Source of the DNA: Rhizophagus irregularis
Lineage: Eukaryota
NCBI RefSeq assembly: GCF_026210795.1
Contig: NC_089432.1
Location: 5,084,001-5,148,000, forward strand
Direction of reading: 5' to 3'
DNA length: 64,000 nucleotides
Shown: positions 1 to 64,000 of the stretch, in pieces
Layout of the letters: every line of letters starts with the position of its first letter
How positions within the stretch are numbered: the stretch's first letter is position 1
Translations under genes and position numbers: made by a program
The notes under the pieces: generated by a model
Told to the model about the DNA's origin: nothing
The model's input: the letters and a program-made list of their open reading frames with translations, nothing else
Databases searched by the model: none

Positions 1-1482
1 GCCAAAAGTCAAACTATTGTGTAATAAAAAAATGACAGTTAATATTAAAATTAATATTGTTTGTAGTGTATAAAAAATATCACAATCAATATAAAAATAA
101 ATAAATAAATAAAAATATAAAAATAAAATTAATAAAATAAAATAACAACAATTAAAACCTTTTAACGAATAAAAAGTGGCAACAAGTTCTACAAATTATT
201 GTGATAAATAATAAATAACTAAAGCATAAAAATCCCACGATATATTTATATACAATGAAATACGAAGTAAGGGTTGAAAAAAAAGAAGCGTGAACGTGAT
301 AATAAAAAAGGTATTAAAATATTTTATAATATATTAGTAATATTTTATATTATATTAGTGATATAAAAGATTATTTTTAATTTCATTCTTGGTGTAAATA
401 TAAATAAAACTATACACAAAAAAAGGAAGAAAAAAAAGTTTACTCACTGTTTTTTCTTGCACAAAATAAATTGTGATCGCGTTGTCTTGCAAGGTACGAT
501 CTCAACAATAATATGTGTTACATATTATATAAAAATATATGGAAGTATATTTTAAACATATTTATTAAAGTCTTTACGTTCTATTCTTTGTATATATATA
601 GAGAATAAACTTGTATATTAAAAGTAAAAGAAAAACAGTTCGCTTATATCGTTCGTTACGCAATCTTAAAATAAAAGATTGATTGACTTCCGAATTTGAT
701 TAATTATCTATATATACAAGATTAAACAAGGTTATACAATATTACAGTATATATGCCTATTCTATCAAGCCACAATTTTAAACCGAAAAGGGTAATTTTT
801 CAATATGGTAACATTAACAATTGTCTACTTTAGGATTGTAAAAAATTTTGATATGTAAATTCTAAAATTATAAAATATTAATATTAATATTAATATTAAT
901 AATATATTAATAATAATATATATTAATAAAAAATAAAAAAATTTTTATTATAAGGAATTTTTATTTGGGTTGGCTAATTACGCCAAACACTAAAAGTTAA
1001 CCATTTCATACTATCATAATATTCGGTACAACTTATAATAAATTATGCAGTATATATATATATTTATTTTTAATTATTTGTGATCTGGATGTTACAACGT
1101 AAATTCCGATTCGTTAAGCAGCTATCTTTCCCTTTCACAATAATTCATCTTTTTTTTGTGAATCAAAAACTAATATATATATATGCGGTTAAATCTCAGC
1201 AAATGACCAGGTCACAAGTTGAACGGTACTGCTGCAATCAGTCTTCGGGAATACATATAAGGGTTAAATCTAAAAAACATTGATTGATTTTGGCAGTTTA
1301 TAACTTTACAAGGAATTTCGTGTAATTTCATGTAATTACCATACTTGGAAACAAAAACTTGATATAAATAGTTAAATATTATGATTTTTTTTTTCAAAAA
1401 AAAAAAATGTTTTTCATGCTCTCTTTTTTTCGTGCTCAAATAAATTAAAAATAATACTTGTAATAATAATATATATATAATT

Positions 1483-3797
1483 ATGTCTGAAACGAACGAG
1501 TGGGCAAATTGGATAGAAGAGGCTATTTCTAAAAAACATATTAGATATTATGAGTATGAGTACTTTAGTAATATTCAAGAAATTGGTGTTGGTGGCTTCG
1601 GTAAAATTTACCGTGCTAATTACAAAAGTTCAGAACAATATCTCGTGTTAAAATCTCTTCTTAACCTTGATAATATCGCTATTAAAGAGCTCGTTAATGA
1701 GGTGATATTTTTGTTCTTCATAAAGTTAACATATTTTCATATTTTTTAAATTTTTTTTTTTTTTATTATATTTAGCTTGAACTACAACGTGATGTTACTT
1801 TCCATGATAACATCATTAGCTTTCATGGGATCACCACAGAGAAAGGTATTTAATTTAATGTTGCATTATTATAATTTAAATAATAATAATAATTTTTTCT
1901 TTTTTTTTTTTTTTTAGGAAATCAACATGAGGCCTTTAAGAAATACTTATTGGTGATGGAATACGCTGATGGTGGTTCCCTCAAAAAATTTTTAAAAGAA
2001 AATAAGGATATTACTTGGAAGGACAAATGTAAACTTGCGTATCAGTTGTCCTGTGCTGTAGCGTGCTTACACGATGAAGGAATCGTACATCGTGATTTGG
2101 TAATATAATTTATTTGTTTAATATAATCATTTAGTTATTACGTTATTCATATATATCGCATTATTTACTTAATTTGTTTTTATTTCTCGTTATTAGCACT
2201 CAAACAACGTATTAGTTCATCAGGGAAACATCAAATTGGCAGATTTTGGGTTGTCAAAAAAAGTTGGTGATGCATCTAAAACTCAAAGAGAATTATTTGG
2301 TGTAGTCCCTTACATTGATCCAAAAAGATTCGGCTCAAGAACATACTCTTTAAATAAAAAGAGTGATGTATATAGTATTGGCGTACTTTTGTGGGAGATA
2401 TCAAAAGGTCAGCCACCATTTTATGTAGAAGGCGAATCATACGATGCTAGTCTAGCTATACAAATTTTACAAGGTTCTAGAGAATCAACCGTTCCTGGTA
2501 CCCCTGCCGATTATGTTAAACTTTATAGTGGTAAGTATGACGTTTAATATTTAATTATATTTACTCTTTAATTTATTTTAGTAGTTAAATATATATATAT
2601 ATATTTTTTTATTTAGAATGTTGGGATGGTGATCCAGATAAAAGGCCATCTATTCAAGAGGTCGTTGATAGATTAAAATCAATGGTCTCACAATCGGATA
2701 CGACATCTCAACAACAAATTGAAAGTGATCAAATACCAAGTAAAAATATGACTATGAATAGCGCGGAAAATTATGCATCTCATGGAGATTTATCTCAAAT
2801 CATTCGAAGTTTTGATAAAATGAATATGGAAACTTTTACATCAACGAGTAATAAGCAAGGTTTTATTTTACCTGAAAATGAATTAAACTTGAATGCAGTA
2901 GAATCTGCAATGTCATCAAGTGATATTGAGCCACCTCAGAACGCGGAAGTTGAGGAAATTATAAAATTCATTTTTGAAGTAACAAATAGAATAAATGAAG
3001 TTAATGAAAAATCATTTAGAAAAAAACATATTCTTGATTTTCTTAAAAATAATAATATAAATTCTCAAGAAATTCATGATTGGTTATTGAAACATCAGTA
3101 CAGTAGTATGAATGCCACCTTCTTACTTGGATATTTCAACTATTATGGAATTGAAACTGTTGAGAATCACGATAGAGCATTCAATTTTTTCTCTAAAGCA
3201 TCAAAGCAAAATCATATGTTGGCTCGATATTTTGTTGGTAAATGTTATCAAAATGGTTATGGAACTACAAAAAATGAAAGTATGGCCTTTAGATATTTTG
3301 AAAAATTAGCGAATGAAAATTTTGCTATAGGTCAGTTAGAAGTTGGTTATTGTTATAATCTAGGATTAGGGGTTAATGAAGATCCAGAAAAGGCTATTCA
3401 TTGGTATGAAAAAGCTTCAGATAACGGAAATGTAGCGGCTACGTATAAACTTGGTCAAAAATATATAAATGGAATGGGCGTCAGTAAAAATTTAGAAAAA
3501 GCCTTTGAATTGTTCAAGAGATCAGCTGAAAAGGGGTATTTAGATGGAATGGTAATGTTAGGAGTTTGTTATAATGGTGGTATTGGTACTAATATTGATT
3601 GGACGAAGGGGTTTGAATGTTATGAAAAAGCTGCAAATTTAGGAAATATGATTGCTCAATATAATTTAGCTAACATGTATAAAAATGGTGAAGGAACTGA
3701 AAAGAATATGGAAATGGCGATTCATTGGTTCAAAGTATCTGCTGAACAAGGGTATTCAAATGCTCAAAAACAGTTGGATAGATTATTAAAAAGTTAA
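1483..3797 (+). CDS. Protein kinase (TKL-like) + 6 Sel1-like repeats, copy 1, intact, ~661 aa
   Basis: Exons 1483-1701, 1776-1845, 1918-2099, 2197-2530, 2617-3797 have GT-AG junctions and join in frame. Motifs GVGGFG, VLK, HRDL|HSNN, DFG, SDVYS; six Sel1-type repeats (e.g. AQYNLANMYKNGEG) in the last exon. Confidence 0.92.
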
Positions 3798-6655
3798 AAA
3801 AAAATTTATTTGTAAGCCTATTTTAAGATATCAAATCGAAATATAATAAAAGATATATATAAATAAATATTTTTAAGGTATATCATGGTTACTGGTGTTC
3901 TTTCCTTAAAGATGTGATCTGGGAGGTATAGTTTACAAATTGTAACGTAATTAACGTAATATAATTAATTCTTCTTTGTTTAATCTTCATACAAGTTACA
4001 ACAAAAACAAGGATCTCTAAGTTTCAAAGTTATAGATCTTGATAAAATACGTCCATTTTGTATCATTATATCTTGAGGATCAAAACTTGAAGCGTTGTAC
4101 TAGAGTATTTTGATGGTAAGTTTAAAGGAAGATTAATGGGAACCAAGAAAATCATTAAAACAGGTAAAAAAAAATTATGTACAAAAATGACGTACTAACA
4201 AGTGGAGTTATAAAAGTCATATATATTTTTTATGTAGACAATTAGCACATTTTTTAATGCAATTTTATTTAGGTAATAAGTATACATATGTTTATTAATA
4301 TGTAAATTTTATAGATATATTAATTATTATTGTTATTTTTTTTTTATTAATACTCTCACATTTCACGCTTAGGTAGTTAGATGCAATTTGCATAATTTTT
4401 TGTACAAAATCGCTTCACTTTTGGAGTCTACAAGTTTACATCATCCCATCCTTCGAGAATAATCTCCTTCATCTTTGGACTCGTCATCATCTTTGGATCA
4501 AATCATCCTCTGCATCACTTATGAATTGAGTCATCATTTTCTGTTTTGGACGTGACGCAAATAGAGTATATTTAAGTGAAGGTCTCAGAAAAGGCGACAT
4601 ACGTCTATGATTAATCCATCTCGACAATACAATATAGATTATTGATTAAAGAAATATTGCTAGTTCAGCAAATCAAAGTGCATCAAAGATAAATCTCAAA
4701 AGCTTTTCTCTCTTCCGTAGGTCGTCAACATTTTACCAAAAATCAAAAAATTGACGACAGCTTAGGATCGACGTTCTTTCTATTGAAAGTGAAAGGGTGT
4801 AAATCAAAGGTAATCAAAGGAAATATATCACAATTGAAATATTACAAGATTAAGCAAGAGACTCGGCCGGTTGTGGTACCAAATCAACGGACGGCCTAAT
4901 TGTGAACAAAATCCCAGAAATGCGAGTATTATATTACAAGGTAAAAGCAGAGAATCAATTCCCATTTCCGCTGGTATGCTTACTGAAAGCAATGGATATT
5001 TCCCCGAATTTAAAGTAGCGATGAGTGCAGAAGAAGCGCACCAACTTTTGTTCAATCCTATACAAAGAATTCATGACCTTATAATTTTTAACAGCTTCAT
5101 CAGCAAGCTTCTAAGTATAAGCTGAATCGTGTTTTCTTAAAATTAGCGCTACGGGTTCTATACAATCTCTACTCGCTATTTTTTCTGTCAGGGTCTTACG
5201 TTTATTTGAGGATACATTAAATATTCCAGATGATTATTTATTGCGTTAGGTTTTTCTAATTGTCTAACATCTTTACAAAGTTTAATAATATTGAAAACTG
5301 AAAAGTGATCGAACTTCTAAGCAGCAAAAAATTTATTCGAGTCCCGGTTGCACATGTATTACACCGTGATAAACATATGGTCAAATGACGGTGATCCATC
5401 TAAATTTTTAGGATGAACGATTGTTTTTTACACTTTAAATAAATCGATTAGTTATATTACGACTTTTAAGAATATTTGAAGGACTATGAAAATTACTTGT
5501 AAGTTAAATATAAATTCATTAATATATATTAAGTCATTAAAAAAAAAATATTATCATGTTTCCAATAAAAAAGCTTTATTATAAATTATCTGACAAAAAA
5601 TCATGATTTAATTTAATCAAAAAGAAGTATTTGTTATTTTTTTATTATCCTATATCAAGCATATAAAGAGAAAGTGAAAGTGAGATGTGATGGTAAAGGA
5701 GATGTTAGTAAGGATAGCAAAGATACAGTAAAGATAGATGAGATGATAGAAATTGTGGTGGATAAATTTATTCTCGAAAAACTATAGAATCATATGGCAA
5801 AATATAAGATCTAATTTAAATATAATACATAATTTATAATTATTTATAGTACTTATTTAGTCTTACGAGAGTATACCAAGGAAATCTGGAAGCGATGACA
5901 TCGACTTCATCAAATGATCCTTAGGTGAGCAAAGTAACTACAGTACTTTACACGACAAATTGTTACAAAGGGTTCTTTTAAACAGCTAATGATACCAATG
6001 ATAAAAAGAGAAACTGAATTTCAAGATGTTTTTTCGGAGGTTCATATAAAGAGGTTAAAAAGAGAAAAAATACAGAATCTACTTTTTAAACTTTATTCTT
6101 CAATAAACAGTTTAATTATAGATTATATCTTTTGTAGCGTGGGTTTTATATTAGAAAGATTGGAAAATCACAAAAATAATAAAATTTATAAAAAGATCAA
6201 AACATGTATTTAGCATTAAACCATACTAATTACAGTCTATTCTAGTATATCCCTATTGTTTGATGTGTAGAACGAACGGGTATATCCGTATATGTAGTTA
6301 GATAGATTCGTCCAATTATATGCTTGGTCTACATATTTTTGTAATATTCAGTTGTGAAAATGTAAAATTTTTTATATTTATACTTGTCTAATAAAGAAAT
6401 GCAATTATCAAAAAAAAAAAATTAAACAATCATAGTATTACGTTTTGCTTACTACGAAAAGTCTAACAGTCGAAAACGCAATAAAAGTCAGGTGCTCAAT
6501 GATCGACTTATGTACATTGAAAAACATTTTACAAATTTAGTTAGTGTAAAATTGTGTTATAAATTTAATCATTTCTTTTCTCAGAAAATCTAGAATTAAA
6601 ACAAAAAAAAAAATTTCCACGGTAAAAAATATATATAGTAATATTTATATACAGT

Positions 6656-8990
6656 ATGTCTGAAATGAATGAATGGATTAATTGGATTGAAGAAGAAGTT
6701 GTATCCAAGAAACATATTAAACATTATGAGTATAAATATTTTAGTAATATTCAAGAAATTGGTATTAGTAGTTTTGGAAAAGTTTATCGTTCAAGTTGGA
6801 AAAATTCGGATCAATATGTTGCTTTAAAATCTCTTCTTAAGTTTGATAATATTATCATTAAAGAACTTGTTCATGAGGTGATTACAAAAACTTTTTATTT
6901 TATTCTTTAATAGATATATTTTTTTATTTTTTGTATAAATAAATATTTTCTAAAAAAAATTATTAAAATTTATTCTTAGCTTGAATTTCAACGTGAAGTT
7001 GCTTTCCATAATAATATTATTAGCTTTTATGGGATTACTACTTCAGATCAAGGTATAAAACAATTACATATACATTTGTTATTATTATATACAAATAATA
7101 ATAAAATCTTTTTTTTAAAAAAAAAATAGAAAACCAAAATGATAAAAAATATTTATTAGTTATGGAATACGCTGATGGTGGTTCCCTCAAAAATTATTTA
7201 AAAGAAAATTTTAATAATCTTACTTGGATAGATAAATATAAACTAGCGTATCAGTTGGCTTGTGCTATAGCATTTTTACAAGATGAAGGGATTGTACATC
7301 ACGATTTGGTAATTTTTTAATTTATTTGATTAATATCGTTTGTTTAAAATTGTTTATTATTCATTTATATTAATTCATATTTTATTTATTCATTCTTATT
7401 ATAGCATTCCAATAATGTATTAGTTCATCAGGGTACAATCAAATTGACCGATTTTGGATTATCAAAGAAAATTGATGACGAATATAAAGCGCAATCAGAT
7501 TTATCTATTGTCCCTTATATCGATCCAAAAAGATTAAGTACAAGATCTTATCCTTTAAATAATAAGAGCAACGTATATAGTATTGGCGTTCTTTTATGGG
7601 AGATATCAAAAGGTCAACCGCCCTTTTATTCTGAAAGTGAATCATATGATAACGATTTGGCCAAGAAAATTTTACAGGGACTCAGAGAAAAAATTGTCCC
7701 CGATACTCCTGTTGATTATGCTAAGCTTTATACCGGTAATTATAACATTTTTATTTTTTATAGTTATTATTTTTTTTTAAATCGAATCAATAATTTATAG
7801 TTGTTATTTTTGTTTAAATCAAATCAATAATTAAATACATTTTTTTTTATTTAGAATGTTGGGACGATGAACCAGACAATCGACCATCTATACATGGGGT
7901 TGTTGAAAGATTAAAATCAATGATTTCACAATCAAGTACGACGCTTTATCAAAATGAAGATTTTAATTTAACGAGTACAAAATCTACAGAATATAATACA
8001 GAATCTACGTCATCAACTAATAATGAACAAATTATTAATCAAAATATTTTACATGAAAGTGAATTAAGCTTGAATATGAAAGAATTAGAATCTACAACAT
8101 CAACAATTACGAATGATTTAAGTATGGAAGTTGATGGAATTACAAATTTTATTTTTGAAACAACAAATAAAATAAATGATGTGAATGAAAAAACGGCAAG
8201 AAAACAATATATTCTTGATTATTTTAATAATAATAATATAAAATCAAAGGAAATTTATTATTGGTTATTAAAAAATCAAAATAATAATAATAATAATATG
8301 AATTCTATCTTCTTACTCGGATATTTTTATTATTATGGAATTGAAACTGATGAAAATTATGATAAAGCATTCAATTTTTTCGTTAAAGCATCAAAACAAA
8401 ATCATATTTTGGCTCAATATTTTGTTGGTAAATGTTATCAAAATGGTTATGGAATTATAAAAAATGAAAATTTGGCTTTTCAATATTTTGAAAAATTAGC
8501 TAATGATAATTATGCAATAGGACAATTAGATGTTGGTTATTGTTATAATTTAGGAATAGGAATTAAAGTAGATTTAAAGAAAGCTATTTATTGGTATGAA
8601 AAATCTTCAAATAATGGAAATATTGTAGCTATATACAAACTTGGTCAAAAGTATATAAATGGTATGGGCGTTAAAAAAGATTATGAAAAAGCTTTTGAAT
8701 TATTCAAGAAATCAGCTGAAGAAGGTTATTTAGATGGAATTGTTATGTTAGGAGCTTGTTGTAGTGGTGGTATTGGAACTAATGTTGATTGGAAGAAAGC
8801 AATTGAATCATATCAAAAAGCTGCAAATTTAGGAAGTATGATTGCTCAATATAATTTAGCTAATATGTATAAAAATGGTGAAGGAATTGAAAAAGATATA
8901 AGTAAAGCAATTTATTGGTTTAAAATATCTGCTGAAAAAGGTTATTCAAATTCTCAAAAACAATTGGAAAAATTAATGAAAAATGAATAA
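6656..8990 (+). CDS. Kinase-like + 6 Sel1-like repeats, copy 2, open frame but degenerate kinase motifs, ~646 aa
   Basis: Exons 6656-6877, 6980-7052, 7130-7308, 7405-7735, 7855-8990 join in frame. GISSFG replaces GxGxFG, HHDL replaces HRDL, SNVYS replaces SDVYS; six Sel1 repeats. Confidence 0.9.
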
Positions 8991-9376
8991 TTTATTAAAT
9001 TAATTAAAATTAGATATTTATTTTATTTATAACACATCATAACTTTATATAAATGTATTATTTTTCAAATATAGACAATTTTCTGATTAATTTTTGTTTT
9101 GCGCTCGCCCACAATGCTGCGCTGTAATTTACACTGCGCCCTAGTGATAACCTGTACTAATCTTGTGACTCTTAATCAAAGATCTCATAGTTTGTACTGA
9201 AATTGCAGCTATAAAAATAATCAGTGATCTCATAGTTTGTACTGAAATTGCGGCTAAAATAGTCATTTATCTAGAATAATTTTGAGAATCATGCACCTCA
9301 GCAATGGCAATTAGGATTTCAAGACGGGGATCACCATCGTTCGAGCATCAAAAGAATTTTAACATTTGTGCTACAA

Positions 9377-11433
9377 ATGGAAGACTTTACATTATTTTGT
9401 CTTGTTCAAGAGAACGTAATTACTCAAGCTTTTTCCTTAAGTATCAACAGAAATGAAAGTATTGGTCAAATCAAGAAAACCATCAAGAAAAAAATGCCCG
9501 AGTTTAATTTTTTCGATGCAGGTGGGCTTAAGTTGTAGAAGATTCAAGTTTGCGATGATAATGATCTAAATAAACTTACACTTCATGACAACGATCAACT
9601 TCTCATAAGTAGGAAAATTAACTGACAAACCGCTCGACAAATACATTCACATCATTATCGAACCACCTAAGCTGATACATATGAGTCTATTGAGGCAGGA
9701 CTTTTAAATGAAGGAAAGAGCGCGGAATATCTAGACAGAGGTTGTATTTATAAGGCAACATTACGACATTACGTGAAAGTTGTCTTGTACTAAAAATGGA
9801 AAATATCATTTGTTTATAGAATTTATACGAGTAGCAAGAGGATTAAAACCAGATGAAGTACCTACCCCTTATAGATTTTTTCACGAACTTCCCAATAAGT
9901 CATACCGTTGATTTTTAGGCGGTGAAAATCATAAGTTTGTTTCTTATAAAAATGAAGATAATCTTTTCATCGATCATTTTTCAATTTCTTACTTGGGGTG
10001 ATGATCTTGAGAAACGCCTCCGCCAGTTATATGTGAAGGAAAACATCGTGGACATATTCTGGGGTCGAAGTCTTAAAGATGATGATACAATTTGGAGTGT
10101 CTACGTAGTTCGCAATATTCCTTACCTATTCAAAAGGACAGAGAATGTCATGGAAGATCAAATGATTCGTTTCATAACAGAGGAGGAAGGGTTTGCTAAC
10201 ACTGAAATTCGACGACAAGGCTCCCATGATCCGCTGCCAACCCTTTAATAAGATCCCAAAAAAATTGCAGAAGGCCTTCGATGAAGCCTTAGACAATGAG
10301 TTGGGGCAGTCCTTCCGTGAAATACACTATAATCTGGTCAGCATGAGCACTGGTTATAAGCGAACTCAAGGCAAGATTACTGGAATCCCTGCTATTATAC
10401 TATATGTTCGCCAGAAGGATATTCTGCGCCGCGGATGTGACAAATTCCCGGATAAGATTCGTGGTATCTAGTAGATGTGGCTTGTGCTGCAGTTCCTATG
10501 GATTTGGTGTTGGTGTTTGTCAAGTTTATCAGAAGGACTTTGAGTTAGGATCAAGTATAGGAATTTTTGAATCTGAGGGAACATCTGGAACCCTCAGTGC
10601 TGTTGTGCGTGATAAAATCTCAGATCAGATTGGCATTCTCCCATGTGAACACGTATGCAAGTTTAATGAATCAAGTACTGGGACTAGTATTATAATCCAC
10701 CAGCCTTCGCATAAAGACCTAGATAATTTGCTTGTTGGTATAGCGAGTAAAAATAAAGCGTATGAAAAAATTTCAGAAGATATGTATAATATAATCAATA
10801 AACAAACAGAATTCAGTTCTAGCTTGTTATGAGGGTGATATGCGAAACAACTACTACTCCGAAGCATACCGGCATCGATGCTGCATATTGTACTTTTACA
10901 AACACAAATCGTACTTTATGTACAAACAAATGCTCAGTTCTCCCTGAAAAATTCAAAAAAGCAAACCTTCCTGGAAACACCTGTATAAATGGTTTTTATA
11001 AATGTGAAGAATTTGATAATGACATTGATGATTTTGATATCTTTAAAGTAGTAAGAGCTACAGGTTTTACCCTTGGAAAATTACTTCCTATTGGCGTTGC
11101 CATCTCCATTGATCTAACAAATGAAAGCATTAAAATTCGCAAAAGAGCAAGACAAAATTCCTACCTGTAGTGACAACGATGGCAAAGAAATATTCATCGG
11201 ATACATGAAGACACCGTTGATTCAGGAAGTCAATAAAAGCGTTAGCAGTGCTATCTACTGTGTGGTTTGATCAGCAATTGGTATTTGCATTCGACTTTGA
11301 ACCTGGAGACTCGGGTGGCTTCCTTCATGCAGCAATTGCAGTATGGATAACAGAACATTTCAGGTACGCCATTGCCTCTACTTATTTTGCTGTTTTTGTT
11401 ATGCGGGAGTATAATCGCATCAGAAATATATAA
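9377..11433 (+). pseudogene. Decayed Crinkler (CRN)-type N-terminal domain followed by a trypsin-fold (Nal1/Ssy5-like) serine protease
   Basis: From 9377: MEDFTLFCLVQEN...AFS...IGQIKKTIK...LKL*K (TGG>TAG)...IHIIIEPP, the CRN N-terminal hallmarks. Downstream frameshifted fragments carry STGYK..PAIILYVRQK, GTLSAVV..ILPCEHV (His), IDAAY (Asp), KVVRATG and PGDSG (Ser). Confidence 0.72.
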
Positions 11434-13226
11434 ATTATCGCATACTACATTTCTTTATTGTATAATATAGTACATCAGACTAATAAAAATTGATTTCATA
11501 TTAATTACTGCATTACAAGATCAATATATCAGCCGTAAGGCAGTTTGTTAAAATTTTCGCGCGCATGATTTTTTTATGTTGATCGACAACTAGCAAACGA
11601 TCTTTCTAACAAATTTTACTGTCACGGTATGCTAACATGATTTTTTTCAAATTTGCATTTAACTTCCAAGCAATTTTCAACTATCCTTGAAAGCCATTTA
11701 TATAACTAGTATTATTTAACAAGTTAATCGATTTACCACTACCATTTTTTGATGTTCTAATTATAAGAGAAATAATAATTTTGTTTGAATTTAATTTAAA
11801 TAACAAGTAAATACTATAATACTAAAATGGTTTTTTTGAATTAATTAATAAATTATTTTCATGCGATTTTTTTGGCAATTCGTACAGAATTTAAACTCAA
11901 TAGGGCGATAGATGTAGTCCGGCAGTGTTTTTTATGCCAAATACAGGAGAATCGTTATTATTAAAATAGCAGGAATTTTCAAATGTTTTTTTATAGTGTA
12001 ACAGATATGAAGGTCAAGAATGATAATTTGCTTCCTCCCGAATTTATATAATAATTAGTAAAGCTTTATGGAAAAGGTAATTGATTTAAAATTTTATAGG
12101 ATTTCAGCATGATCTTGTAACTTTTCTATTTCAATTCTACCGAATTGACAAATTATTATTTTATTTTTTTTTTATCATTCAGAAAGGCCAATTTATCCTA
12201 AAATTTCCATGGACGACCCCGAATATGAAATTTTACTTATGTCATCGTGTAAAAAGAAAATGATTAATTTATATTGAAATTTGTAAATTTATTTTAAAAA
12301 TTTATTTTGTTTTAATAAAATCATTGGTGCGTTAAAATATTTCCCAAAAAATGATTTTAAGGTCATATTTTTGACTTTTGTTAAGTTCATATTATGCATA
12401 TGAAATATTTATTTGAACCTTTTATTTGCTTTCTTTCTTAATCACGTATAGAAAATATTTAAATCTTTTTTTATTCCAAAATTAAAGACGATTATTAAAA
12501 TTTGATTAAGTTCCTTTATATTACAGATTATTTGAAAATTTTTTATCGTAATTACACAAGTAATTGGTTTAACTTAAACTTTATTTAAAAAGAATCTATA
12601 TAGAATATCAAGGAAATATAAACATAATTGATCTTGCTTATCTAAAGAATCAATACTAAAATTAATAAATTTAATAGTCTTGATTATTATTCTTTATCTA
12701 GATTACCAATTTTGATATATTCTCTTGTTTAAATTAAAAAAAATAAATAAATTGTTTTCGTGATAAATTATTACAAATATTATTCGTTATATGTAAATAA
12801 AAAAAAAGTTACTTACTATTTTTTTTATGTTTCAATCTTAAATTCTCCAATATTACGCTTTCTGAAGTGGTTACAATTGAGATTTGAGTAGCGGAATTTG
12901 TATTTGTATGGATGAACTTGATAGTACACATTATATTAATTAATTACTTTTGAATATTATTTATGTCATATCCATATTCTTTTGTAGTATATCTAAAATT
13001 AAATATAAAATCAAATTACTATTATCCGACCGTCTAATTAATTTTTCAAGTTTTTTCATTAATACTAGTAATTATATTTCATACCTTGTTTCACGTTAAA
13101 TAAAATCATTGATAGAGATCAAAGAACTAAAGACCAATTTTCTTCGATTGTATTAGTTTTAGTCTTTTTATTTCAGTTTGCTTAAATGTTTTGTAAATCA
13201 TTTGACAATAGATCATCTATTTCACC

Positions 13227-13441
13227 CAGTGTTGTGACGGGGACTGGGACATGTCCTTGGATGGGACAGGACAGGACAGTCCAGGACTTGGACAAGATGT
13301 TGTTGATGTCCAGGACAAAAATTCATTATAAGAGGATATATGATTTATATATAATATTAATAAATTGGACAATATTTTGGACAGGACAGGACGAGACAAA
13401 TGAATCAAAATTTTGTGGGACACTGTCCCGCCACATCACTG
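13227..13441. mobile_element. hAT-type MITE, 215 bp
   Basis: Imperfect TIRs CAGTGTTGTGACGGGGAC / GTCCCGCCACATCACTG; 8-bp TSD ATTTCACC (13219-13226, 13442-13449); internal GGACA repeats. Confidence 0.88.
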
Positions 13442-13983
13442 ATTTCACCTATAGTTAGTCTTCTTGAAGGATTAGAATCTTATTAAGTTAGCAGTGCATA
13501 ATCAGCGCTTTTTATAGGGTCAGGCCTAATATAAAAATTCGCAGTGCCGATCACTTACTCGTGAATAATTTAAATTTAGAATTTAAATATTTCCTGATAA
13601 CGATAATTTTTATTGCATAACTTAAAAAGTAAAATATTACTATTATTAGAAGGTTTTTACAATTGTGAGGTGAGATTTTGTACCTTTTAATTTCTTGTAT
13701 CACTATGTCTAAAACTTATAAATGGTAAATTTAGCGCCTTATCTGAATCTTTTATTTCTAATATAATAAATTTAAATGGGCTTTTATGTTTGTTTCAGTA
13801 TCGTCATATTGTATTCGTGTATTATTTTCGGTGTGACCAACAATATAAATTCGAAAATTAAAACCAAATTCAGAACACGGCTTGATTTTTTATCAACGAA
13901 AAGATCCGTAATATATTACACTATTTCATTAAATATAGAAAAGATTATTATTTCAAATCACCGGGGGTTATCATCACCGTTGC

Positions 13984-14092
13984 CCAGAATTATCAATTTT
14001 TACCGGCACTATATTTTTTTAATGCTGGCCGATCATCATAATTTCAGTCACCGGTGATCATCACCCCCGGTGATACCGGTAATTAGAAAAAT
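13984..14092 (+). repeat. Dispersed ~110-bp repeat (second copy ~19273-19393), probably an end of an unclassified element
   Basis: Near-identical CCAGAA..TCAATTTTTACCGGCACTATATTTTT..TCATAATTTCAG.CACCGGTGATCATCACCCCGGTGATA at both sites. Confidence 0.7.
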
Positions 14093-16131
14093 TCTTAATA
14101 TAAAAAATTTTTTTTTTTATTATCTTTACATCTTTCTTATATCCTTTGTTTCGGTACGATTATGCTCAAATAATTAGTTTATTGTCTCGATTCGTTTTCG
14201 TTATTGAATTCGTTATATTGTATCGTTATACAATTTTTAAAACTTATCAAGAAAGTATACGCACTTTTTGTGGAAAAATCTTTTTAAGTTTTAGGTTACA
14301 CCTTATTGATTGATTGTTCGAATAATGCCAATTTTTTTTTTTCAAAAAAAAAATAATAATAATTTTGTTGCTTTGTTTCTTTCTCTTCAATATTAAAATG
14401 TTCTATTTCTTTAGGACTTGTTATTTTGTTATACAGATTTTATTAAAATAATCGGTCTCCATATATATATTTATATATCCCGAATATATTAATTTCGGTT
14501 TAAAAAATCATTAGAAATAAAAAAAATGAAAAAAAACTGATGACAAAATTGTTATCTATCCGCAACTTCCATTATGATCGGTTCTTTTAGCATAACAACG
14601 TAATTTCCTGAAAGAAATTTAAATTGAGTAACTTTGAAAATTCAAATATGGTTTTTTTTTATTTAGCTGCGCTGATTCAAATCATGTGATATGCTGTAAT
14701 ATCAGATGTCACACTCTGCACTGAGAAGGCTTGTTTAAGTAAAATAAGCTAATCCTCTCACATCACATCAGGTTTGTATTTTAACGTGTACACAAGGTGT
14801 GGTATGATGCACATCGACAAATAATACATTTAACACATGAATACATTAAATAATAAACTACTTGGAGTGATCAGTATGTGAACAATCGCTGCTGAAAATT
14901 GCTTGAGCGAGAATTTTGAATACTTAGAAGACAAATTTATTCCGTATTATTGCGTATTACGGTAGTTAATATCCTTTAGTGTAGTGTGGGTTTCAATGAG
15001 AATTTATCTGGAGAATTGTTTAGAGTTATGGTACATTGAATTTTTAGTTTAGTACCTTAATTGCATGTCTTCCAATTGAGTTAAAAGAAGTTTTTATTAA
15101 AATGGAGTTATTATGTAATATAGAATCATTGAAAAGGTTTTATAATCTTTCTTAGAAAAGAAAATTTGATTTGAAATTAAAGCAGTGAAATAACCTTTCT
15201 AAATTTATATAGGAAATCTCGCACTTCGTTTCATATTAAAAATTGAAGATATAAAGTCATAACCTCTTAATCTCGCATCGATGCTGAATGTAAATGAAAT
15301 AACATGGATTCTTGTATATGATTGTAATCTACTAAAGTATGTTCATTTATCGGTAAAACAAATCTTCATTGGGACTTGTGGTATTCATCATGAATTCTTG
15401 CTTTTACTTGAATAAGTATATCATTCGAAATATTATAATGATATAGTTATTTAATTTTGTGGTAAAGTATTATTAAAAAATTTAAAAAGGATTGATCATT
15501 TCGGTATATTATATTGGACACAATCATAATACTACTCTTAATGCTGAGATTAAAAATGAGTTTAACTATTATCGAATAGAAATGAATGTCTAGATAATTT
15601 TTTTTTCGGTAATTAACAATTACGATATCTGATATGTCGAATAACGTAATTTTAGTACTAAAATTTGTATATATTTATCTTTTATGGTAAATCCAGAAGA
15701 AAAAGATTTTATCATTATCGGTGTACTTATTAATTAATTAATATTGTCAAATATACTTACTGTATATTAAATCTTAATCAAGTTAAATAACATAAAAAGG
15801 TGACACAATACAGAGTTTGCGCGTGAATCCTTCTTTTTTTGGGCAATGACAGGATAAAGCGTTATAATATTTTATTAAAATGGTAGTTAAACAACTATTA
15901 ACATGTTATTTTATTTGTAAGTAAAAATTTTAAAATTATTCACTGTTTAGTACGCAAAAATTGAATAACTGATAATTGATCAGCGAATTAATTTATTACA
16001 CGTGATTACTAAAGTCAGATCTGAAATAATCGATCTGCATGCATGCTGTGTATACCTTATTTAAATAAAAAAATTTTTTCGTACTCGGATAAATATAACT
16101 TTTTCATAATAATATTATATACATATTCAAA

Positions 16132-18345
16132 ATGTCTGAAATGAACGAATGGGTTAAGTGGATTGATGAAGCTATTGCTAAAAAGCATATTAAGCATTAC
16201 GAGTATAAATATTTTAAACATATTCAAGAAATTGGTACTGGTGGTTTTGGAAAGGTTTATCGTGCGAAATGGAAAATTCATATCAATATTTTGCGTTAAA
16301 ATCTCTTCTTAATATTGAAGAGGATGCTATTAAGGAACTTGTTCATGAGGTGAATATAAAATATGCATATTTATATGTTATTTCTGTTTAAAAACTTATT
16401 TTATGTATAATTTATATATTTAGATTGAGCTTCAACGTGAAGTTACTTCCATAATAACGTTATTAGCTTTCATGGAGTTACTATTTCAGATCAAGGTAAT
16501 AAATAAAATATTTTTTTAAAAAAATAATATATGTTATTATATTACAATAAATTTAAAATTTATTCTTTTTTTTAGAGAATCAAAGTGACAACATTAAGAC
16601 ATATCTTTTAGTGATGGAGTACGCTGATGGTGGTTCGCTTAGCAAGTATTTGAAAGAAAATTTTGAGAAACTTACATGGGAAGTTAAACTTAAACTTGCT
16701 TACCAGTTGGCTAGTGCCGTATCATGCTTGCATGATGAAGACATAATACATCGTGATTTGGTGATAATTTATCAAATTTATTTATAAAATAATTATTATC
16801 AATTATATTATTTTGCCATAACAATTTATTTATTTTCTTATTATAGCATTCTAATAATGTATTAGTCAATCAAGATACTATTAAATTGGCGGATTTTGGA
16901 TTGTCAAAGAGAATCGAAGCGTCAACTAAAAAGAAAAAAGATTTATTTGATGTAGTTCCTTATATGGATCCAAAGAAATTCAGCAATAGATCATATTCTT
17001 TAAATAAGAAGAGTGACGTATACAGTGTAGGCGTACTTTTGTGGGAGATATCAAGTGGTAAACCACCTTTTTATGTAGAAGGAGAGTCATATGATGGTTG
17101 TTTAGCTGTGCAAATTATGCAAGGCCATAGAGAAACTACTGTTCCTTATACTCCCATTGAATACGTTAAGCTTTATACTGGTAAGTTTAATACTTTTTTA
17201 TTTATTTGTAAAAATAGTATTATAATTGAAAATTTGAATTTTTTTTTAGAATGTTGGGACGACAACCCAAAGAATGGCCATCTATTCAAGAAGTTGTTGA
17301 AAGATTAGATGGTATAATTAATCAAAGAAACGAAAATATTGATGAGAAATGACAAATAAAAATATAGTTTTAAATAGTATTGAAGAATCATCACATGGAG
17401 AATTATCTCAGGTTACTCAAGAATTCAATAAAATGAATACAAAAGAAATAATGGGAACTATGACATCAAGTAATCAAATTATTAACCAAAATTTGTTAAG
17501 TGTAATAGTTAATAATATTACAGAATTTATTTTTGAAGTGGTAAATAATAAGAGAAATAATGATAAGTTAAGACAGAAAGTTATTGATTATTTTAATAAT
17601 CGAAACATAAATCCACAAGAAATTTATAATTGGCTATTTGATAATCAAAATTATAATTCAAATTCAATTTTCTTGGATTTTTTAATTTTTATGGAATTGA
17701 AACAAGTGAAAATAAAAAGATGGCTTTTGATTTATTTATTAATGCTTCTGAACAAGATCATATATTGGCACAATATTTTGTTGGTTTTTGTTATATGTTT
17801 GGAAATGAAACTTCATTAAACTATTCATTAGCTTTTAAATATTATGAAAAAGTAGCTAATAAAGATTATGCAGTAGGACAGTTGTTTACTGGGTTTTGTT
17901 ATGATTATGGATATGGCATAAGTAAAGAACCAAAACTTGCTTTTTATTGGTATGAAAAAGCTGCAAATAATGGAAATATAGTAGCCATGTATAACCTTGG
18001 AAGTTCTTATAAAGATGGAAAAGGTGTTGAAAAAGATATAGATAAAGCAATTTATTGTTATAAAAAATCTGCAGAACAAGGTGATGAAGATGCTCAACAT
18101 AAATTAGAAGAATTAACAAAAACCAACTGGGTATTGTTATAGTAATGGATATGAAAACTTACTCTTTATTGGTATGAAAAATCTGCAAATAATGGGAATA
18201 TAGTTGGCATGTCTAATTTTGGCTATTTTTATAAAATTGGAAAAGATGTTGAAAAGGATATAGATAAAACAATTTATTGGTATAAAAATCTACAGAACAA
18301 GGATATGAAGATGCTCAAGTATGATTAGAATAATGAAAACCAAGT
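16132..18345 (+). pseudogene. Kinase + 4 Sel1 repeats, copy 3, frameshifted, with a duplicated Sel1 tail
   Basis: Same 5-exon layout as copy 4. One A is missing at ~16273 (stop in exon 1), with further indels near 17270, 17349 and 17670. 18120-18345 is a second decayed copy of the last Sel1 repeats. Confidence 0.88.
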
Positions 18346-20837
18346 TATTTATGTAAATTTATTTGTAATCTGTAAACAATTTCAGTTATTTATTAATAAA
18401 TCATTTGTATTATAAATGTAGTGTATACATCTTGAAATGTTTAATTTATAACTATGTTAAATATATTTACAGATAAATTTATATGGCAAATCAGCATTAA
18501 TTAATATTATTAAAATTTCTTGTAATGCGACATTAAATGTTATTTTATGGGTAAAATCATCATGTATTTTTTTAAAGAGTTATATTTTTGAAGTTAGATT
18601 TTTAATTTATTACTAAACTATTGGGAAATTTACTTACCTAAATAAAGGATGAAATTAACTATAATTACTATATTTAATAATTTTATTCATACATTATATT
18701 TTTTAAATTACCAGTACTCTCAAAATTGACCAGTAAAATTTAACACAGAACATTTGATTTTAGACTATTTATTTGCACAAAATAAGTCAACAAAATTCAC
18801 ACTACAAGTAATACATGATTTTCACTAAAAAAATTGATCATTGATCAGTTCATGTTTAATGTTATCTGATAATATGATCAGATGCATGTTCGCATGAACA
18901 TATTTTACCGTAGTTTTAGATTTGTAAGTTTTATCAGACAGTTAATGTCTAAATTAAAAATTGTAATACTGTATGGGAAAAGAATAATCATGATACTAGT
19001 TTTCATATTGACCAAATATTTTTATTCCAAAATTTTCTTTCTTTTTTTTTTTTTATGAAAAAGTGCATTTTTGTTCGGTCTCTGAAACTTAAGGAAATTC
19101 CAACCTTGTATTGTAATTTTAATTTTAAAAATATAGCTTAAACGCCAAAAAAATATCTAAATTTAATTGATATGAGATGTATTTTGTACTGTTGATTACA
19201 TGTGATATAATGGGATATTTTTTTGCTTTTAAATTAATTGCAAAAGTAAATGCTATTACTAAATTTTTTAAAACTTCATTTGGCAGGTTTTGGCCAGAAA
19301 CATCAATTTTTACCGGCACTATATTTTTAATGCTGGTTGATCGTCATAATTTCAGCCACCGGTGATCATCACCCCGGTGATAGTTAGAAAAATTCTATAA
19401 TAAACGTTTAAAGAAAGTTTAAAAAATTTCTTGGGGTGTATAAATTTGATGAGTAAACTTGAAAAGAAACTCTCAAATAAAAATCATGAATTAGAAAATG
19501 AAATCGATTATCGAAGATTTTTTCAACTGAAGTTAAATCAGTTTCAGAACACTGTGGAATATTGGACTGTAAAGTTTCAAATTATTTTTCATAACTTATT
19601 TGGATTTTTGAGGCTGATTCCTATAAAAAAGGAAAATTAAAAAAATTTAATTAAAAGCTTTGAATATATTTTTTTCAATATTTGGGATTTCCGGTTTTCA
19701 TGTTGAAGCCGATTTCCTAAAAAAGAAAAAAAGGTCAGAAATGATTTCTTTTAATAGTCTAGAATTCATTCTTTTGAAACTTACCTGGGATAAAAAAAAA
19801 ATTTTTTTTTAAACCATAACTTGGAAATCCAGCGCCCATTTCGGATCATTTCGGAGCTGGTTTCTCTACAAAGATGGATTTGGTAAAATATACTCAGCTG
19901 AATGGTCAGTTCCTTCTTTTTTTAAAAAAAGATAAATTATTTCAATATTACAGTATAAAAATCCTTTTCTTTCTATGCTTTTATTCAAAAATAAAAGTAA
20001 ATTGATAAGTAAAAAAGATGATAAAAAATTAAGAATTTCCGATTAAAAGAAAAAGTTTTTTTTTAAAAAAAATTTTGGTCATTGACATGTTAAAAAAGGA
20101 CAAAAATTAGTAATAAAAAAATAAAAAATCAAATCGTTTATTAAACGTTTCTTCGAAAAAGTTCAAAATTCTAAAAGAGGAAAAGTTTCGATAAAGTTTA
20201 AATTTTAAAAAGGGGAAAGTTTTGATAGTTTAAAATTTTATTAAATGCTATACATAGTGACTAATTTAATATAAATAGCGAAAGGTTTCAAAATATTATT
20301 TATTTATTTTATTTTATGTGAAGAATGGCAGGATCATCAAAAGGGCAAAACTAACTTATTAAGGAAAAAAACCCAAGGTTTCAAAATATTTATTTTATTT
20401 TATTTATTTTATGTGAAGCCAGACAGCCAAATAAACAGGATAAACTCCCATCGGAGTACAATCCTAATTCTTGTCATCATCCCGCCAGGAACCAATAAAA
20501 GCTCAAGGAAGGACCCTAACTTCTAATTATATAAGAGGGCCATAGCTTATCTTACCGCTACGGCCAACGTAAGGATAAGGAACATCCATGATAATAAAAG
20601 AAAACCATAACGAATGTAAATATATAACAATCTATATAAAAAAAGATCCATATTTTTCTTTTGACCAAAAGGCTACCAACCGTAAATACTGTCATGGTTG
20701 GAATGATTCACACTATTCTAAATTGTTATCTAAAAAAAAGATAAAAAAGAAAACCAAAAGCATGATAGCATATACAAATTAAGAAAAGAAACCTAAATAT
20801 AATAACGAAAATAATTGACTCTAAAACTAAAAAAAAA

Positions 20838-22876
20838 TTATATATTAGCAGAGGAACCTGAAGGATCTGCTTCTGAAGAGTCGTCAGCTTTAGCAGGGAT
20901 GTAACGCCTTCATTTTAATCGATCAATGGAACCATATATGGGTATGGGTAAAGTGTGATGTAGTAAGACGTTTGTATGGACGTCTTTCGATTTCCTTGGT
21001 ATCATCAGAAGTAATGACATTCGAATCCTATTGCGAAGGATTGTTAATATAATATCTTCCGCCTTTAGAAGGAACGTAAAGTTCATCATTCGTCATAGGT
21101 GGGATAACAGATATGCTCTTTCCAAGATTAAAGGCATCGTTGAAGGTGGTCATTTCTTGGTAAAGTTTAAGTTGGAAGTTAATATTACCTTCCATCATGC
21201 TATATCGTGAAGCGAGATTCGACATATTTTGGTGGTGATACTCAGATCGTAAAGAATGCCATTTTATGGCTCAGTTATGGCATTCGTAATGTTTAACACT
21301 TGTGCCGTGTAGGGCAGCTTCTTGCTTTCCTTTCCCTTTAATAAGGTCTTGAATACGATCATTTTCTTTGACAAGCAATTGTTGACGTTCCTCAAGAGAT
21401 GAGCGTGAAGGAGGTGGTGTTGATTTACGTTCAAGATCCAACTTATACATATAAGTAAACCATTCGCGAGATCCAGGAATAATAAATTCACCTGAGGCCG
21501 TATAAAGAGGCTTCTTAGGAATAATGTCTTTGTATTTTGACGGAAAAAACCCATTCGGGATAGGGTTATATTGTTCGACCGTATAAATTAAAAGGTCTTT
21601 CTTGGGAGTAATCTCCTGATTGTAAGGAATCTTGAAGCCATAGTCGGGATAATCAAGACCATGGGTGTATTGAAGATATTTAATCGGCTTGTAGATATAT
21701 TGCGATGGTAAAAATAAAAACCGGTAGCGTTGAGCAGTAATCAGCTGGTGCTTCATTGTATCAAGGCGATTATGTTCCTTGGCATGAAAAATTCATCGGC
21801 ATGCCCTATGATGGCGTATTTTCTGCGCTTTCGCTATTTTAGCATTTTTACTACGCGTAACTGAAAAGGTGTCCAGCCATTTACGATACATTTGCTTATT
21901 CACATGATGTATAACTAAGCCTTTAGTACGAGCAAGATAAGATTCCTTATAACTAATTCCCAATCGTTGGGATACAACATCTTTTTTCCATCTGCAATTC
22001 CATCTGTCATGTAACAAATTAGCATGTGAGCGCTTGTCGTTGACCGGAGTAGTAATGGTTGAGGTGAGGTCCTGACGTCCATGATTTCGGACATTATTGA
22101 AAGTATCATTACGAAAGAAAAGTTGTTGATGCATAACACAGGAGCGTCTACATTGAGACATAACAAAGGGGCTAGGAACTTGACATTTATTACAAGGGTG
22201 TAAAACGGTGAATGTGATGGTTGTTGAGAACAAGGGATATATTCCAAAATGAAAATGATATTTCTTATATGTGAAATTAAAAAAAGTACGAGTCGTAGTA
22301 TTATGTTCACGTAAATTATTAGCACGTGATGAAATCATTTCTTTACGAGCCAATAATCTATCTCGAATAAAAGAAAAAAATTTTTGTTGTATTTTGCGAG
22401 GTAAAACTCTTTGTGAAGAAAAAAAGTGTGTAAGCATACAACTAATTCTATATTTGTCATTCAGTGTTGAGCTCGTGTTGTGATAAAAGATAGGGGTACT
22501 TTTCATATGATAATCATTTGTGTAAATTTTAAGATGAATATCATTGGTGTTTTGAGGTAGATCATTTAACTTGAAAAAGTAACTTCTTGATCGTCTGATT
22601 TCATAAATCTTGTTGTATCCAGCCCTATTTGGACGGGTCACGTGAAATTTAGAAAAACGGAAATTTTCCCACCGGCGAAGAAGAGGAAGAAGGTTTATTA
22701 AAAGGTTTTTTACTATGAGAAGTGTAAGAAGGAGTTGAAGGAGCGTGAGATATAATATCTTTACGAGTAGAAATTTTGTCTAAAACTCTTTTATTAGAGT
22801 GTTGGTTAAGGTTAGTGAAATCATTATTTGGTTTTTCGTAACTTTCATAATCGTCTATGCGAAGAAAAGAGGACAT
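20838..22876 (-). pseudogene. Unit B ORF: basic protein of unknown function, ~680 codons, broken by stops and frameshifts
   Basis: ORF pieces 22649-22918, 21793-22641, 21271-21756 and 21028-21225 are collinear with the unit A protein; the last three share one frame and are separated by single stop codons. No introns are needed. Confidence 0.8.
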
Positions 22877-23505
22877 ATTTCCTTGGGTTTGGGTATAATA
22901 AGAACAGTAAAACCTCATCTTATGCCCGAGGCACCCTTCCGGGCTTCTACCTCTTAAGAGTGTTTATAAAATAAAACTTATAATGAAACCTACGCTATTT
23001 ACTGTGGAAAACTAACAAAAATAAAAAAAGGGGAAAGAGTTTTTTTTTTTTTCCTCCCAAGGTTTCAAAATATTTATTTATTTATTTTATTACTAAAAGA
23101 GTGTTAGAACCCAGACTATTACAAATAAAAGAAGGAAGAGTTCAAAAAGACTTGAAACTAATATATGTGTATAGACCTTTGTTCGTCATCCCCTACGGGA
23201 CCCCACTCTTCGATCTGTACTATTTGATAAAGTAGGACTACGCTAAAAAATCAAATGGGAACAATCAAAAAGCTAATCTAAAAAAAAAGAAAAGTTAGTT
23301 GATCCGTATTTTTCTTTTGGCCTAAGCCACCACCTGTAAATACTGTCATAGGTGGAATGGTAAACACTATTCTTATTGTATATACTATCATTGTAAGTTT
23401 AAAAAGATAAAAAAAAATAAGAAATAGACAACGTCTATATATAAAAATGATTCCAAAATAATGAAATACTAATCTATGAATTCAGATATGAGAACATTAA
23501 TAAAA

Positions 23506-25147
23506 TTATTTAGACGATCCTGCCTGCTCAGAATCAAGAGCTAAAGGAGTATCTAGGCGAGAGCGTTTACGTATGCCATAAGAACTCGAGTTATTATCAA
23601 AGTTGCGATCATTATGTTTCGAAGGACGGTATTCAATTTCTTTGGTGTCATCGGACGTGGATGACTCGGTAGGGAGTGTATTATCCTTATAAAAGAATAC
23701 TGATCGTGTGGTAATACACTTTAAACTAAGAGGAGCTAATACGCCAGGGTAGTTAATAAAAAAAGAATCTATTTCCGATTGTAAGAGTTTCTTCTTTTTG
23801 CTTTTCTTTTTCTTGGAAGGGGTAATAGGTTGAGAATTTTTCATATTAACATGATAAACATCGCTCCACCTCATTAAATCAGACACTTGACGTTGTCAAT
23901 ATTTAACGTTTTTAGAACTAGTGCCATGGTATAAGGCTAAATCATGAATTCTAATATCTTCTTGTATTATAAGATCGGTTATTTCCTTTGAACGTTCTTC
24001 TAGATGCTGTTGATAACGAACTCTAGAAGCTTCACCTTCAACAGTAAGTTCATCAATTCTAGCGGTAAATTTAGCATCATCTGCTTTTCTAAGGCGTTCA
24101 TCATGGGTATCTAAATCCAATTGATACATATAAGTAAACCATTCCCTAAAGCCAGGGCAATAAATGAACCAAAATGATCATAAATAGGATCAGGTGGTAT
24201 TATATCTCGATATTTGAGAGGAATAAACATGTCCGGAGTAGGATTATAAGGAGCGACCGTATATAATATTTCATTGTTAAGAACTGAAGCTGAAGTCGTA
24301 GCTGTGGCAATGGAAAAATTACTTGTAGCCTTTGGTCGGCTGGTCGTATTCGTATTAGTACCAAAATAATGAGGAATAGTAAAATTATAATCCTTTTGTT
24401 TGGGAATATCAACAGTTTTCTTATAACGTAAGTGTTTGAGAGGAGTCGTAAATTTTTGAGATGGTAAGAAAAGGAATCGTCCTTTTTTAGCCGTGGCCAG
24501 TTTCGTTGATGTACTGGAAACAGCTCCTGGTTTAGTAACTTCTTGTGATAAGATACGATGACAAGAGCGTTCGAATCTAATTTGCTGCTTTTTAGCTGTC
24601 CTCAGATTAGGACTTGGAGTTAGTTGGAAGTTATTCATAAGTTTGTGATAAATGTGAGTACGTCCAGGTCTGAGTTTACGATTTGAATTGCAAACAACAT
24701 ATTTTGAGTTATAAGAGATGCCCGTTCTTGAGGAGAATATCGATTTTGATTCTTTTTTTATCCATCGGTCAAATGTCAAATTAGCGTGGAACTGTTTATT
24801 TTGATGTTGATTACTACATGTAAAATCACCATGTTCGTTTCGTACAAAAGCTATTGCAGCTGGGTATTTGTGAAAAAAATGTAAGCCACATCCATATCTC
24901 TTATTAAACATTACTATAGGACAAGGAACCTCACAAGGTCGAGGTAGAATAGATAAGCCTTTTGTCTCAATCATATGGTCACAAGGGATAAAGATACCAA
25001 AATGAAATCTATATCTTTTGTACGAGAAATTAAAAAAAGTTTTCATTGTTGTATTCTTATTGTTGATTTTACTCTCACGTGACTTGATAAACGTGATTCT
25101 ATCTAATAACTTTTGGCGTATCATATCAAAATATTTTTTTTGAATAC
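23506..25147 (-). pseudogene. Unit A ORF, C-terminal part (paralog of unit B protein)
   Basis: Pieces 24111-25124, 23896-24129 and 23506-23886 share FFNFxYKxYxFHFGI, HANL..DRW, GISY, FLFLPSQ, KYxDIIP, HGTS and TSDDTKEIE with unit B; one frameshift near 24155 and one internal TGA. Confidence 0.82.
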
Positions 25148-28030
25148 TGTTAATCGAATAATCACATGACCAGTGATCATGTTACGAATGTTACGAATGT
25201 TACGAATGTTGCAAATGTTACGAATGTTTAATATGTTTAACATGTTAAACATATGCAACATATTAAATATATAACACATATTTAACATATTACATTTGTT
25301 AAATATATAGCATTTATTTAATATTCTTAACATGATTAGCATAGAATTTATTGTTATAAATACATGCGTTCTAAATCAATGTAATAATAGATAATTCTGT
25401 TATATTTTAATAAAAAGCATTTATTAAATAAATTACATCAGGAAGTCACGGGAAAAATATTCATCAAATGTACATCGGTCACTTGATGTACATCATAAAG
25501 AAACGCTGAACATCGGACCCTGCAATGTACTACTGATGTCACAACATTTGATGTTCATCGCCAAATTAAAGATGTTCATCACCTGTACATTACGATTAAT
25601 TAACACATTTATTAATGATATTAAAATACATGCGTTATTTATTATTATACTATCATTATACTATACAAATGTATTATTAACTAATTAATATAATATCTAT
25701 GGCTATTTTAAATCTATATAATATGTTAAATACTAGATAAAAATTGATTTCCAAAATAAACCTATAAAGAAAAAAATGAAAATGTTAATAAAACTTTTCG
25801 TTAAAAATAAAAAAAAGTAAAATTCGAAGGGATATATATACCTTCGAAATAGGATCCAGTCGCGTCTTGGACCTACAAAAGAAAAAAAAATGAAACCGTT
25901 AGTAAAAACGTTTCGTTAGAAAAAATAAAAATTTGAAGGTACTGTATATACCTTCGAAATTCCATATAACTGAGTGATCCCAGATCCTACAAAAAAAAAG
26001 CAAACAAAAAACGTTAGTTTACGTTTCTAAAAGAAAAATAAAAAAATCCAAGTTTCGAAGTGAATTGAAATCTTCGAAACTTACCAATCCGTTAAGATTC
26101 GTCTTCTTTTTCCGTTCTTCAGAAACCCACCCAAGATCTAAAAGAAGAAAAAGAATTAGAAATAACAAAAAAAATTAAAAAAATTAAAGATTCGTATTGT
26201 CCTTACGAATCTTTGGGTTTTCTGTTCTTCAGAAGCCCACCCAAAACCTAAAAATCAAAGAAAAGAACGGTTAGAAACCGTTCATAATAATAAAATAAAT
26301 AAAAATAAACCAAAGATTCGTACTTACGAATTTTGGTTTTTTCCATTTTTCAGAAGACACCCGAGAAACCCAAAACCTAAAAATAAAATAAAAAGAACGG
26401 TTAGAACCATTCATAGTATTAAAAAAAATAAATCTAAGGTTCGTAATATAATACTTACGAACCTTAGTTCTCCATTTTCCGTTCTTCAGAAGACCACCCG
26501 ATGGAACCTATAAAAAATAAAATAAAAAGAACAGTTAGAACCGTTCATAGTATTAAAAAAATAAATCTAAGGTTCGTAATATAATGCTTACGAACTTTAG
26601 TTTTTTGTTTTCCGTTCTTCGGAAGATCACCTGACAGAACTTATAAAAAATAAAATAAAAAGAACGGTTAGAACCGTCCATAGTATTAAAGAAATAAATC
26701 TAAGATTCGTAACTGAATATAATACTTACGAACCTTAGTTCTCCATTTTCCATTCTTCGGAAGCCCTTTCGAGACACCGAACCTATAAAAAAAAGAAAGG
26801 AACGGTTAGTAAACCGTTTCATAATAATAAAAAAAATAAAAAAAAACCAAGATTCTTACGAATCTTGGTTCCTCTTTGCGAAATCCCCTTCCACCATCCC
26901 CCTTTCCCAGTTTTTTACCTTAAAGTCTGGTTTCGTGAACAAGCTGGCGTCCTACAAAAAAAAAACAATGAAAAAGAAACGTTAGATCGTTTCTTAAATT
27001 AAAAATAACAAAAAATCTTCCACTTTCCAGTTTCTTACTACCTTAAAGTCTGGTTTCATAGTATTCAAGCCAGCGTCCCCCTAGTAAACGTCCTACAAAA
27101 AATAAAATAATAAAGAGAAACGTTAGTTCGTTTCTTAAATTAAAAATAACAAAAAATCTTCCCCTTTTCAGTTTCTTACTACCTTAAAGTCCGGTTTCAT
27201 AGTATTCAAGCCGGCGTCCCCCTAGTAAACGTCCTACAAAAAATAAAATAATGAAAAGAAACGAAAAAAAAAGATAAAATTAAAAAAAAAATAAAAAAAA
27301 AATAAATTAAAAAAAAGTAACGAAACTTACAGGTGTGAGAAAAAGAAGAGAACGAAAGGGAAGTGAAGGACGAAAGGAAAGGGAAGGATATAGGAGAAGG
27401 ACGAAAGGACAAGGGGACGAAGGGAAGTGAAAGAAAGGGAAAAAAAAAGTTTAAAGTTTTTTATTAGACTTTTTTTTATCAAAAAAAAGATCGATCGGCA
27501 AACTGATCACATGATACCGATCAATACTAACTGAAATTTACTAGTTAGTAATTATATTTTTATTATAGCAAAGATATGTACATTGAATATTTATTATTAA
27601 ATGCTGCACATCATGATAAAAATTTCATTGATGATGTTCATTAATGTTAAATATTACTTGTACATTAAAAAGAATGAATATTGCAATGTACATGATTTGC
27701 ATAAATGTATATGTAATGTACATTTTTTTCGTAACTTCCTGATGTATCTCATTGTTTATTTTATAGTTTGTTATATTTGTGAGTCAGTATTTGCGTCTGA
27801 GTGTATATGCCCGTGTGCAATACCGTATTCGCATTTGACTGAAATTTCATTTTATTTTATTGTGTAACCTTCGTAAATCGATCGACAGTGATACATTTAC
27901 TAATAATTTCATATAGTTTATTTCACTTTGCGTTCATTAACATTATTTAATATTTATTTTATTCATAATCCTTCTGCTTACCATACACCCATACGCTTAT
28001 TTTTATAAGCATACAAGAACTGGCATAACA
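25148..28030 (+). repeat. 5' LTR (572 bp plus a 2.3-kb TIR-element insertion)
   Basis: 25148-25435 and 27747-28030 match the 3' LTR almost base for base; contains GTTACGAAT 9-mer repeats. Confidence 0.95.
25436..27744. mobile_element. Non-autonomous TIR element with TA target duplication (Tc1/mariner-like or another TA-TSD family), 2309 bp
   Basis: TIRs CATCAGGAAGTCACGGGAAAAAT / ATTTTTTTCGTAACTTCCTGATG flanked by TA. The empty site AAATTATCTCATT is visible in the 3' LTR at ~35388. No transposase ORF. Confidence 0.92.
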
Positions 28031-28033
28031 AAT

Positions 28034-28051
28034 TGGTGCCTTCTGCCAGAA
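28034..28051 (+). promoter_or_regulatory. Primer-binding site, tRNA-His-like
   Basis: TGGTGCCTTCTGCCAGAA(TC) begins 3 nt after the 5' LTR and is complementary to a ...GGCA-CCA acceptor end as in eukaryotic tRNA-His. tRNA identity is recalled, not searched. Confidence 0.7.
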
Positions 28052-28627
28052 TCCCGATTTCCCATTATTTTAGTCCCCTTTTATGTTCTAAAACCATTTC
28101 AATCGCAATGATATACACGACGCTATACATAGACAATTAGGGCTAAATAACATAACCACTTATCATCGTGATCTATCGTGTAATAATTGTTACCCATCTG
28201 AGATCCCCTTAACCCCACTTTTCAACACTTTTTGGATTGGATTTCTTCTAATTATCCAGTTATAGAATATACCCGATACACTCAACAATACTTTGAAGAG
28301 GTTGCTTATTCAATCACTAACGCGGATATTGACAACGCCATACATAACCTATTGTTCAGTATCCGATACACTGATATAGAACCAATAGATTATACCCTTT
28401 TGCGTCATGATCTTATTAACGCCTATAATCTAACCAACAGTTTTTAGCAGGATCCTAACGAAGTCCTTTATCAAGTCAGTGAGACTACTACCTCACCAGA
28501 ACCTGAAGCTTTAAGTGATACAACATCAGAGAATTCTGAGGAAGAAATTCCCCATTTACATATTCCACTACCACCTATTTACAACACACCGAATAACCCA
28601 GCTCCAGTAATTCCACTGGTAATTAAT

Positions 28628-29695
28628 ATGGCCCAACCTAACCAGCAGGACTTTCAGCAATTACGAGCGGCAATCACAGCATTAACCCAGGTATTGCCGA
28701 ATACCAACAATGCTTTGGTCGGGAATACACAGGCCATTGCCAACCCGCCAAGACGAGGAGGAAAGGTGGCTGAACTGCCATCATTCTATGGAAGCAATCA
28801 GGACCCGGTCGCATGGTTCGAGGATTTTACTAGAGCTTGCAATGCTAATGGTATAGCAAATGGCCGTAAATTGGAAGTAGTGCCGGCCTATCTTAAGGGC
28901 GCTGCTTCTACATGGTGGAATGCTAATCAGGCGTTACCAAACAATAACCCTAATAAGATCACCGTGTGGACCGGCAATAATAACAATACCGATTTTATCC
29001 AGAATTTCCCAGCGGCTTTTAGGACTCAAACCCTAGTCAAAATCTGGACCACAGAACTAAAACAAAGGCGACAACAACCTGGCAAGGATGTAAATACCTA
29101 CGCCGCCGCCTTACAAGAACTATACCGAAGGGTAGAGACGAATGCTTTCGCCTATCTCGAAGCAATCAAGGCTTGGAAATTTGTAAACGGTCTATTGCCT
29201 GACCTATATGTCACCGTTAAGCCTCACAATGAACAAACATGGAATGGCGCGGTGGATAGAGCTAAAGCGTATGAGTTAACGCATAAGGATCAAGGCGCTG
29301 TCAGCGCATACCTCAATAAATTTACGCCGATGACAACTACTGACCATACCGGCGATTTACTTAAGGCCATCCAGGATTTATCTAAACAAGTGCAGTCGAT
29401 AGGTAATGGATATAGAGGCTATCGGAATAATAATAGTTTCCGAAATGCCAACCAGCAAACGGTCCAAACAACACAAGGTAGACCGAATCAGGTCGTATGT
29501 TATTCATGTGGAGAACCGGGACATATATCTAGGACTTGTCCGAATAGAAATAATGTTGCTGGACGTCCCAATAATATTCCGAGAAATAATAATACCCCAC
29601 AACCAACAAATACAAATGACCAACTTGCGCAGATACAACAATTGCTGGCCCAATTGGTATCGCAAGAAAGTACCGAAGACCAGCATTTAAACTAG
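28628..29695 (+). CDS. gag: Gag (capsid + CCHC zinc knuckle)
   Basis: 355-aa ORF with FYGSNQDPVAWFEDF, YLKGAASTWW, QQPGKDVNTY and CYSCGEPGHISRTC. Confidence 0.93.
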   Translation: MAQPNQQDFQQLRAAITALTQVLPNTNNALVGNTQAIANPPRRGGKVAELPSFYGSNQDPVAWFEDFTRACNANGIANGRKLEVVPAYLKGAASTWWNANQALPNNNPNKITVWTGNNNNTDFIQNFPAAFRTQTLVKIWTTELKQRRQQPGKDVNTYAAALQELYRRVETNAFAYLEAIKAWKFVNGLLPDLYVTVKPHNEQTWNGAVDRAKAYELTHKDQGAVSAYLNKFTPMTTTDHTGDLLKAIQDLSKQVQSIGNGYRGYRNNNSFRNANQQTVQTTQGRPNQVVCYSCGEPGHISRTCPNRNNVAGRPNNIPRNNNTPQPTNTNDQLAQIQQLLAQLVSQESTEDQHLN

Positions 29696-29728
29696 GAGGC
29701 GTACCTCAGGAGGGTGAGCGTACACGCC
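29686..29728 (+). promoter_or_regulatory. Putative -1 ribosomal frameshift signal (T TTA AAC plus downstream stem)
   Basis: Heptamer TTTAAAC is in the gag phase just before TAG; the -1 frame stays open into the protease ORF; GGCGT...ACGCC pairing follows. Confidence 0.75.
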
Positions 29729-32700
29729 AGACAACAATTCCCTCGAATTTGACGCTATTGGAAACATATCCCGCTACAAGAACTACCCGAAGTAAATCTA
29801 GACTTGATCTGACTATTGGAACCGTAAAGGATAAACCTCCGGAAGAAGAGATAATAGTACGAACCATACAAAGCTCTGGTAAATCTAAACAACCAATAAG
29901 GTCAACTGGAGTAAAGAAAGTCGAACCTAAGAAGGTGGTCAAAAAGAAGTCTGCCGCAGTAGCCCCAATTTACAAAATGATAGAACCATATACGCCGCAG
30001 CAGTTCTTTGATCAAAAGGCCGATATTACGAATGGCCAGTTGCTGGCAATGAACCCAAAGTTCAGCTTAACAGTGGCCAAACAGCTAAGAAAACCGGTTG
30101 TTAGGACAAAAACTGAAGAACAAGATAAAAAACTGGTTAAGAAAGATGATGAAATTCTGAATAATGGAAATGTTTCTGAAGTTGAAAATCTCATGCAGGT
30201 GGCTAATACCGCCGGACCGAATGATGATCGAACTTCGGCATTATATTGTGAAGCCTCGATTAAACACATAAGATTCCCGCTGATCGTTGATTCTGGATCG
30301 GCTGGAAGTATTATTTCCTTATCATTATTGAAAGATTTAGATATGGAAATAACGAAAGCCTCAAAAACTATTATGGTGAATGTAAATGGAGAGCGTCGAC
30401 GACCATTGGGCGCTGTAACTGACATACCGTTGAAGATACATGAATGCATCATTCCGGTGGATGCCATTGTTACCGATGCTAATTCATATTCTGCTATAGT
30501 CAGAAATGATTGGCTGCGTAAGACCAAGGCCGTTCTGGACTATAACAACAATCGGATGACCATCAAGTGGAAAGATCAGGTTTTAGAAGTGACCACCGAA
30601 TGTAGAGAAATGCCCCACCACATAACTAGCATCGAGATACCGAATATAGAAGCCGAAGAAGAGGTTGAGGATGAATCCGAAAAGGAAGTTGATGAAGAAG
30701 CCGTAGAAGAATCGGAAGAAGAATATGAAAGTGACGACGAGGAGACACAAGAGCAGCTATTCTGTAACGCCGGATATATTACTCAGGAAAAGGTGCAAGA
30801 AATCGAAGAAGAATTAAAAGAAGGAAATTTCGTCAGTAATGAATATTACTACCAGTATGAAGAAATTGAAAAAGGAAAATTTTATACCAGAAAATTGGAC
30901 GAAGAATAACATCGGAAATTCGATGATTTTATGGAACGATATCAGGATCTGTTTGCCTGGGATCCTAATGACTTCAGAAGAACATCGGTAGTTACACATA
31001 AAATCAATACCGGAGAAGCTACCCCGGTTGGACAAAGATTCTACTGAACATCTTATCAAAACCAGCTGTTCATAAAAGAAGAAATACAACGATTATTGAA
31101 CGCCGGTTTAATAACTCCATCAAAAAGTCAATGGACTTCACCAGTTGTAGTGGTGGAAAAAAAAACGGCAAGAAACGTCTTTGCGTGGATTATCAGAAGT
31201 TAAATCAAGTAACGAAACGAGACTGATATCCCTTGCCGAGAATCGATGACATGCTGGAAACGTTATCCGGATGTCAATGGTTTTCCTCCCTTGATCTTGC
31301 CAGCGGGTTTTGGCAGGTCAAACTTAGTCCGAAAGACAGGGAAAAATCGACGTTTATCACCCGTTTCGGAACCTACGAGTTTACGGTTATGCCATTCGGC
31401 CTATGTAATGCTCCCGCCACCTTCCAGCGCTTGATGGATACAGTATTATGGGACATATTGTGGCAATATGTTGTGGTGTACATAGACGATATTAACGTGG
31501 GCTCCAAGACGTTCGAAGAACACCTACAACATTTGGAACAGGTTTTTCTTCGATTAAAATTAGCCGGACTGAAGCTGAGTCCAGAAAAATGTTTCTTTTT
31601 TAAGGATGAAATCCCGTTTCTAGGACACGTTGTAAGCTGGAAGGGCATACAAACCGACCCTGAAAAATTAAAAACCATTAGGGAATTTCCCATACCAAGA
31701 GACTTGATGCAGTTGCGAGGATTTATCGCTCTAGCGTCTTATTATCGTAAATTTGTCAAAGGGTTTTCATCGATAGCCGAACCCTTGAATAGACTTTTAA
31801 AGAAAAACACCCCGTATATATGGAGTGACGAACAACATGATGCTTTTGAGAAGCTTAAAACATGTTTGATGACGCCTCCTATATTGGCTTACCCAAATTT
31901 CGAGAAGCCATTTATTCTTTATACAGACGCATCTACCTTCGCTTTAGGTGCAATTCTATCCCAGAAAGACGAAGACAAACGCGAATGCGTTATAGCATAC
32001 GCAAGTCACACTTTAAACAAGCATGAACGAAACTATAGTATAACAGAACTCGAGTGTCTTGCGGTAATTTGGTCAGTGAGACACTTTCACCAATATCTGC
32101 ATGGTCAGAAATTTACGGTGATTACGGACCACGCTGCGTTACGATATTTAATGAATTTATCGAATCCTGTTGGCAAACTCAAACGATGGTTAATGACTTT
32201 GAATGGCTATGAACTTGAGATAATAAACTGCCCCAGAAAACTTCACTCCAACGTCGATACATTAAGCCGAATAAGAACTTAACGCATCTTCGTTGAAAAA
32301 CTCTATTAACCACCCGATTTGCATATATACGACGCCGATTTATTGGATTACCCATATTTTTGACTCAACATGGATTTAAACACCTACTTCTCACTCATAC
32401 ACTTTTTGATGACACACTCAATGCCAACACACCTCGATACGCAGCAACATGCTTCTATTAAACGAAAATCAAGATATTTTATTATCTTGAATGATCAACT
32501 TTATAAAAAGAATAAAGTTAACCCCAATAGACCGATACGAGTTGCAAAAGAAAATGAAATAGAGGATATTCTATATCATATGCACTCAGATCCATTAGCA
32601 GGCCACTTTTCAATAGATGAAATGTATCGAAGGATAAAAATTTGATACTACTGGCCGCAAATGTTCAATGACGTTCGCCGATATGTGCGAACCTGTGATG

Positions 32701-33075
32701 AATGCCAACGAAGGGGCAAAAATCGCCGCAATGAACCTCTCCATCCGATAAAGGTCGGACAACCATTCGATAGACTAGGAATGGATATTGTCGGACCGTT
32801 GCCTAAGACGAAAAATGGCAACATGTATATTGTCGTTGCAACCGAATACCTGACCAAATGGCCGGAAGCCCGCGCAATTCCCAACGCTAAGGCATCATCA
32901 GTTGTCTCGTTTTTCTACGAAGATATTATATGCCGCCATGGATGCCCAAAAGAGCTATTAACCGACCGTGGGACGCATTTTGTAAACGAAATGCTAAACT
33001 CCTTATGCGAAAACCTTGGAGTTAAGCATAAATTGTCTACGGCGTATCACCCGCAGACTAACGGGTTGGTAGAGC

Positions 33076-33886
33076 TAGAGCTCTGAACAGGTCAGCCAAA
33101 TTCAGGTAACCTGACCTGACCTGACCTGAAATTCAGGTCAGGTATGAGATTTTTAAAAAAAATTCAGGTCAGGTATGAAGATTGACCTGACCTGTTGACC
33201 TGAAACTATTGATTCTACTATATAATAAAAGTGAGTTGCAGTATTGCGATTCACTTTTTTATATTGATTTTATATAATAATAGTGAGTTGCAGTATTGCG
33301 ATTCACTTTTTTATATAGATTCTATATAAAAAAAGTGAGTTGCGGTATTGCGATTCACTTTTTTATATAGAATTAATATAAAAATGTGAATTGCAATACT
33401 GCAACTCACTTTTTTTATACAAAATCAATATAAAAAAGTGAATTGCAGTATTGGGATTCACTTTTTTATATGATTTTAATATAAAAATGTTGAATCGCAA
33501 TATTTCAAGAAAAAACATTGCGAAAACGTTTTTTCATAATATTATATTAAAAAAATGTTTTGTAACGTTTTTTTTTTTGATATTTCAATAATAGCATTGT
33601 GAAAACATTTTTTTCATAATGTTATATTAAAAAAAACGTTTTGCAATATTTTTTTTCAATATTTTAATAAAAAACGTTGCAAAAACGTTTTTTTTCATAA
33701 TATTATATTAAAAAAAAAAAGGTTTGTACCGTTTTTTTTCAATACTTTAATAAAAATTTTTCAGGTTTCAGGTCAGGTCAGGTCAAACAGACAACCTGAT
33801 ATAACCTGACCTGACCTGACCTGAAAAAAAATTTCAGGTCAGGTTTATCAATTAACCTGACCTGACCTGACCCATTCGGAGCTCTA
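33076..33886. mobile_element. hAT-type MITE, 811 bp, inserted in the integrase
   Basis: TIRs TAGAGCTCTGAACAGGTCAG / CTGACCCATTCGGAGCTCTA; 8-bp TSD GGTAGAGC (33068-33075, 33887-33894); excision restores GLVERFNR. Contains (CCTGA)n subterminal repeats and two palindromic minisatellites. Confidence 0.94.
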
Positions 33887-34659
33887 GGTAGAGCGCTTCA
33901 ACCGAACGTTATGTGAAGCCCTTGCCAAATATGCCAATACAAATAAAGACGATTGGGATTTGTACCTATCATCTGTTTTATTTGCATACAGGACGAAAAG
34001 CCATAGCACCACACGGCATGAACCTTTCTACTTGATGTATGGCCGTGATGCTGTGCTTCCAATAGAATTCGCTGTTTCCACTGCGCAAAGTAAATGCGCT
34101 GGGGAAAATTTCCAGGATGATCTCTTTAATCAAATTCACACCCTTACTGGAAAGGTGATAGTTGATCGCCTTGAAACACAAGATAATATATGCAAGGCGC
34201 AACAAAGGCAGAAAGAGCAACATGATGCAGGTCTTTCCGAAGTGCATTTTAAAATCGGAGACCTTGTGTTGCTATACCAAAGTCAACTAAGAGGCAAGCA
34301 AAAATTCCAAGAAAGATGGAAAGGCCCCTATTATGTGCATGAAATATTAGGAAATGGCGCATATAAGTTGCGCACAATTGAAGGAAAGATTTTAAAAGTT
34401 CCGGTGAATTCGGAACGGTTGAAATTGTATCACCAACGCATATAGACTATCATGCATGAATGCATGATTGATGATATAATGAATGCATGCATTTAATGTA
34501 TGCTAAAAAAAAAAAAAAAAAATTTTTTTTATTTTTATATATATATATATATAGTTTATTTATTATTTTTTTTTGTTTGTTTATTTATTATTATTATTAT
34601 TTTTGTTTATTGTTTATTGTTTATTATTATATTTATATATTGTTTAATTTAAAAAAAAA

Positions 34660-35127
34660 ATGGCCAAAATAAATGCTTATCAAAGAATCTTGGAAGATTT
34701 GCGACAATTACAACCAACCGAAATTGTGGCATATCCGCCACCTTATACGATTACCGCAGGCTTGGAAGAAAAATTTGATTTAATCAATGCTGCCATAGAA
34801 AGGTCCAAGCGCATTGATGACCGAATATTAATGCTAGCAAATGTCTACTATTTAGGACATTTTCTGGAAGTAGAAATTCGGGATAATACAAGACGCGGTC
34901 AATTTCTACAACAATTATCTATACATTTCCGGACGATTGCTATCCGAACTTATTATATATTTGAGGTCTCCGGAGTTGAACAGATTATGAGAACAACCCA
35001 TACAACCCCCACTATGATCCGGAAGCTCAGTACGGCAGAATATAAGGATTTGGTCTTTAAATCCATCGAAATTTTCAACGGGATTGAAAATCTGGGAGGG
35101 AGTGGTGTTAATCGAATAATCACATGA
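34660..35127 (+). CDS. Extra 155-aa ORF of the Gypsy element, unknown function
   Basis: Uninterrupted ORF of normal composition after an AT-rich spacer; it runs through the PPT (GGGAGGGAGTGG, 35094-35105) and stops inside the 3' LTR. Confidence 0.7.
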   Translation: MAKINAYQRILEDLRQLQPTEIVAYPPPYTITAGLEEKFDLINAAIERSKRIDDRILMLANVYYLGHFLEVEIRDNTRRGQFLQQLSIHFRTIAIRTYYIFEVSGVEQIMRTTHTTPTMIRKLSTAEYKDLVFKSIEIFNGIENLGGSGVNRIIT

Positions 35128-35679
35128 CCGGCGATCATGTTACGAATGTTACGAATGTTACGAATGTTGCAAATGTTACGAATGTTTAATATGTTTAACA
35201 TGTTAAACATATGCAACATATTAAATATATAACACATATTTAACATATTACATTTGTTAAATATATAGCATTTATTTAATATTCTTAACATGATTAGCAT
35301 AGAATTTATTGTTATAAATACATGCGTTCTAAATCAATGTAATAATAGATAATTCTGTTATATTTTAATAAAAAGCATTTATTAAATAAATTATCTCATT
35401 GTTTATTTTATAGTTTGTTATATTTGTGAGTCAGTATTTGCGTCTGAGTGTATATGCCCGTGTGTGCAATACCGTATTCACATTTGACTGAAATTTCATT
35501 TTATTTTATTGTGTAACCTTCGTAAATCGATCGACAGTGATACATTTACTAATAATTTCATATAGTTTATTTCACTTTGCGTTCATTAACATTATTTAAT
35601 ATTTATTTTATTCATAATCCTTCTGCTTACCATACACCCATACGCTTATTTTTATAAGCATACAAGAACTGGCATAACA
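35106..35679 (+). repeat. 3' LTR, 574 bp
   Basis: TG...CA ends, preceded by the PPT, matches the 5' LTR. Confidence 0.96.
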
Positions 35680-36185
35680 ATACGACGTGGAATAACTTTT
35701 TGTGAGGAAAAAAAATGCTGAAGACCTTTGCTAATTTGATATTTGGCGTTCGGTAGTGCGCTTGTGGAATGATACTTAATAGGGGTAGTTGACATGAGAT
35801 AATCATTTGTGTGTATCTGTAAATGAAGTTGATTGGTGTCCAAATGGTGATCAACAATCTCAAAAAAGAAACTTTTTGAATGTCTAAATTCGTAAATCTT
35901 GTTATAACCGGCTTTGTGTATTCTGGTCACGTGAAATTTTTTAAAAGAAATGAGAAAAGAATTATCGACATTAGGTGGAGTCGTTGTTGAAGAAATGGGA
36001 GATATAGAAGAAAAATCTTTTAATGGATAACCATCATTATTATTATATGGAGAAACTTGAGAATCAATGTCTGTAGTTGAATAAGGAGAACTATCTTGTG
36101 AAAATGAAGGGTCATCTATACGAATAAACGCGTGTGTTGATGAAGATGAAGACCAGTCTATTACTATAGAATTTGAAGAAGTCAT
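35680..36185 (-). pseudogene. Unit A ORF, N-terminal part, cut by the Gypsy insertion
   Basis: MTSSN...FHVTRIHKAGYNKIYE...HFFSSQKVIPRR. Removing the Gypsy and one ATAC copy rejoins it in frame as ...VIPRRIQKKYFDMIRQKLLDR, matching unit B VLPRKIQQKFFSFIRDRLL. Confidence 0.85.
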
Positions 36186-37656
36186 ATTCCCTTGGGTGTG
36201 GGTAAAATACTAACTAAAAACCTCGTATTCAACCAGAGGCGCCCTCTTGGGCCTCTTCCCCTTTAGCGTTTCAAATCAAAACTGAAAAAAACTAACTAGC
36301 GCAAAAATTACTGCGGAAAATTAACAAAATGTAAAAAAAGGGGAAAGAGTTTTTTTTCCAAGGTTTCAAAATAAACTTTAGCCGAAATTTATTGCAATAA
36401 ACCATAAAATTCCACGTGACCAAATTTATATACATTTCAAATACTAAGAATTGCAAAATATATGAATTAAGAAATACTGAAATACATACAAAATGAAACA
36501 ATTTTGCTATATTTTTTGCATATATCAATAATATATATATTTTATTAGTAGTTTATTTCAGTATATAAAATTAAATATCTGATATGTTATTTATATTACA
36601 AAAATATTTGTTAAATCATTAGTAATTTGGAAATTAGAATATATTAGTGATATGTTTAACGTATTTTATGAAAATCAAAAGATTCAGCAAAGTAATTATA
36701 ATTACAATACTTAGTATATTATTGTGTTTATTTGATTTACCAGTATTTTCAAAATTGACCAGTAAAATTTAATCCTTTATTTTAAACTATTTATTTGCAC
36801 AAATACGTCAACGAAATTTACACTATAAGTAACTTAAGATTTTCACTAAAAAAAAATCGATCATTGATCAGTTCATGTCTGACAATATAATCAGACGCAT
36901 GGTCTTCTAATGTTTAATAGGGTTCCTTGCCTTTATCATATTTGTCTTTTACTTCCCAGATCCTCGGCTTTTCTTACTTTGCCTAATATTAGTCATCTTA
37001 CTCGCTTAATTTACTTTATTTTCTCTAGAGGTAACATCCGCCGCATGTATGGACATATTTTTTTTGTCTATAGGTTGTAGTTTTTTTAGACTGGTGGAAT
37101 TATTTCTAAGTTAATGTCTAAATTAATCATAATACTGCTAGCTTTCATATTGACCAATTATTTTTTTATTATAATTTTTTTTCTTTTTTTTATGAAAAAG
37201 TGCGTTTTTGGAGATCTAAAGGAAATTCCAAACTTGTAATTTTAATTTTAATTTTCTAAAAATGATTGATTTTCCAGGTAAACAGGAAGTAATTCCATGG
37301 AATAAGTAAAGTATTAAGCTAGTATAACCTTTTATGTATAATCTAAACGTTAAGGTGCTATGGAATCATATTGAGACACTAAAAGTGATTATTTTTTTTT
37401 CTTTAAAATCCGAAAGATAAAATGTTGTAAGTAAAAATTTCAACTGATCAGCGAATGATTACCTCACTAATTCAGTACACGTGATTTAAGTCAGATTTTT
37501 TGTCTAAATAATCGACCTGCATGCACATGTGTGTAATTTGTTTAATTTGCGTAATTTGTGTAATTGTATACCTAAATTAAATAAAAACTTTTTCCTCTTC
37601 TTTTCGTACTCGGATAAATATAACTTTTCCATAACAATATTATATACATATTCAAA

Positions 37657-39707
37657 ATGTCTGAAATGAACGAATGGGTTAAATGGATTGATGAAGCTAT
37701 TGCTAAAAAGCATATTAAGCATTACGAGTATAAATATTTTAAACATATTCAAGAAATTGGCACTGGTGGTTTCGGAAAGGTTTATCGTGCGAAATGGAAA
37801 AATTCATATCAATATTTTGCGTTAAAATCTCTTCTTAATATTGAAGAGGATGCTATTAAGGAACTTGTTCATGAGGTGAATATAAAATATGCATATTATA
37901 AACTTATTTATATATTATTTCTGATTTAAAAATTTATTTTATGTATAATTTATTTAGATTGAGCTTCAACGTGAAGTTACTTTCCATAATAACGTTATTA
38001 GCTTTCATGGAGTTACTATTTCAGATCAAGGTAATAAATAAAATGTTTTTTTTTTTAGAAAAATAATGTATGTTATTATATTACAATAAATTTAAAATTT
38101 ATCTTTTTTTTAGAGAATCAAAGTAACAACATTAAGAAATATCTTTTAGTGATGGAGTACGCTGATGGTGGTTCGCTTAGCAAGTATTTGAAAGAAAATT
38201 TTGAGAAACTTACATGGGAAGTTAAACTTAATCTTGCTTACCAATTGGCTAGTGCCGTATCATGCTTGCATGATGAAGACATAATACATCGTGATTTGGT
38301 AATTTATCAAATTTATTGATGAAATAATAATCATATAAATTATATTATTTTTACTATAACAATTTATATTTTATTTCTTTTATTATAGCATTCTAATAAT
38401 GTATTAGTCAATCAAAATACTATTAAATTGGCGGATTTCGGATTGTCAAAGAGAATCGAAGCGTCAACTAAAAAGAAAAAAGATTTATTTGGTATAGTTC
38501 CTTATATGGATCCAAAAAAATTCAGCAATAGATCATATTCTTTAAACAAGAAGAGTGACGTATACAGTGTAGGCGTACTTTTATGGGAGATATCAAATGG
38601 TAAGCCACCTTTTTATGTAGAAGGAGAGTCGTATGATTGTAGTTTAGCCTTCCAAATTGTGCAAGGTCATAGAGAAACTACTGTTCCTGATACTCCCATT
38701 GAATATGTTAAGCTTTATACTGGTAAGTTAACACTTTTTTATTTATTTTTAAAAATAGTATTATAATTGAAAATTTGGATTTTTTTTTAGAATGTTGGGA
38801 TGACAACCCAGATAATCGGCCATCTATTCAAGAAGTTGTTGAAAGATTAGATGGTATAATTAATCAAAAAACCGAAAATATTGATGAGAAAACTGATCAA
38901 TCATTTACAAATAAAAATATAGTTTTAAATAGTATTGAAGAATCATCACATGGAGAATTATCTCAGGTTATTCAAGAATTCAATAAAATGAATACAAAAG
39001 AAATAATGGGAACTATGACATCAACAAGTAATCAAATTATTAGCCAAAATATTTTACCTGAAAATGATTTAAGTGTAATAGTCAATAATATTACAGAATT
39101 TATTTTAGAAGTGCTGAATAATAAGAGAAATAATGATAAGTTAAGACAGAAAGTTATTGATTATTTTAATAATCAAAATATTAATCCACAAGAAATTTAT
39201 AATTGGCTATTTAATAATCAAAATTATAATTCAAATTCAATTTTTTTACTTGGATTTTTTAATCTTTATGGAATTGAAACAAGTGAAAATAAAATGATGG
39301 CTTTTGATTTATTTATTAATGCTTCTGAACAAGATCATACATTGGCACAATATTTTGTTGGTTTTTGTTATTATTGTGGACGTGGAACTTCACAAAACTA
39401 TCCATTAGCTTTTAAATATTATGAAAAAGTAGCTAATAAAGATTGTGCAATAGGACAGTTGTATACTGGGAGTTGTTATAGCAATGGTCATGGCATAAAT
39501 AAAGAACCAAAACTTGCTATTTATTGGTATGAAAAAGCTGCAAACAATGGGAATGTATTGGGCATGTCTAATCTTGGTTATTGTTATAAAATTGGAGAAG
39601 GTGTTGAAAAGGATATAGATAAAGCAATTTATTGGTATAAAAAATCTGCAGAACAAGGATATGAACGTGCTCAAAAATACCTAGAAGAATTAATGAAAAC
39701 CAAGTAA
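37657..39707 (+). CDS. Kinase + 4 Sel1 repeats, copy 4, intact, ~575 aa
   Basis: Exons 37657-37875, 37958-38030, 38114-38298, 38389-38722, 38791-39707 join in frame; GTGGFG, ALK, HRDLHSNN, DFG and SDVYS intact. Confidence 0.92.
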
Positions 39708-40861
39708 TTCATGTAATTTTATTTTAATCTGTAATCAATCTATTTATTAAATCATTTATATTATAAATGTAGTGTACTATACCGACATTTTGAAATGTTA
39801 TTTTATAACTATGTTAAATTAATTTATGGATAAATTTCAATGGCAAATCAGTATTTTAAAATTAATATCATTATAATTTCTATATTAAATGTTATTTTAT
39901 GTACTGTATTTGAAATTGGTAAAATCATCATGTTCTAATATTCCCTTTTTTTTTTAAAATAGAGCTTATGTTTTTAAAGTTAGATTATTATTCATTCTTT
40001 AAATTAGTAAAACTATCGGAAAATTTATTATAAAGGACGAAATAATTATAATTACAATACTTAGTATATTCGGTTATTGTTTTTTTATTTAATTTACCGG
40101 TATTTTCAAAATTGACCAGTAAAATTTAATCCTTTATTAAACTATTTATTTGCACAAATAAGTCAACGAAATTTACGCTATAAAAAAATCGATCATTGAT
40201 CAGTTCATGTTTAATGCTATCTGACAATATAATCAGACGCATGGTCGTATGGACATATTTTTTTGTCTAGACAGTAAGTTAACAGTGTATGTTAAGAAAT
40301 ATGATGTAATACTTTATGAGAAAAGAATAATCATAAAACAAGCATTCATATGACAAATTATTAAAACACTAAAAGATTTGTTGGTTGCCGATCGTACTAA
40401 AATAGAAAAGCTTGATTTGAAATGTATTTATATAATCAGCAAATCAATACCAAAGATGGGGGATCAGCATCTTAAAATGGAAATCACTCAAAAACTAATC
40501 TTATGTTAACGTTAAGTTAACGTTAACCTATCATGACATGTCAATCATTTCAAGTCATAACAATAACGTGACGCGCCACCCACCCACCCATAGGGTGATA
40601 TTGCACTTATATAGAATGATCTTTCTTGCTTAAAAATTATGGGATAAAATTTTTAGCAAATCATGTGAAAACTGAATAATTTTTTTGTTAGCCAAAAATG
40701 ATCAACAACCGGATGACAAATTTTAATATTATGTAAATAAACAATTTGTTTGTATTACTTATTTAAATATAGATACATTTTTTTTTTATTTTGAACCAAA
40801 AAATAAACAATAATCAAATGGTAAATTTTCATTATCGTCGTCATTACATTATCGTTATAAT

Positions 40862-41941
40862 TAAAGTTCCCTGCCGAAATTAGGGAGTTTCGGCATGTCA
40901 AAATTGTCAAAACTATTTTGACATGTCAAAATTGTCGAAACCTAAAAATATTACATTTCACGTAATAACTCTGCGTCCAATGATCATAGAAAGATGCACT
41001 ATAGCTCGTTGGAATCGTCTCATAACGACGAGTCGAATGGTGGCTAAATCGTCTTTCTACGATCACTGGATGCCGAGATATTAAGCGAAACGTCAAAAAT
41101 CGGCATTTTGTATTTTGCGATACTGCGCCATTTGACGTTTCACTTAATAACTCGCCATCCAATGATCGTAGAAAGATGCACCATAGCTCGTTGGAATCGT
41201 CTCATAACGACGAGTCGAATGGTGGCTAAATCGTCTTTCTACGATCACTGGATGCCGAGATATTAAGCGAAACGTCAAAAATCGGCATTTTGTATTTTGC
41301 GATACTGCGCCATTTGACGTTTCACTTAATAACTCGCCATCCAATGATCGTAGAAAGATGCACCATAGCTCGTTGGAATCGTCTCATAACGATGAGTCGA
41401 ATGGTTGCTAATCGTCTTTCTACGATCACTGGATGCCGAGATATTGAGCGAAACGTCAAAAATCAGCATTTTGTATTTTGCGCTACTGCGCCGTTTGACG
41501 TTTCGTCTATTATCTCGGCATCCAATGATCGTAGAAAGATGATATTTAACCACCATTCGACTCGTCGTTATGAGACGAATCCAACGAGCTATGGTGCATC
41601 TTTCTACGATCATTGGATGCCGAGTTATTAAGTGAAACGTCAAATGGCGCAGTATCGCAAAATACAAAATGCTGATTTTTGACGTTTCGCTCAATATCTC
41701 GGCATCCAGTGATCGTAGAAAGACGATCTACCCACCATTCGACTCGTCGTTATGAGACGATTCCAACGAGCTATGGTGCATCTTTCTACGATCATTGGAC
41801 GCCGAGTTATTACGTGAAACGTAATATTTTTAGGTTTCGACAATTTTGACATGTCGAAACTATTTCGGCATTTCGGCATTTCTACAGGTTTTAGTTTCGA
41901 CATTTCGACAATAGCCTGTAGAGTTTTGGCAGGCAACTTTA
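40862..41941. mobile_element. hAT-type non-autonomous foldback element, 1080 bp, built from 182-bp repeats
   Basis: TIRs TAAAGTTCCCTGCCGAAA / TTTTGGCAGGCAACTTTA; 8-bp TSD GTTATAAT (40854-40861, 41942-41949). Direct repeats at 40978, 41160 and 41342, then inverted copies at ~41550-41860. Confidence 0.9.
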
Positions 41942-44900
41942 GTTATAATGCTATCATGAAAATTTTTTCAGGGTAGTAATTCTAAAAATGATTAACAATC
42001 AGATAATAAGATTGTTGTTTTATTATAATGTTATCATAAAATTTTTTTTCTCAACAATTGGATGATAAAATTAAATAAATGTTATATCAAGTAATTTTTT
42101 ATTTTGAAACAAAACAATAAACAACAACTAAATGGTAAAATTTCATTATCATTGTCTTATTATTATGATATTCAGTTATCATAATTTTCCAGAACTAAAA
42201 ATGATCAACAATCGGATAGTAGAATTGTTTTATTACAATATAATCATGAAAAATTTTTTTCCAGAGCCGTAATTCCAAAAATGATGATAGTAAATATTAA
42301 ATAAATGCTTTATCAAGTAATAAACAATCTTTCTGTATTGTTATTTAAAGTTAATCATATATTCTGATATATATATTTTTTTATTTTTAAACCAAAAAAT
42401 AAACAACAATCAAGATAATTAACCTTAAAATGATTAACAAGTGAAATAACTAAGCCAAAAATGATTAACAAGCAAAATAAACCGAAAATGATCATCCTTT
42501 ACCAAATGAGAAAAAAATTATGTTAATAGCTAGTTAAGAGTAATTTCTCATTTTTTTTATAGATATGTTAAATATAATCAAAAATTTTGCAAATAAAGTG
42601 AAAGTTATGGTTTGGCTAGAAAAGCCCGGTGAGCGAAGCGAGCCAAATGAAATTGCATCATCATAATAAATCACATGAATATTTAATACACAATCACATG
42701 ATCTACCAGTAATTTTTCCACCAGTTAAAATTTAGAAATTCTCTTTAAATCTTAAAAACTATTTATCATAATAATTATGATACTGTATGGTAGTATAAAC
42801 CAACTTAATTAAAAAAAAAGTCAGAATTATTACAGTTCTAATTATACTATGACTATAGCTCCCTGCCATGTTTAATGTTAACTTGTTTTTATACAAGATT
42901 TTCTTCTTCTTTATTTTATGAAAAAGTGCGGTCTCTGAAATCCAAATTGATTTTCCAAATAGGCAGGCAGTAATTTCATGGAATAAGGAACTGAAGGTAT
43001 AAAACTAGTATTAATCTTTTTAATAAGTATAACTTAAACGTAAGGATGCTATAGAATATTGAGACAATAAAAGCGATTATTTTTGTTTCTTTAAAGATTC
43101 GGTCCGGTTGCATACTAAAATGTCAAAATAAGAAGAAACCTTTTTTTTTTTTATTTTGTTTATCACATCTTCAAAAAAAATTGTTTTATGATTATCAAAA
43201 TATTTAATTAATTTTTCTTTTATTGGATATTCCTTTATTCGTTAATTTAGAATATAATTATTGATATCTGCTATAGAATCAATTTTTTGAATATTCATTT
43301 TATCAAAATTTTGAATATTCCTGCCATTATATCCAATTTATGTCTTTCTCAGAGTATTGATTTTTTGTTTATTCGACACTTTGATAAATCCCAATTCAGT
43401 ACTATTTACCTCAAAGGCGGTCATATTTTGATCCTGGAGTTGAGTTACGAACGTCAATTACGTGAAGTATTTAGGTTTATGAACCTCTGAAGAAATTCTG
43501 ATCGTGCTTATTGCACAAGCGGTCGTGAAAACGAAATAATTAAACTACAGGTTACTTTGATCTTGCTTTGTTTTATACTTTATTTTTACTTTATCAATAA
43601 AACTTTGAATTTTTGAGATTCCACGGCGTTATATATGTAATTCTGGCCCTGAAGAGACACGTAGAGCTAATAGTAAATGAGTACAAGTCCTTTGTTACCT
43701 ATTTACAGTTATATGTCCTTCCTGCCTTACAGCGCAATCCTGGTATTTAAATATACCTTAAATATAATAAGGCTAGGAAATGAAAGCCGCTGTAATTTTG
43801 AGTGAATGATATTTTTAATTTGATCAACAATCTATAAAATTGTATGTGAAGTAAAATGCCAATTTTTTTTAGAAATTGCATGAAAAAAAAATTTCATAAT
43901 ATATTGAGATATAAGAGTCAAAATATAATAATATTATATATTTTTATATATAACAAATAATGTAGTATAACGACTGTGACGACGTGCGAGGATCAACGGA
44001 AATTTTTACTTGACCTTCATTACTTTTGCATTAAACCATAAAAGTATAATGTCCCTTGCTGCGCAGCGTTTTGGACGATAACAAAATACTAATTAATATT
44101 GATTCATTTGAAATAGTAATAGTTATTGCATCAGTCAGACAAGAACATGCTGATATTTTAAAAATAGTATATAAAAAGCATGATTTTTATGACGTAAAAA
44201 CTTAAAATAATACATTTAATTTCAGCCGGAACTAGTCTGAAGTTCAGGATTAGTAATACCCCATTTTTCATCGAAAAATTTTCAGATTAATTGAGAAATA
44301 AAAATTTTTTAATTTATTAAACATTAATATTGTACAAAAAATTTTATACCTTCAAAAAAGAATCATTTTCTTGTTACGTTAAATTAAAATTTTATCCTCA
44401 AAAATGATTGTAAATGTGATCAATTCTTGAGGTCTAAGAAACTAATTTCTTTAATATATCTGAGGTAACATATTACTCATAAGCAAGTAAGTCTTACTTC
44501 ATAAATATATTGTAAATTAAAAATCTCTTTATATATATAATTTACTACTCATAATTATATTTCCAACTCAATATATTTTAAGATAAGAAAGAGAAATGTA
44601 TTCTGCTAATACATCTCGTACAATTATACTGATCAATTAGTTTATTTAAATCACTTTTTCACGCATGTAATATATATCTCTCTGGTCTCTGCCAAATTTG
44701 TATTAAAAATATGCAAATTAATAACATGAATTTAGTTAAAAGATCCATAGATTGTATACAAATCAAAAATCTAACGCTGTAAAAATATTACGGAGACGCG
44801 CCAGATGTGGGATCCTACATCAACATGAAATCTCGTATCAGAAAATATATAGAGACATTGTTTAATCACAAAAGAGAATTCCTAATAGTACGCAAATAAA

Positions 44901-46399
44901 ATATTTCCATCGAATGAGAACATTAATATTAAATCAAAGAGAAGCTACTTTAAGTTTTATTAAGAAAGAAGATACAAATATATACAAGGACTTTTATCCG
45001 TTTTTATTTATAAGAAACTGGATTTATTTTTGGATATACAAAGGTTGTAGATGTGGGTTACCAGTTGCTTATGTAAAGCCAGTTGGAGATGTCACCTTTA
45101 TGAGAAAGGAATCATATTTTCTTCGGGAATTAATATAGAAAAAGAATCACGGGAAACTGAACTCATATGGAGTACTTTAGGATTATGATAAATATTTAAA
45201 AGAAAGTTTATAATAAGAAATGTATTAGCTATAGTCTATAGAAAAGAGATTACATATTTAGATTGATTTTATATAATTAAATGTTATGATGCGAAATTTA
45301 ATAAGGATCATAGCAAAAGAATGAAAAACGTTAAAAAGAAGGTTAATATTGATCTGAATATGGCTTATTTTAATAAAATTATTAAAGTATTAATAATTAT
45401 TATTAAACAGACTTGAAGAAAAATATATTTCTCAAAAGAAGTGTACCCGAACTGATAGAATGCAGATACTAAAGTAGCAGACATTTTTGTTTTATTGATT
45501 AAAAAAAATTGTGAAATTTTCTTTTTAAACAATGGTCGTTAAAAAAAAATTCTTGCACTTTTCTTTAATTGTTAAATAAAATAATTTATTAAATTTTTTT
45601 AAGAAAATTCCAATTTTAATAATTTTTTTAAAAAAAAATTATTCACGATAATACACTAAAAAAATCGGATCATTTTTGGATTTAAACTTTTTTATTTTAA
45701 GCTTAGTCAAATTAAAATTGAAATCGAAAACGTGATTGAAAACAAAATTGGTTCGTTTCATTTTAAACTCACATATTAAGAAAATCACAATATATCTCAT
45801 GTAATCGTTTACTATAAACTATCCTACCTATCAATGTTACATTGAACTGTTAAGTATTTGCATGTTAATACTGTAATTACTGTATTATCAAGTTCAAATT
45901 TTGTCTCTACTTACTTATTTTAATAAATCATCTTAAAGATTGCCATTAATTTATTTTGGAGAATAAGACTGATAACGTGATCGAGATCGAAAATGAAATC
46001 GGAACTTTCTTTCTTTCAGTTCCGATTCAAAATACAGTATTTTTATAAAAAATTTTTTACTTTTTGAAGAAATTAGATGTTTTCTTCTTTTACTTTTTTA
46101 GGTATTGCTTCATAGGATGATTACTTGGATCGGTAAGTTTCAAAACAAAGCATCGAAACCTGATTTTTTTTTTCATCTTTATTTTTTGTAGGGGTCAGTT
46201 CCGATTTCAGGAAGATTTGGGTTGGACTACACGAACAAAAATTATTTTTAAAGAAATGTTAACTTTTCATCTTTGTTTTTTTTGTAGGTTTTGGTTTCCT
46301 TTAGGTGAATAATAAATATATTTTGAGATAAAATTTTAAATCTTGTTGGTTTCTTCTTTAAGTGTAGGTTTTGGCCGAATCCTTCCACAGGAAGCACTA

Positions 46400-47400
46400 A
46401 AATTTTTCTAAAAGTTATGGGTTGATGGTATATTTTGAAGTTATAATGTTGCAACTTTAAATTCTTATTTAATAGATGTCCACAAAATTTTCTTTCTTGT
46501 ACATAGAAGTAATAAATATATCATAATTACATTGTAGTATGTTTTTTTAATTTTCTTTACTTAAAATTCATAACAAAATAACTTTTGTAATAACATATAC
46601 TTTAACAACGGAAATTTTAAAATTTTCTTCAGAAAAATTTTTATATTTCTTTAGAATAAAATATTTTCTAAAAATTATTATACATGACTTGATTCTTTTT
46701 AGTTTTAAATTATAAGATAAGAGTAGTAATATTTTTAATTATTTATCTATTTACAATTAAAACGTCAATACTTCTTTTATATATTTCCAATAATTAATTT
46801 ACAATCCTTAAAATTACATAACATTAAACTAAATGTAAAATTTGAGGAATACATGATGAATGTAAATTATTATAAACTTTCACATGCTTGACTTACATTT
46901 TATACAACTTCATATAGCTGTAAATAATATTCAAAGTACCAATGGAAATCTTGATTAAAATATTTTCTAATTCTTATAAGGTTTCATTTCTACTTACAAA
47001 TACTGTAACGTATTTTATTTTTGGACAATATTTGTAAATTGCCTGATTATATTCTTCTTTTTGATTATTATAATCATCTAAATTCTAATTTTAATTTTTC
47101 TTGTCAATATTTAGAAGCAATAGATACAGATAAGATAATTTTGGATGAATATGACCGTAACAAATTCCTGAATTTGATAATTAAATCAACTCTACTCGCA
47201 GTCTCGATTTATACATTCCTCATGTTCCTGAAGATTTTAATATAGAATCTTTAAAATCGTTTTTTAACAATTGGAATTGTAAAAATAAAAAATTTACAAT
47301 TATATCATTGTGAATTTGTATGGTATAAATTTATTAAAGAATTCAAAATAGAAGGACAGAGTTAATATATATGAATATTATGATGATAAATTTTGGAATT
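46400..47400 (+). pseudogene. Possible highly decayed F-box/LRR-type gene remnant
   Basis: Only short fragments (FSCQYLEAI, FFNNW) reminiscent of expanded Glomeromycota F-box/LRR proteins; boundaries approximate. Confidence 0.3.
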
Positions 47401-48789
47401 ATGAGATCAAATAGTAGCTAATTTATTGAATACCTAAGTAATAAAGAAATTATTGACTGAATAGTTTATGTCTAATTCATATTTAGAAGCAATTAAATAT
47501 TTGTGTGAATAAAATAATATAAAGGATAATTAATAAAATTTTAACTGGCGATTAATAATAATGTAAATAAAATGCCAATAAAATTTTATCTAAAACTTTA
47601 AAAGTTCAACGTGCACATTTATAACAGATAGAAATGATATATTCAATATGTTATATGTACAGTATGTATTGCAAATTAAAGTAACTATAAGCTTCATGAA
47701 TAAAATGGCGACAGTCCCATATTTTAGATATATCTCAGATTATCATAATCTTAAAATTTTTTTTTTATTTTGAGCTTTTATGCTAAGACATGATCTTTTT
47801 TTAAAAAATTCAATAAGTTATGCCTTAATTGATAAACTAAGCTTCTTAAAAAAGAATGTTTTTTCTTTTCAGTGCGACCAGATTTTTAAAGAAACAAAAA
47901 GAAACACTTTTAGTGTTTCAATATTTCATAGCATCCTAGCTAACGTTTGTAAATTAATAATAGTCTAGTACTTTTCTTATTTACGAAATCATTTCCGCTT
48001 ATTTTGGAAATCAATCAATCATTTTAGAAATTAAAATTACAATTTGTCAATTTACAAGGTTGTAATTACTTTTAGATTTCAGAGACCGAATAAAATCACA
48101 CTTTTTCATAAAAAAAAAAAAAGAAAATTTGGAACAAAATAATTGGTCAATATGAAAGCTAGCATTATAATCATTATTTTCTCATAAAGTATTACAAATT
48201 TTAACTGTCGGTATAACTATATGAGCCTAACTGTCTATACGACCATGTGTCTGATCATATTGTCCAATCATGAACTGATTTTTTTAGTGAAAATCTTGTA
48301 TTACTTGTAGTGTAAATTTTGTTGACTTATTTGTGCAAATAAATAGTTTAAAATCAAATGATTTAAATTTTAATTGGTCAATTTTGATAGTACTGGTAAA
48401 TTAAATTAAAAAAATAATGTATGAATAAAATTATTAAATATAGTAATTATAGTTAATTTCGTCATTTATTTATGTAAGTAAATTTCCCGATAGTTTAGTA
48501 ATAAATTAAAGAGTGAATAATAATCTAACTTTAAAAATATAGCTCTTTAAAAAAAATACATGATGATTTTACCCATTTCAAATACATAAAATAACATTTA
48601 ATGTCGCATTACAAGAAATTTTAATAATATTAATTAATGCTGATTTGCCATAGAAATTTATCCATAAATTAATTTAACATAGTTATAAATTAACATTTCA
48701 AAATGTATACACTACATTTATAATAAAAATGATTTATTAATAAATAAATTGATTACAGATTACAAATAAAATTACATGAATTACTTGGT

Positions 48790-50807
48790 TTACATTAATT
48801 CTTCTAATCGTTTTTGAGCATATTCATATCCTTGTTCTGCAGCTTTTTTATACCAATAAATTGCTTTATCTATATCTTTTTCAACACCTTCTCCAATTTT
48901 ATAATAAGTGCCAAGATTACACATGCCCACTATATTCCCATTATTTGCAGCTTTTTCATACCAATAAAAAGAAAGTTTAGGTTCTTTATTTATGCCATAT
49001 CCATTACTATAACAACTCCCAGTAGACAACTGTCCTATTGCATAATCTTTATTAGCTACTTTTTCATAATATTTAAAAGCTAATGATTTATTTTCTGAAG
49101 TTCCAAGTCCAAGATAATAACAATCCGCAACATAAAATTGTGCCAATATATGATCTTGTTCAGAAGCATTAATAAATAAATCAAATGCCATATTATAATT
49201 TATACTTGTTTCAATTCCATAAAATTTAAAAAATCCAAGTAAAAAAATTGAAATTGAATTATAATTTTGATTAATAAATAGCCAATTATAAATTTCTTGT
49301 GAATTAATATTTTGATTATTAAAATAATCAATAACTTTCTGTCTTAACCCCTCCCTCTTTCTCTTATTTAGCACTTCTGAAATAAATTCTGTAATATTAT
49401 TAACTATTACACTTAAATCATTTTCAGGTAAAATATTTTGGTTAATAATTTGATTACTTGATGTCATAGTTCCCATTATTTCTTTTGTATTCATTTTATT
49501 GAATTCTTGAATAACCTGAGATAATTCTCCATGTGATGATTCTTCAATAGGATTTAAAACTATATTTTTATTTGTCAATGATTGATCAGTTTTCTCATCA
49601 ATATTTTCGTCTTTTTGATTAATTATACCATCTAATCTTTCAACAACTTCTTGAATAGATGGCCTATTATCTGGATTGTCGTCCCAACATTCTAAAAAAA
49701 ATCAAAATATTCAATTATAAAACTATTTTCATAAAAAAATAAAAAATGTTAAACTTACCAGTATAAAGCTTAACATATTCAATGGGAGTATCAGGAACAG
49801 TAGTTTCTCTATGACCTTGCACAATTTGGAAGGCTAAACCACAATCATACGATTCTCCTTCTACATAAAAAGGTGGCTTACCACTTGATATCTCCCACAA
49901 AAGTACACCTACACTGTATACGTCACTCTTCTTGTTTAAAGAATATGATCTATTGCTGAATTTTTTTGGATCCATATAAGGAACTACACCAAATAAATCT
50001 TTTTTCTTTTTAGTTGATGCTTCAATTCTCTTTGACAATCCAAAATCCGCCAATTTGATAGTATCTTGATTGACTAATACATTATTAGAATGCTATAATA
50101 AAAGAAATAAAATATAAATAATGATAATAAATAATATAATTAATATAATAATTATTTTATCAATAAATTTGATAAATTACCAAATCACGATGTATTATGT
50201 CTTCATCATGCAAGCATGATACGGCACTAGCCAACTGGTAAGCAAATTTAAATTTATCTTCCCATATAAGTTTCTCAAAATTTTCTTTTAAATAATTGCA
50301 AAGAGAACCACCGTCAGCGTACTCCATCACTAAAAGATATTTCTTAACGTTATCATTTTGATTTTCTAAATAAATAAAGAATTTATTATTTTCAATTGAT
50401 TGTATTTAATAATACAAAATATCATTTTATTTATTACCTTGATCTGAAATAGTAATTCCATAAAAACTAATAATATTATCATGAAAAATAACTTCACGTT
50501 GAAGTTCAATCTACATATTAACAATAAAAAATTTAAAACGGAAATAACATATAAATTATGTTAGTATAATACATCATATTTTAATCACCTCATTAACAAG
50601 TTCCTTAATTGCTCCTTCATCAATATTAAGAAGAGATTTCAATGCAAAATATTTAGGTAAATTTTTCCATTTCGCACGATAAACTTTTCCAAAACCACCG
50701 ATACCAATTTCTTGAATATCTTTAAAATATTTATATTCGTAATGTTTAATATGCTTTTTAGCAATAGCTTCATCAATCCACTTAAACCATTCATTCATTT
50801 CTGACAT
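48790..50807 (-). CDS. Kinase + 4 Sel1 repeats, copy 5, intact, ~570 aa
   Basis: Exons 50807-50589, 50510-50438, 50365-50181, 50092-49759, 49691-48790 join in frame; kinase motifs intact. Confidence 0.92.
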
Positions 50808-51038
50808 TTTGAATATGTATATAAATGTTGTGGAAAAATTATTTTATTCCGAGTATGAAAAAAAAAAGTTTTTTTATTTAATTAGTAATTTATGGACATA
50901 CAATTACACAAATTACACAAGTGCATGCCAATTATTTTAGAGATACACAAAAAAGAATGTGACTTTAATCACGTGCAATGAACTAGTGAGGTAATCGCTC
51001 GCTGATCATATATTCATGTTTGCTTTATTTCACGTATT

Positions 51039-51623
51039 GCCGGTCCGCCACTCAACGGTACAAAATGATCGGCAATCTATTTCGACGGACTTTTATATAT
51101 TAAATACTATTGCTCTGGAATGGTGTTTGCACTATCTTAAAAACACGTCACAACAACATAAATACTTCAAATATTTGCTAGAAAAAGGTATTACATTACC
51201 TGGGTGTGTTTTCCAAAACCGGTAGGATCAAGGTGTGCCAAAAAAAAACTAAAAAAGAAAAATAAAAAAATATTTTTTTTTTTTTGTTATTTTGTTAATT
51301 TGGTAAAGAAAATAATATATATTTTTCAATAGTGTTAAAAAAACCTCGTAAAATTTGCAAAATTCGTGTATAAAAAATCTTATCTTAACTAAAATATAAG
51401 GTGGAATGGTGACTTCCTCCAAGGTAAACTTGTTAAATTTTATATCGAACGATAAAAAAAATTTTTTTTTGTGGCTTATTCACGTTTAATGTTATTGATT
51501 GGTGAGTCATCGTTACATTTAAACGTGACCTTGTGGGACAAAATCGACATCAAAATATGCCAATTAACGTAATTCATATAAAATCTGCGCCGGATCTACA
51601 AATTAATTTTGTGACGGACTGGC
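51039..51623. mobile_element. Unclassified MITE (~585 bp) upstream of copy 5
   Basis: TIRs GCCGGTCCGCCAC / GTGACGGACTGGC; absent from the paralogous upstream region of copy 6 (~54820-54850); TSD ambiguous. Confidence 0.72.
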
Positions 51624-52266
51624 AATTAAGTTTTTACGAAAATCAAAAGAAAAAATGCAATTTAAGTCTAGTTATTTTAACATTTTAAATAAAATATTAT
51701 AACTTTATCAATGAAATGGTGAAGCCTATAAAAAAAATTCTGGAAAAATTCCGATAAATGATCATTTTATTCCGAAGAAATTCAAACACGTGATCATTTT
51801 TCTGAAAAATTTTTTATAGGGTTTCATAAAAAAAAGCATTATGACTCATAAAGTATTACAAATTTTAACTGTCAGATATAACTATACGAGTCTAAATCTA
51901 CTCTATGCGACCGTGTCTGATTATCAATGATCGATTTTTTTAGTGAAAATCTTGCATTAATTGTAGTTTAAATTTTTTATTGACTATTTGTGCAAATAAA
52001 TAGTTTGAAATCAAATATACTGTTATGAGTTAAATTTTATTGGTCAATTTTGAGAGTACTGTTAAATGAAAATAATGTGCGAATCAAATTATTAAATATG
52101 TAATTATAGTTAATTTCGTCCTTTATCTATTAGGTAAGTAAGTAAAAAAAAATTTCCCGATAGTTTAGTAATAAATTAAAGAGTGAATAATAATCTAACT
52201 TTAAAAAATATAGCTCTTTAAAAAAATACATGATGATTTTACCCACATTACAAGAAATTTTAATAA

Positions 52267-52447
52267 GTATTAGTTATTTACTAATCTAGATAGTAGTATA
52301 TAAATGGGTTATCATCCGAAGGATGATGGCCCATTTATATACTAAACTAGATCAGTAAATAACTTTTTTATCATCCTAGATATACTAATTGGTCCGCCAG
52401 TTTATAACTGGCGGAAAAAATCCTAAATACCAATTAGTAGCCAGGTG
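52267..52447. mobile_element. 181-bp double-hairpin insertion without TIRs
   Basis: Absent from the paralogous flanks (48620: TTAATAATATTAATT); flanked by ATAA on both sides; made almost entirely of two long stems. Confidence 0.7.
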
Positions 52448-52579
52448 ATAATATTAATTAATGCTGATTTGCCATAGAAATTTATCTATAAATAAATTTA
52501 ACATACTAATTATAAATTAAATATTTCAAGATGTATACACTACATTATAATAAAAATGGTTTATTATTAAATAGATTGA

Positions 52580-54574
52580 TTACAGTTTTAATCGTTTTTG
52601 AGCAGCTTCATACCCTTGTTCTGTAGATTTTTTATACCAATAAATTGCTTTATCTATATCTTTTGCAATACCTTTTCCAATTTCATAATAATAGCCAATA
52701 TTAAACATGGCTACTATATTTCCATTATTTGCAGCTCTTTTATGCCAATAAAGAGCAAGTTTTGGTTCTTTATTTATACCATATCCATTACCATAACAAA
52801 TCCCAGTAAACACCTGTCCTATTGCACAATCTTTATTAGCTACTTTTTCAAAATATTTAAAAGCTAATGAAAAGTTTTGTGAAGTTCCATATCCAAGCCT
52901 ATAACAAGAACCAACAAAATATTGTGCCAATGTATGATCTTGTTCAGAAGCATTAATAAATAAATTAAACGCCATATTATAATTTTCACTTGTTTCAATT
53001 CCACAATAATTAAAAAATCCAAGTAAAAAAATTGAATTTGAATTATAATTTTGATTATTAAATAGCCAATTATAAATTTCTTGTGGATTTATATTTTGAT
53101 TATTTATATAATCAATAACTTTCTGTCTTAATAAAGTTGACACATTTCTCCTATTTAGCACTTTAATAATAAATTCTATAATATTATTAACTATCACACT
53201 TAAATCATTTTCAAGGTAAAATATTTTGGCTAATAATTTGATTACTTAGTGATGTCATGGATCCCATTATTTCTTTTGTATTCATTCTATTGAATTCTTG
53301 AATAACTTGAAATAATTCTCCATGTGATGATCTTTCAATACTATTTAAAACTATATTTTTATTTGTCAATGATTGATCAGTTTTCTCATCAATATTTTCG
53401 TCTTTTTGATTAATTATACCATCTAATCTTTCAACAACTTCTTGAATAGATGGCCGATTATCTGGGTTATCATGCCAACATTCTAAAAAAAAAATCAAAA
53501 TATTCAATTATAATACTATTTTCATAATCAGATAAGAAATGTTGAACCTACCAGTATAAAGTTTAACATATTCAATGGGCAGTAGTTTCTCTATGACCTT
53601 GCATAATTTGCACAACTAAACAACCATCATATGATTCTCCTTCTGCATAAAAGGGTGGTTTACCACTTGATATCTCCCACAAAAGTACGCCTACACTGTA
53701 TACGTCACTCTTCTTATTTAAAGAATACTGAATTTTTTTGGATCCATATAAGGAACTACACCAAATAGATCTTTTTTCTTGTTAGTTGACGATTCGATTC
53801 TCTTTGACAATCCAAAATCCGCTAATTTGATAGTATCTTGATTGACTAATACATTATTAGAATGCTATAATAAAAGAAATAAAATATAAATAATTATAAT
53901 AAAATAATATATTTAATATAATAATTATTTTATCAATAAATTTGATAAATTACCAAATCACGATGTATTATGTCTTCATCATGCAAGCATGATACGGCAC
54001 TAGCCAACTGGTAAGCAAATTTAAGTTTATCTTCCCATATAAGTTTCTCAAAATTTTCTTTCAAATAATTGCAAAGAGAGCCACCGTCGGCGTACTCCAT
54101 AACTAAAAGATATTTCTTAACGTTGTCATTTTGATTTTCTAAATAAATAAAGAATTCATTACTTTTGATTGATTGTATTTAATAATAAAAAGTATTATTT
54201 TATTTATTACCTTGATCTGAAATACTAGTAATCCCATAAAAACTAATAATATTATCATGAAAAATAACTTCACGTTGAAGTTCAATCTACATATTAACAA
54301 TAAAAAATTTAAAACGGAAATAACATATAAATTATGTTAGTATAATACATCATATTTTAATCACCTCATTAACAAGTTCCTTAATTGCTCCTTCATCAAT
54401 ATTAAGAAGAGATTTTAATGCAAAATATTTAGGTGATTTTTTCCATTTTGCACGATAAACTTTTCCAAAACCACCGATACCAATTTCTTGAATATTTTTA
54501 AAATATTTATATTCATAATGTTTAATATGCTTTTTAGCAATAGCTTCATCAATCCACCTAAACCATTCATTCAT
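52580..54574 (-). pseudogene. Kinase + 4 Sel1 repeats, copy 6, frameshifted
   Basis: First ATG changed to ATT; 10-bp (~53727) and 11-bp (~53580) deletions in exon 4 with a stop between them; +1 insertion at ~53213 creates TGA. Confidence 0.88.
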
Positions 54575-57500
54575 TTCTGAAATTTTGACTATGTATATAA
54601 ATATTGTTATGGAAAAATTATTTTTTCCGAGTATTAAAAAAAAAAAAAGTTTTATTTAATTAGCAATTTACGGGTATACAAATACAATTACACAAATTAC
54701 AAATTACATAAAGGTGCATGGTGAATGCAGGTCAAGATACACAAAAAAGAATGTGACTTAGTCACGTGTAATGAATTAGGTAATCGCCCGCTGATCATAT
54801 ATTCATATTCGCTTTATTTCACGTATTAAACAAATTAAACAATTAAAGTTTTTACGAAAATTAAAAGAAAAAAAATACAATTTAAGACTAGTTATTTAAA
54901 CATTTTAAATATAATATTATAACTTTATCAATTAAACGGTGATGAATATTTTAATAAATAAAAAAAAAATCGATGTTTGATTCAAGTTTATCGGCAAGAG
55001 AGATAAATAAGAGATTTTTCTGGCAAACAGTAAGAGAGATAGCGAAAGATAACGGGGCAATTGATGGAGTACTAATTATTAAAGATTATATTAAGAATTA
55101 CGGTGGTCATTTTGGAAAAATAATTAGGATAAACAAAATCAGATATATCTTGATTTATTTCAACAACGAAGATGACATTATGAACGCAGTTTATAAGTCA
55201 GCAATGGAGGGATGAAATAGGAAAAGGATTCAAATTGAAAGTCAAGACGAATTAATTTTGAAGGATGGTAAGTTTAGGACACGGAGTATCCAAAGGACGA
55301 TACTATCCTTTAGAGAATGAACAATTTTACGAGGCAAAGGATAGTATAGACTGAGGGTTCAAATATTCTAACCACAGAAAAAGAACTAGAAAATTTTAAC
55401 AATTTAAATGAGAAATTTAGTGATAGAATAACTGAGATTAATGATAAATGATTGTGAAAAGGTAACAGAGATAGATGATTTGAACGTTAACAAGAAACGT
55501 ATTGCGCAAACTCAAGGTGCTAGGGAAAATAGTGATAGTTAGTAGACACATAATAGAGTTTTTTAGCGCTATAATAATTGTATCCCAATTTAGACAGGTT
55601 TTTATAGTATAGATTCAAATTTGTAGTAGATAGATACTTTATCGACGCAATGTATTTACTTACGTTGATTTTAGAATTGATTACGCTAGCAATTATTCCA
55701 ATACAAATAAAGTTTATAAAAAAATAAAATAAAAATAAAATAAAGTAACCTGTAGTCTAATTACGTTTCGGACCTCTTGTTCAACACTCATATAAACATA
55801 TACGATCAGAATTTCTCAGAGGTCCATAACATAAGTACCTCACGTGATTGACGTTCGTAACTCAACTTCAGGACCAAAACATGATCGTCTCTGAGGTAAA
55901 TGAGTACTGAATTGAGATCTATTCCAGTAAAAACTCTGACATAAAATCGGATATAATGGAAGAAATAGTATTTACAATTTTTATGAAATAAATACTCAAG
56001 AAATTATTACAATAAGTCAGTTAATGACTAAATTAAAAATTTGCAAGTTCTAAACTACAGTCTATAGACAAAAAATATGTCCATGTGAGTATTTGACTAT
56101 GCGTCTGATCATATTGTCAGATAACATCACTTGCAGTATAAATGTTGGCTTATTTGTGCAAATAAATAGTTCAATTTTGAGAGTACTGGTAAATTAAAGT
56201 TTTAGTTTTTAAGCACAAAGAGACGAAATATAAAAATAAATCAAAAATTATAACTTAATTATAAAAAATTTATAATTCTTATATGTTTTGAGTTTTGACA
56301 TTGTTTAAAGTTTAAACCTTTTCAATTTTGACTTCTAAAAACAAAAAGTCAAAAACGATCTAGACAAGTTACTTTAAAACTTTATAGTATTGTATATTGT
56401 TATTAAATCTCAGTAATAAATATTTGTTTTCACTGTTACACACTCTATAAACTCGTATCATAAGTTTCTGTAATATTTTTAAACAACTTATGATAATCTA
56501 TCCTATTAAAAAATTGTCATATTTAGATTACCCTGTATAAATAATGCGGTGAATTGTATAACATTGAAAAATGTGATATTCTTGCGTCCGATCTATTTCG
56601 TATTTATCATCATATCATAAATAATTAAGGAAATTTGATTCGATGTCGGACAACTTCCTAACTACGATAACCAATCTTTAAACTAATACATTTCCAGTTA
56701 ATTAGAATTTTAACTTATTCTGACGGATTAATACTAACAAAAAAAATTATAATTTTTCTTATTAATTGCATTTTATTTGCGGTTATTTCCGCTCTCTTAA
56801 TTACCACGACTAAATAATAATTTCTTTAGACCAAAACTACCTTTTTCTTATTAATTTTTATCCCTCCTTTTAATTATTATTATTTCTTTTGGTTAACAAC
56901 CAAAAATTTTTATTTATTTATTTTTTTTTTGTTTTATTTTTATTGGATATCAAAATTTTTTGGAATTTTTTAACCCAAAAGATATTGTTTATTCTTTTTT
57001 TGGTTTGGGTCAAGACTATAATCATTAGAACTATGTCCTACGGCTTTTTCGATGTTGTTTCTGACCAATAAATTCGCATGATATTAATTATATAGATACA
57101 TAACAATATTAATAATTTTGAAATTAAATCTATAATAAATTTTTTGATAAATCTATATAACTAAAAAATCTATATAACTAAAAAATTTGTCTGATGTTTG
57201 AATTAGTCTCCGCATAAATACTTGGAAATTGGAATTATGTAACTTGAATCCCATGCCATAATAATTAAACCCCATGACATACCCTCCGCCTGATCCATTT
57301 ATGGTCAAAAACTATTCGATCCGTGACCTTAATCGGAATTTTTTTTTTTATTATTAATTCAAATATTTTTAGCTTTTTTTTTGATTTCATTTTTTTTCAA
57401 TCTGAAAATAATTTTTTCTCCCTTTTCTTCTTTCGGTTTAGTCTTTTTTTCAAACCGAAAAATTTATTTTTTCTCATTCTTTTCCCATTTACGTTTAATT

Positions 57501-60500
57501 TTTTTTTCCCAAACTGAAAATTTTTTTTTATCAAATAATCCCATTGTCTCAGTCTTTTAAGACCAATTTTCTTTTATATTATTTTTTTTCGATCTTTTAT
57601 TTTGGACCGTATTGTTACTTAAAAAAAAATTTTTTCAGATTCCTTTTTTTCAGAAATTTCCCTTAGTTTTTTTGAGCCGATTTCTTCCTTTATCCTTTTT
57701 CTTTCTCCCAAATTTTTTTTTAATTTTTTTTTCTTTTTCTTTCAATTTTTTTTATTATTATTAAATAAAGTAATAAAATATTATATTAAATATATTTACA
57801 AAATTATTATTTTTTTTTTAAAAAAAAATCAATATAACATGTAGGAAAATTGATATTCAAATGGTTTAGTTACATCTACTGTATATGTACATATTTAATT
57901 TGTTTTTGCTTTCAGCAATTTCAGGAAGTACTTTACCTTCTTTATCTAAAATACTTGGATAAATTTTTTATATTAACCTGCATATTTGTACCAATTCGTG
58001 ATAAAAATTTTGAACACTTGCATTAATACAACATAACTCACATAGATTTGAAAAAGAATTTTTCATCTGGATATTGATATAATGGATATTTTACCATTTT
58101 TATAATTAACTAATAAAAAGCTTATAAGTTTCTTTCCTTCAATAACTTTAATCTCGGAAAAATTCGGTCAATATGATTGAGATGTTTGCAAAATCTAACA
58201 TAATTAAAAGAAAGTTTTGCTTTTGAGAATTTGTTTCAATGATATTTTCATTCTTTAAAATTTTAATTGAATTATATGATAAAAGTGAAATGAAAATATT
58301 AAGCAATAATCTTTTATTATAAGCGTATATATAAGGGCAACTCCAATCATAACTTCACACGAAAGATGCTTTTTAACTAGTAGTAAACACAAAACTAAAG
58401 ATTTTCCAACTTTATTCTCATCATATTTTGTGGATGAATAGATGATTGGTCATTTCAACAGCTGGAAGGATGTGATTTGAATCCTGGTTATAGGAAACAA
58501 GAATATTATATAATTAAATGAAAATTTTCAGCTATATTATATAAAACGGAAATTTGGGTATAAAATGAATGATAATTTATATTTTATACATACTTAAATC
58601 TAACGCTAATACGAGTTCTGTTCTTCGAAGTTCAAAGTTAAAGATAATGATCTTTGTTTTTTATCAAAATATGATAATTGCGGATACTATTTCATCTTTT
58701 TGGCGAACATAAAATCTATAATCATATAAATCACAGATGTAACTGATCTTGACATGATATCTCAGTTGTTTCATGTAATATGTCGATATCTACTAATTTT
58801 TTCAATTAAATTGTTCATTTTATTAACATGAAAAAATTATAATATTATAAAAAACATTCTCGTTATTGAAAACACAGTATGATTTTATTAATGAAGTTCA
58901 TCGTTTATTAATTTTTTTAGTTGTTGCTATGTCAATCTTACATTTCTGATACAACATCAATAACATTTCAGAAAATTGCAATTTACAACAACGTATATTT
59001 ATTTAGTTTGGCTATACCTGTGATAATAAAAAAGTTTGACTTACATGGTTGGCCACATCAGTAAAAATTTATAGCCGATCATCAATTAATCCATGTGATA
59101 TTGCCCACATACTATAATACCTATAATATTATTATTGTCTAGGCTATTAAAAAATAATCAATATCCGATATTAAATAATGTACAGTATATAGTTTATCCA
59201 TTTAACTGATGCTATAAGCTATGTCACGGTCAAATAATATATTCCCAAGTATGTAACACTTATTATGATACCTCTATTATCTGTAATGTATAAATCTGTG
59301 TCATTATATCTAATTGCTGGAAAAGCTTATACGGTAATAATTACATCGCTCAAAATTACTTGAAGCTAAATGTCCAAAGCAAAAATATAGTAAATATAGC
59401 AATATCTATCCTTTACCAATATTAATTTACTTTAAATTTTATTATTTTTGATTATGATATTTTAGAAAAAACTTGATAATTTTTTTTTTAATTAACTGTT
59501 AAGATTCATATTACAGTACAAGTTTCAGATCAATTAGCTTATGAATCAATTGATGTGACAAATGTGACTCATCTTTATAAATATAAATCTACAATACAAT
59601 AACCAAATACATAATATGCGATTTTTTACTGCAAAATATTATATAGTTTTATATTATATAAAGCTTATGTATAAGTGAATACATCAGTGCTACTGATTTA
59701 TAGGGGGTAAATCATATTGAAACAAATGTGACTCATACATGATAATCTTTATTTTTTTTATGATCTATCAAATGTTTTTACAAGTATATATATACCCTCA
59801 CTTTCTCAAGAAAAAATTCAAATTTCAAATATTATTTTTCAAACTTTCAAGTATTATTTTTCAAATCGCAAATATTATTTTTCTCAAATATTAATCTTCT
59901 ATATCAACTGAAAATGTCTTATCAATTGTGTGCAAATATTATCTCTACTGTTTTCAATGAAATACCAATCAATAAATGCTATAACCTTCCTCAACAAATC
60001 GAAACTCTTCAACAAATTGAAACTCTTCAACATCCATCATTATTTCAACATCTATCATTACTTCCATTACTTTTTTACATTCTTTTTATAATCCTTCTCA
60101 TAAATACCAATCTCCTCAATCATATAATTGTTTTGTTTTTTATTTCATTGAAATACATAATTATTATACTCTTTTTCATTCTTAAACATCTCCCTTCTCT
60201 TCCTTCATATCTCTATAATTTATTTTACGCTTTTAAAAATTTTTTGCTATATATATTATTATCATTTACTATTTATATATTATCTACCTTATCATCAATT
60301 CTTCTTCATCTTCTTTTTTTGCTTAATTGCATAATTTATATTCTCCACTTTTTTTATTCTTTGCTTTATAAATTAACCTATTTATTAAATAATATAATTT
60401 CCCAATAGCTTAGTTACTATCTTTTTCTTTTCTTTTTTTCTTTCTCAATAATCTTATATTACGTAGCTAGGTCCATTGCTTACCAAATATAGCATGGAGA

Positions 60501-60540
60501 CGTAATCTTTTACCCTTTGGTCAACTTGGGAATACTTGGC

Positions 60541-60775
60541 CATTCTTAGATAGATAATTTTTATAAGGGGATCGTTTGCATCGCCCATGAAGCATTGCAC
60601 AGCGCTGATTGGTGTCAGAGAGATCCTTTGTCTTATAAAAATTTACCCTTTTTTGATCATTTGACCATTCTTAGATAGATAAATTTTACAAGGGGATCGT
60701 TTGCATCGCCCAATGCTAATTGGTGTCAGAGAGATCCTTTGTCTTGTAAAATTTACCTTTCTTGATCATTTGATC
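60541..60775. repeat. Two tandem ~120-bp hairpin units
   Basis: CCATTCTTAGATAGATAA..GGGGATCGTTTGCATCGCCCA..ATTGGTGTCAGAGAGATCCTTTGTCTT occurs twice. Confidence 0.85.
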
Positions 60776-63700
60776 TATCTCATGTGATTTCATTCTTTAC
60801 ATGTGATACCCTTTATTTCATTCCTTTGTTGAGTTCTTTCCTTAATAACTTATTAACTCAACATTATCCATCACCGTTGGTTCCACAATTTTTGTGTCCA
60901 AGTTCAATTCTTGGAGGTGATTTTCTTACTAATTAGTCTTTTTTTCAGTTTTCTATTGATGTGCGTGATATTTTAATAATGTTTAATGGGTGCAACAAAA
61001 AACATGGGGTCAAAAAATTGTAAGCTTTCTCTCTGGTTGCGTTAATTTTTGAAGTGTAAAAATATAAATTTTTAAATTTTCAATAAGTATCAAACGTATT
61101 TTGGATTCAGAGGACAAAGCCAACAAAGTAGAAATCATGACCAAAATTCCTTTAAAATGAATAACATTGCACCAAAGGAAGCCGTTGAAGTCATAAAGAA
61201 GTATCGCGTGGATGGGAAAAAAATGTACATACAAAACAAAGTGACCGATGATGCATCAGGTCTAAAAGAGGTAAAGGAAAAGCTAATAGAACTGGAAGAG
61301 ATTAATACAACAGCTTCTATGGGAACACATCAGAACGGAGGTGCTAAAGAGAATTATTGATGATGCAACTTTGCCGATCCTGATTGAATTTTGGTTTGAT
61401 TATCTATTAAAAGGCTCATTTAAACTGCTTCGTTATTGAAATCATGTTAAATTGCGCGTGACATCATATGTAAGTGAGAGCAGTCTTACTAGTGATATTT
61501 AAGTATATCATTGATCGATCTGTAACGTTCTACGTTATGATTGTTAAAATAAAAAAATAACATCATATTAATGAATGTCAATTCTTTGGTAAATGACTAA
61601 TCTGAAGCATCTCGTGGCTCGTGCAAATTGACTTTTATTTATCAGCAATTTTAATTTAAATTACAAATTAAGAAAATTGTAAGAATAGCTAAAATTTTAG
61701 TGTTTAAGTAATATAAATAGTAAAAAATAATAAAATAATGTATATAAATAGTGAAGAATAAAGAAAAAAATTATATAAAACTATAAGCAATGTTGATTTG
61801 AATTTATAATTCTTTCGCATCTAAATAATTATGTTGCAATGATATTTTTAATCTATAATTCTTTCGTATCTAATAAATAATTATGTAAAAAAAAAAACTT
61901 TTAGCGATAAAATTCGTCTTTCTAATTTTTGAATAAAAATTTAAATTTTGTCATTATCTACAACAAGTAAATAAAAAATAATTTTTGTTTTGTAAAATAA
62001 TTATTTTACTTACAAAATGACGCTTCTTATATTTTGTTGCACCTGTAGTATTATTTCTTCGTTAATTTGGACATCTGAAAAAAAAATTATTCATAATTAA
62101 TAAAATTTTTGTAACTGATGAATAACGATCATACATACCATGTTTTGAAGCTTTTCAATATTAAATAATTTGGAGCTACCTAAAATTATTAAAAATTTGT
62201 TATTCGTTTGTCTATTTCAACTACAAAAAAAAATTTTCATGTATTACGAATAAAATTATAATAATTTTAAAATTCCGACTACTTGATTTATTAAAATCTT
62301 CGACTAAAAAAAAAAAAAATTATCAACCAATTAATTTTAAAAAATATATTAAATATATTATTGTTATAAATTTAATAATTACTTACTATTATTATCAGGG
62401 ATTTCAAAATCATACGGTGTACTGTGAAATGCTGTTAAAGAATTAAAGATATCGTAAAAAAAAAAATTATATACTCAATATACAACCTATGATATTTCGA
62501 GACTATTACAATTAAAATATTTTCAAAATAGAAAATTTTCAATTATACCTTCTAGTTCTTATCAAATACAAAGTTAATTGTAATAACTTTAACAACTAGT
62601 TCTAACTAATTAATATTGTCAGATAAAATTCTTTTGAGTAATAAAATTCTACTGCATACCATAAACTTATTTAATAAAAAGTTTAAAAAGGTTTACGATA
62701 TCTTTACAATACATATTATGCAAAAAAATAACTAATTTCGGAGTTTTTTAAATTGGGAAAAGGTAATTTTGCCTTTACATATTTAGTAATATGATGAATA
62801 AATTTATCTAAAAGCACATTATGACTAAATGAAAATATTAGCGTTTGATTTTAGATAAAAATTAAAATAATATAATAACATTATCAACATAATATAATTC
62901 AGTATTAATTAATTGAAATTTTCAAGACATAAAATTTCAGATGATTGAAAGTCTTATCACAAAAGGCAAATTCATTTAATTTATATTGTATTTGAAATAA
63001 CCTTTGAATTCTTAATAATATTCATAAGATTTGTACAAAAAAAAAAATACATAATTATTAAAGAAATATACTATAAATTTTTAATTATTCATTCATAAAC
63101 TATTATATATTAAATTATCCAATATGTCAATATTCAATATTTCAGACATTTCTTTTTCAAATCCAAATGAGATAAATTTTTTACTGTATGAAAATAACGA
63201 CACGTTTTACAACAAAAGCATTGCAGATCGTGCAGGTCGATAATCTTGAATATCAAAAAATATCATGTGGTGCACTCACGTGTAAAGAAATTTATCAGAA
63301 CTCACCTGGAAATTTTAGCTAAAAGAAATTGTCAACATATCATATCAACAACAAAAGAAGAGTTGTAAAGGATGTCGAGCTATTTTGAATCACGCTCAAA
63401 AAAGATAACAACAGAAAAATCTGATGTAATGATTAATTAAACAGATATAAGAGAAACCATATATAATTCTTTAACTTTTTTAAGTAATATTAATAAGCTT
63501 TATGAGGGAGAAAATACTGAATTAAGCATGTGTTTTGATATTGAGTTATCAACATTAGTTAATGCGATTTTATAAAATAATGGTAGTGAAAATATTGAAA
63601 ATATTAATTCTGAAATTGGGCATTATATATTATCTCTTATATCAGAAGGTGATGGCTATATGTGGGTTTCCATTTTAGGAGTGAAAAAAAGGGCTCTCTT

Positions 63701-64000
63701 CTTCTTGAAAAACAAACAACAAACATTCATTGTTAGATAAACAAAGAGATACTCCTGATTATTTAAAATGATACCGGCATTGTAATAGGTCAAATAGGTC
63801 AATAAACATTGAATTAATATCATTTTTAAGCTAAATGTCATCTTTGGTTAAAAAAATATTTGGCCAAGTTTTAAATTATTGGAAAAGATGAATGATGATA
63901 TTAAAGCACTAAAAAATCGTCAAACTACACTAAAAACTTGGAGAAATTGAACCATAATGCGTTGTATTAGGAATAATATTATATCATATTTGTAAAGTAT

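Follow-up and report, generated by a model that had tools for sequence, protein, structure and literature searches.

Stacked DUF8211-encoding units separated by an exact 14-bp repeat in Rhizophagus irregularis: a candidate family of protein-coding retroposons without reverse transcriptase

Introduction

HAL1 ('half-L1') of mammals, which Bao and Jurka reportedly described in 2010, is said to be a LINE-type element that is non-autonomous, with a single protein-coding ORF retained and ORF2 absent. That ORF is the ORF1 of L1, from which HAL1 evidently derives. HeT-A of Drosophila telomeres is reported as a pol-less non-LTR element with one structural protein, head-to-tail arrays and long conserved non-coding parts, its reverse transcriptase (RT) coming from elsewhere (PMC5537684). 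In Drosophila 28S rDNA, the copies within R1 arrays are reported to be separated by a 14-bp target duplication, which was explained by new copies entering the duplication at a resident element's 5′ end; R1 is also reported to have non-templated letters at 5′ junctions and 5′-truncated copies with the same duplication (Stage and Eickbush 2009, PMC2718515). The LINE families L1-Tx1, L1-R1 and R2-Hero have been reported in R. irregularis, about two-thirds of whose repeats are reported as unclassified (PMC11075540).

We analyzed a window of 64,000 nt from Rhizophagus irregularis (GCF_026210795.1, NC_089432.1:5084001-5148000) that holds an array of three units sharing features with each of these elements. 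As in the R1 arrays of that account, the units stand head to tail at one site and are separated by exactly 14 bp, which we read as the target duplication (PMC2718515). R1 as described there encodes its own endonuclease and RT and targets a multicopy rRNA gene, whereas the array units encode neither enzyme, and their site, shared by two different subfamilies, is intergenic in a window where Rfam finds no family. One protein, no pol, long conserved non-coding parts and the head-to-tail order are held in common with HeT-A as reported (PMC5537684). HeT-A is described there as adding to chromosome ends without an internal target or duplication, unlike the array units, and its protein as a recognisable Gag, whereas the array's protein, DUF8211, matches no Gag or ORF1 family. 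The single ORF and the lack of RT recall HAL1, but no LINE parent is visible for the array units, and their single-ORF layout is old, being common to a distant copy (L001) at 40% protein identity. What is new here relative to the R1 pattern is the protein of unknown fold carried by the stacked units.

Array Organization and Insertion Site

The 14-mer AAGGTTTCAAAATA matches the window exactly four times with no mismatches, each time on the plus strand (at 20282, 20375, 23059 and 36360), where 0.01 copies were expected from 100 shuffles, none of which reached four. Just as the original prediction had it, these copies bound three minus-strand units arranged head to tail, with N+1 14-mers for N units and exact boundaries. 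The units measure 79 bp (20296-20374), 2670 bp (20389-23058) and 13,287 bp (23073-36359), the last being 2751 bp once a Gypsy element (25148-35679) and one copy of its 4-bp GTAT duplication are taken out. Along the minus strand, on which the units are read, the upstream-most copy of the 14-mer (copy 4, 36360..36373) is read as the target-site duplication, and copy 3 (23059..23072), copy 2 (20375..20388) and the downstream-most copy 1 (20282..20295) are exact matches to it.

On the same strand, every 14-mer copy but the last is followed by G-rich junction letters that differ (GG, GGGAGG or GGG), and the conserved leader start comes after them. The units end 3′ in irregular AAAT/AAAAT tails of 19, 24 and 22 nt, differing in pattern as well as in length. 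A GG start after the 14-mer and an A-rich tail had both been predicted, and both were found, the tails being irregular. These A/T-rich ends weigh less than they would in other genomes because the tails are short and this genome has only ~25% G+C.

The insertion site lies between genes of a tandem kinase-Sel1 cluster. A CACGTG lies at 36413..36418, 39 nt upstream of the first 14-mer and 53 nt upstream of unit 3's first base, in agreement with a predicted distance of about 40 nt. L001 likewise has a CACGTG, 58 nt ahead of its leader; as a lead this is weak, the flanks being otherwise unlike. Homology between the insertion flanks of the window and of L001 was not above that of shuffles (170/2000) or random window segments (353/2000), and neither 300-bp flank of the site recurs within the window. 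Scanning the window with Rfam, at the gathering threshold and at E ≤ 1, returned no family, and no rRNA at the site.

Unit Structure and Coding Capacity

Each full unit is a fixed module of leader, one intronless ORF, 3′ hairpin module, variable 3′ end and irregular AAAT/AAAAT tail, with a leader that opens with an A-run and CTCTTTCC and contains TTCCGCAGTAA. Unit 3 (23073..36359, minus strand), a DUF8211 element of 2751 bp without the 10.5-kb Gypsy that splits it, consists of a leader (36186-36359), an ORF (36185-35680 plus 25147-23509) and a 3′ UTR (23073-23508). The latter includes the conserved 3′ module (23301..23373) with a hairpin at 23330-23355 (CCACCT, 14-nt loop, AGGTGG), a 3′-terminal module (23147..23257) that is the region's most repeated part in genome runs, and the tail AATAAAATAAATAAATAAA (23073..23091). 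Unit 2 (20389..23058, minus strand), a DUF8211 element of 2670 bp, has a leader (22877-23058), a decayed ORF (22876-20844), and a 3′ UTR with tail (20389-20412) and conserved 3′ module (20645..20719), the hairpin being at 20676-20701 (CCAACC, loop, GGTTGG). The two are 73% identical in the leader over 213 bp, ~70% in the ORF over 254 bp and 82.7% in the 3′ motif over 75 bp. Unit 1 (20296..20374, minus strand, 79 bp) is made up of GGG and ~25 unmatched letters, then a unit-2-like 3′ end, then a tail; it is 88.6% identical over 44 bp to unit 2's 3′ end plus the 14-mer and matches nothing else, and we read it as a severely 5′-truncated copy.

The predicted sharing of a leader, one intronless ORF and a 3′ motif by the long units is upheld for these parts, but neither ORF is intact. 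The reading frame of unit 2 is shifted at least once, near 22650, and broken by in-frame stops at 21793-21795, 21271-21273 and about 21025; the annotated proteins P0001 and P0002 are gene models spliced around these defects. In unit 3 the ORF is interrupted by the Gypsy and further carries a frameshift of 1 nt near 24156 as well as a TGA in frame near 23896. An alternative genetic code was considered and rejected: table 4 opens the unit ORFs, but the frameshifts remain, and the in-frame TGAs fall where relatives have R or W codons. Judged from their sequence, the unit ORFs are pseudogenes and not recoded genes. Another protein model, P0021, reads through a 3′-terminal module of the type seen in unit 3 (23147..23257).

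The Gypsy LTR retrotransposon (25148..35679, plus strand) sits within unit 3's ORF, flanked by GTAT at 25144-25147 and 35680-35683. Both junctions were read, the LTR parts are 99-100% alike, and Pfam identifies gag, protease, RT-RNase H and integrase; this is the sole RT in the region (Pfam).

The DUF8211 Protein

The unit ORF, ~550-810 aa in full units, belongs to DUF8211 (PF26638), a family of 587 clusters at 50% identity whose members are annotated as host hypothetical proteins. The precomputed PF26638 label is carried by 80 of 82 homologues, including unit 2's own gene model P0001; our Pfam scan, with a set that probably does not include the PF26638 model, gave no match for any DUF8211 member scanned. 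That the family had not been described holds in part, since a full-text search on the family name returned no paper, but the protein is listed in Pfam.

Pfam found no RT, endonuclease, nuclease, DDE, HUH, Rep, helicase, transposase or recombinase domain in four unit pieces and 42 family members (46 sequences), in line with the predicted lack of RT, DDE and tyrosine recombinase. No longer, fused homologue was found, the best 150 of the 587 representatives all being ≤697 aa. With no RT or endonuclease ORF in the units (Pfam), the array does not match an autonomous LINE of the R1, Tx1 or R2 clades. A Helitron, which would have 5′ TC and 3′ CTRR ends and sit between A and T with no duplication, was rejected, as the unit ends read GG...TAAA with the 14-bp repeat and no Rep or helicase domain is present (Pfam).

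DUF8211 proteins have a conserved Cys/Cys/Cys/His cluster and a predicted long C-terminal coiled coil (residues 474-605 of P0019). F, R, K, S and aromatic residues make up most of the conserved positions, of which only 3 in 105 are acidic (E34, D37 and D53 of the L001 core); given these acidic residues, a catalytic role is possible. A HUH/Rep or tyrosine-recombinase reading of the conserved residues was rejected by eye, since conservation does not extend to the HLKIH histidines and the conserved R/K/H/Y come in an unsuitable order. Foldseek against PDB returned nothing at E ≤ 0.001 for either model, and against BFVD no match. A wide fold search (VIA) gave only coiled-coil rows for the whole model (Z about 5) and, for the core, a best Z of 3.8 with no known fold. 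The PDB sequence profile search gave chance-level rows only, the ESM Atlas no usable match, and Pfam, PDB-sequence and fold searches no likeness to a Gag or ORF1 family, proteins for which RRM, CCHC knuckles and a coiled coil are typical.

Copy Number and Relationships

The same hairpin fold is predicted in unit 2, unit 3 and L001, whose stems are three different sequences in which 3 of 6 pairs are changed on both sides; this compensatory pattern rests on three sequences. Folding energies were no better than those of shuffles (z of -1.2, +0.6 and -1.4), and no known ribozyme or RNA family was found in the leader or 3′ module by Rfam at gathering threshold and E ≤ 1.

DNA runs were compared at 80% likeness with the junction repeats 20292-20419 and 23023-23097 masked. 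The modules are present in hundreds of copy-equivalents in genome runs; summed contig depth for the 3′-terminal module (23147..23257) was ~66000 in run X10, compared with ~80-160 for exact single contigs of unit 2. The depth profile fits both 5′ truncation and unequal conservation along the element. Unit 2 is identical in runs labelled as three organisms and in one soil run, and no presence/absence polymorphism was seen in these runs with the junction repeats masked. A joint of 20667 to 23326 was rejected as a deletion allele, being a paralogue's hairpin module that bridges the two copies. Among the runs listed as containing the sequence, none is recorded as RNA, and X17 to X19 are RNA only tentatively. 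In the ~24% of polyA RNA run X24 that was read, no reads fell on the unit 2 ORF bins (20904-22191), and the flanks had partial 95-99% matches only.

In a tree of family proteins (59 of 84 rows, 197 columns), unit 2 falls in a 4-row clade (SH-aLRT 99) within a 16-row clade (96) and unit 3 in a 5-row clade (95) within a 14-row clade (95), and each has nearer relatives elsewhere in the genome than the other unit. By tblastn, unit 3 is closest to P0035, P0029 and P0019 (75-91% over segments), compared with ~38-40% for unit-2 relatives, and unit 2 shows the converse pattern. Units 2 and 3 thus belong to different well-supported subfamilies and therefore arrived independently, with no local duplication, which bears out the earlier view that the long units are not a recent tandem duplication.

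Independent, repeated insertion at one site is further supported by L001, a 3143-bp soil contig with an intact 808-aa ORF (~40% identical), the same leader motifs and the same 3′ hairpin module. The 14-mer is missing where L001 begins, at the 5′ junction, and hence does not belong to this copy's 5′ end; the 3′ end of L001 runs off the contig. Scanning metagenomes for more copies gave 5 short loci only, 1 of them complete at the 5′ end, and the upstream region of locus L003 had no significant match to the leader or 3′ UTR. The 14-mer was found in 0 of 5 other loci, so targeting of this sequence by the family as a whole is not supported. No relatives were found in the prokaryote genome collection or in viral contigs.

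Insertion Model and Alternatives

The original prediction had offered a retroposon or a cassette array built by recombination. We favor the retroposon because it explains the varying A-rich tails, the G-rich letters added at 5′ junctions, the 79-bp unit with its look of a 3′-end fragment and the R1-array geometry, and we put at about even the chance that these units are members of a TPRT retroposon family that codes for a protein but is non-autonomous, and that three insertions took place into a single 14-bp target duplication. The transcript would start at the leader and end at the tail, and the units would have been pasted in one after another as reverse-transcribed RNA copies, using the endonuclease and RT of a site-specific LINE. 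The LINE endonuclease would nick the two strands 14 nt apart, the bottom one at the edge of TATTTTGAAACCTT; with nicks staggered in this way each insertion would rebuild the site on both sides, allowing the next copy to re-enter as in R1 arrays. The 14-mer would be the target-site duplication of this LINE-driven insertion, the G-rich junction letters non-templated additions, and the 79-bp unit a 5′-truncated copy. We predict that the borrowed enzyme selects this RNA through its conserved 3′ hairpin and terminal module, and that the DUF8211 protein may act as an ORF1/Gag-type partner of its own RNA and not as the integrating enzyme. No partner LINE with a matching 3′ end, tail or target was seen. 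The 14-bp duplication is read from this one locus, and as a rule for the family it is putative.

It is conceivable, though unlikely, that the 14-mer is instead the element's own 3′ terminus, with units ending in ...(AAATA)n-TATTTTGAAACCTT and copies laid end to end by RT template jumping between RNAs or by insertion directly after a 3′ end already in place. The identical 14-mer follows all three units even though the preceding 3′ UTR ends are hardly alignable, and L001, the only outside full copy, is cut off at just this end, both of which suit such a terminus. The N+1 count, however, would require the upstream-most 14-mer to be a 14-bp stub of a fourth, almost wholly truncated copy, the simple-repeat tail would sit inside the element and not at its end, and subfamilies ~38% identical in protein would have to keep 14/14 terminal letters despite a diverged 3′ end. 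Slightly less probable, in our view, is a DNA-level mobile cassette in which DUF8211 is a new site-specific integrase or nuclease and the 14-mer an attachment-site crossover core, with circles integrating repeatedly into one core as in integron cassettes or Crypton-like recombination. Recombination would explain the exact direct repeats at every junction no less well than duplication does, and the one long ORF per full unit, recognisable across the 587 clusters, with its Cys/His cluster, acidic residues, coiled coil and a core of no known fold (best Z 3.8), would suit such an enzyme; tyrosine-recombinase elements are also reported to be active in Glomeromycota (PMC13465315). Against this stand the 0 recombinase, DDE or HUH matches in 46 sequences and the mostly F, R, K, S and aromatic conserved residues, 3 of 105 being acidic, while the 79-bp unit, variable tails and variable 5′ letters are unexpected from conservative recombination. 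The 14-mer is missing from L001's 5′ junction and from 5 of 5 outside loci, and no Crypton- or integron-type recombinase domain was found (Pfam); a recombinase acting in trans on the array is possible.

A long shot is that DUF8211 elements form a new autonomous mobile class, in which their own protein, with its coiled coil and zinc-type Cys/His cluster, would recognise and open the 14-bp site and integrate its unit through DNA or a host polymerase, repeatedly at this one spot and perhaps with guidance from a factor at the CACGTG. We consider it very improbable that this is an ordinary lineage-specific host gene family whose array arose as a local tandem duplication when a 14-bp microhomology allowed unequal crossing-over, with later divergence and decay. 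The annotation as host hypothetical proteins agrees with a host family, and the surrounding tandem kinase-Sel1 cluster indicates that unequal exchange does occur here, but in the tree units 2 and 3 each have closer relatives than one another, and at ~70% nucleotide identity between units four 14-mers would not be kept identical by chance. A leader and 3′ hairpin kept at only 40% protein identity would be unusual for the UTRs of host paralogues, and the modules are present in hundreds of copy-equivalents.

Conclusions

DUF8211 is a very large family now filed as host hypothetical genes, including models spliced around pseudogene defects. If these units are indeed protein-coding retroposons without RT, mobile DNA would account for a sizeable share of the 'orphan gene' inflation in mycorrhizal fungi, and fungi would have in this family a counterpart to HeT-A and HAL1, built on an unrelated protein. 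It would also point to a site-specific LINE machinery that is active and whose target rules these passengers could reveal.

Structure of the array

The 14-mer AAGGTTTCAAAATA occurs in the 64-kb window as four exact copies on the plus strand, at positions 20282, 20375, 23059 and 36360, compared to a mean of 0.01 in shuffles, and the extra matches gained by permitting two mismatches were at chance level in the window. Read on the minus strand, these copies delimit three units of 79, 2670 and 13,287 bp (units 1, 2 and 3), the last of which is 2751 bp without its Gypsy insert. Each unit is closed by an irregular AAAT/AAAAT tail of 19–24 nt, and GG, GGGAGG or GGG directly after the 14-mer starts the next. 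Common to units 2 and 3 are a leader (73% over 213 bp), an ORF (~70% alike) and a 75-bp 3′ motif (82.7%). The original prediction had the 14-mers, units, junctions and tails correct, but the ORFs that it described are decayed in both units, with frameshifts and in-frame stops. The array is a real observation, far beyond chance.

The Gypsy element inside unit 3 (25148–35679) carries gag, protease, RT-RNase H and integrase domains, its LTR parts are 99–100% alike, and the flanking 4-bp duplication GTAT was read at both junctions. Its left LTR (25148–28031) is ~2.4 kb longer than the right (35106–35680), and within the extra stretch (25441–27812) are two tandem-repeat tracts, with periods of 133 bp (26422–26825) and 141 bp (26948–27229).

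Two annotated R. irregularis proteins are found exactly in the three frames of unit 2: P0001 (GLOIN_2v1781434) for 475 of its 476 residues and P0002 for 389 of its 390. They are gene models whose 'introns' skip the frameshift and stops of unit 2, and their presence on this unit (20389–23058) probably reflects faulty annotation, which raises the 'orphan gene' count. In sequencing run X19, contigs of 1881 and 518 nt span the leader to the hairpin module at ~97.5% likeness to unit 2 (20645–23022), with small indels that coincide with some of the unit 2 defects. These contigs may represent a better-kept close copy of unit 2 in another strain.

Separate origins of the units

For the region covered by both long units, a maximum-likelihood tree was inferred from 197 columns in 59 of 84 rows; 25 gappy rows were dropped, as was P0001, which is the gene model of unit 2 itself. 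Unit 2 groups with P0006, P0003 and P0005 (SH-aLRT 99) within a 16-row clade (96), and unit 3 groups with P0035, P0029, P0019 and P0031 (95) within a different 14-row clade (95). Each unit is 63–91% identical to its relatives elsewhere, compared to ~38–40% to the group of the other unit. Since the units fall in different clades and have closer relatives elsewhere, two lineages reached the same 14 bases separately, and the proposal of independent, repeated insertion at one site holds. A third fragment, the 79-bp unit, also came separately to exactly the same 14 bases.

Conserved ends in distant copies

A scan of JGI metagenome contigs found five loci encoding DUF8211 (PF26638), the protein family of the long-unit ORFs, and the 14-mer is present in none of the five. 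One of them, L001 (3143 bp), carries an intact, intronless 808-aa ORF that is ~40% identical and has the same landmarks upstream of it as the window units: an A-run with CTCTTTCC, then TTCCGCAGTAA, the second of which is also present in L002. The L001 leader is preceded by unrelated sequence and, judging from these comparisons, the 14-mer is not part of the element's 5′ end. Downstream of its ORF, L001 has the 3′ module common to the window units, including a hairpin with a 6-bp stem and a 14-nt loop. The stems of the three copies compared are CCAACC/GGTTGG, CCACCT/AGGTGG and CCACGT/ACGTGG, with 3 of 6 pairs altered on both sides; structure prediction gives this hairpin for each of the three, a small sample in which folding energies are no better than those of shuffles. 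Because these non-coding ends persist despite the large protein divergence, they point to signals that act on the RNA or DNA of the element itself rather than ordinary UTRs.

In L003, the region upstream of a distant DUF8211 ORF has a 55-bp direct repeat, beginning GGTTAAAGTTTGG, at 1–55 and 335–390. Just before its second copy is a hairpin (CCGTAC, 14-nt loop, GTACGG) reminiscent of the 3′ one, and the L003 upstream region gave no significant alignment to the window leader or 3′ UTR.

Insertion site and surroundings

The hexamer CACGTG is found upstream of both the 14-mer site, at a distance of 39 nt, and the L001 leader, at 58 nt; apart from this, the insertion flanks of the two resemble each other no more than expected by chance. 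It occurs 12 times in the window, four of them inside units. Repeated use of one spot would make sense if insertion were tethered to a CACGTG-binding factor, though with two cases this is a weak lead. In each copy read, the ORF also keeps the hexamer through an invariant KFHVT protein motif (22639–22644 and 35928–35933 in the window, ~560–565 in L001); the hexamer is thus present in the ORFs as well as just upstream of two insertion sites.

The array is surrounded by a tandem cluster of genes pairing a protein-kinase domain with Sel1 repeats, located at 2197–3794, 7405–8987, 16847–18139 and 38389–39704 on the plus strand and at 48793–50092 and 52583–53245 on the minus strand. A repeat of ~200–500 bp accompanies these genes and is present on either side of the array, at 18652–19132 and 36690–37264.

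Copy number

Contigs from four genome or soil runs were compared at 80% likeness, and their depths are rough copy-equivalents only. Summed depth in run X10 was ~66,000 over the 3′-terminal module of unit 3 (23147–23257), ~29,000 over its hairpin module and ~18,800 over the best-kept ORF bin, while exact unit 2 contigs had a depth of ~80–160. The 3′-terminal module is by far the most repeated stretch, at several times the ORF depth in the genome runs, and may be common to another high-copy element, possibly the partner LINE or a SINE. Unit 2 is found unchanged in a soil run and in runs whose labels name three organisms, and no presence/absence polymorphism was seen among them in a comparison with masked junctions.

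Mechanism of insertion

The units combine a duplication of LINE-like length, A-rich simple-repeat tails of varying length, varying extra 5′ letters, an intronless ORF, a conserved 3′ structure and one copy that looks cut back to its 3′ end, and this anatomy is that of target-primed reverse transcription (TPRT). HAL1 has kept one protein gene and no pol, and the units are like it and HeT-A in this coding content. For HeT-A, one protein gene kept without pol is likewise reported (PMC5537684). R1 is described in seven Drosophila species as tandem copies with a 14-bp target duplication between them, explained by new copies inserting into the duplication that borders a resident copy on its 5′ side (PMC2718515), and the window array has this published geometry. 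R. irregularis itself is reported with the site-specific LINE clades L1-Tx1, L1-R1 and R2-Hero (PMC11075540). Based on the TPRT anatomy, the R1 array geometry, the site-specific LINEs in the species and the pol-less precedents, we consider it about an even call that the units are non-autonomous, protein-coding retroposons moved in trans. The most likely mechanism would be a known pattern, joining R1-like re-entry of the duplication to HeT-A/HAL1-like coding content. We infer every mechanistic step beyond the anatomy: the 3′ module would be a handle for a borrowed enzyme, and the DUF8211 protein would partner the element RNA much as ORF1 or Gag proteins do.

It is unlikely that the 14-mer is instead the element's own 3′ end, with copies joined end to end; the 3′ ends recovered are all from the window locus. 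Slightly less probable again is that DUF8211 is a new site-specific integrase with the 14-mer as its attachment core, which accords poorly with the 79-bp unit and with tails and extra 5′ letters that vary. That a host gene was duplicated locally is very improbable, and is rejected by the tree because units 2 and 3 sit in separate clades.

The DUF8211 family

Outside the Gypsy element, the window DNA has 23–35% G+C. A search with the unit ORF returned 82 proteins, 80 of them with a precomputed PF26638 assignment; almost all are attributed to Rhizophagus irregularis or R. diaphanus. When 1.84 billion representatives were searched with a profile, 587 clusters at 50% identity were obtained, 420 of them at E ≤ 1e-10. 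Each of the best 150 of the 587 representatives is at most 697 aa in length, and a search among longer proteins found no longer homologue; many representatives of ~400–450 aa start exactly at profile position 240, without the N-terminal half, and may be genuine short proteins, products of an internal start or truncated copies. Pfam reverse transcriptase, endonuclease, transposase and recombinase domains were absent from the four window pieces and 42 family members searched.

AlphaFold models predict an alpha/beta core, a conserved C-x9-C-x14-C-x2-H cluster and a long C-terminal coiled coil, with a pLDDT of 65 for the whole protein and 79 for the core alone (pTM 0.60). The 105 well-conserved core positions are mostly F, R, K, S and aromatic, with three acidic. 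Compared to solved and viral folds the core had no match, with none in Foldseek at E ≤ 0.001 and a best Z of 3.8 without a fold match in a VIA search; generic structural partners were found for the coiled coil only. The word DUF8211 was in no paper found in our literature search. Encoding a protein without a known fold, the DUF8211 units are an undescribed and very large family of the Glomeromycota.

Follow-up and report, generated by a model that had tools for sequence, protein, structure and literature searches.

A covarying RNA module in the 3' UTR of a retroposon-like DUF8211 family of Rhizophagus irregularis

A small conserved island was found in the 3' UTR of two DUF8211-family units of Rhizophagus irregularis. 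Covariation among ten copies supports the conclusion that this island is a selected RNA secondary structure, sense to the ORF. The module matches no family in Rfam. Repeats make up about half of the R. irregularis genome, and two-thirds of the transposable elements in it have no classification, as stated in an excerpt of PMC11075540.

A conserved island behind two DUF8211 ORFs

The window, that is, the whole 64-kb stretch of DNA analysed, comes from R. irregularis. Its two "cassettes", as the earlier note called them, are tandem, decayed copies of an intronless DUF8211-family ORF. The ORF of unit A is 5'-truncated, its first residues matching about position 190 of full-length relatives, and it contains one frameshift near 24114-24177; compared with P0001, it showed 100% identity across 78% of the query. 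The ORF of unit B includes the N-terminal region, but in-frame stops break it at 21793-21795, 21271-21273 and 21028-21030, and its frame changes near the end. The coding DNA of the two units is merely 57-68% identical. Membership in DUF8211 (PF26638) was assigned by homology: there were 45 matches, the best 100% identical with an E of 1.5e-187, and most of the 45 bear a precomputed PF26638 label. The local Pfam copy assigned no family to the window ORFs. No reverse transcriptase (RT) was found in or fused to the DUF8211 ORF, and a search for longer (fused) DUF8211 proteins returned none. The distant ORF P0047 has only four relatives, all metagenomic, and the protein atlas search gave no usable match. 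A literature search on "DUF8211" found no paper, and one on Rhizophagus retrotransposon stem-loops in UTRs returned only work that is unrelated by its titles and the first lines of its abstracts.

The ORFs, the parts of the module and a second motif discussed below are located as follows.

23506..25181, minus strand: DUF8211-family ORF remnant of unit A, stop codon 23508-23506
20838..22918, minus strand: DUF8211-family ORF of unit B including the N-terminal region, stop codon 20840-20838
23301..23373, minus strand: conserved RNA module of unit A, 76.3 bits
Unit A, minus strand: 5' flank of the module, AGAAUAGUGU..CAUU
23355-23350 with 23335-23330, minus strand: S1 of unit A, CCACCT with AGGTGG
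23349-23336, minus strand: 14-nt loop of unit A, AUGACAGUAUUUAC
23329-23318, minus strand: S2 of unit A
23317-23306, minus strand: A-rich run and 3' strand of the putative pseudoknot of unit A, AAAGAAAAATAC
23305-23301, minus strand: GGATC (GGAUC) of unit A
23343-23338 and 23311-23306, minus strand: putative pseudoknot strands of unit A
20645..20720, minus strand: conserved RNA module of unit B, 69.8 bits
20701-20696 with 20681-20676, minus strand: S1 of unit B, CCAACC with GGTTGG
20695-20682, minus strand: loop of unit B
20675-20662, minus strand: S2 of unit B
20661-20650, minus strand: A-rich run and 3' strand of the putative pseudoknot of unit B, AAAGAAAAATAT, with AAAUAU giving a G·U
20649-20645, minus strand: GGATC (GGAUC) of unit B
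20689-20684 and 20655-20650, minus strand: putative pseudoknot strands of unit B
23179..23202, minus strand: second motif of unit A, UCCC-GUA-GGGGAUGACGAACAA, common to the two window units only
20470..20492, minus strand: second motif of unit B, UCC-UGGC-GGGAUGAUGACAAG

Each unit has one island of about 73 nt, 136-150 nt past the stop codon, consisting of a 6-bp hairpin S1 with an invariant 14-nt loop, a second hairpin S2, and the invariant run AAAGAAAAAUAY. The minus-strand sequences quoted in the earlier note lie where it had placed them. Its compensatory stem changes were also borne out: S1 pairs 4 (C-G to A-U) and 6 (U-A to C-G) differ on both sides around an identical 14-nt loop. The flanking UTR, which had been described as non-alignable, is so except for T-rich stretches, and the island stands out in this poorly alignable 3' region, with identity in 61/75 columns against 15/34 immediately downstream. 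The exact loop 14-mer occurs within the 64 kb at these two sites only; when up to two mismatches were allowed, there were 5 matches against 1.04 expected, a number reached in 0/100 shuffles. On direct reading, the loop of S1 contains an AUUUA core, and GGAUC leads into a U-rich tract in each of the window units.

A second motif near the tail had been considered shared by the units, but is not supported. It is present, but its two matches are not above chance (at least two in 10/100 shuffles), and it is missing 3' of the module in all four distant loci with at least 230 nt of downstream sequence.

Two other readings of the island were rejected. As coding sequence, it has a stop in unit B in the sole frame open in unit A, all stem changes would be non-synonymous, and the copies differ by 2 nt in length. 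An alternative closing helix of unit A, GUGUUU/AAAUAC, uses two U's at 23362-23363 that are private to it, nearly all paralog depth being different there.

Covariation and the putative pseudoknot

The checks proposed in the earlier note were run as an Infernal model, a search, covariation counts and a comparison with Rfam, and were positive for hairpins S1 and S2. Eight further copies of the module were found in metagenome contigs with a pattern that left the stems free and fixed 11 of the 12 pseudoknot bases. The two window copies and these eight loci make 10 sequences, which contain 8 different S1 stems. S1 was paired in 60/60 cells (59 Watson-Crick, 1 G·U), with both-side changes in 6/6 pairs, and S2 in 58/65 cells with letters on both sides, with both-side changes in 6/7 pairs. 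For the whole structure, the observed pairing or covariation score was reached by 0/500 shuffles; slid controls were 33-54% paired, compared with 96% observed. RNAalifold recovered S1 and S2 unaided, and both are uninterrupted short helices in 10/10 copies. Across copies whose proteins are only 30-40% identical, 26 bases are invariant; the invariant single-stranded runs are UGACAGUAUUUAC in the S1 loop and AAAGAAAAAUAC after S2.

A model built from the two window copies only gave the 8 metagenome loci 34.6-62.9 bits, while the other 36 pattern-matching loci scored at most 21.3 bits or were not listed. This test is non-circular, as the 8 scored loci had not been used to build the model. In genome_contigs (prokaryote genomes), a pattern freeing one pseudoknot pair gave 30 matches, all by chance and with at most 27 bits under the 10-sequence model, 4 of which were an unrelated palindromic repeat in one bacterial MAG. 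The scan of viral_contigs gave 0 matches, and the module was not found elsewhere in the 64 kb, which contains other genes. With Rfam 15 (4227 models, among which LINE 3' elements and self-cleaving ribozymes should be represented), cmscan of window positions 18000-28000 at an E of 10 or below found nothing that overlaps 20645-20720 or 23301-23373; in the 8 related loci, cmscan at an E of 5 or below gave no match at the module and 2 weak snoRNA-like ones away from it.

In L007, L008, L012 and L013, as well as in L014 via L008, the module is preceded on its strand by DUF8211-like coding sequence with 30-50% protein identity. Including both window units, 7/10 copies are thus associated with DUF8211; in L006, no DUF8211 coding was detectable in the 972 nt that precede the module. 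From the end of the ORF to the start of the module there are 135-230 nt, and both are on one strand. That the RNA is of this strand had been argued earlier from a G-U variant, and the argument is strengthened by the G·U cells, 9 in number compared with 3 for A·C. Most unit-B-like paralogs have U for C at 20696 with no listed change at its partner 20681, so that a pair, U·G, would be kept on this strand but not on the other. From the cis-acting RNA element proposed in the earlier note, the S1/S2 covariation upholds a selected RNA secondary structure on the ORF strand; action in cis belongs to the functional proposal below. At least 8 nt of upstream complement to the A-rich run, from a U-rich tract, was seen in 4/10 copies, against a background of 6-10% of 122-nt windows; it is not universal, and was therefore placed outside the consensus.

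The earlier note also paired the loop with downstream sequence. Loop GUAUUU is complementary to AAAUAC in unit A and, with one G·U, to AAAUAU in unit B, and the complementarity holds in 10/10 copies, with 60/60 cells paired (59 Watson-Crick, 1 G·U). This helix shows next to no variation: 5/6 pairs are constant throughout the 10 DNA copies, and the search pattern had fixed the strands. The R. diaphanus record P0030, a gene model, reads through the module as ..IIPPMTEFTGG..LKEKFRS. By its second codon positions, a U of the loop strand is replaced by A, and an A of the partner strand by U; we infer from this protein record that one pseudoknot pair may have changed on both sides. While the complementarity stood, the covariation amounts to the one G·U and this putative double change, and it weakly supports a loop-to-downstream pseudoknot. 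The GUAUUU-AAAUAC pairing would form a compact H-type pseudoknot, with S2 and the A-rich run as its third loop.

The retroposon-like carrier and its protein

Three unit ends are present within the window.

23040..23095, minus strand: 3' end of unit A, (UAAA)n including AAUAAA repeats, AUAUUUUGAAACCUUGGG (23074-23056), AGG and A13 (23052-23040)
20372..20416, minus strand: 3' end of unit B, (UAAA/UAAAA)n followed by AUAUUUUGAAACCUUGGG
20279..20349, minus strand: third unit end, extremely 5'-truncated, CUUCACAUAAAAUAAA..AUAUUUUGAAACCUUUCG, directly behind unit B

At the ends of the units lies a second shared island of 33 nt with 97% identity, which was absent from the earlier note. The A13 run lies 22 nt past the final AAUAAA of unit A, and in L014 the tail is followed by an A8 run. 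Unit A and the 70-nt third fragment are both 5'-truncated, head to tail. Loci L008 and L014 share 81% identity across 801 nt, and the likeness ends at the (UAAA/UAAAA)n tail; the distance from module to tail is 155 nt in these two loci and about 210-250 nt in units A and B. In the DNA-like run, the summed depth over 23124-23435 was 21,716-44,458, compared with 100-250 for single-copy contigs, and the DUF8211 unit family has more than 100 copies. No target-site duplication was identified; the sole candidate, AAAUAUUUUGA, is an 11-nt sequence that unit A has at its 5' junction and again at its tail, and it falls in homologous coding sequence.

An RT ORF was found upstream of the module in 0/10 copies, and no RT-encoding element with the module was found among these 10. 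The only LINE-like ORF near a copy, in L004, is located 3' of the module and seems to be an insertion of its own. Many simple-repeat-tailed copies with unrelated flanks, some of them 5'-truncated, are what is expected of a non-autonomous non-LTR (target-primed) element, and both features were observed. With its many copies, AAUAAA-repeat/poly(A) ends and 5' truncation, and with no RT, the carrier resembles a retroposon of the non-autonomous kind.

The module is covered by reads of polyadenylated RNA. These are unstranded and do not exceed what the DNA copy number predicts; with no enrichment over other repeated bins relative to DNA depth, they may come from DNA carry-over. The loose ends of these reads at 23301 run into paralog-specific U-rich sequence without poly(A), and no pile-up of read ends was seen at the module borders.

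The full-length predicted model of the DUF8211 protein had a mean pLDDT of 57 and matched generic coiled coils only (Z of 6.1 or less). For the domain model, the mean pLDDT was 73 and the best structural match had a Z of 3.6; Foldseek gave nothing at an E of 0.001 or better. The fold comparisons yielded no match that would indicate RNA binding, and neither a nuclease-like domain nor any other known one was detected in the protein. The model places a 100-residue coiled coil C-terminal to the folded domain, and this predicted feature would resemble what multimeric RNA-packaging proteins often have.

Possible functions and comparison with known systems

We tentatively favour the reading that the structured 3' UTR module of the DUF8211 retroposon-like element is a cis recognition signal, at which a protein partner binds; its likeliest function would be recognition by an RNP or an RT. 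The invariant bases would be read by the element's own coiled-coil DUF8211 protein or by a reverse transcriptase that a helper LINE supplies. Next, the RNA would enter a particle and be copied back into the genome by target-primed reverse transcription from the AAUAAA-repeat/poly(A) end.

For the 26 bases that stay invariant despite diverged proteins, a host factor that evolves slowly is at least as good a fit as an element protein that evolves fast. The module may then be a post-transcriptional control element, through which a conserved host factor sets the stability, translation or localisation of the DUF8211 mRNA, whether or not the units are mobile. Two single-stranded runs invariant in very diverged copies suit a slowly evolving host protein, the loop has an AUUUA core, and 135-230 nt past the stop is a typical position of a UTR control element. 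However, no known motif or Rfam family matches, and the module travels only with one repeated, retroposon-like family and was found nowhere else in 64 kb with other genes, so that we regard host control as rather unlikely. The invariant runs also resemble fungal poly(A) signals, UAUUUA and AAGAAAAA being presumably comparable to yeast-type efficiency and positioning elements. A structured proximal 3'-end processing signal, in which the loop UAUUUA is the efficiency element, AAGAAAAA the positioning element, and the hairpins fix their spacing, would accord with the U-rich tract after GGAUC in both window units. We nevertheless consider it very unlikely, since such signals do not have covarying helices as a feature, the poly(A) read ends at 23301 run on into U-rich sequence without poly(A), and the genomic copies extend another 155-250 nt to the AAUAAA-repeat tail.

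The constant pairing of a gene of undefined fold with a structured RNA bearing invariant loops would suit the scaffold of a separate small RNA cut from the 3' UTR as a partner of the DUF8211 protein, like the RNA partners that some transposon genes have at their ends. We give this little credence, because the module is well inside the unit rather than at its boundary, read ends do not pile up at its borders, and the protein has no detected nuclease-like or other known domain. Variable helices, invariant junction and loop bases, and a putative loop-downstream pseudoknot with a hairpin after it, a layout that we take to be reminiscent of pistol-type ribozymes, could also suggest a small self-cleaving ribozyme. 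The topology differs, however, S2 being a closed hairpin and not a helix that encloses a pseudoknot strand, and no Rfam ribozyme family matched at an E of 10 or below (window) or 5 or below (loci). Both sides of the module remain joined to the tail in genomic copies, which indicates that the copied RNA was uncut there, and self-cleavage appears highly improbable. More than 100 copies could homogenise each other, so the island might be a hairpin at the DNA level, or sequence that gene conversion keeps uniform, without RNA function. But homogenisation would make the stems identical, whereas 8 different stems all pair; the flanks diverge freely and the loop does not, and the 9 G·U against 3 A·C cells favour a sense-strand RNA. 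We see hardly any chance for this explanation.

Apart from the preferred recognition signal, the DUF8211 units could, though we think it improbable, be a type of mobile element not recognised before in arbuscular mycorrhizal fungi. A new-fold protein and an invariant-loop pseudoknot RNA would then form a dedicated RNA-protein machine, the RNA being the protein's scaffold or guide, or a new self-processing RNA, rather than a passive LINE tag.

These results tie a family of more than 100 copies, encoding a DUF8211 protein, to a retroposon-like architecture, and they give it a sharply defined, deeply conserved RNA signature absent from Rfam. With the covariance model, the family can be followed in Glomeromycota genomes and in soil metagenomes. 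As the module is small (about 70 nt), with two covarying helices and 26 invariant bases, it is ready for probing, binding and mobility tests.

Among known systems, mammalian HAL1 is an ORF1-only non-autonomous LINE derivative. It resembles the DUF8211 unit as a one-ORF retroposon-like unit with a coiled-coil protein, 5' truncation and an A-rich tail, and no RT. In contrast, DUF8211 has no detectable likeness to LINE ORF1 proteins, and its coiled coil comes after the folded domain, on the C-terminal side. Viral frameshift and 3'-UTR pseudoknots include H-type ones with A-rich third loops. In these, as would be the case here, a hairpin loop pairs with a downstream strand, and the A-rich connector could occupy the minor groove of S1; our module differs by the extra hairpin S2 within the third loop. 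Since the module lies 136-150 nt past the stop in the window units and 135-230 nt in the loci, recoding is not a question here.

ENE triple-helix elements occur in plant and fungal transposon RNAs, according to an excerpt of PMC12501189. They too are structured elements in the 3' region of retroelement RNA near A-rich sequence. In an ENE, however, the poly(A) tail is clamped by a stem that has a U-rich internal loop on both strands; neither S1 nor S2 contains one, and the A-rich run here is internal and invariant.

Stem-loops in the 3' tails of stringent-type LINEs and their SINE partners are described for eel UnaL2/UnaSINE1 and zebrafish ZfL2 in excerpts of PMC1636434 and PMC4176376, and the ORF2 proteins of such LINEs bind the stem-loop in their cognate 3' tail RNA, according to the excerpt of PMC4176376. 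The present module differs in having two hairpins and a putative pseudoknot, and in lying 155-250 nt upstream of the tail, which theirs abuts; its carrier has no RT, no LINE sharing the module was found among the 10 copies, and Rfam gave no match. What the two have in common is a conserved 3' UTR stem-loop with a conserved loop and a stem kept as structure, together with a simple-repeat tail, and like theirs, the module is a candidate for recognition by the copying machinery.

Layout of the module in the DUF8211 units

Units A and B, the two tandem decayed copies of an intronless DUF8211-family ORF, both carry a conserved RNA block of about 73 nt in the 3ʹ UTR, starting 150 nt after the stop codon in unit A and 136 nt in unit B. 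The minus-strand stretches that an earlier note had quoted from both units read as given there. The block, hereafter the module, is laid out as follows.

Parts of the module (window positions)
23301-23373, minus strand: module of unit A
20645-20720, minus strand: module of unit B
S1 stem of unit A, minus strand: CCACCU/AGGUGG, 6 bp
S1 stem of unit B, minus strand: CCAACC/GGUUGG, 6 bp
S1 loop of units A and B, minus strand: AUGACAGUAUUUAC, 14 nt, same in both
S2 of units A and B, minus strand: second short hairpin, 3ʹ of S1
Run after S2, minus strand: AAAGAAAAAUAC in unit A, AAAGAAAAAUAU in unit B, then GGAUC in both

Between the units, both bases are changed in two of the six S1 pairs while the loop is identical, as the earlier note had observed, and the exact loop 14-mer occurs just at the two module sites in 64 kb. 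When the entire 3ʹ regions were aligned with MAFFT, the module stood out as an island with 61 of its 75 columns identical, compared with 15 of 34 immediately downstream, and the sequence around it was scarcely alignable, in agreement with the claim made for the UTR flanks. Coding DNA was just 57-68% identical between the units. Each unit is closed by a further island, (UAAA)n followed by AUAUUUUGAAACCUUGGG, with three occurrences in the window. The second motif proposed near the tail, TCCY-loop-GGGATGAYGA(A)CAA, was present in both units but not above chance, with two matches in 10 of 100 shuffles.

Covariation of the module and its predicted pseudoknot

Public contigs were scanned with a pattern that specified nothing but loop and A-rich run, both stems being left open. 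The scan of viral_contigs gave no match, and that of metagenome_contigs gave 14 loci. Eight of these (L004, L006, L007, L008, L010, L012, L013 and L014) had the same architecture with different stems; the remaining six were without stems. Covariation was counted in an alignment of 10 DNA copies, namely units A and B and the eight metagenome loci. S1 was paired in 60/60 cells, with both-side changes in 6/6 pairs, and S2 in 58 of the 65 cells with letters on both sides, with both-side changes in 6/7 pairs; by these counts the covariation check proposed in the earlier note was positive for both hairpins. Eight distinct S1 stems occurred among the 10 sequences. Pairing across the entire structure reached 96% of cells, compared with 75% in 500 shuffles, none of which attained the observed value, and with 33-54% when the 3ʹ partners were slid by 1-3 columns. 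RNAalifold found S1 and S2 unaided.

A second covariance model was built from units A and B as sole input, because circularity was to be avoided. It split the eight loci, at 34.6-62.9 bits, from the other 36 pattern-matching loci (6 metagenome and 30 prokaryote-genome), which scored at most 21.3 bits or were unlisted. The 10-sequence model detected no copy in the window beyond units A and B. In the comparison with Rfam 15 that the earlier note had proposed, no family matched the module, whether in the window copies or in those of the eight loci.

In L007, L008, L012 and L013, and in L014 via L008, DUF8211-like coding sequence precedes the module on the same strand. These ORFs showed 30-50% protein identity to Rhizophagus proteins and ended 135-230 nt before the module. 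The upstream sequence of L004 and L010 was too short to judge the presence of the ORF, and L006 had 972 nt upstream of the module without a detectable DUF8211-family ORF. We concluded that the module is an RNA structure under selection, composed of two hairpins and including 26 invariant bases, and that it travels with one ORF family.

All eight metagenome copies have a third hairpin that begins one base past AAAUAC (minimum free energy -5 to -14 kcal/mol); both window copies show weak U-rich long-loop pairing at this position instead. Four pattern-matching loci of one bacterial MAG (L030, L031, L037 and L040) were chance matches to the loosened pattern; all four belong to one palindromic repeat unrelated to the module, GACAGGATTTAC..A-rich..GGATT..AATCCTGTC, which looks like a family of terminator-like repeats in that MAG.

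The earlier note had also suggested a pseudoknot between loop GUAUUU and downstream AAAUAC. Complementarity was present in 10/10 copies, with a G·U pair in unit B. Since both strands are invariant in the 10 DNA copies and the pattern had fixed 11 of the 12 bases, these data are uninformative on the pairing itself. The sole sequence variant came from P0030, an R. diaphanus protein record of 606 aa, which at residues ~550-580 is translated through the module, ..IVCIIPPMTEFTGGNFMLKEKFRS.. (IIPPMTEFTGG..KEKFRS); unit A translates at the matching places as IPPMTVFTGG and PKEKYGS. Replacement of V by E requires A in place of U as the second base of the loop strand, and replacement of Y by F requires U in place of A at the predicted partner, so that one pseudoknot pair would be exchanged on both sides. 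This exchange, read from a protein record and not from DNA, is one independent hint of pseudoknot pairing. P0030 probably owes its reading through the module to an artefactual gene model in which UTR and ORF are joined.

An alternative closing helix, predicted by RNAfold for unit A, was rejected: it depends on two bases, 23362-23363, that are absent from nearly all paralogs. We also noticed U-rich tracts with one C, UUUUCUUU[U], that are the perfect complement of the invariant AAAAGAAAA. They lie upstream of the module in L004, L008, L010 and unit B (4/10 copies versus 6-10% of background windows), and downstream in units A and B. Tract and A-rich run might form a further long-range helix or triplex, not a universal one.

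The DUF8211 carrier and its probable transcription

The window is R. irregularis DNA. The unit A ORF was 100% identical to a protein of this species, and 45/45 matches were Rhizophagus proteins, mostly labelled DUF8211/PF26638. Full-length relatives have 580-614 aa and align colinearly with the window DNA, with no introns. A 5ʹ truncation and one frameshift mark the unit A ORF, and three in-frame stops that of unit B. The protein was modelled as a folded alpha/beta domain plus a coiled coil of 100 residues, with basic runs, and the model matched no known fold. Exactly at unit A's homology break with full-length DUF8211 genes lies a 9-nt microsatellite (ACATTCGTA, minus strand, 25179-25232). 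Further upstream of unit A, 25750-27300 holds arrays of 110-141-nt tandem repeats, each with a palindrome of type GAACGGTTAGAAACCGTTC and a conserved TTTTCCGTTCTTCAGAAG block. Elsewhere, 16964-18340 (plus strand) contains a protein-kinase fragment and, after it, Sel1-repeat ORFs (PF08238, E 1.5e-30) in which units of 110-220 nt recur.

The family of DUF8211 units is large. In the DNA-like run X9, where single-copy contigs have a depth of 100-250, summed depth was 21,716-44,458 over 23124-23435 and 7,221 over the unit B module bin. Within unit B coding sequence, 22500-22603 (the HLKIYTNDYH region) reached 18,490 in the DNA-like run, versus 165-525 in most unit B coding bins, and 30.5 in poly(A) RNA; this part of the family's N-terminal region is either strongly conserved or repeated separately.

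The unit ends look like processed transcripts. L008 and L014 are 81% identical over 801 nt, ending at a (UAAA/UAAAA)n tail; past this tail L014 has an A8 run, and unit A has an A13 run 22 nt past its last AAUAAA. Both units and a terminal fragment of 70 nt stand head to tail. No RT was detected in the units or fused to the DUF8211 family, and no target-site duplications of the units were identified. We read the DUF8211 units as non-autonomous retroposons.

L004:46-1683 (minus strand of the locus) is a 546-codon open frame that starts directly past the third hairpin of the module. With a CxxC...H...C knuckle and the beginning of an RNase H domain (YTDGS..KAELSAI) at its end, it resembles the C-terminal part of LINE ORF2. 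It had no match in Pfam. L010 shares 191 nt upstream with L004 and diverges at the same point. The frame probably represents a truncated LINE that inserted past the module. A MULE/FAR1-type transposase ORF (PF10551, E 1.4e-23) occupies L014:1018-2472, ~400 nt past the DUF8211-unit tail.

Cells with G·U outnumbered those with A·C by 9 to 3 in the 10-sequence alignment, and in most paralogs of the unit-B type position 20696 is U, with no change listed for 20681, its partner. Both observations favour an RNA with the same sense as the ORF, as the earlier note had argued from the G-U variant. Transcription was examined in X24, raw unstranded poly(A) RNA-seq reads with the same species label. At 95% likeness, nearly all on-stretch reads fell within 20419-20587 (summed depth ~16), and all carried four fixed differences, so their source is an expressed paralog. 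At 85% likeness, summed depth was 24.6 in the unit A module bin and 4.6 in that of unit B, with zero reads in most unit B coding bins. The X24/X9 ratio was no higher in the module bins than in other repeated bins. These reads indicate, short of proof with an unstranded library and an unraised ratio, that the module is transcribed. Loose read ends at 23301 extend into paralog-specific U-rich sequence, not poly(A).

The best-covered part in the poly(A) RNA reads was a paralog of 20422-20588 (minus strand, 167 nt, distal 3ʹ UTR of unit B), with fixed differences at 20460, 20495, 20535 and 20552. Its summed depth was ~16 in X24, one X16 contig had depth 33, and its RNA/DNA ratio was 10-30 times that of other bins. 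This stretch includes the AUGAUGA-like second motif.

Candidate roles and comparison with known elements

Because the carrier is retroposon-like, and by analogy with stringent-type LINEs, whose cognate 3ʹ tail stem-loop is bound by ORF2 (PMC4176376), we tentatively favour a recognition signal for RNP assembly or a helper RT as the leading candidate role. The invariant bases would fold into a compact pseudoknot, which a protein would read. A control element bound by a host factor is a less probable reading of the same structure. We consider it unlikely that the module is a structured proximal poly(A) signal, and equally so that it is a processed small RNA acting as partner of the DUF8211 protein. 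A self-cleaving ribozyme seems very improbable, and a DNA-level or neutral explanation least probable of all: eight distinct stems and an excess of G·U pairs speak against it.

The literature search found no paper naming DUF8211, and the titles and abstract openings of work on Rhizophagus retrotransposons, stem-loops and UTRs described no such element. A retroposon with a conserved structured 3ʹ-UTR signal is of a known kind, to which the module belongs. It differs from the known signals in its double hairpin with a probable pseudoknot, in its position at a distance from the tail, in its DUF8211 carrier without RT, and in its range, so far confined to Rhizophagus and soil relatives (10 DNA copies).

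Follow-up and report, generated by a model that had tools for sequence, protein, structure and literature searches.

The window, a 64-kb stretch of Rhizophagus irregularis DNA, contains two dead copies of an intronless single-gene unit restricted to the Glomeraceae, and this unit may well have multiplied as a selfish or mobile element of a kind not yet classified, a reading that we put forward tentatively. The unit comprises a leader headed by a 14-mer, an ORF for a DUF8211 protein of about 700 amino acids and a 3' stem-loop element. The reading is based on the size and spread of the family, in which young, intact and dispersed paralogs exist next to many decayed members, and on the conserved unit ends with a covarying stem-loop and a discrete 3' edge. 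It is further based on neighbours that stem from different subfamilies, on spacers that do not align, on the intronless ORF, and on selection for an intact product, a basic protein with an invariant Cys3-His cluster and a confident core model.

Layout and decay of the two copies

Seven family proteins were used as tblastn queries against the 64-kb window. Exactly two DUF8211 paralogs were found, arranged head-to-tail on the minus strand, which confirms the number that the first-pass annotation had reconstructed from the letters. The coding parts and the inserted element are as follows:

20645-23072, minus strand: unit A, consisting of leader, decayed ORF and 3' element, about 2.43 kb; homology to unit B spans 23072 to 20645
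20838-22876, minus strand: remnant of the copy A ORF, a DUF8211 pseudogene with two frameshifts and four in-frame stops
23509-25147, minus strand: remainder of the copy B ORF, with a frameshift near 24157 and an in-frame stop near 23896
25148-35679, plus strand: Ty3/gypsy-type LTR retrotransposon of 10.5 kb, inserted in copy B and outside the DUF8211 family
35680-36185, minus strand: N-terminal 168 codons of the copy B ORF, ending at the retrotransposon insertion (translation; 91% identity to P0027 residues 1-169)

The tblastn match of copy A runs from 22876 to 20844, and its stop codon lies at 20838-20840. The frameshifts are located near 22657-22668 and 20948, and the in-frame stops at 21793, 21271 and 21028, with one more in the last piece. 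For copy B, the tblastn match runs from 36185 to 35679 and resumes from 25145 to 23509. Copy B, which is 69-91% identical to the PF26638-labelled protein P0027, was damaged by the insertion of the LTR element, one frameshift and one stop. Both ORFs are collinear with intact proteins without intron-like gaps, and the two proteins are 44% identical. Both copies are pseudogenes, and the term "reconstructed" is therefore apt for them. Copy A is apparently the locus of the public 476-aa gene model P0002, which stays open solely via gaps that jump over the frameshift and stops; the locus is an example of a public gene model that holds a pseudogene open by skipping breaks. The dead window copies make no functional contribution but are useful for the anatomy of the unit: as members of distant subfamilies that adjoin each other, they reveal that the 14-mer with the leader, the core of the ORF and the stem-loop at the 3' end were kept.

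The retrotransposon in copy B has TG...CA ends, and the tetranucleotide ATAC is duplicated at 25144-25147 and 35680-35683. Its LTR pieces are 99-100% identical, and it encodes Gag/zf-CCHC, RVP_2, RVT_1, RNase H and rve domains. Contigs of run X15 pass from 25147 directly into 35684 and beyond, which is evidence for an empty site of this element.

The DUF8211 array is located within a kinase/Sel1 gene cluster, which counts against mobility and fits the main rival of the selfish-unit reading, namely an ordinary lineage-specific host gene family (e.g., of a nuclear or chromatin regulator) that was expanded by tandem and segmental duplication. We regard this rival as a real possibility, if a doubtful one. 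The conserved leaders could simply be promoters with 5' UTRs and the 3' ends UTRs or processing signals, and the window copies would be routine casualties among duplicates. The tandem arrangement seen here and the adjacent accession pairs of family members found elsewhere agree with such a family, and R. irregularis is known for ordinary host gene families that have expanded greatly. The Sel1 and kinase families of this fungus resemble DUF8211 in that their paralogs are numerous, arranged in tandem arrays and often pseudogenes, and in the shared neighbourhood; however, they contain well-known domains and have an exon-intron structure, whereas DUF8211 lacks introns as well as any known domain and possesses conserved unit ends. 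The ratio of observed to expected CpG is 1.04-1.10 in the DUF8211 copies compared to 0.71-0.72 in two Sel1 ORFs.

Size, range and kinship of the DUF8211 family

Judged by sequence similarity, the window copies are members of an already catalogued family, PF26638 (DUF8211). The description of the family as unknown thus did not hold: relatives already carry this label and the UniRef name "DUF8211 domain-containing protein". No function is attached to the label, and the name DUF8211/PF26638 is absent from the literature searched. The read-through of copy A (P0001) matches 97 proteins at E<=0.001, most of which are labelled PF26638 (best E 5.8e-225). A second protein search gave 84 matches. With a profile search, the number of representatives rose to 591 at E<=0.001, of which 414 reach E<=1e-10. 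Named matches come solely from R. irregularis, R. diaphanus, R. clarus and Glomus cerebriforme, and among the nameable ones of 1.84 billion representatives searched, no relative was found outside Glomeraceae records.

An endogenised viral gene that was amplified later, e.g., that of a mycovirus nucleoprotein, would also be intronless, basic and orphan, with a fold lacking cellular neighbours. Such an origin is very improbable in our view: a search of structures predicted for viral proteins gave no match (best E 0.077), relatives are confined to the Glomeraceae records just described, and endogenous viral elements do not typically occur in hundreds of copies that have a conserved leader of their own.

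Many family members are fragmentary or decayed, among them L001 and both window copies, and no fused longer forms of the protein were found. Intact members are also present. Strain A1 has three 698-aa proteins on different contigs, which are 97.7-99.4% alike, and DAOM 197198 has two of 698 aa that are 93.6% alike, one on a contig of 2.76 Mb and one on a contig of 2.01 Mb; in a single cluster, seven proteins with lengths of 700-701 aa are 89-99.6% alike. Pairs of young intact paralogs are free of indels, with one 701-aa member as the sole exception. In the phylogenetic tree, copy A is sister to P0003 (100/98), and copy B falls into a clade with P0027 and P0018 (100/99). The tandem neighbours A and B are not each other's closest relatives and belong to different well-supported subfamilies. 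This last finding speaks against an ordinary host gene family, as do the intronless ORF, the very numerous fragmentary copies, the near-identical copies on different large contigs of one strain and the lack of any relative beyond Rhizophagus/Glomus records.

Protein features and selection

Conservation was scored on a full-length alignment of 16 members, which contains 67 invariant columns, and the motif blocks noted earlier correspond to conserved columns. A six-frame regex scan recovered ten of the 12 blocks as written in both copies; the other two, FHVTR..AGYNKIYE and C.VP.P.VM.....C..H, also occur in both copies with a gap that is one residue longer than stated. In copy B, the block HFFSSQ.V.PR.IQ spans the retrotransposon insertion, which separates its final Q, and the block YNP...FIPG.REWFTYMY.LD spans the frameshift, which falls between FI and PG. 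The proposed basic protein of about 700 aa was borne out, as intact paralogs measure 698-700 aa and all 16 full-length members have a pI of 9.4-10.2 and a K+R content of 14-19%. The Cys/His cluster that had been pointed out is likewise invariant in 16/16 members, with the pattern C-x15-C-x14-C-x2-H (C223, C239, C254, H257); in copy A, a Phe (F147) occupies the consensus column of the first invariant Cys. Many Arg and Lys residues are invariant alongside the cluster, and so are three acidic residues, E109, D112 and D128.

A core of 291 aa was predicted with a pLDDT of 88.6 and a pTM of 0.73, and its model matches no solved structure (best Z 3.4 against 48,161 chains). The C-terminal region 505-650 is predicted to be helical. 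None of the 16 members has a Pfam match at E<=0.08, the Pfam copy evidently lacking the PF26638 model; zinc-finger, RRM, LINE ORF1 and transposase families are all absent from the Pfam results. The first-pass annotation had named a confident match to a known LINE ORF1, transposase or host family, or a dN/dS near 1, as observations that would speak against it. It was not overturned on the first count because no Pfam family or solved fold matched, and the dN/dS of A versus B is far from 1.

This ratio was determined by the Nei-Gojobori method on 532 aligned codons and amounts to approximately 0.27 (pN 0.39, pS 0.70), with differences per codon position of 0.42/0.38/0.56. Intact relatives have stayed open and indel-free where neutral decay would add 2.7-10 stops; the probability of no new stop under neutrality is 0.064, 0.012 and 4e-5 for the intact pairs. 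In young paralogs, variation in the core is about half of that in the N-terminal tail (0.059 vs. 0.129; 0.089 vs. 0.184). Past purifying selection, which had been deduced from the block-wise conservation, is therefore supported by the sequence comparisons, i.e., by the low ratio and the persistence of intact relatives. Purifying selection and intact paralogs would equally be found in a host gene family.

With regard to the selfish-unit reading, the DUF8211 protein is predicted to bind nucleic acid via its basic alpha/beta core, possibly with a metal in the Cys3-His cluster, which the first-pass annotation suggested to be zinc, and the C-terminal helical hairpin is predicted to mediate self-association. 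The target of the protein would be the conserved ends of the unit that encodes it, either as DNA or as transcript, and it would thereby promote the copying of the unit to new sites, often beside an existing unit.

Conserved ends of the unit

The non-coding features that flank the ORFs are the following:

20280-20413, minus strand: two short leader-start fragments with no ORF behind them (92-97% identity to 23056-23091)
20645-20719, minus strand: 3' element of unit A, with a stem-loop at 20676-20701 (CCAACC / 14-nt loop / GGTTGG)
22877-23072, minus strand: leader of unit A, non-coding and conserved (alignment to the B leader)
23057-23070, minus strand: 14-mer TTTTGAAACCTTGG, 5' edge of unit A (exact match)
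23301-23373, minus strand: 3' element of unit B, with a stem-loop at 23330-23355 (CCACCT / identical 14-nt loop / AGGTGG)
36186-36373, minus strand: leader of unit B, with the 14-mer inside at 36358-36371

The bounding 14-mer, TTTTGAAACCTTGG, has exactly three exact matches in the window, all on the minus strand, and none in 100 shuffles. The third exact match (20373-20386) and a degenerate one (20280-20293) belong to the leader-start fragments, whose leader alignment fades after about 50 nt and behind which, i.e., below 20844, tblastn found no protein match in the window. The claim of a 14-mer-bounded unit was correct in that the 14-mer does head a genuine unit; however, the distant family member L001 has no 14-mer upstream, which means that the leader is not universal across the family.

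The leaders of A and B are 73% identical over 213 nt, with long conserved blocks that reach the ATG, and the 3' elements are 83% identical over 75 nt, whereas the best coding block reaches 67%. Conservation of the non-coding ends thus equals or exceeds that of the ORF. Ends that are more conserved than the coding sequence, in units whose proteins are 44% identical, argue against an ordinary host gene family. The stem-loop is present in the predicted minimum-energy fold; its 14-nt loop is invariant, and two of the six pairs are changed on both sides with pairing kept, in a comparison of two sequences only. Neither stem-loop exceeds shuffled sequence in stability (z = 0.30 and -1.49).

The homology between A and B ceases at 20645/23301. 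Three X15 contigs diverge from the window at 23300 and one X18 contig stops exactly at 20645, although contig ends by themselves prove nothing; a 97.5%-identical set of X18 contigs spans just 20645-23022. The unit starts with ...TTTTGAAACC and ends with ...ATA(T/C)GGATC about 30 nt past the hairpin, and in both cases GGATC is followed by dissimilar sequence. The gaps from the unit 3' end to the next 14-mer measure 231 and 259 nt, a like spacing that would suit a host gene family, and the spacers do not align with each other.

Comparison with known mobile elements

Several results count against the selfish-unit reading. The protein contains no reverse transcriptase (RT), DDE, tyrosine-recombinase or HUH/helicase domain according to Pfam. 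Neither a target-site duplication nor an empty site was found for the DUF8211 unit, the sole empty site being that of the LTR element. The 3' edge lacks a poly(A) tail, and no listed holder of the unit sequence is on record as RNA. The failure to find a transposition domain, inverted repeats or a target duplication favours the host gene family. A stronger version of the selfish-unit reading seems unlikely, namely that DUF8211 units are a hitherto unclassified autonomous selfish element of 2.4 kb, intronless and with a single protein of a new fold with a Cys3-His metal site, which recognises the 5' 14-mer leader and the 3' stem-loop of the unit and copies the unit to new sites without a known transposase, recombinase or RT.

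The units resemble the repeats that pipelines call "unknown" in being multicopy and lacking a recognisable transposition domain. According to PMC11075540, about half of the R. irregularis genome consists of repeats, the majority of which are unclassified, and the excerpted part of the genome-repeat paper compared names no DUF8211-like family. With its size, its live copies under selection, its conserved unit ends and a confidently predicted core that has no solved neighbour, this orphan family offers a tangible case in a mycorrhizal fungus that is an agriculturally important symbiont. Either a new type of selfish element or a family of nuclear proteins specific to the lineage could lie behind it.

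DUF8211 shares with LINE ORF1p and Gag-type chaperones its basic character, a Cys/His cluster, a predicted helical hairpin that could self-associate, and multicopy, intronless genes. It differs from them in having no partner RT ORF, zinc-knuckle, RRM, Gag match or tail, in being about twice the usual size, and in a core fold without a solved match. A further rival, which we consider improbable, takes the unit for a non-autonomous retroposon or for the gene of a LINE ORF1/Gag-like nucleic-acid chaperone; the RT of another element would recognise the 3' stem-loop and copy the transcript. The basic protein with its Cys/His cluster and helical hairpin, the correspondence of the unit to one apparent transcription unit without introns, and the conserved stem-loop near a discrete 3' edge would fit. 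However, neither copy is followed by an ORF2 or RT (the sole RT is that of the inserted element, which is bounded by LTRs and a target duplication of its own), and poly(A) or simple-repeat tails as well as RRM, zinc-knuckle or ORF1 family matches are missing. Moreover, the copies retain their 5' leader and are not 5'-truncated, the only stray pieces being leader starts.

As regards a LINE or other non-LTR element, there is no downstream ORF2 with RT/endonuclease in the approximately 230-260 nt to the next 14-mer, and neither unit has an A-run or simple-repeat tail after ...GGATC. The fold searches listed no LINE ORF1p domain (RRM/CTD, zinc-knuckle, esterase), although unlisted does not mean excluded. 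No classical zinc-finger family (C2H2, CCHC, CCCH) matched any of the 16 members, whose invariant pattern is C-x15-C-x14-C-x2-H. Helitrons have a 5' TC end and a 3' CTRR end that is closely preceded by a hairpin; the units do have a hairpin, but their ends differ, and the protein of about 700 aa has no Rep/helicase match. For a Crypton or tyrosine recombinase, there was no Pfam match and no recombinase among the fold-search rows. With regard to DDE cut-and-paste transposons, none of the 25 longest inverted pairs, out of 27, links the two ends of a unit. No RNase H fold appears among the rows listed for the core model (best Z 3.4); the protein does have the three invariant acidic residues named above, where such a fold would need an acidic triad. 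The inverted pairs in the window are all AT-rich and 70-94% complementary.

Two pseudogene copies of a catalogued family

The best protein matches of the window all come from Rhizophagus, which identifies it as genomic sequence of an arbuscular mycorrhizal fungus. It is very AT-rich (GC 0.23-0.42 per 2 kb) and contains exactly two copies of a gene encoding a basic protein of about 700 amino acids, both of which are located on the minus strand, as determined by tblastn with seven family proteins. The tblastn limits of these head-to-tail copies, designated A and B, are identical to those proposed in the first-pass annotation (20838..36185):

Copy A: minus strand, ATG at 22876 to the stop codon at 20838-20840
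Copy B: minus strand, ATG at 36185 to 35680, resuming at 25147 and continuing to 23509

Both copies are pseudogenes. Copy A contains frameshifts near 22657-22668 and 20948 as well as in-frame stops at 21793, 21271 and 21028 and one further stop in its last piece, and copy B is disrupted by a retrotransposon, a frameshift near 24157 and a stop near 23896. P0002, a public gene model of 476 amino acids, aligns with copy A in separate pieces, the breaks falling into the gaps, and looks like the copy A locus kept open by predicted introns.

Of 1511 candidates, the read-through translation of copy A matched 97 proteins at E<=0.001 (best E 5.8e-225), and a 16-member profile retrieved 84. A profile search of 1.84 billion representatives yielded 591 matches at E<=0.001, many of which are fragments, 414 at E<=1e-10 and 177 at E<=1e-30. 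All named matches belong to R. irregularis, R. diaphanus, R. clarus or Glomus cerebriforme; a few further matches are unnamed proteins from metagenomes or read assemblies. The family was initially described as unknown; however, most relatives have been assigned to PF26638 by a precomputed label and are called 'DUF8211 domain-containing protein' in UniRef, and the family is therefore already catalogued, albeit solely as a domain of unknown function. The name DUF8211 is absent from the literature searched, and no such family is named in passages of PMC11075540 and PMC10234402. Searched against a local Pfam copy lacking the PF26638 model, nine window pieces, six relatives and 16 aligned members had no match with an E value under 0.065, the best E value of a PDB sequence-profile search was 0.48, and the ESM Atlas returned no usable match. 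A search for longer proteins revealed no fused longer forms of the DUF8211 protein. In the public gene model P0257, DUF8211 is joined to a BTB domain, and in the gene models P0231 and P0305 the N-terminal blocks are partially duplicated, internally or in tandem; all three are probably merged neighbouring or tandem copies.

In a family tree of 52 rows (10 of 62 were dropped for gaps), copy A is the sister of the related protein P0003 (100/98), and copy B groups with P0018 and the PF26638-labelled P0027 (100/99). Since A and B fall into separate, well-supported groups, the two neighbours derive from different subfamilies.

Sequence constraint and predicted structure

Twelve ordered motif blocks had been recognized from the sequence alone; ten of them are present as written in both copies, and two have a gap that is one residue longer. 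In an alignment of 16 full-length members, the blocks correspond to the columns conserved in the family. Among these members, 67 columns are invariant, including KFHVT, FFE..D, TND, HFF, P242, P244, R251, K285, H288-A289, S306-R308-G310-S312, Y334 and a Cys3-His cluster (C223, C239, C254 and H257), the first cysteine of which is lost in copy A, where Phe is found at core position 147.

Copies A and B share 44% amino-acid identity over 532 codons and differ by 0.42, 0.38 and 0.56 at the three codon positions. With a pN of 0.39 and a pS of 0.70, dN/dS is approximately 0.27 and, if anything, overestimated because dS is near saturation. This ratio and the persistence of intact paralogs uphold the earlier proposal of past purifying selection. 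Strain A1 has three 698-amino acid proteins with a mutual likeness of 97.7-99.4%, DAOM 197198 has two, which are 93.6% alike and encoded on different megabase contigs, and another cluster comprises seven proteins of 700-701 amino acids that are 89-99.6% alike. Using the codon make-up of the window copies, by which 4.4% of random substitutions generate a stop, the probability that pairs of intact paralogs stay open under neutrality is 0.064, 0.012 and 4e-5. In young paralogs, the density of variable sites in the core domain is about half that of the N-terminal tail. The intact paralogs represent living lineages of the family.

The K/R richness pointed out in the first-pass annotation holds across the family, whose members have a pI of 9.4-10.2 and a K+R content of 14-19%. 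Such a composition, together with the invariant Cys3-His cluster, would suit a zinc-containing nucleic-acid binder as suggested there. Modelling an intact member over its whole length gave a mediocre result (pLDDT 64.7, pTM 0.34), with disordered termini and a helical region at residues ~505-650. A 291-amino acid core, which was folded from copy A's own unbroken stretch with an alignment of 62 relatives, gave a confident model (pLDDT 88.6, pTM 0.73) and is predicted to adopt an alpha/beta architecture that would place the Cys3-His cluster in a loop region between two sub-domains.

Of the checks proposed earlier, the search of the local Pfam copy matched no family and the structure searches matched no solved fold. 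In Foldseek searches against the PDB, the best E values were 0.68 for the whole-protein model and 0.69 for the core. A wide VIA search with the whole protein gave generic helical-hairpin matches only (residues 562-648, Z<=7.2), and VIA-align of the core against 48,161 chains reached a best Z of 3.4 with none at Z>=5, and 2.8 in a second look; for models lacking a clear match, Z values of 7-8 are typical. The lack of a structural match for the predicted core is not proof of a new fold. The only similarity that recurs, a weak one, links the subdomain with HANL..DRW and GISY to Sm-type small RNA-binding proteins; at a Foldseek probability of <=0.38 and Z 2.4-2.7 it is far under any threshold and may serve as a lead only. 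A viral origin of the family seems very improbable, and the best E value of the core model against the BFVD viral library was 0.077.

Organization of the DUF8211 units

Each copy resides in a self-contained unit, consisting of a leader, the DUF8211 ORF and a 3' element. The 5' edge is marked by the exact 14-mer TTTTGAAACCTTGG, which occurs three times in the window, always on the minus strand, compared with no occurrence in 100 shuffles; one divergent, decayed 1.7-kb relative found in a metagenome scan lacks it. Units A and B share 73% identity in the leader of about 200 nt that follows the 14-mer, where long conserved blocks extend as far as the ATG, and gene models of another subfamily that read into the leader show a similar ...TYNTQD-M context. 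The 3' edge is formed by a 75-nt element, 83% identical between the units, with a 6-bp stem and an invariant 14-nt loop. Two stem pairs are changed on both sides between units A and B, with pairing kept; the stability of the stem-loop is not above that of shuffled sequence. Homology between A and B ends at 20645/23301, where contigs of other copies also diverge from the window, and a 97.5%-identical contig of the sequencing run X18 ends exactly at 20645.

The two inter-unit spacers are not alignable except for the 3' element and the leader start. Behind unit A, two short leader-start fragments, which include the third exact 14-mer, are found without an ORF. An inverted-repeat scan detected no terminal inverted repeats, Rfam gave no match for the whole window at gathering level or for the inter-unit spacer at E<=1, and the window contains no tRNAs.

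In run X19, the summed contig depth is far higher over the spacer at 23132-23305 (minus strand), immediately 3' of unit B, than anywhere else (1158 compared with roughly 10-40 over most of the ORF). The spacer is single copy in the window and was not matched by Rfam. Its translation is found again in P0020, a protein of another subfamily, where it forms the read-through tail. This spacer is a high-copy element.

No run listed as containing the sequence is recorded as RNA. Two of the compared runs, X17 and X18, were guessed to be RNA. X17 has no matching contigs and the X18 contigs cover 20645-23022 only; each shows neither transcription nor silence. In the 97.5%-identical X18 version of unit A, 53 of the 55 substitutions are transitions, and 8 of the 16 transitions listed are in CpG/TpG context. 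This version has indels of its own (+1 at 20945, -1 at 21535 and -10 at 22591).

The retrotransposon in copy B

Copy B is split by the following element:

25148-35679, plus strand: Ty3/gypsy-type LTR retrotransposon of 10.5 kb with TG...CA ends and ATAC duplicated on both sides

Its LTR pieces are 99-100% identical, and its coding domains comprise gag/zinc-knuckle, protease, RT, RNase H and integrase. In a soil metagenome run, contigs join 25147 directly to the sequence after 35683, and therefore an uninterrupted form of copy B, or a very similar copy, exists. The interior is broken: protease, RT/RNase H and integrase are separated from one another by stops or frame changes, and the integrase ORF is itself interrupted; the element may be a young insertion of a copy that was already defective.

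A 2.3-kb insert (25441-27744), rich in 133- and 141-nt tandem repeats, lies inside the 5' LTR. When compared with the 3' LTR, the flanking LTR parts have 7 nt in common (35392-35398), possibly a target duplication. The integrase ORF is split by an insert of ~800 bp (33087-33887) with ~52-nt tandem repeats at 33227-33504 and similar 40-nt ends (33155-33194 and 33825-33864) containing a CAGGTCAGGT...ACCTGACCTG palindrome, which looks like a small non-autonomous element. Between integrase and the 3' LTR is a 159-amino acid ORF (34648-35127, plus strand) without a Pfam match.

Candidate readings: selfish unit or host gene family

The description of the copies and units is solid, and from it we infer a mechanism. 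Tentatively, with close to an even chance, the DUF8211 unit is regarded as selfish and possibly mobile. This fits better than a plain host family because there are many decayed and several young intact copies on different contigs, the DUF8211 ORF has no introns, the unit ends are more conserved than the coding region, the 3' edge is discrete, and distant subfamily members lie side by side. Against it, the searches turned up neither a known transposition domain nor terminal repeats, and neither a target duplication nor an empty site of a DUF8211 unit. A trans-mobilised ORF1/Gag-like retroposon is improbable. An ordinary expanded host gene family has a substantial, somewhat smaller probability, and the setting of the array, inside a cluster of paralogous protein-kinase/Sel1-repeat genes, is typical of host-family expansion:

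2589-3797: kinase/Sel1-repeat gene
7818-8990: kinase/Sel1-repeat gene
16847-18142: kinase/Sel1-repeat gene
37624-39707: kinase/Sel1-repeat gene
48790-49701: kinase/Sel1-repeat gene
52580-53245: kinase/Sel1-repeat gene

Part of the Sel1-gene 3' flank is repeated at 18652-19132 and 36689-37263 (76-77% identity, same orientation). This repeat brackets the DUF8211 array and the retrotransposon, and more copies of it occur near other Sel1 genes. It is possible that the DUF8211 array inserted into a member of the kinase/Sel1 series or took its place. The CpG observed/expected ratio is 1.04-1.10 in both DUF8211 copies, which are therefore not CpG-depleted; the retrotransposon falls in the same range, compared with 0.71-0.72 in two Sel1 ORFs.

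What the first reader, a model, noticed from the sequence alone, without database searches (positions are those of the whole stretch)
25760..27450. Transposon filled with ~12 micro-exon/intron-like units whose splice signals sit in hairpins
Seen (minus strand): repeated 100-140 bp units, each with a GTAAG/GTATA/GTAGT donor, usually a CTAAC branch point, a poly-T tract and a TAG acceptor. Acceptors lie near 27234, 27093, 26952, 26783, 26640, 26508, 26377, 26248, 26138, 25987, 25873 and 25762, separating exons of ~30-60 nt. In most units the donor lies in or beside an inverted repeat that keeps pairing as the sequence changes (CTAAGGTTCGTAA/TTACGAACCTTAG, AAAGATTCGTA/TACGAATCTTT, TTCGAAGG/CCTTCGAA). 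The branch point often lies in a second one (GAACGG-TTAGAA-CCGTTC). No long ORF. Inference: a heavily spliced, probably non-coding RNA. It might help evade silencing, or stalled splicing might feed small-RNA production. It is antisense to the host LTR.
Basis: partly seen in the sequence, partly recalled or inferred. Interest (0 to 1): 0.72.

Follow-up and report, generated by a model that had tools for sequence, protein, structure and literature searches.

The report
Fungal transposon carrying spliced micro-exon array
A short jumping gene, likely from a root-symbiotic fungus, has no long reading frame but carries twelve tandem mini-intron units, most with splice signals predicted to fold into hairpins; RNA of this family is spliced at five or more of them, and the array is likely the leftover untranslated leader of a larger, gene-carrying transposon.

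Summary
Positions 25436-27744 are a 2,309-bp non-autonomous DNA transposon (CATCA..TGATG ends, apparent TA duplication), best matching PlavakaB, inserted in a young Gypsy LTR in Rhizophagus-like DNA. Its minus strand has 12 intron-like units (10 pass a strict filter; shuffles give 0.2). Poly(A) reads show GT..AG joints at 5 of 12 introns and indirectly a sixth; 36 further joints were not displayed. The one such joint listed among contigs is in an RNA-like run, not in two DNA-like runs. One intron uses a donor 4 nt upstream of the predicted one. The evidence is family-level, since most reads come from relatives, and unspliced sequence is abundant too. Nine donors and ten branch points sit in predicted hairpins with double-sided changes, but the units are tandem duplicates. 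The spliced product has no credible ORF. Two relatives with the same 3' end carry a co-oriented protein gene there, so the array is likely the parent element's untranslated leader; no molecule holding both was seen. Silencing and small-RNA roles are untested; antisense position is likely incidental. New variant of a known kind.

The parts
25436..27744 (-). Non-autonomous TIR DNA transposon, PlavakaB-like, 2,309 bp
   Evidence: Absent from the 99%-identical 3' LTR; ends fit CATCA..TGATG
25434..25435 (.). Left copy of apparent 2-bp target duplication TA
   Evidence: Filled versus empty LTR; could also be read as TIRs one base longer with no duplication
27745..27746 (.). Right copy of apparent TA duplication
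25436..25450 (+). TIR at the 3' end of the transcript (15-bp core, imperfect to about 25475)
   Evidence: same end in L002 and L008
27730..27744 (-). TIR at the 5' end of the transcript
   Evidence: same end in L006
25468..25579 (.). Four subterminal ATGTWCAT repeats (likely transposase or accessory-protein sites; inferred)
   Evidence: 8 in the element's ends versus 8 strand-counts in the other 61.7 kb
27576..27723 (.). Four subterminal ATGTWCAT repeats
27331..27470 (-). Pyrimidine-rich first exon; start approximate, promoter inferred upstream
   Evidence: poly(A) read cover fades at about 27470; TIR-to-first-donor stretch 97% identical to L006
27234..27330 (-). Intron 1 (97 nt), no strong hairpin; joint not among displayed rows
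27093..27182 (-). Intron 2 (90 nt), branch-point hairpin; splicing supported indirectly
   Evidence: joint 27080/27182 with 10 letters between that restore the exon start (6, 7, 18, 4 reads)
26952..27041 (-). Intron 3 (90 nt), branch-point hairpin; spliced
   Evidence: CT..AC skip 90 (7, 4, 16, 7 reads)
26783..26859 (-). Intron 4 (77 nt), donor GTAA in the loop of an 11-bp stem; much unspliced sequence, joint not displayed
   Evidence: X7 record 29
26640..26729 (-). Intron 5 (90 nt), AAG acceptor; alternative donor 26733
26508..26591 (-). Intron 6 (84 nt), both hairpins; own joint not displayed
26377..26462 (-). Intron 7 as spliced (86 nt, donor AAG|GTTCGT inside the 13-bp stem; predicted GTAAG donor is 26458)
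   Evidence: 10, 10, 6, 2 reads; X7 only
26248..26327 (-). Intron 8 (80 nt), both hairpins; spliced
   Evidence: 9, 9, 10, 1 reads
26138..26206 (-). Intron 9 (69 nt), donor hairpin only; reads join this donor to other exon-8-like exons
   Evidence: tables 5c and 7
25987..26084 (-). Intron 10 (98 nt), donor at the edge of the hairpin; spliced
   Evidence: 3, 7, 3, 1 reads
25873..25951 (-). Intron 11 (79 nt), both hairpins; joint not displayed
25762..25841 (-). Intron 12 (80 nt); spliced to the last exon
   Evidence: 4, 5, 7, 2 reads
25650..25761 (-). Last exon, AT-rich; 3' end approximate
   Evidence: read cover falls below 1 beyond about 25650
25148..28028 (+). Host Gypsy 5' LTR, split by the element
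35106..35679 (+). Host Gypsy 3' LTR (empty site used as reference)

Best explanation
This is a non-autonomous DNA transposon, likely of the PlavakaB type, whose family makes a spliced RNA, found in poly(A) libraries, from a tandemly amplified exon-intron unit with no long reading frame; the array is likely the untranslated 5' leader of a longer, gene-carrying parent, with predicted hairpins that would slow or shift splice-site use. Shown: ends, insertion site, 12 units, family-level splicing of 5-6 of them, no credible ORF, and a protein gene before the same 3' end in two relatives. Inferred: transcription starts from the element's own promoter inside the 5' end. One exon-intron unit was duplicated repeatedly into three unit types, and the donor slid among several positions on the same hairpin arm. 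Selection keeps the units spliceable, probably because a multi-intron leader lets the parent's mRNA be processed and exported like a host mRNA, while hairpins over donor and branch point would throttle full maturation. The window copy has kept promoter, leader and 3' end and lacks the coding part, so its own RNA is probably a by-product.
For: Ends and duplication fit PlavakaB; Plavaka is prevalent in R. irregularis. CT..AC joints at introns 3, 7, 8, 10 and 12 in 4 of 4 raw-read runs. Among the 15 of 33 contig joints shown, the only CT..AC joint and the exon-repeat joints are in RNA-like X7 and absent from DNA-like X1 and X19. Stops in all frames, exon lengths mixed mod 3. L008 and L002 share the 3' end and carry a co-oriented, intron-containing gene, an unnamed 439-aa R. 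irregularis protein with 20 cluster members, whose predicted N-terminus is not from the array. L006 shares the 5' end at 97% but has at least 4 type-A units at 84-91% identity, so the array changes unit number. Across five type-A units the donor bases are 6 of 6 invariant and the last 13 exon bases 12 of 13, against 5 of 22 in the purine-rich intron part. Double-sided stem changes occur between unit types.
Against: No contig or read holds both the array and the protein gene; L002 and L008 could be sister families without an array. The spliced array holds 8 ATGs against 11.7 +/- 3.2 in shuffles, so it is not clearly depleted, which is poor for a leader; four of them are ACG in sister units, by eye. 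None of the displayed loose ends matched the start of the 439-aa protein, by eye (most rows hidden). Only 223 of 1221, 223 of 1549, 110 of 928 and 43 of 163 reads are 99% alike, and about 70% run on into other sequence, so this locus itself is not shown to be expressed. Hairpin-covered donors are spliced, so a throttle is not shown; libraries look unstranded, so intron reads may be antisense or pre-mRNA. G-U versus A-C mismatches in stems are 5 versus 2 in the window by hand count, too few to show RNA-level selection; template switching can mimic compensation. No transposase was found.
Confidence: 0.5

Rival explanations
1. Neutral tandem repeat. An ordinary leader intron was duplicated by slippage inside a non-autonomous element, its inverted repeats were perfected at DNA level by template switching, and splicing is incidental.
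For: Units are tandem duplicates with variable number. Other repeats in the window are also palindrome-rich (33076-33887, 40956-41541). Some stems are broken or bulged (units 4, 6, 8, 11, L006 unit); intron 5 has an AAG acceptor.
Against: Stems sit only over donor and branch point; a genome-window scan finds this branch-point design 6 times, all in the array. Donor and exon-end bases are far more conserved than adjacent intron bases. Diverged exon variants in reads are still spliced at the same boundaries (table 7).
Confidence: 0.22
2. Dedicated non-coding cargo. The short element is a family of its own, and its slowly spliced RNA feeds small-RNA production, or buffers silencing, against the family.
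For: The last array intron is spliced to the window-type last exon. One 278-nt contig over that end has no differences and depth 1050 against 85-135 for several other listed contigs in X19, hinting at several near-identical short copies (depth is not copy number). Unspliced sequence is abundant. Stalled spliceosomes trigger siRNA in Cryptococcus (passage citing Dumesic 2013); R. irregularis TEs make small RNAs.
Against: No small-RNA data were examined. No sharp read starts at branch points (table 6: none). Exon middles vary freely; no Rfam match.
Confidence: 0.2
3. A micro-exon protein gene for a short repeated basic peptide.
For: One splice combination of the 128 tried gives a 108-codon ATG frame with repeated KNGKW-like motifs; exon 6 is 45 nt with the read-supported donor.
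Against: Type-A exons have stops in all three frames in the window and in two of three L006 units; exon lengths do not keep phase; an 84-87-codon frame arises with the default splicing, and these frames switch phase between homologous exons.
Confidence: 0.05
4. Mobile introns (introner-like elements) that inserted repeatedly into one exon.
For: Similar introns with predicted structure, as in fungal introner-like elements and sister stwintrons.
Against: Exons are duplicated together with the introns; the donor hairpin includes exon bases; the design occurs nowhere else in the window.
Confidence: 0.03

Closest known systems
PlavakaB DNA transposons (CMCT clade; PMC12730594, passages and a supplement search)
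   Same: 5'-CATCA..TGATG-3' ends and a 2-bp duplication; Plavaka is prevalent in R. irregularis (PMC11075540, passages).
   Different: No transposase here. The passages read describe no micro-exon array. The two PlavakaB rows shown from the supplement begin CATCT and CATCG, none held CATCAGGAAG, and none is from Rhizophagus; Figure S2 was not seen.
En/Spm (CACTA) and its dSpm deletion derivatives (recalled, no call)
   Same: Short TIRs, subterminal repeats, promoter at one end, untranslated first exon, accessory gene before the 3' end, internal-deletion derivatives.
   Different: Ends are CATCA, not CACTA; here a dozen duplicated non-coding micro-exons with structured splice sites follow the first exon.
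Spliced TE-derived lncRNAs of Blumeria hordei (PMC10648671, passages)
   Same: Spliced non-coding RNAs from fungal transposons, with intron retention common.
   Different: Those are antisense to TE genes and rarely have more than five exons (<1.9%); this one has 13 predicted exons, is built by tandem duplication, and runs in the sense of the family's gene.
Introner-like elements and sister stwintrons (PMC8469720, passages)
   Same: Families of similar spliceosomal introns with predicted secondary structure.
   Different: Those insert singly into unrelated genes and have intron-long terminal repeats; here exon plus intron repeat in tandem, with two short local hairpins over the splice signals.
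Stalled-spliceosome siRNA pathway of Cryptococcus (PMC6643885, passages citing Dumesic 2013, not read)
   Same: Transposon RNA with potentially slow introns in an RNAi-competent fungus.
   Different: There weak introns betray the transposon; here consensus signals are strong but covered by predicted stems, and no small RNA link was tested.

Membership tests
PlavakaB (CMCT) | Termini 5'-CATCA..TGATG-3' | tested here: met
   All five ends seen are preceded by A, so the true end could be one base longer.
PlavakaB (CMCT) | 2- or 3-bp target-site duplication | tested here: met
   TA at the one site with an empty reference; a no-duplication reading is not excluded
PlavakaB (CMCT) | Plavaka-type DDE transposase in the autonomous partner | not testable with these tools
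   No full-length element retrieved. The 3' gene has no Pfam hit; Atlas neighbours are unnamed basidiomycete proteins, DUF6532 and DUF6698, leads only.
Tc1/mariner or ESTA (TA-specific) | Insertion always at TA | tested here: not met
   The three other ends are flanked by AA, GA and AA
U2 spliceosomal introns | GT..AG excision in RNA | tested here: met
   5 of 12 directly, a sixth indirectly, at family level; 36 joints not displayed
U2 spliceosomal introns | Joined form absent from DNA | tested here: inconclusive
   Absent from X1 and X19 in the 15 of 33 rows shown; these runs are DNA by my reading only, and contigs show presence, not absence
Long non-coding RNA | Over 200 nt, no credible ORF | tested here: met
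   About 0.8 kb spliced; stops in all frames; translation not measured
Multi-intron 5' leader of a transposon gene | Array exons joined to coding exons in one transcript | tested here: inconclusive
   No such link among displayed loose ends; no contig holds both
Introner-like elements | Same intron at unrelated genic positions, exons not duplicated | tested here: not met
   Exons co-duplicated; no such unit elsewhere in the window; genome-wide not testable
Known structured RNA families (snoRNA host, mirtron) | Rfam match or intron-long hairpin | tested here: not met
   0 at gathering score; 3 chance-level hits; hairpins are local

The most novel reading that the evidence does not exclude
Plavaka transposons of mycorrhizal fungi carry a purpose-kept, expandable cassette of hairpin-gated introns: a splicing rheostat that sets whether transposon RNA matures as mRNA or is diverted to silencing, spread on its own by short non-autonomous copies, and generating new introns by tandem duplication and donor sliding.
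Probability: 0.2. Interest if true: 0.82.

Novelty: new variant of a known kind. Interest (0 to 1): 0.55.

Why it matters
Two-thirds of R. irregularis transposons are unclassified (PMC11075540, abstract), and the passages read on its TEs do not mention introns. A DNA transposon with a dozen real, structured, non-coding introns gives a natural series for asking how splicing affects transposon silencing in fungi, how hairpins over donor and branch point shift splice-site choice (a non-consensus AG|GTTCGT donor is used instead of a perfect GTAAGT 4 nt away), and how introns multiply by tandem duplication. It also warns that such arrays can yield false gene models. If the array is neutral, the interest falls to an unusual transcribed repeat.

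Tried and rejected
No genome was held for the window, so full-length copies could not be read. Metagenome TIR scan: 9 loci, 3 real family ends (L002, L006, L008), 6 chance. Viral-contig scans: 96 TIR-pattern loci, none family by BLAST; 0 for the protein; 1 and 3 chance hits for array motifs. Prokaryote genome scans: 0 hits, then 1 bacterial chance hit. Run search: no indexed holder is on record as RNA; the raw runs came in by species label. Places without cover in contigs were not used. Summed contig depth was not used as copy number. Structure prediction of the 3' gene protein failed (mean pLDDT 33.6), so no fold search was run. Its 92 distant homologues gave no meaningful Pfam hit in the 13 scanned, plus one closer protein. 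A protein search with the longest array exon was not possible because it is too short. Automatic alignments of the hairpins were out of register, so pairs were counted by script or hand, fitted to each fold. Earlier-findings look-ups returned nothing relevant. Paper searches for this anatomy returned nothing fitting; the library lacks most subscription journals, and Repbase was not searchable. Helitron ends, Tc1/mariner, introners and a coding gene were considered and ranked low as above.

Full report
Setting. The window is AT-rich DNA with kinase plus Sel1-like repeat paralogues (labels recalled) and a Gypsy element with gag, protease, RT and integrase. Its LTRs are 99% identical with a 4-bp duplication. 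No genome was held. The organism is inferred to be Rhizophagus or a close relative, because a contig that shares the element's end encodes a protein 98% identical to R. irregularis proteins.

The element. The 5' LTR has 2,309 extra bases (25436-27744) that the 3' LTR lacks. The ends are CATCAGGAAGT(C/T)ACG, TA appears duplicated, and eight ATGTWCAT repeats lie near the ends. PlavakaB families are described with 5'-CATCA..TGATG-3' ends and 2-3-bp duplications (PMC12730594, passages), and Plavaka is prevalent in R. irregularis (PMC11075540, passages). Three other ends from metagenome contigs are flanked by AA, GA and AA, which argues against TA-specific families. All five ends seen follow an A, so a one-base-longer TIR with no duplication is not excluded. 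No transposase was seen, so the assignment rests on the ends.

The array. Twelve intron-like units of 69-98 nt separate exons of 31-53 nt (one of 92) on the minus strand. Ten pass a strict filter, against 0 on the plus strand, 0.2 in shuffles and 0-2 in 35 other tiles. Donor hairpins are predicted in 9 of 12 units and branch-point hairpins in 10 of 12, against 1 of 10 each at control sites in the window and 0 of 4 and 1 of 4 in the L008 gene. The units fall into three types and are tandem duplicates, so they are not independent. The donor hairpin arm is homologous between the second and third types, with the donor at different positions along it. Stem columns show double-sided changes, for example A-T against C-G and C-G against G-C at the branch point. 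These may be only a few events, and template switching could produce them. By hand count G-U mismatches outnumber A-C 5 to 2 in the window, which is not significant.

Splicing. Four raw-read runs were laid at 88% likeness (three poly(A), one labelled RT-PCR; three samples, two studies; about a quarter to a third of each read). Of 51 joints, 15 were shown; five are CT..AC: intron 3 (7, 4, 16, 7 reads), intron 7 (10, 10, 6, 2), intron 8 (9, 9, 10, 1), intron 10 (3, 7, 3, 1) and intron 12 (4, 5, 7, 2). Four match the predicted sites exactly. Intron 7 skips 86 nt, which places the donor at AAG|GTTCGT, 4 nt upstream of the better-scoring GTAAGT and inside the same stem. Intron 2 is supported by a joint whose in-between letters restore the exon start. 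'Goes back' joints of 40-45 nt show exon repeats, best read as relatives with more units, as in L006; circular RNA is not excluded. Introns 1, 4, 5, 6, 9 and 11 are not among the rows shown. Cover runs from about 27470 to 25650. Against a simple reading: only 12-26% of reads are 99% alike, about 70% continue into other sequence, intron cover is high, the libraries look unstranded, and no sharp starts or ends were found. In contigs (15 of 33 joints shown), the only CT..AC joint and the exon repeats are in RNA-like X7 and absent from X1 and X19, which I read as DNA from their even cover of the TIRs. RNA-like X6 and X7 also hold unspliced, near-identical pieces.

Coding. The spliced product has stops in all frames; exon lengths do not keep phase; the best of 128 splice combinations gives 108 codons. 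Type-A exons are closed in all three frames in the window and in two of three L006 units. There is no Rfam match.

Relatives. L006 has the same 5' end (402 of 414 bases) and at least four type-A units, 84-91% alike. Across five type-A units the donor (6 of 6) and the last exon bases (12 of 13) are invariant, the branch-point hairpin 14 of 20, the purine-rich intron part 5 of 22 and the poly-T tract 4 of 18 (the last is indel-prone). L008 and L002 have the same 3' end, preceded by an intron-containing gene in the array's direction. Its product is an unnamed 439-aa protein with 20 cluster members and 92 homologous clusters, no Pfam family, an unusable model and only leads to DUF6532/DUF6698. Its predicted N-terminus does not come from the array.

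Mechanism. The simplest whole picture is a parent element with promoter, multi-intron leader and genes, and a short derivative that kept the first two and the 3' end (0.5). The link between array and gene is inferred, not seen, and eight upstream ATGs count against it. A neutral tandem repeat (0.22) and a dedicated small-RNA-related cargo (0.2) remain open. What the hairpins do is untested: covered donors are spliced, and the one read-supported donor shift is compatible with, but does not prove, an effect of structure.

Literature seen. Passages of PMC12730594, PMC11075540, PMC8647823, PMC10648671, PMC6643885 and PMC8469720, one supplement search of PMC12730594 (two places per term; Figure S2 not seen), and search listings. 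None described this anatomy; curated TE libraries in unseen supplements or Repbase may hold the family. The En/Spm comparison is recalled.

Verdict. A real, family-level spliced non-coding array in a likely PlavakaB derivative; new variant of a known kind; interest 0.55.

Noticed in passing
window 33076-33887: A second nested non-autonomous TIR element with an 8-bp duplication (hAT-like, label recalled) splits the Gypsy integrase; its interior is 52-nt and 80-nt palindromic tandem repeats.
   Followed up: partly
window 34648-35127: The Gypsy element carries an extra 159-aa ORF before its 3' LTR with no Pfam hit.
   Followed up: partly
window 21793-22779, 24111-25181, 35652-36209: Three related minus-strand ORFs; the two scanned have no Pfam hit. 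The Gypsy element appears to have split one of them.
   Followed up: partly
window 40956-41541: A 182-nt hairpin-rich tandem repeat, similar by eye to the DNA flanking the element end in L008.
   Followed up: no
window 26459-26503 and 26202-26242: Exon-repeat joints in poly(A) reads and in one RNA-like contig; read here as relatives with extra units, but back-splicing was not excluded.
   Followed up: partly
L006 933-1339: This family end is inserted in decayed coding-like DNA that resembles a hAT transposase by eye; recalled, not confirmed by a search.
   Followed up: no
L008 1-1354 and L002 1-660: An unnamed multi-copy Rhizophagus protein family (439 aa, helical C-terminal half by a low-confidence model) sits before the transposon's 3' end and is probably its accessory gene.
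   Followed up: partly
window 1400-54700: A cluster of at least six kinase plus Sel1-like repeat paralogues on both strands (labels recalled).
   Followed up: no
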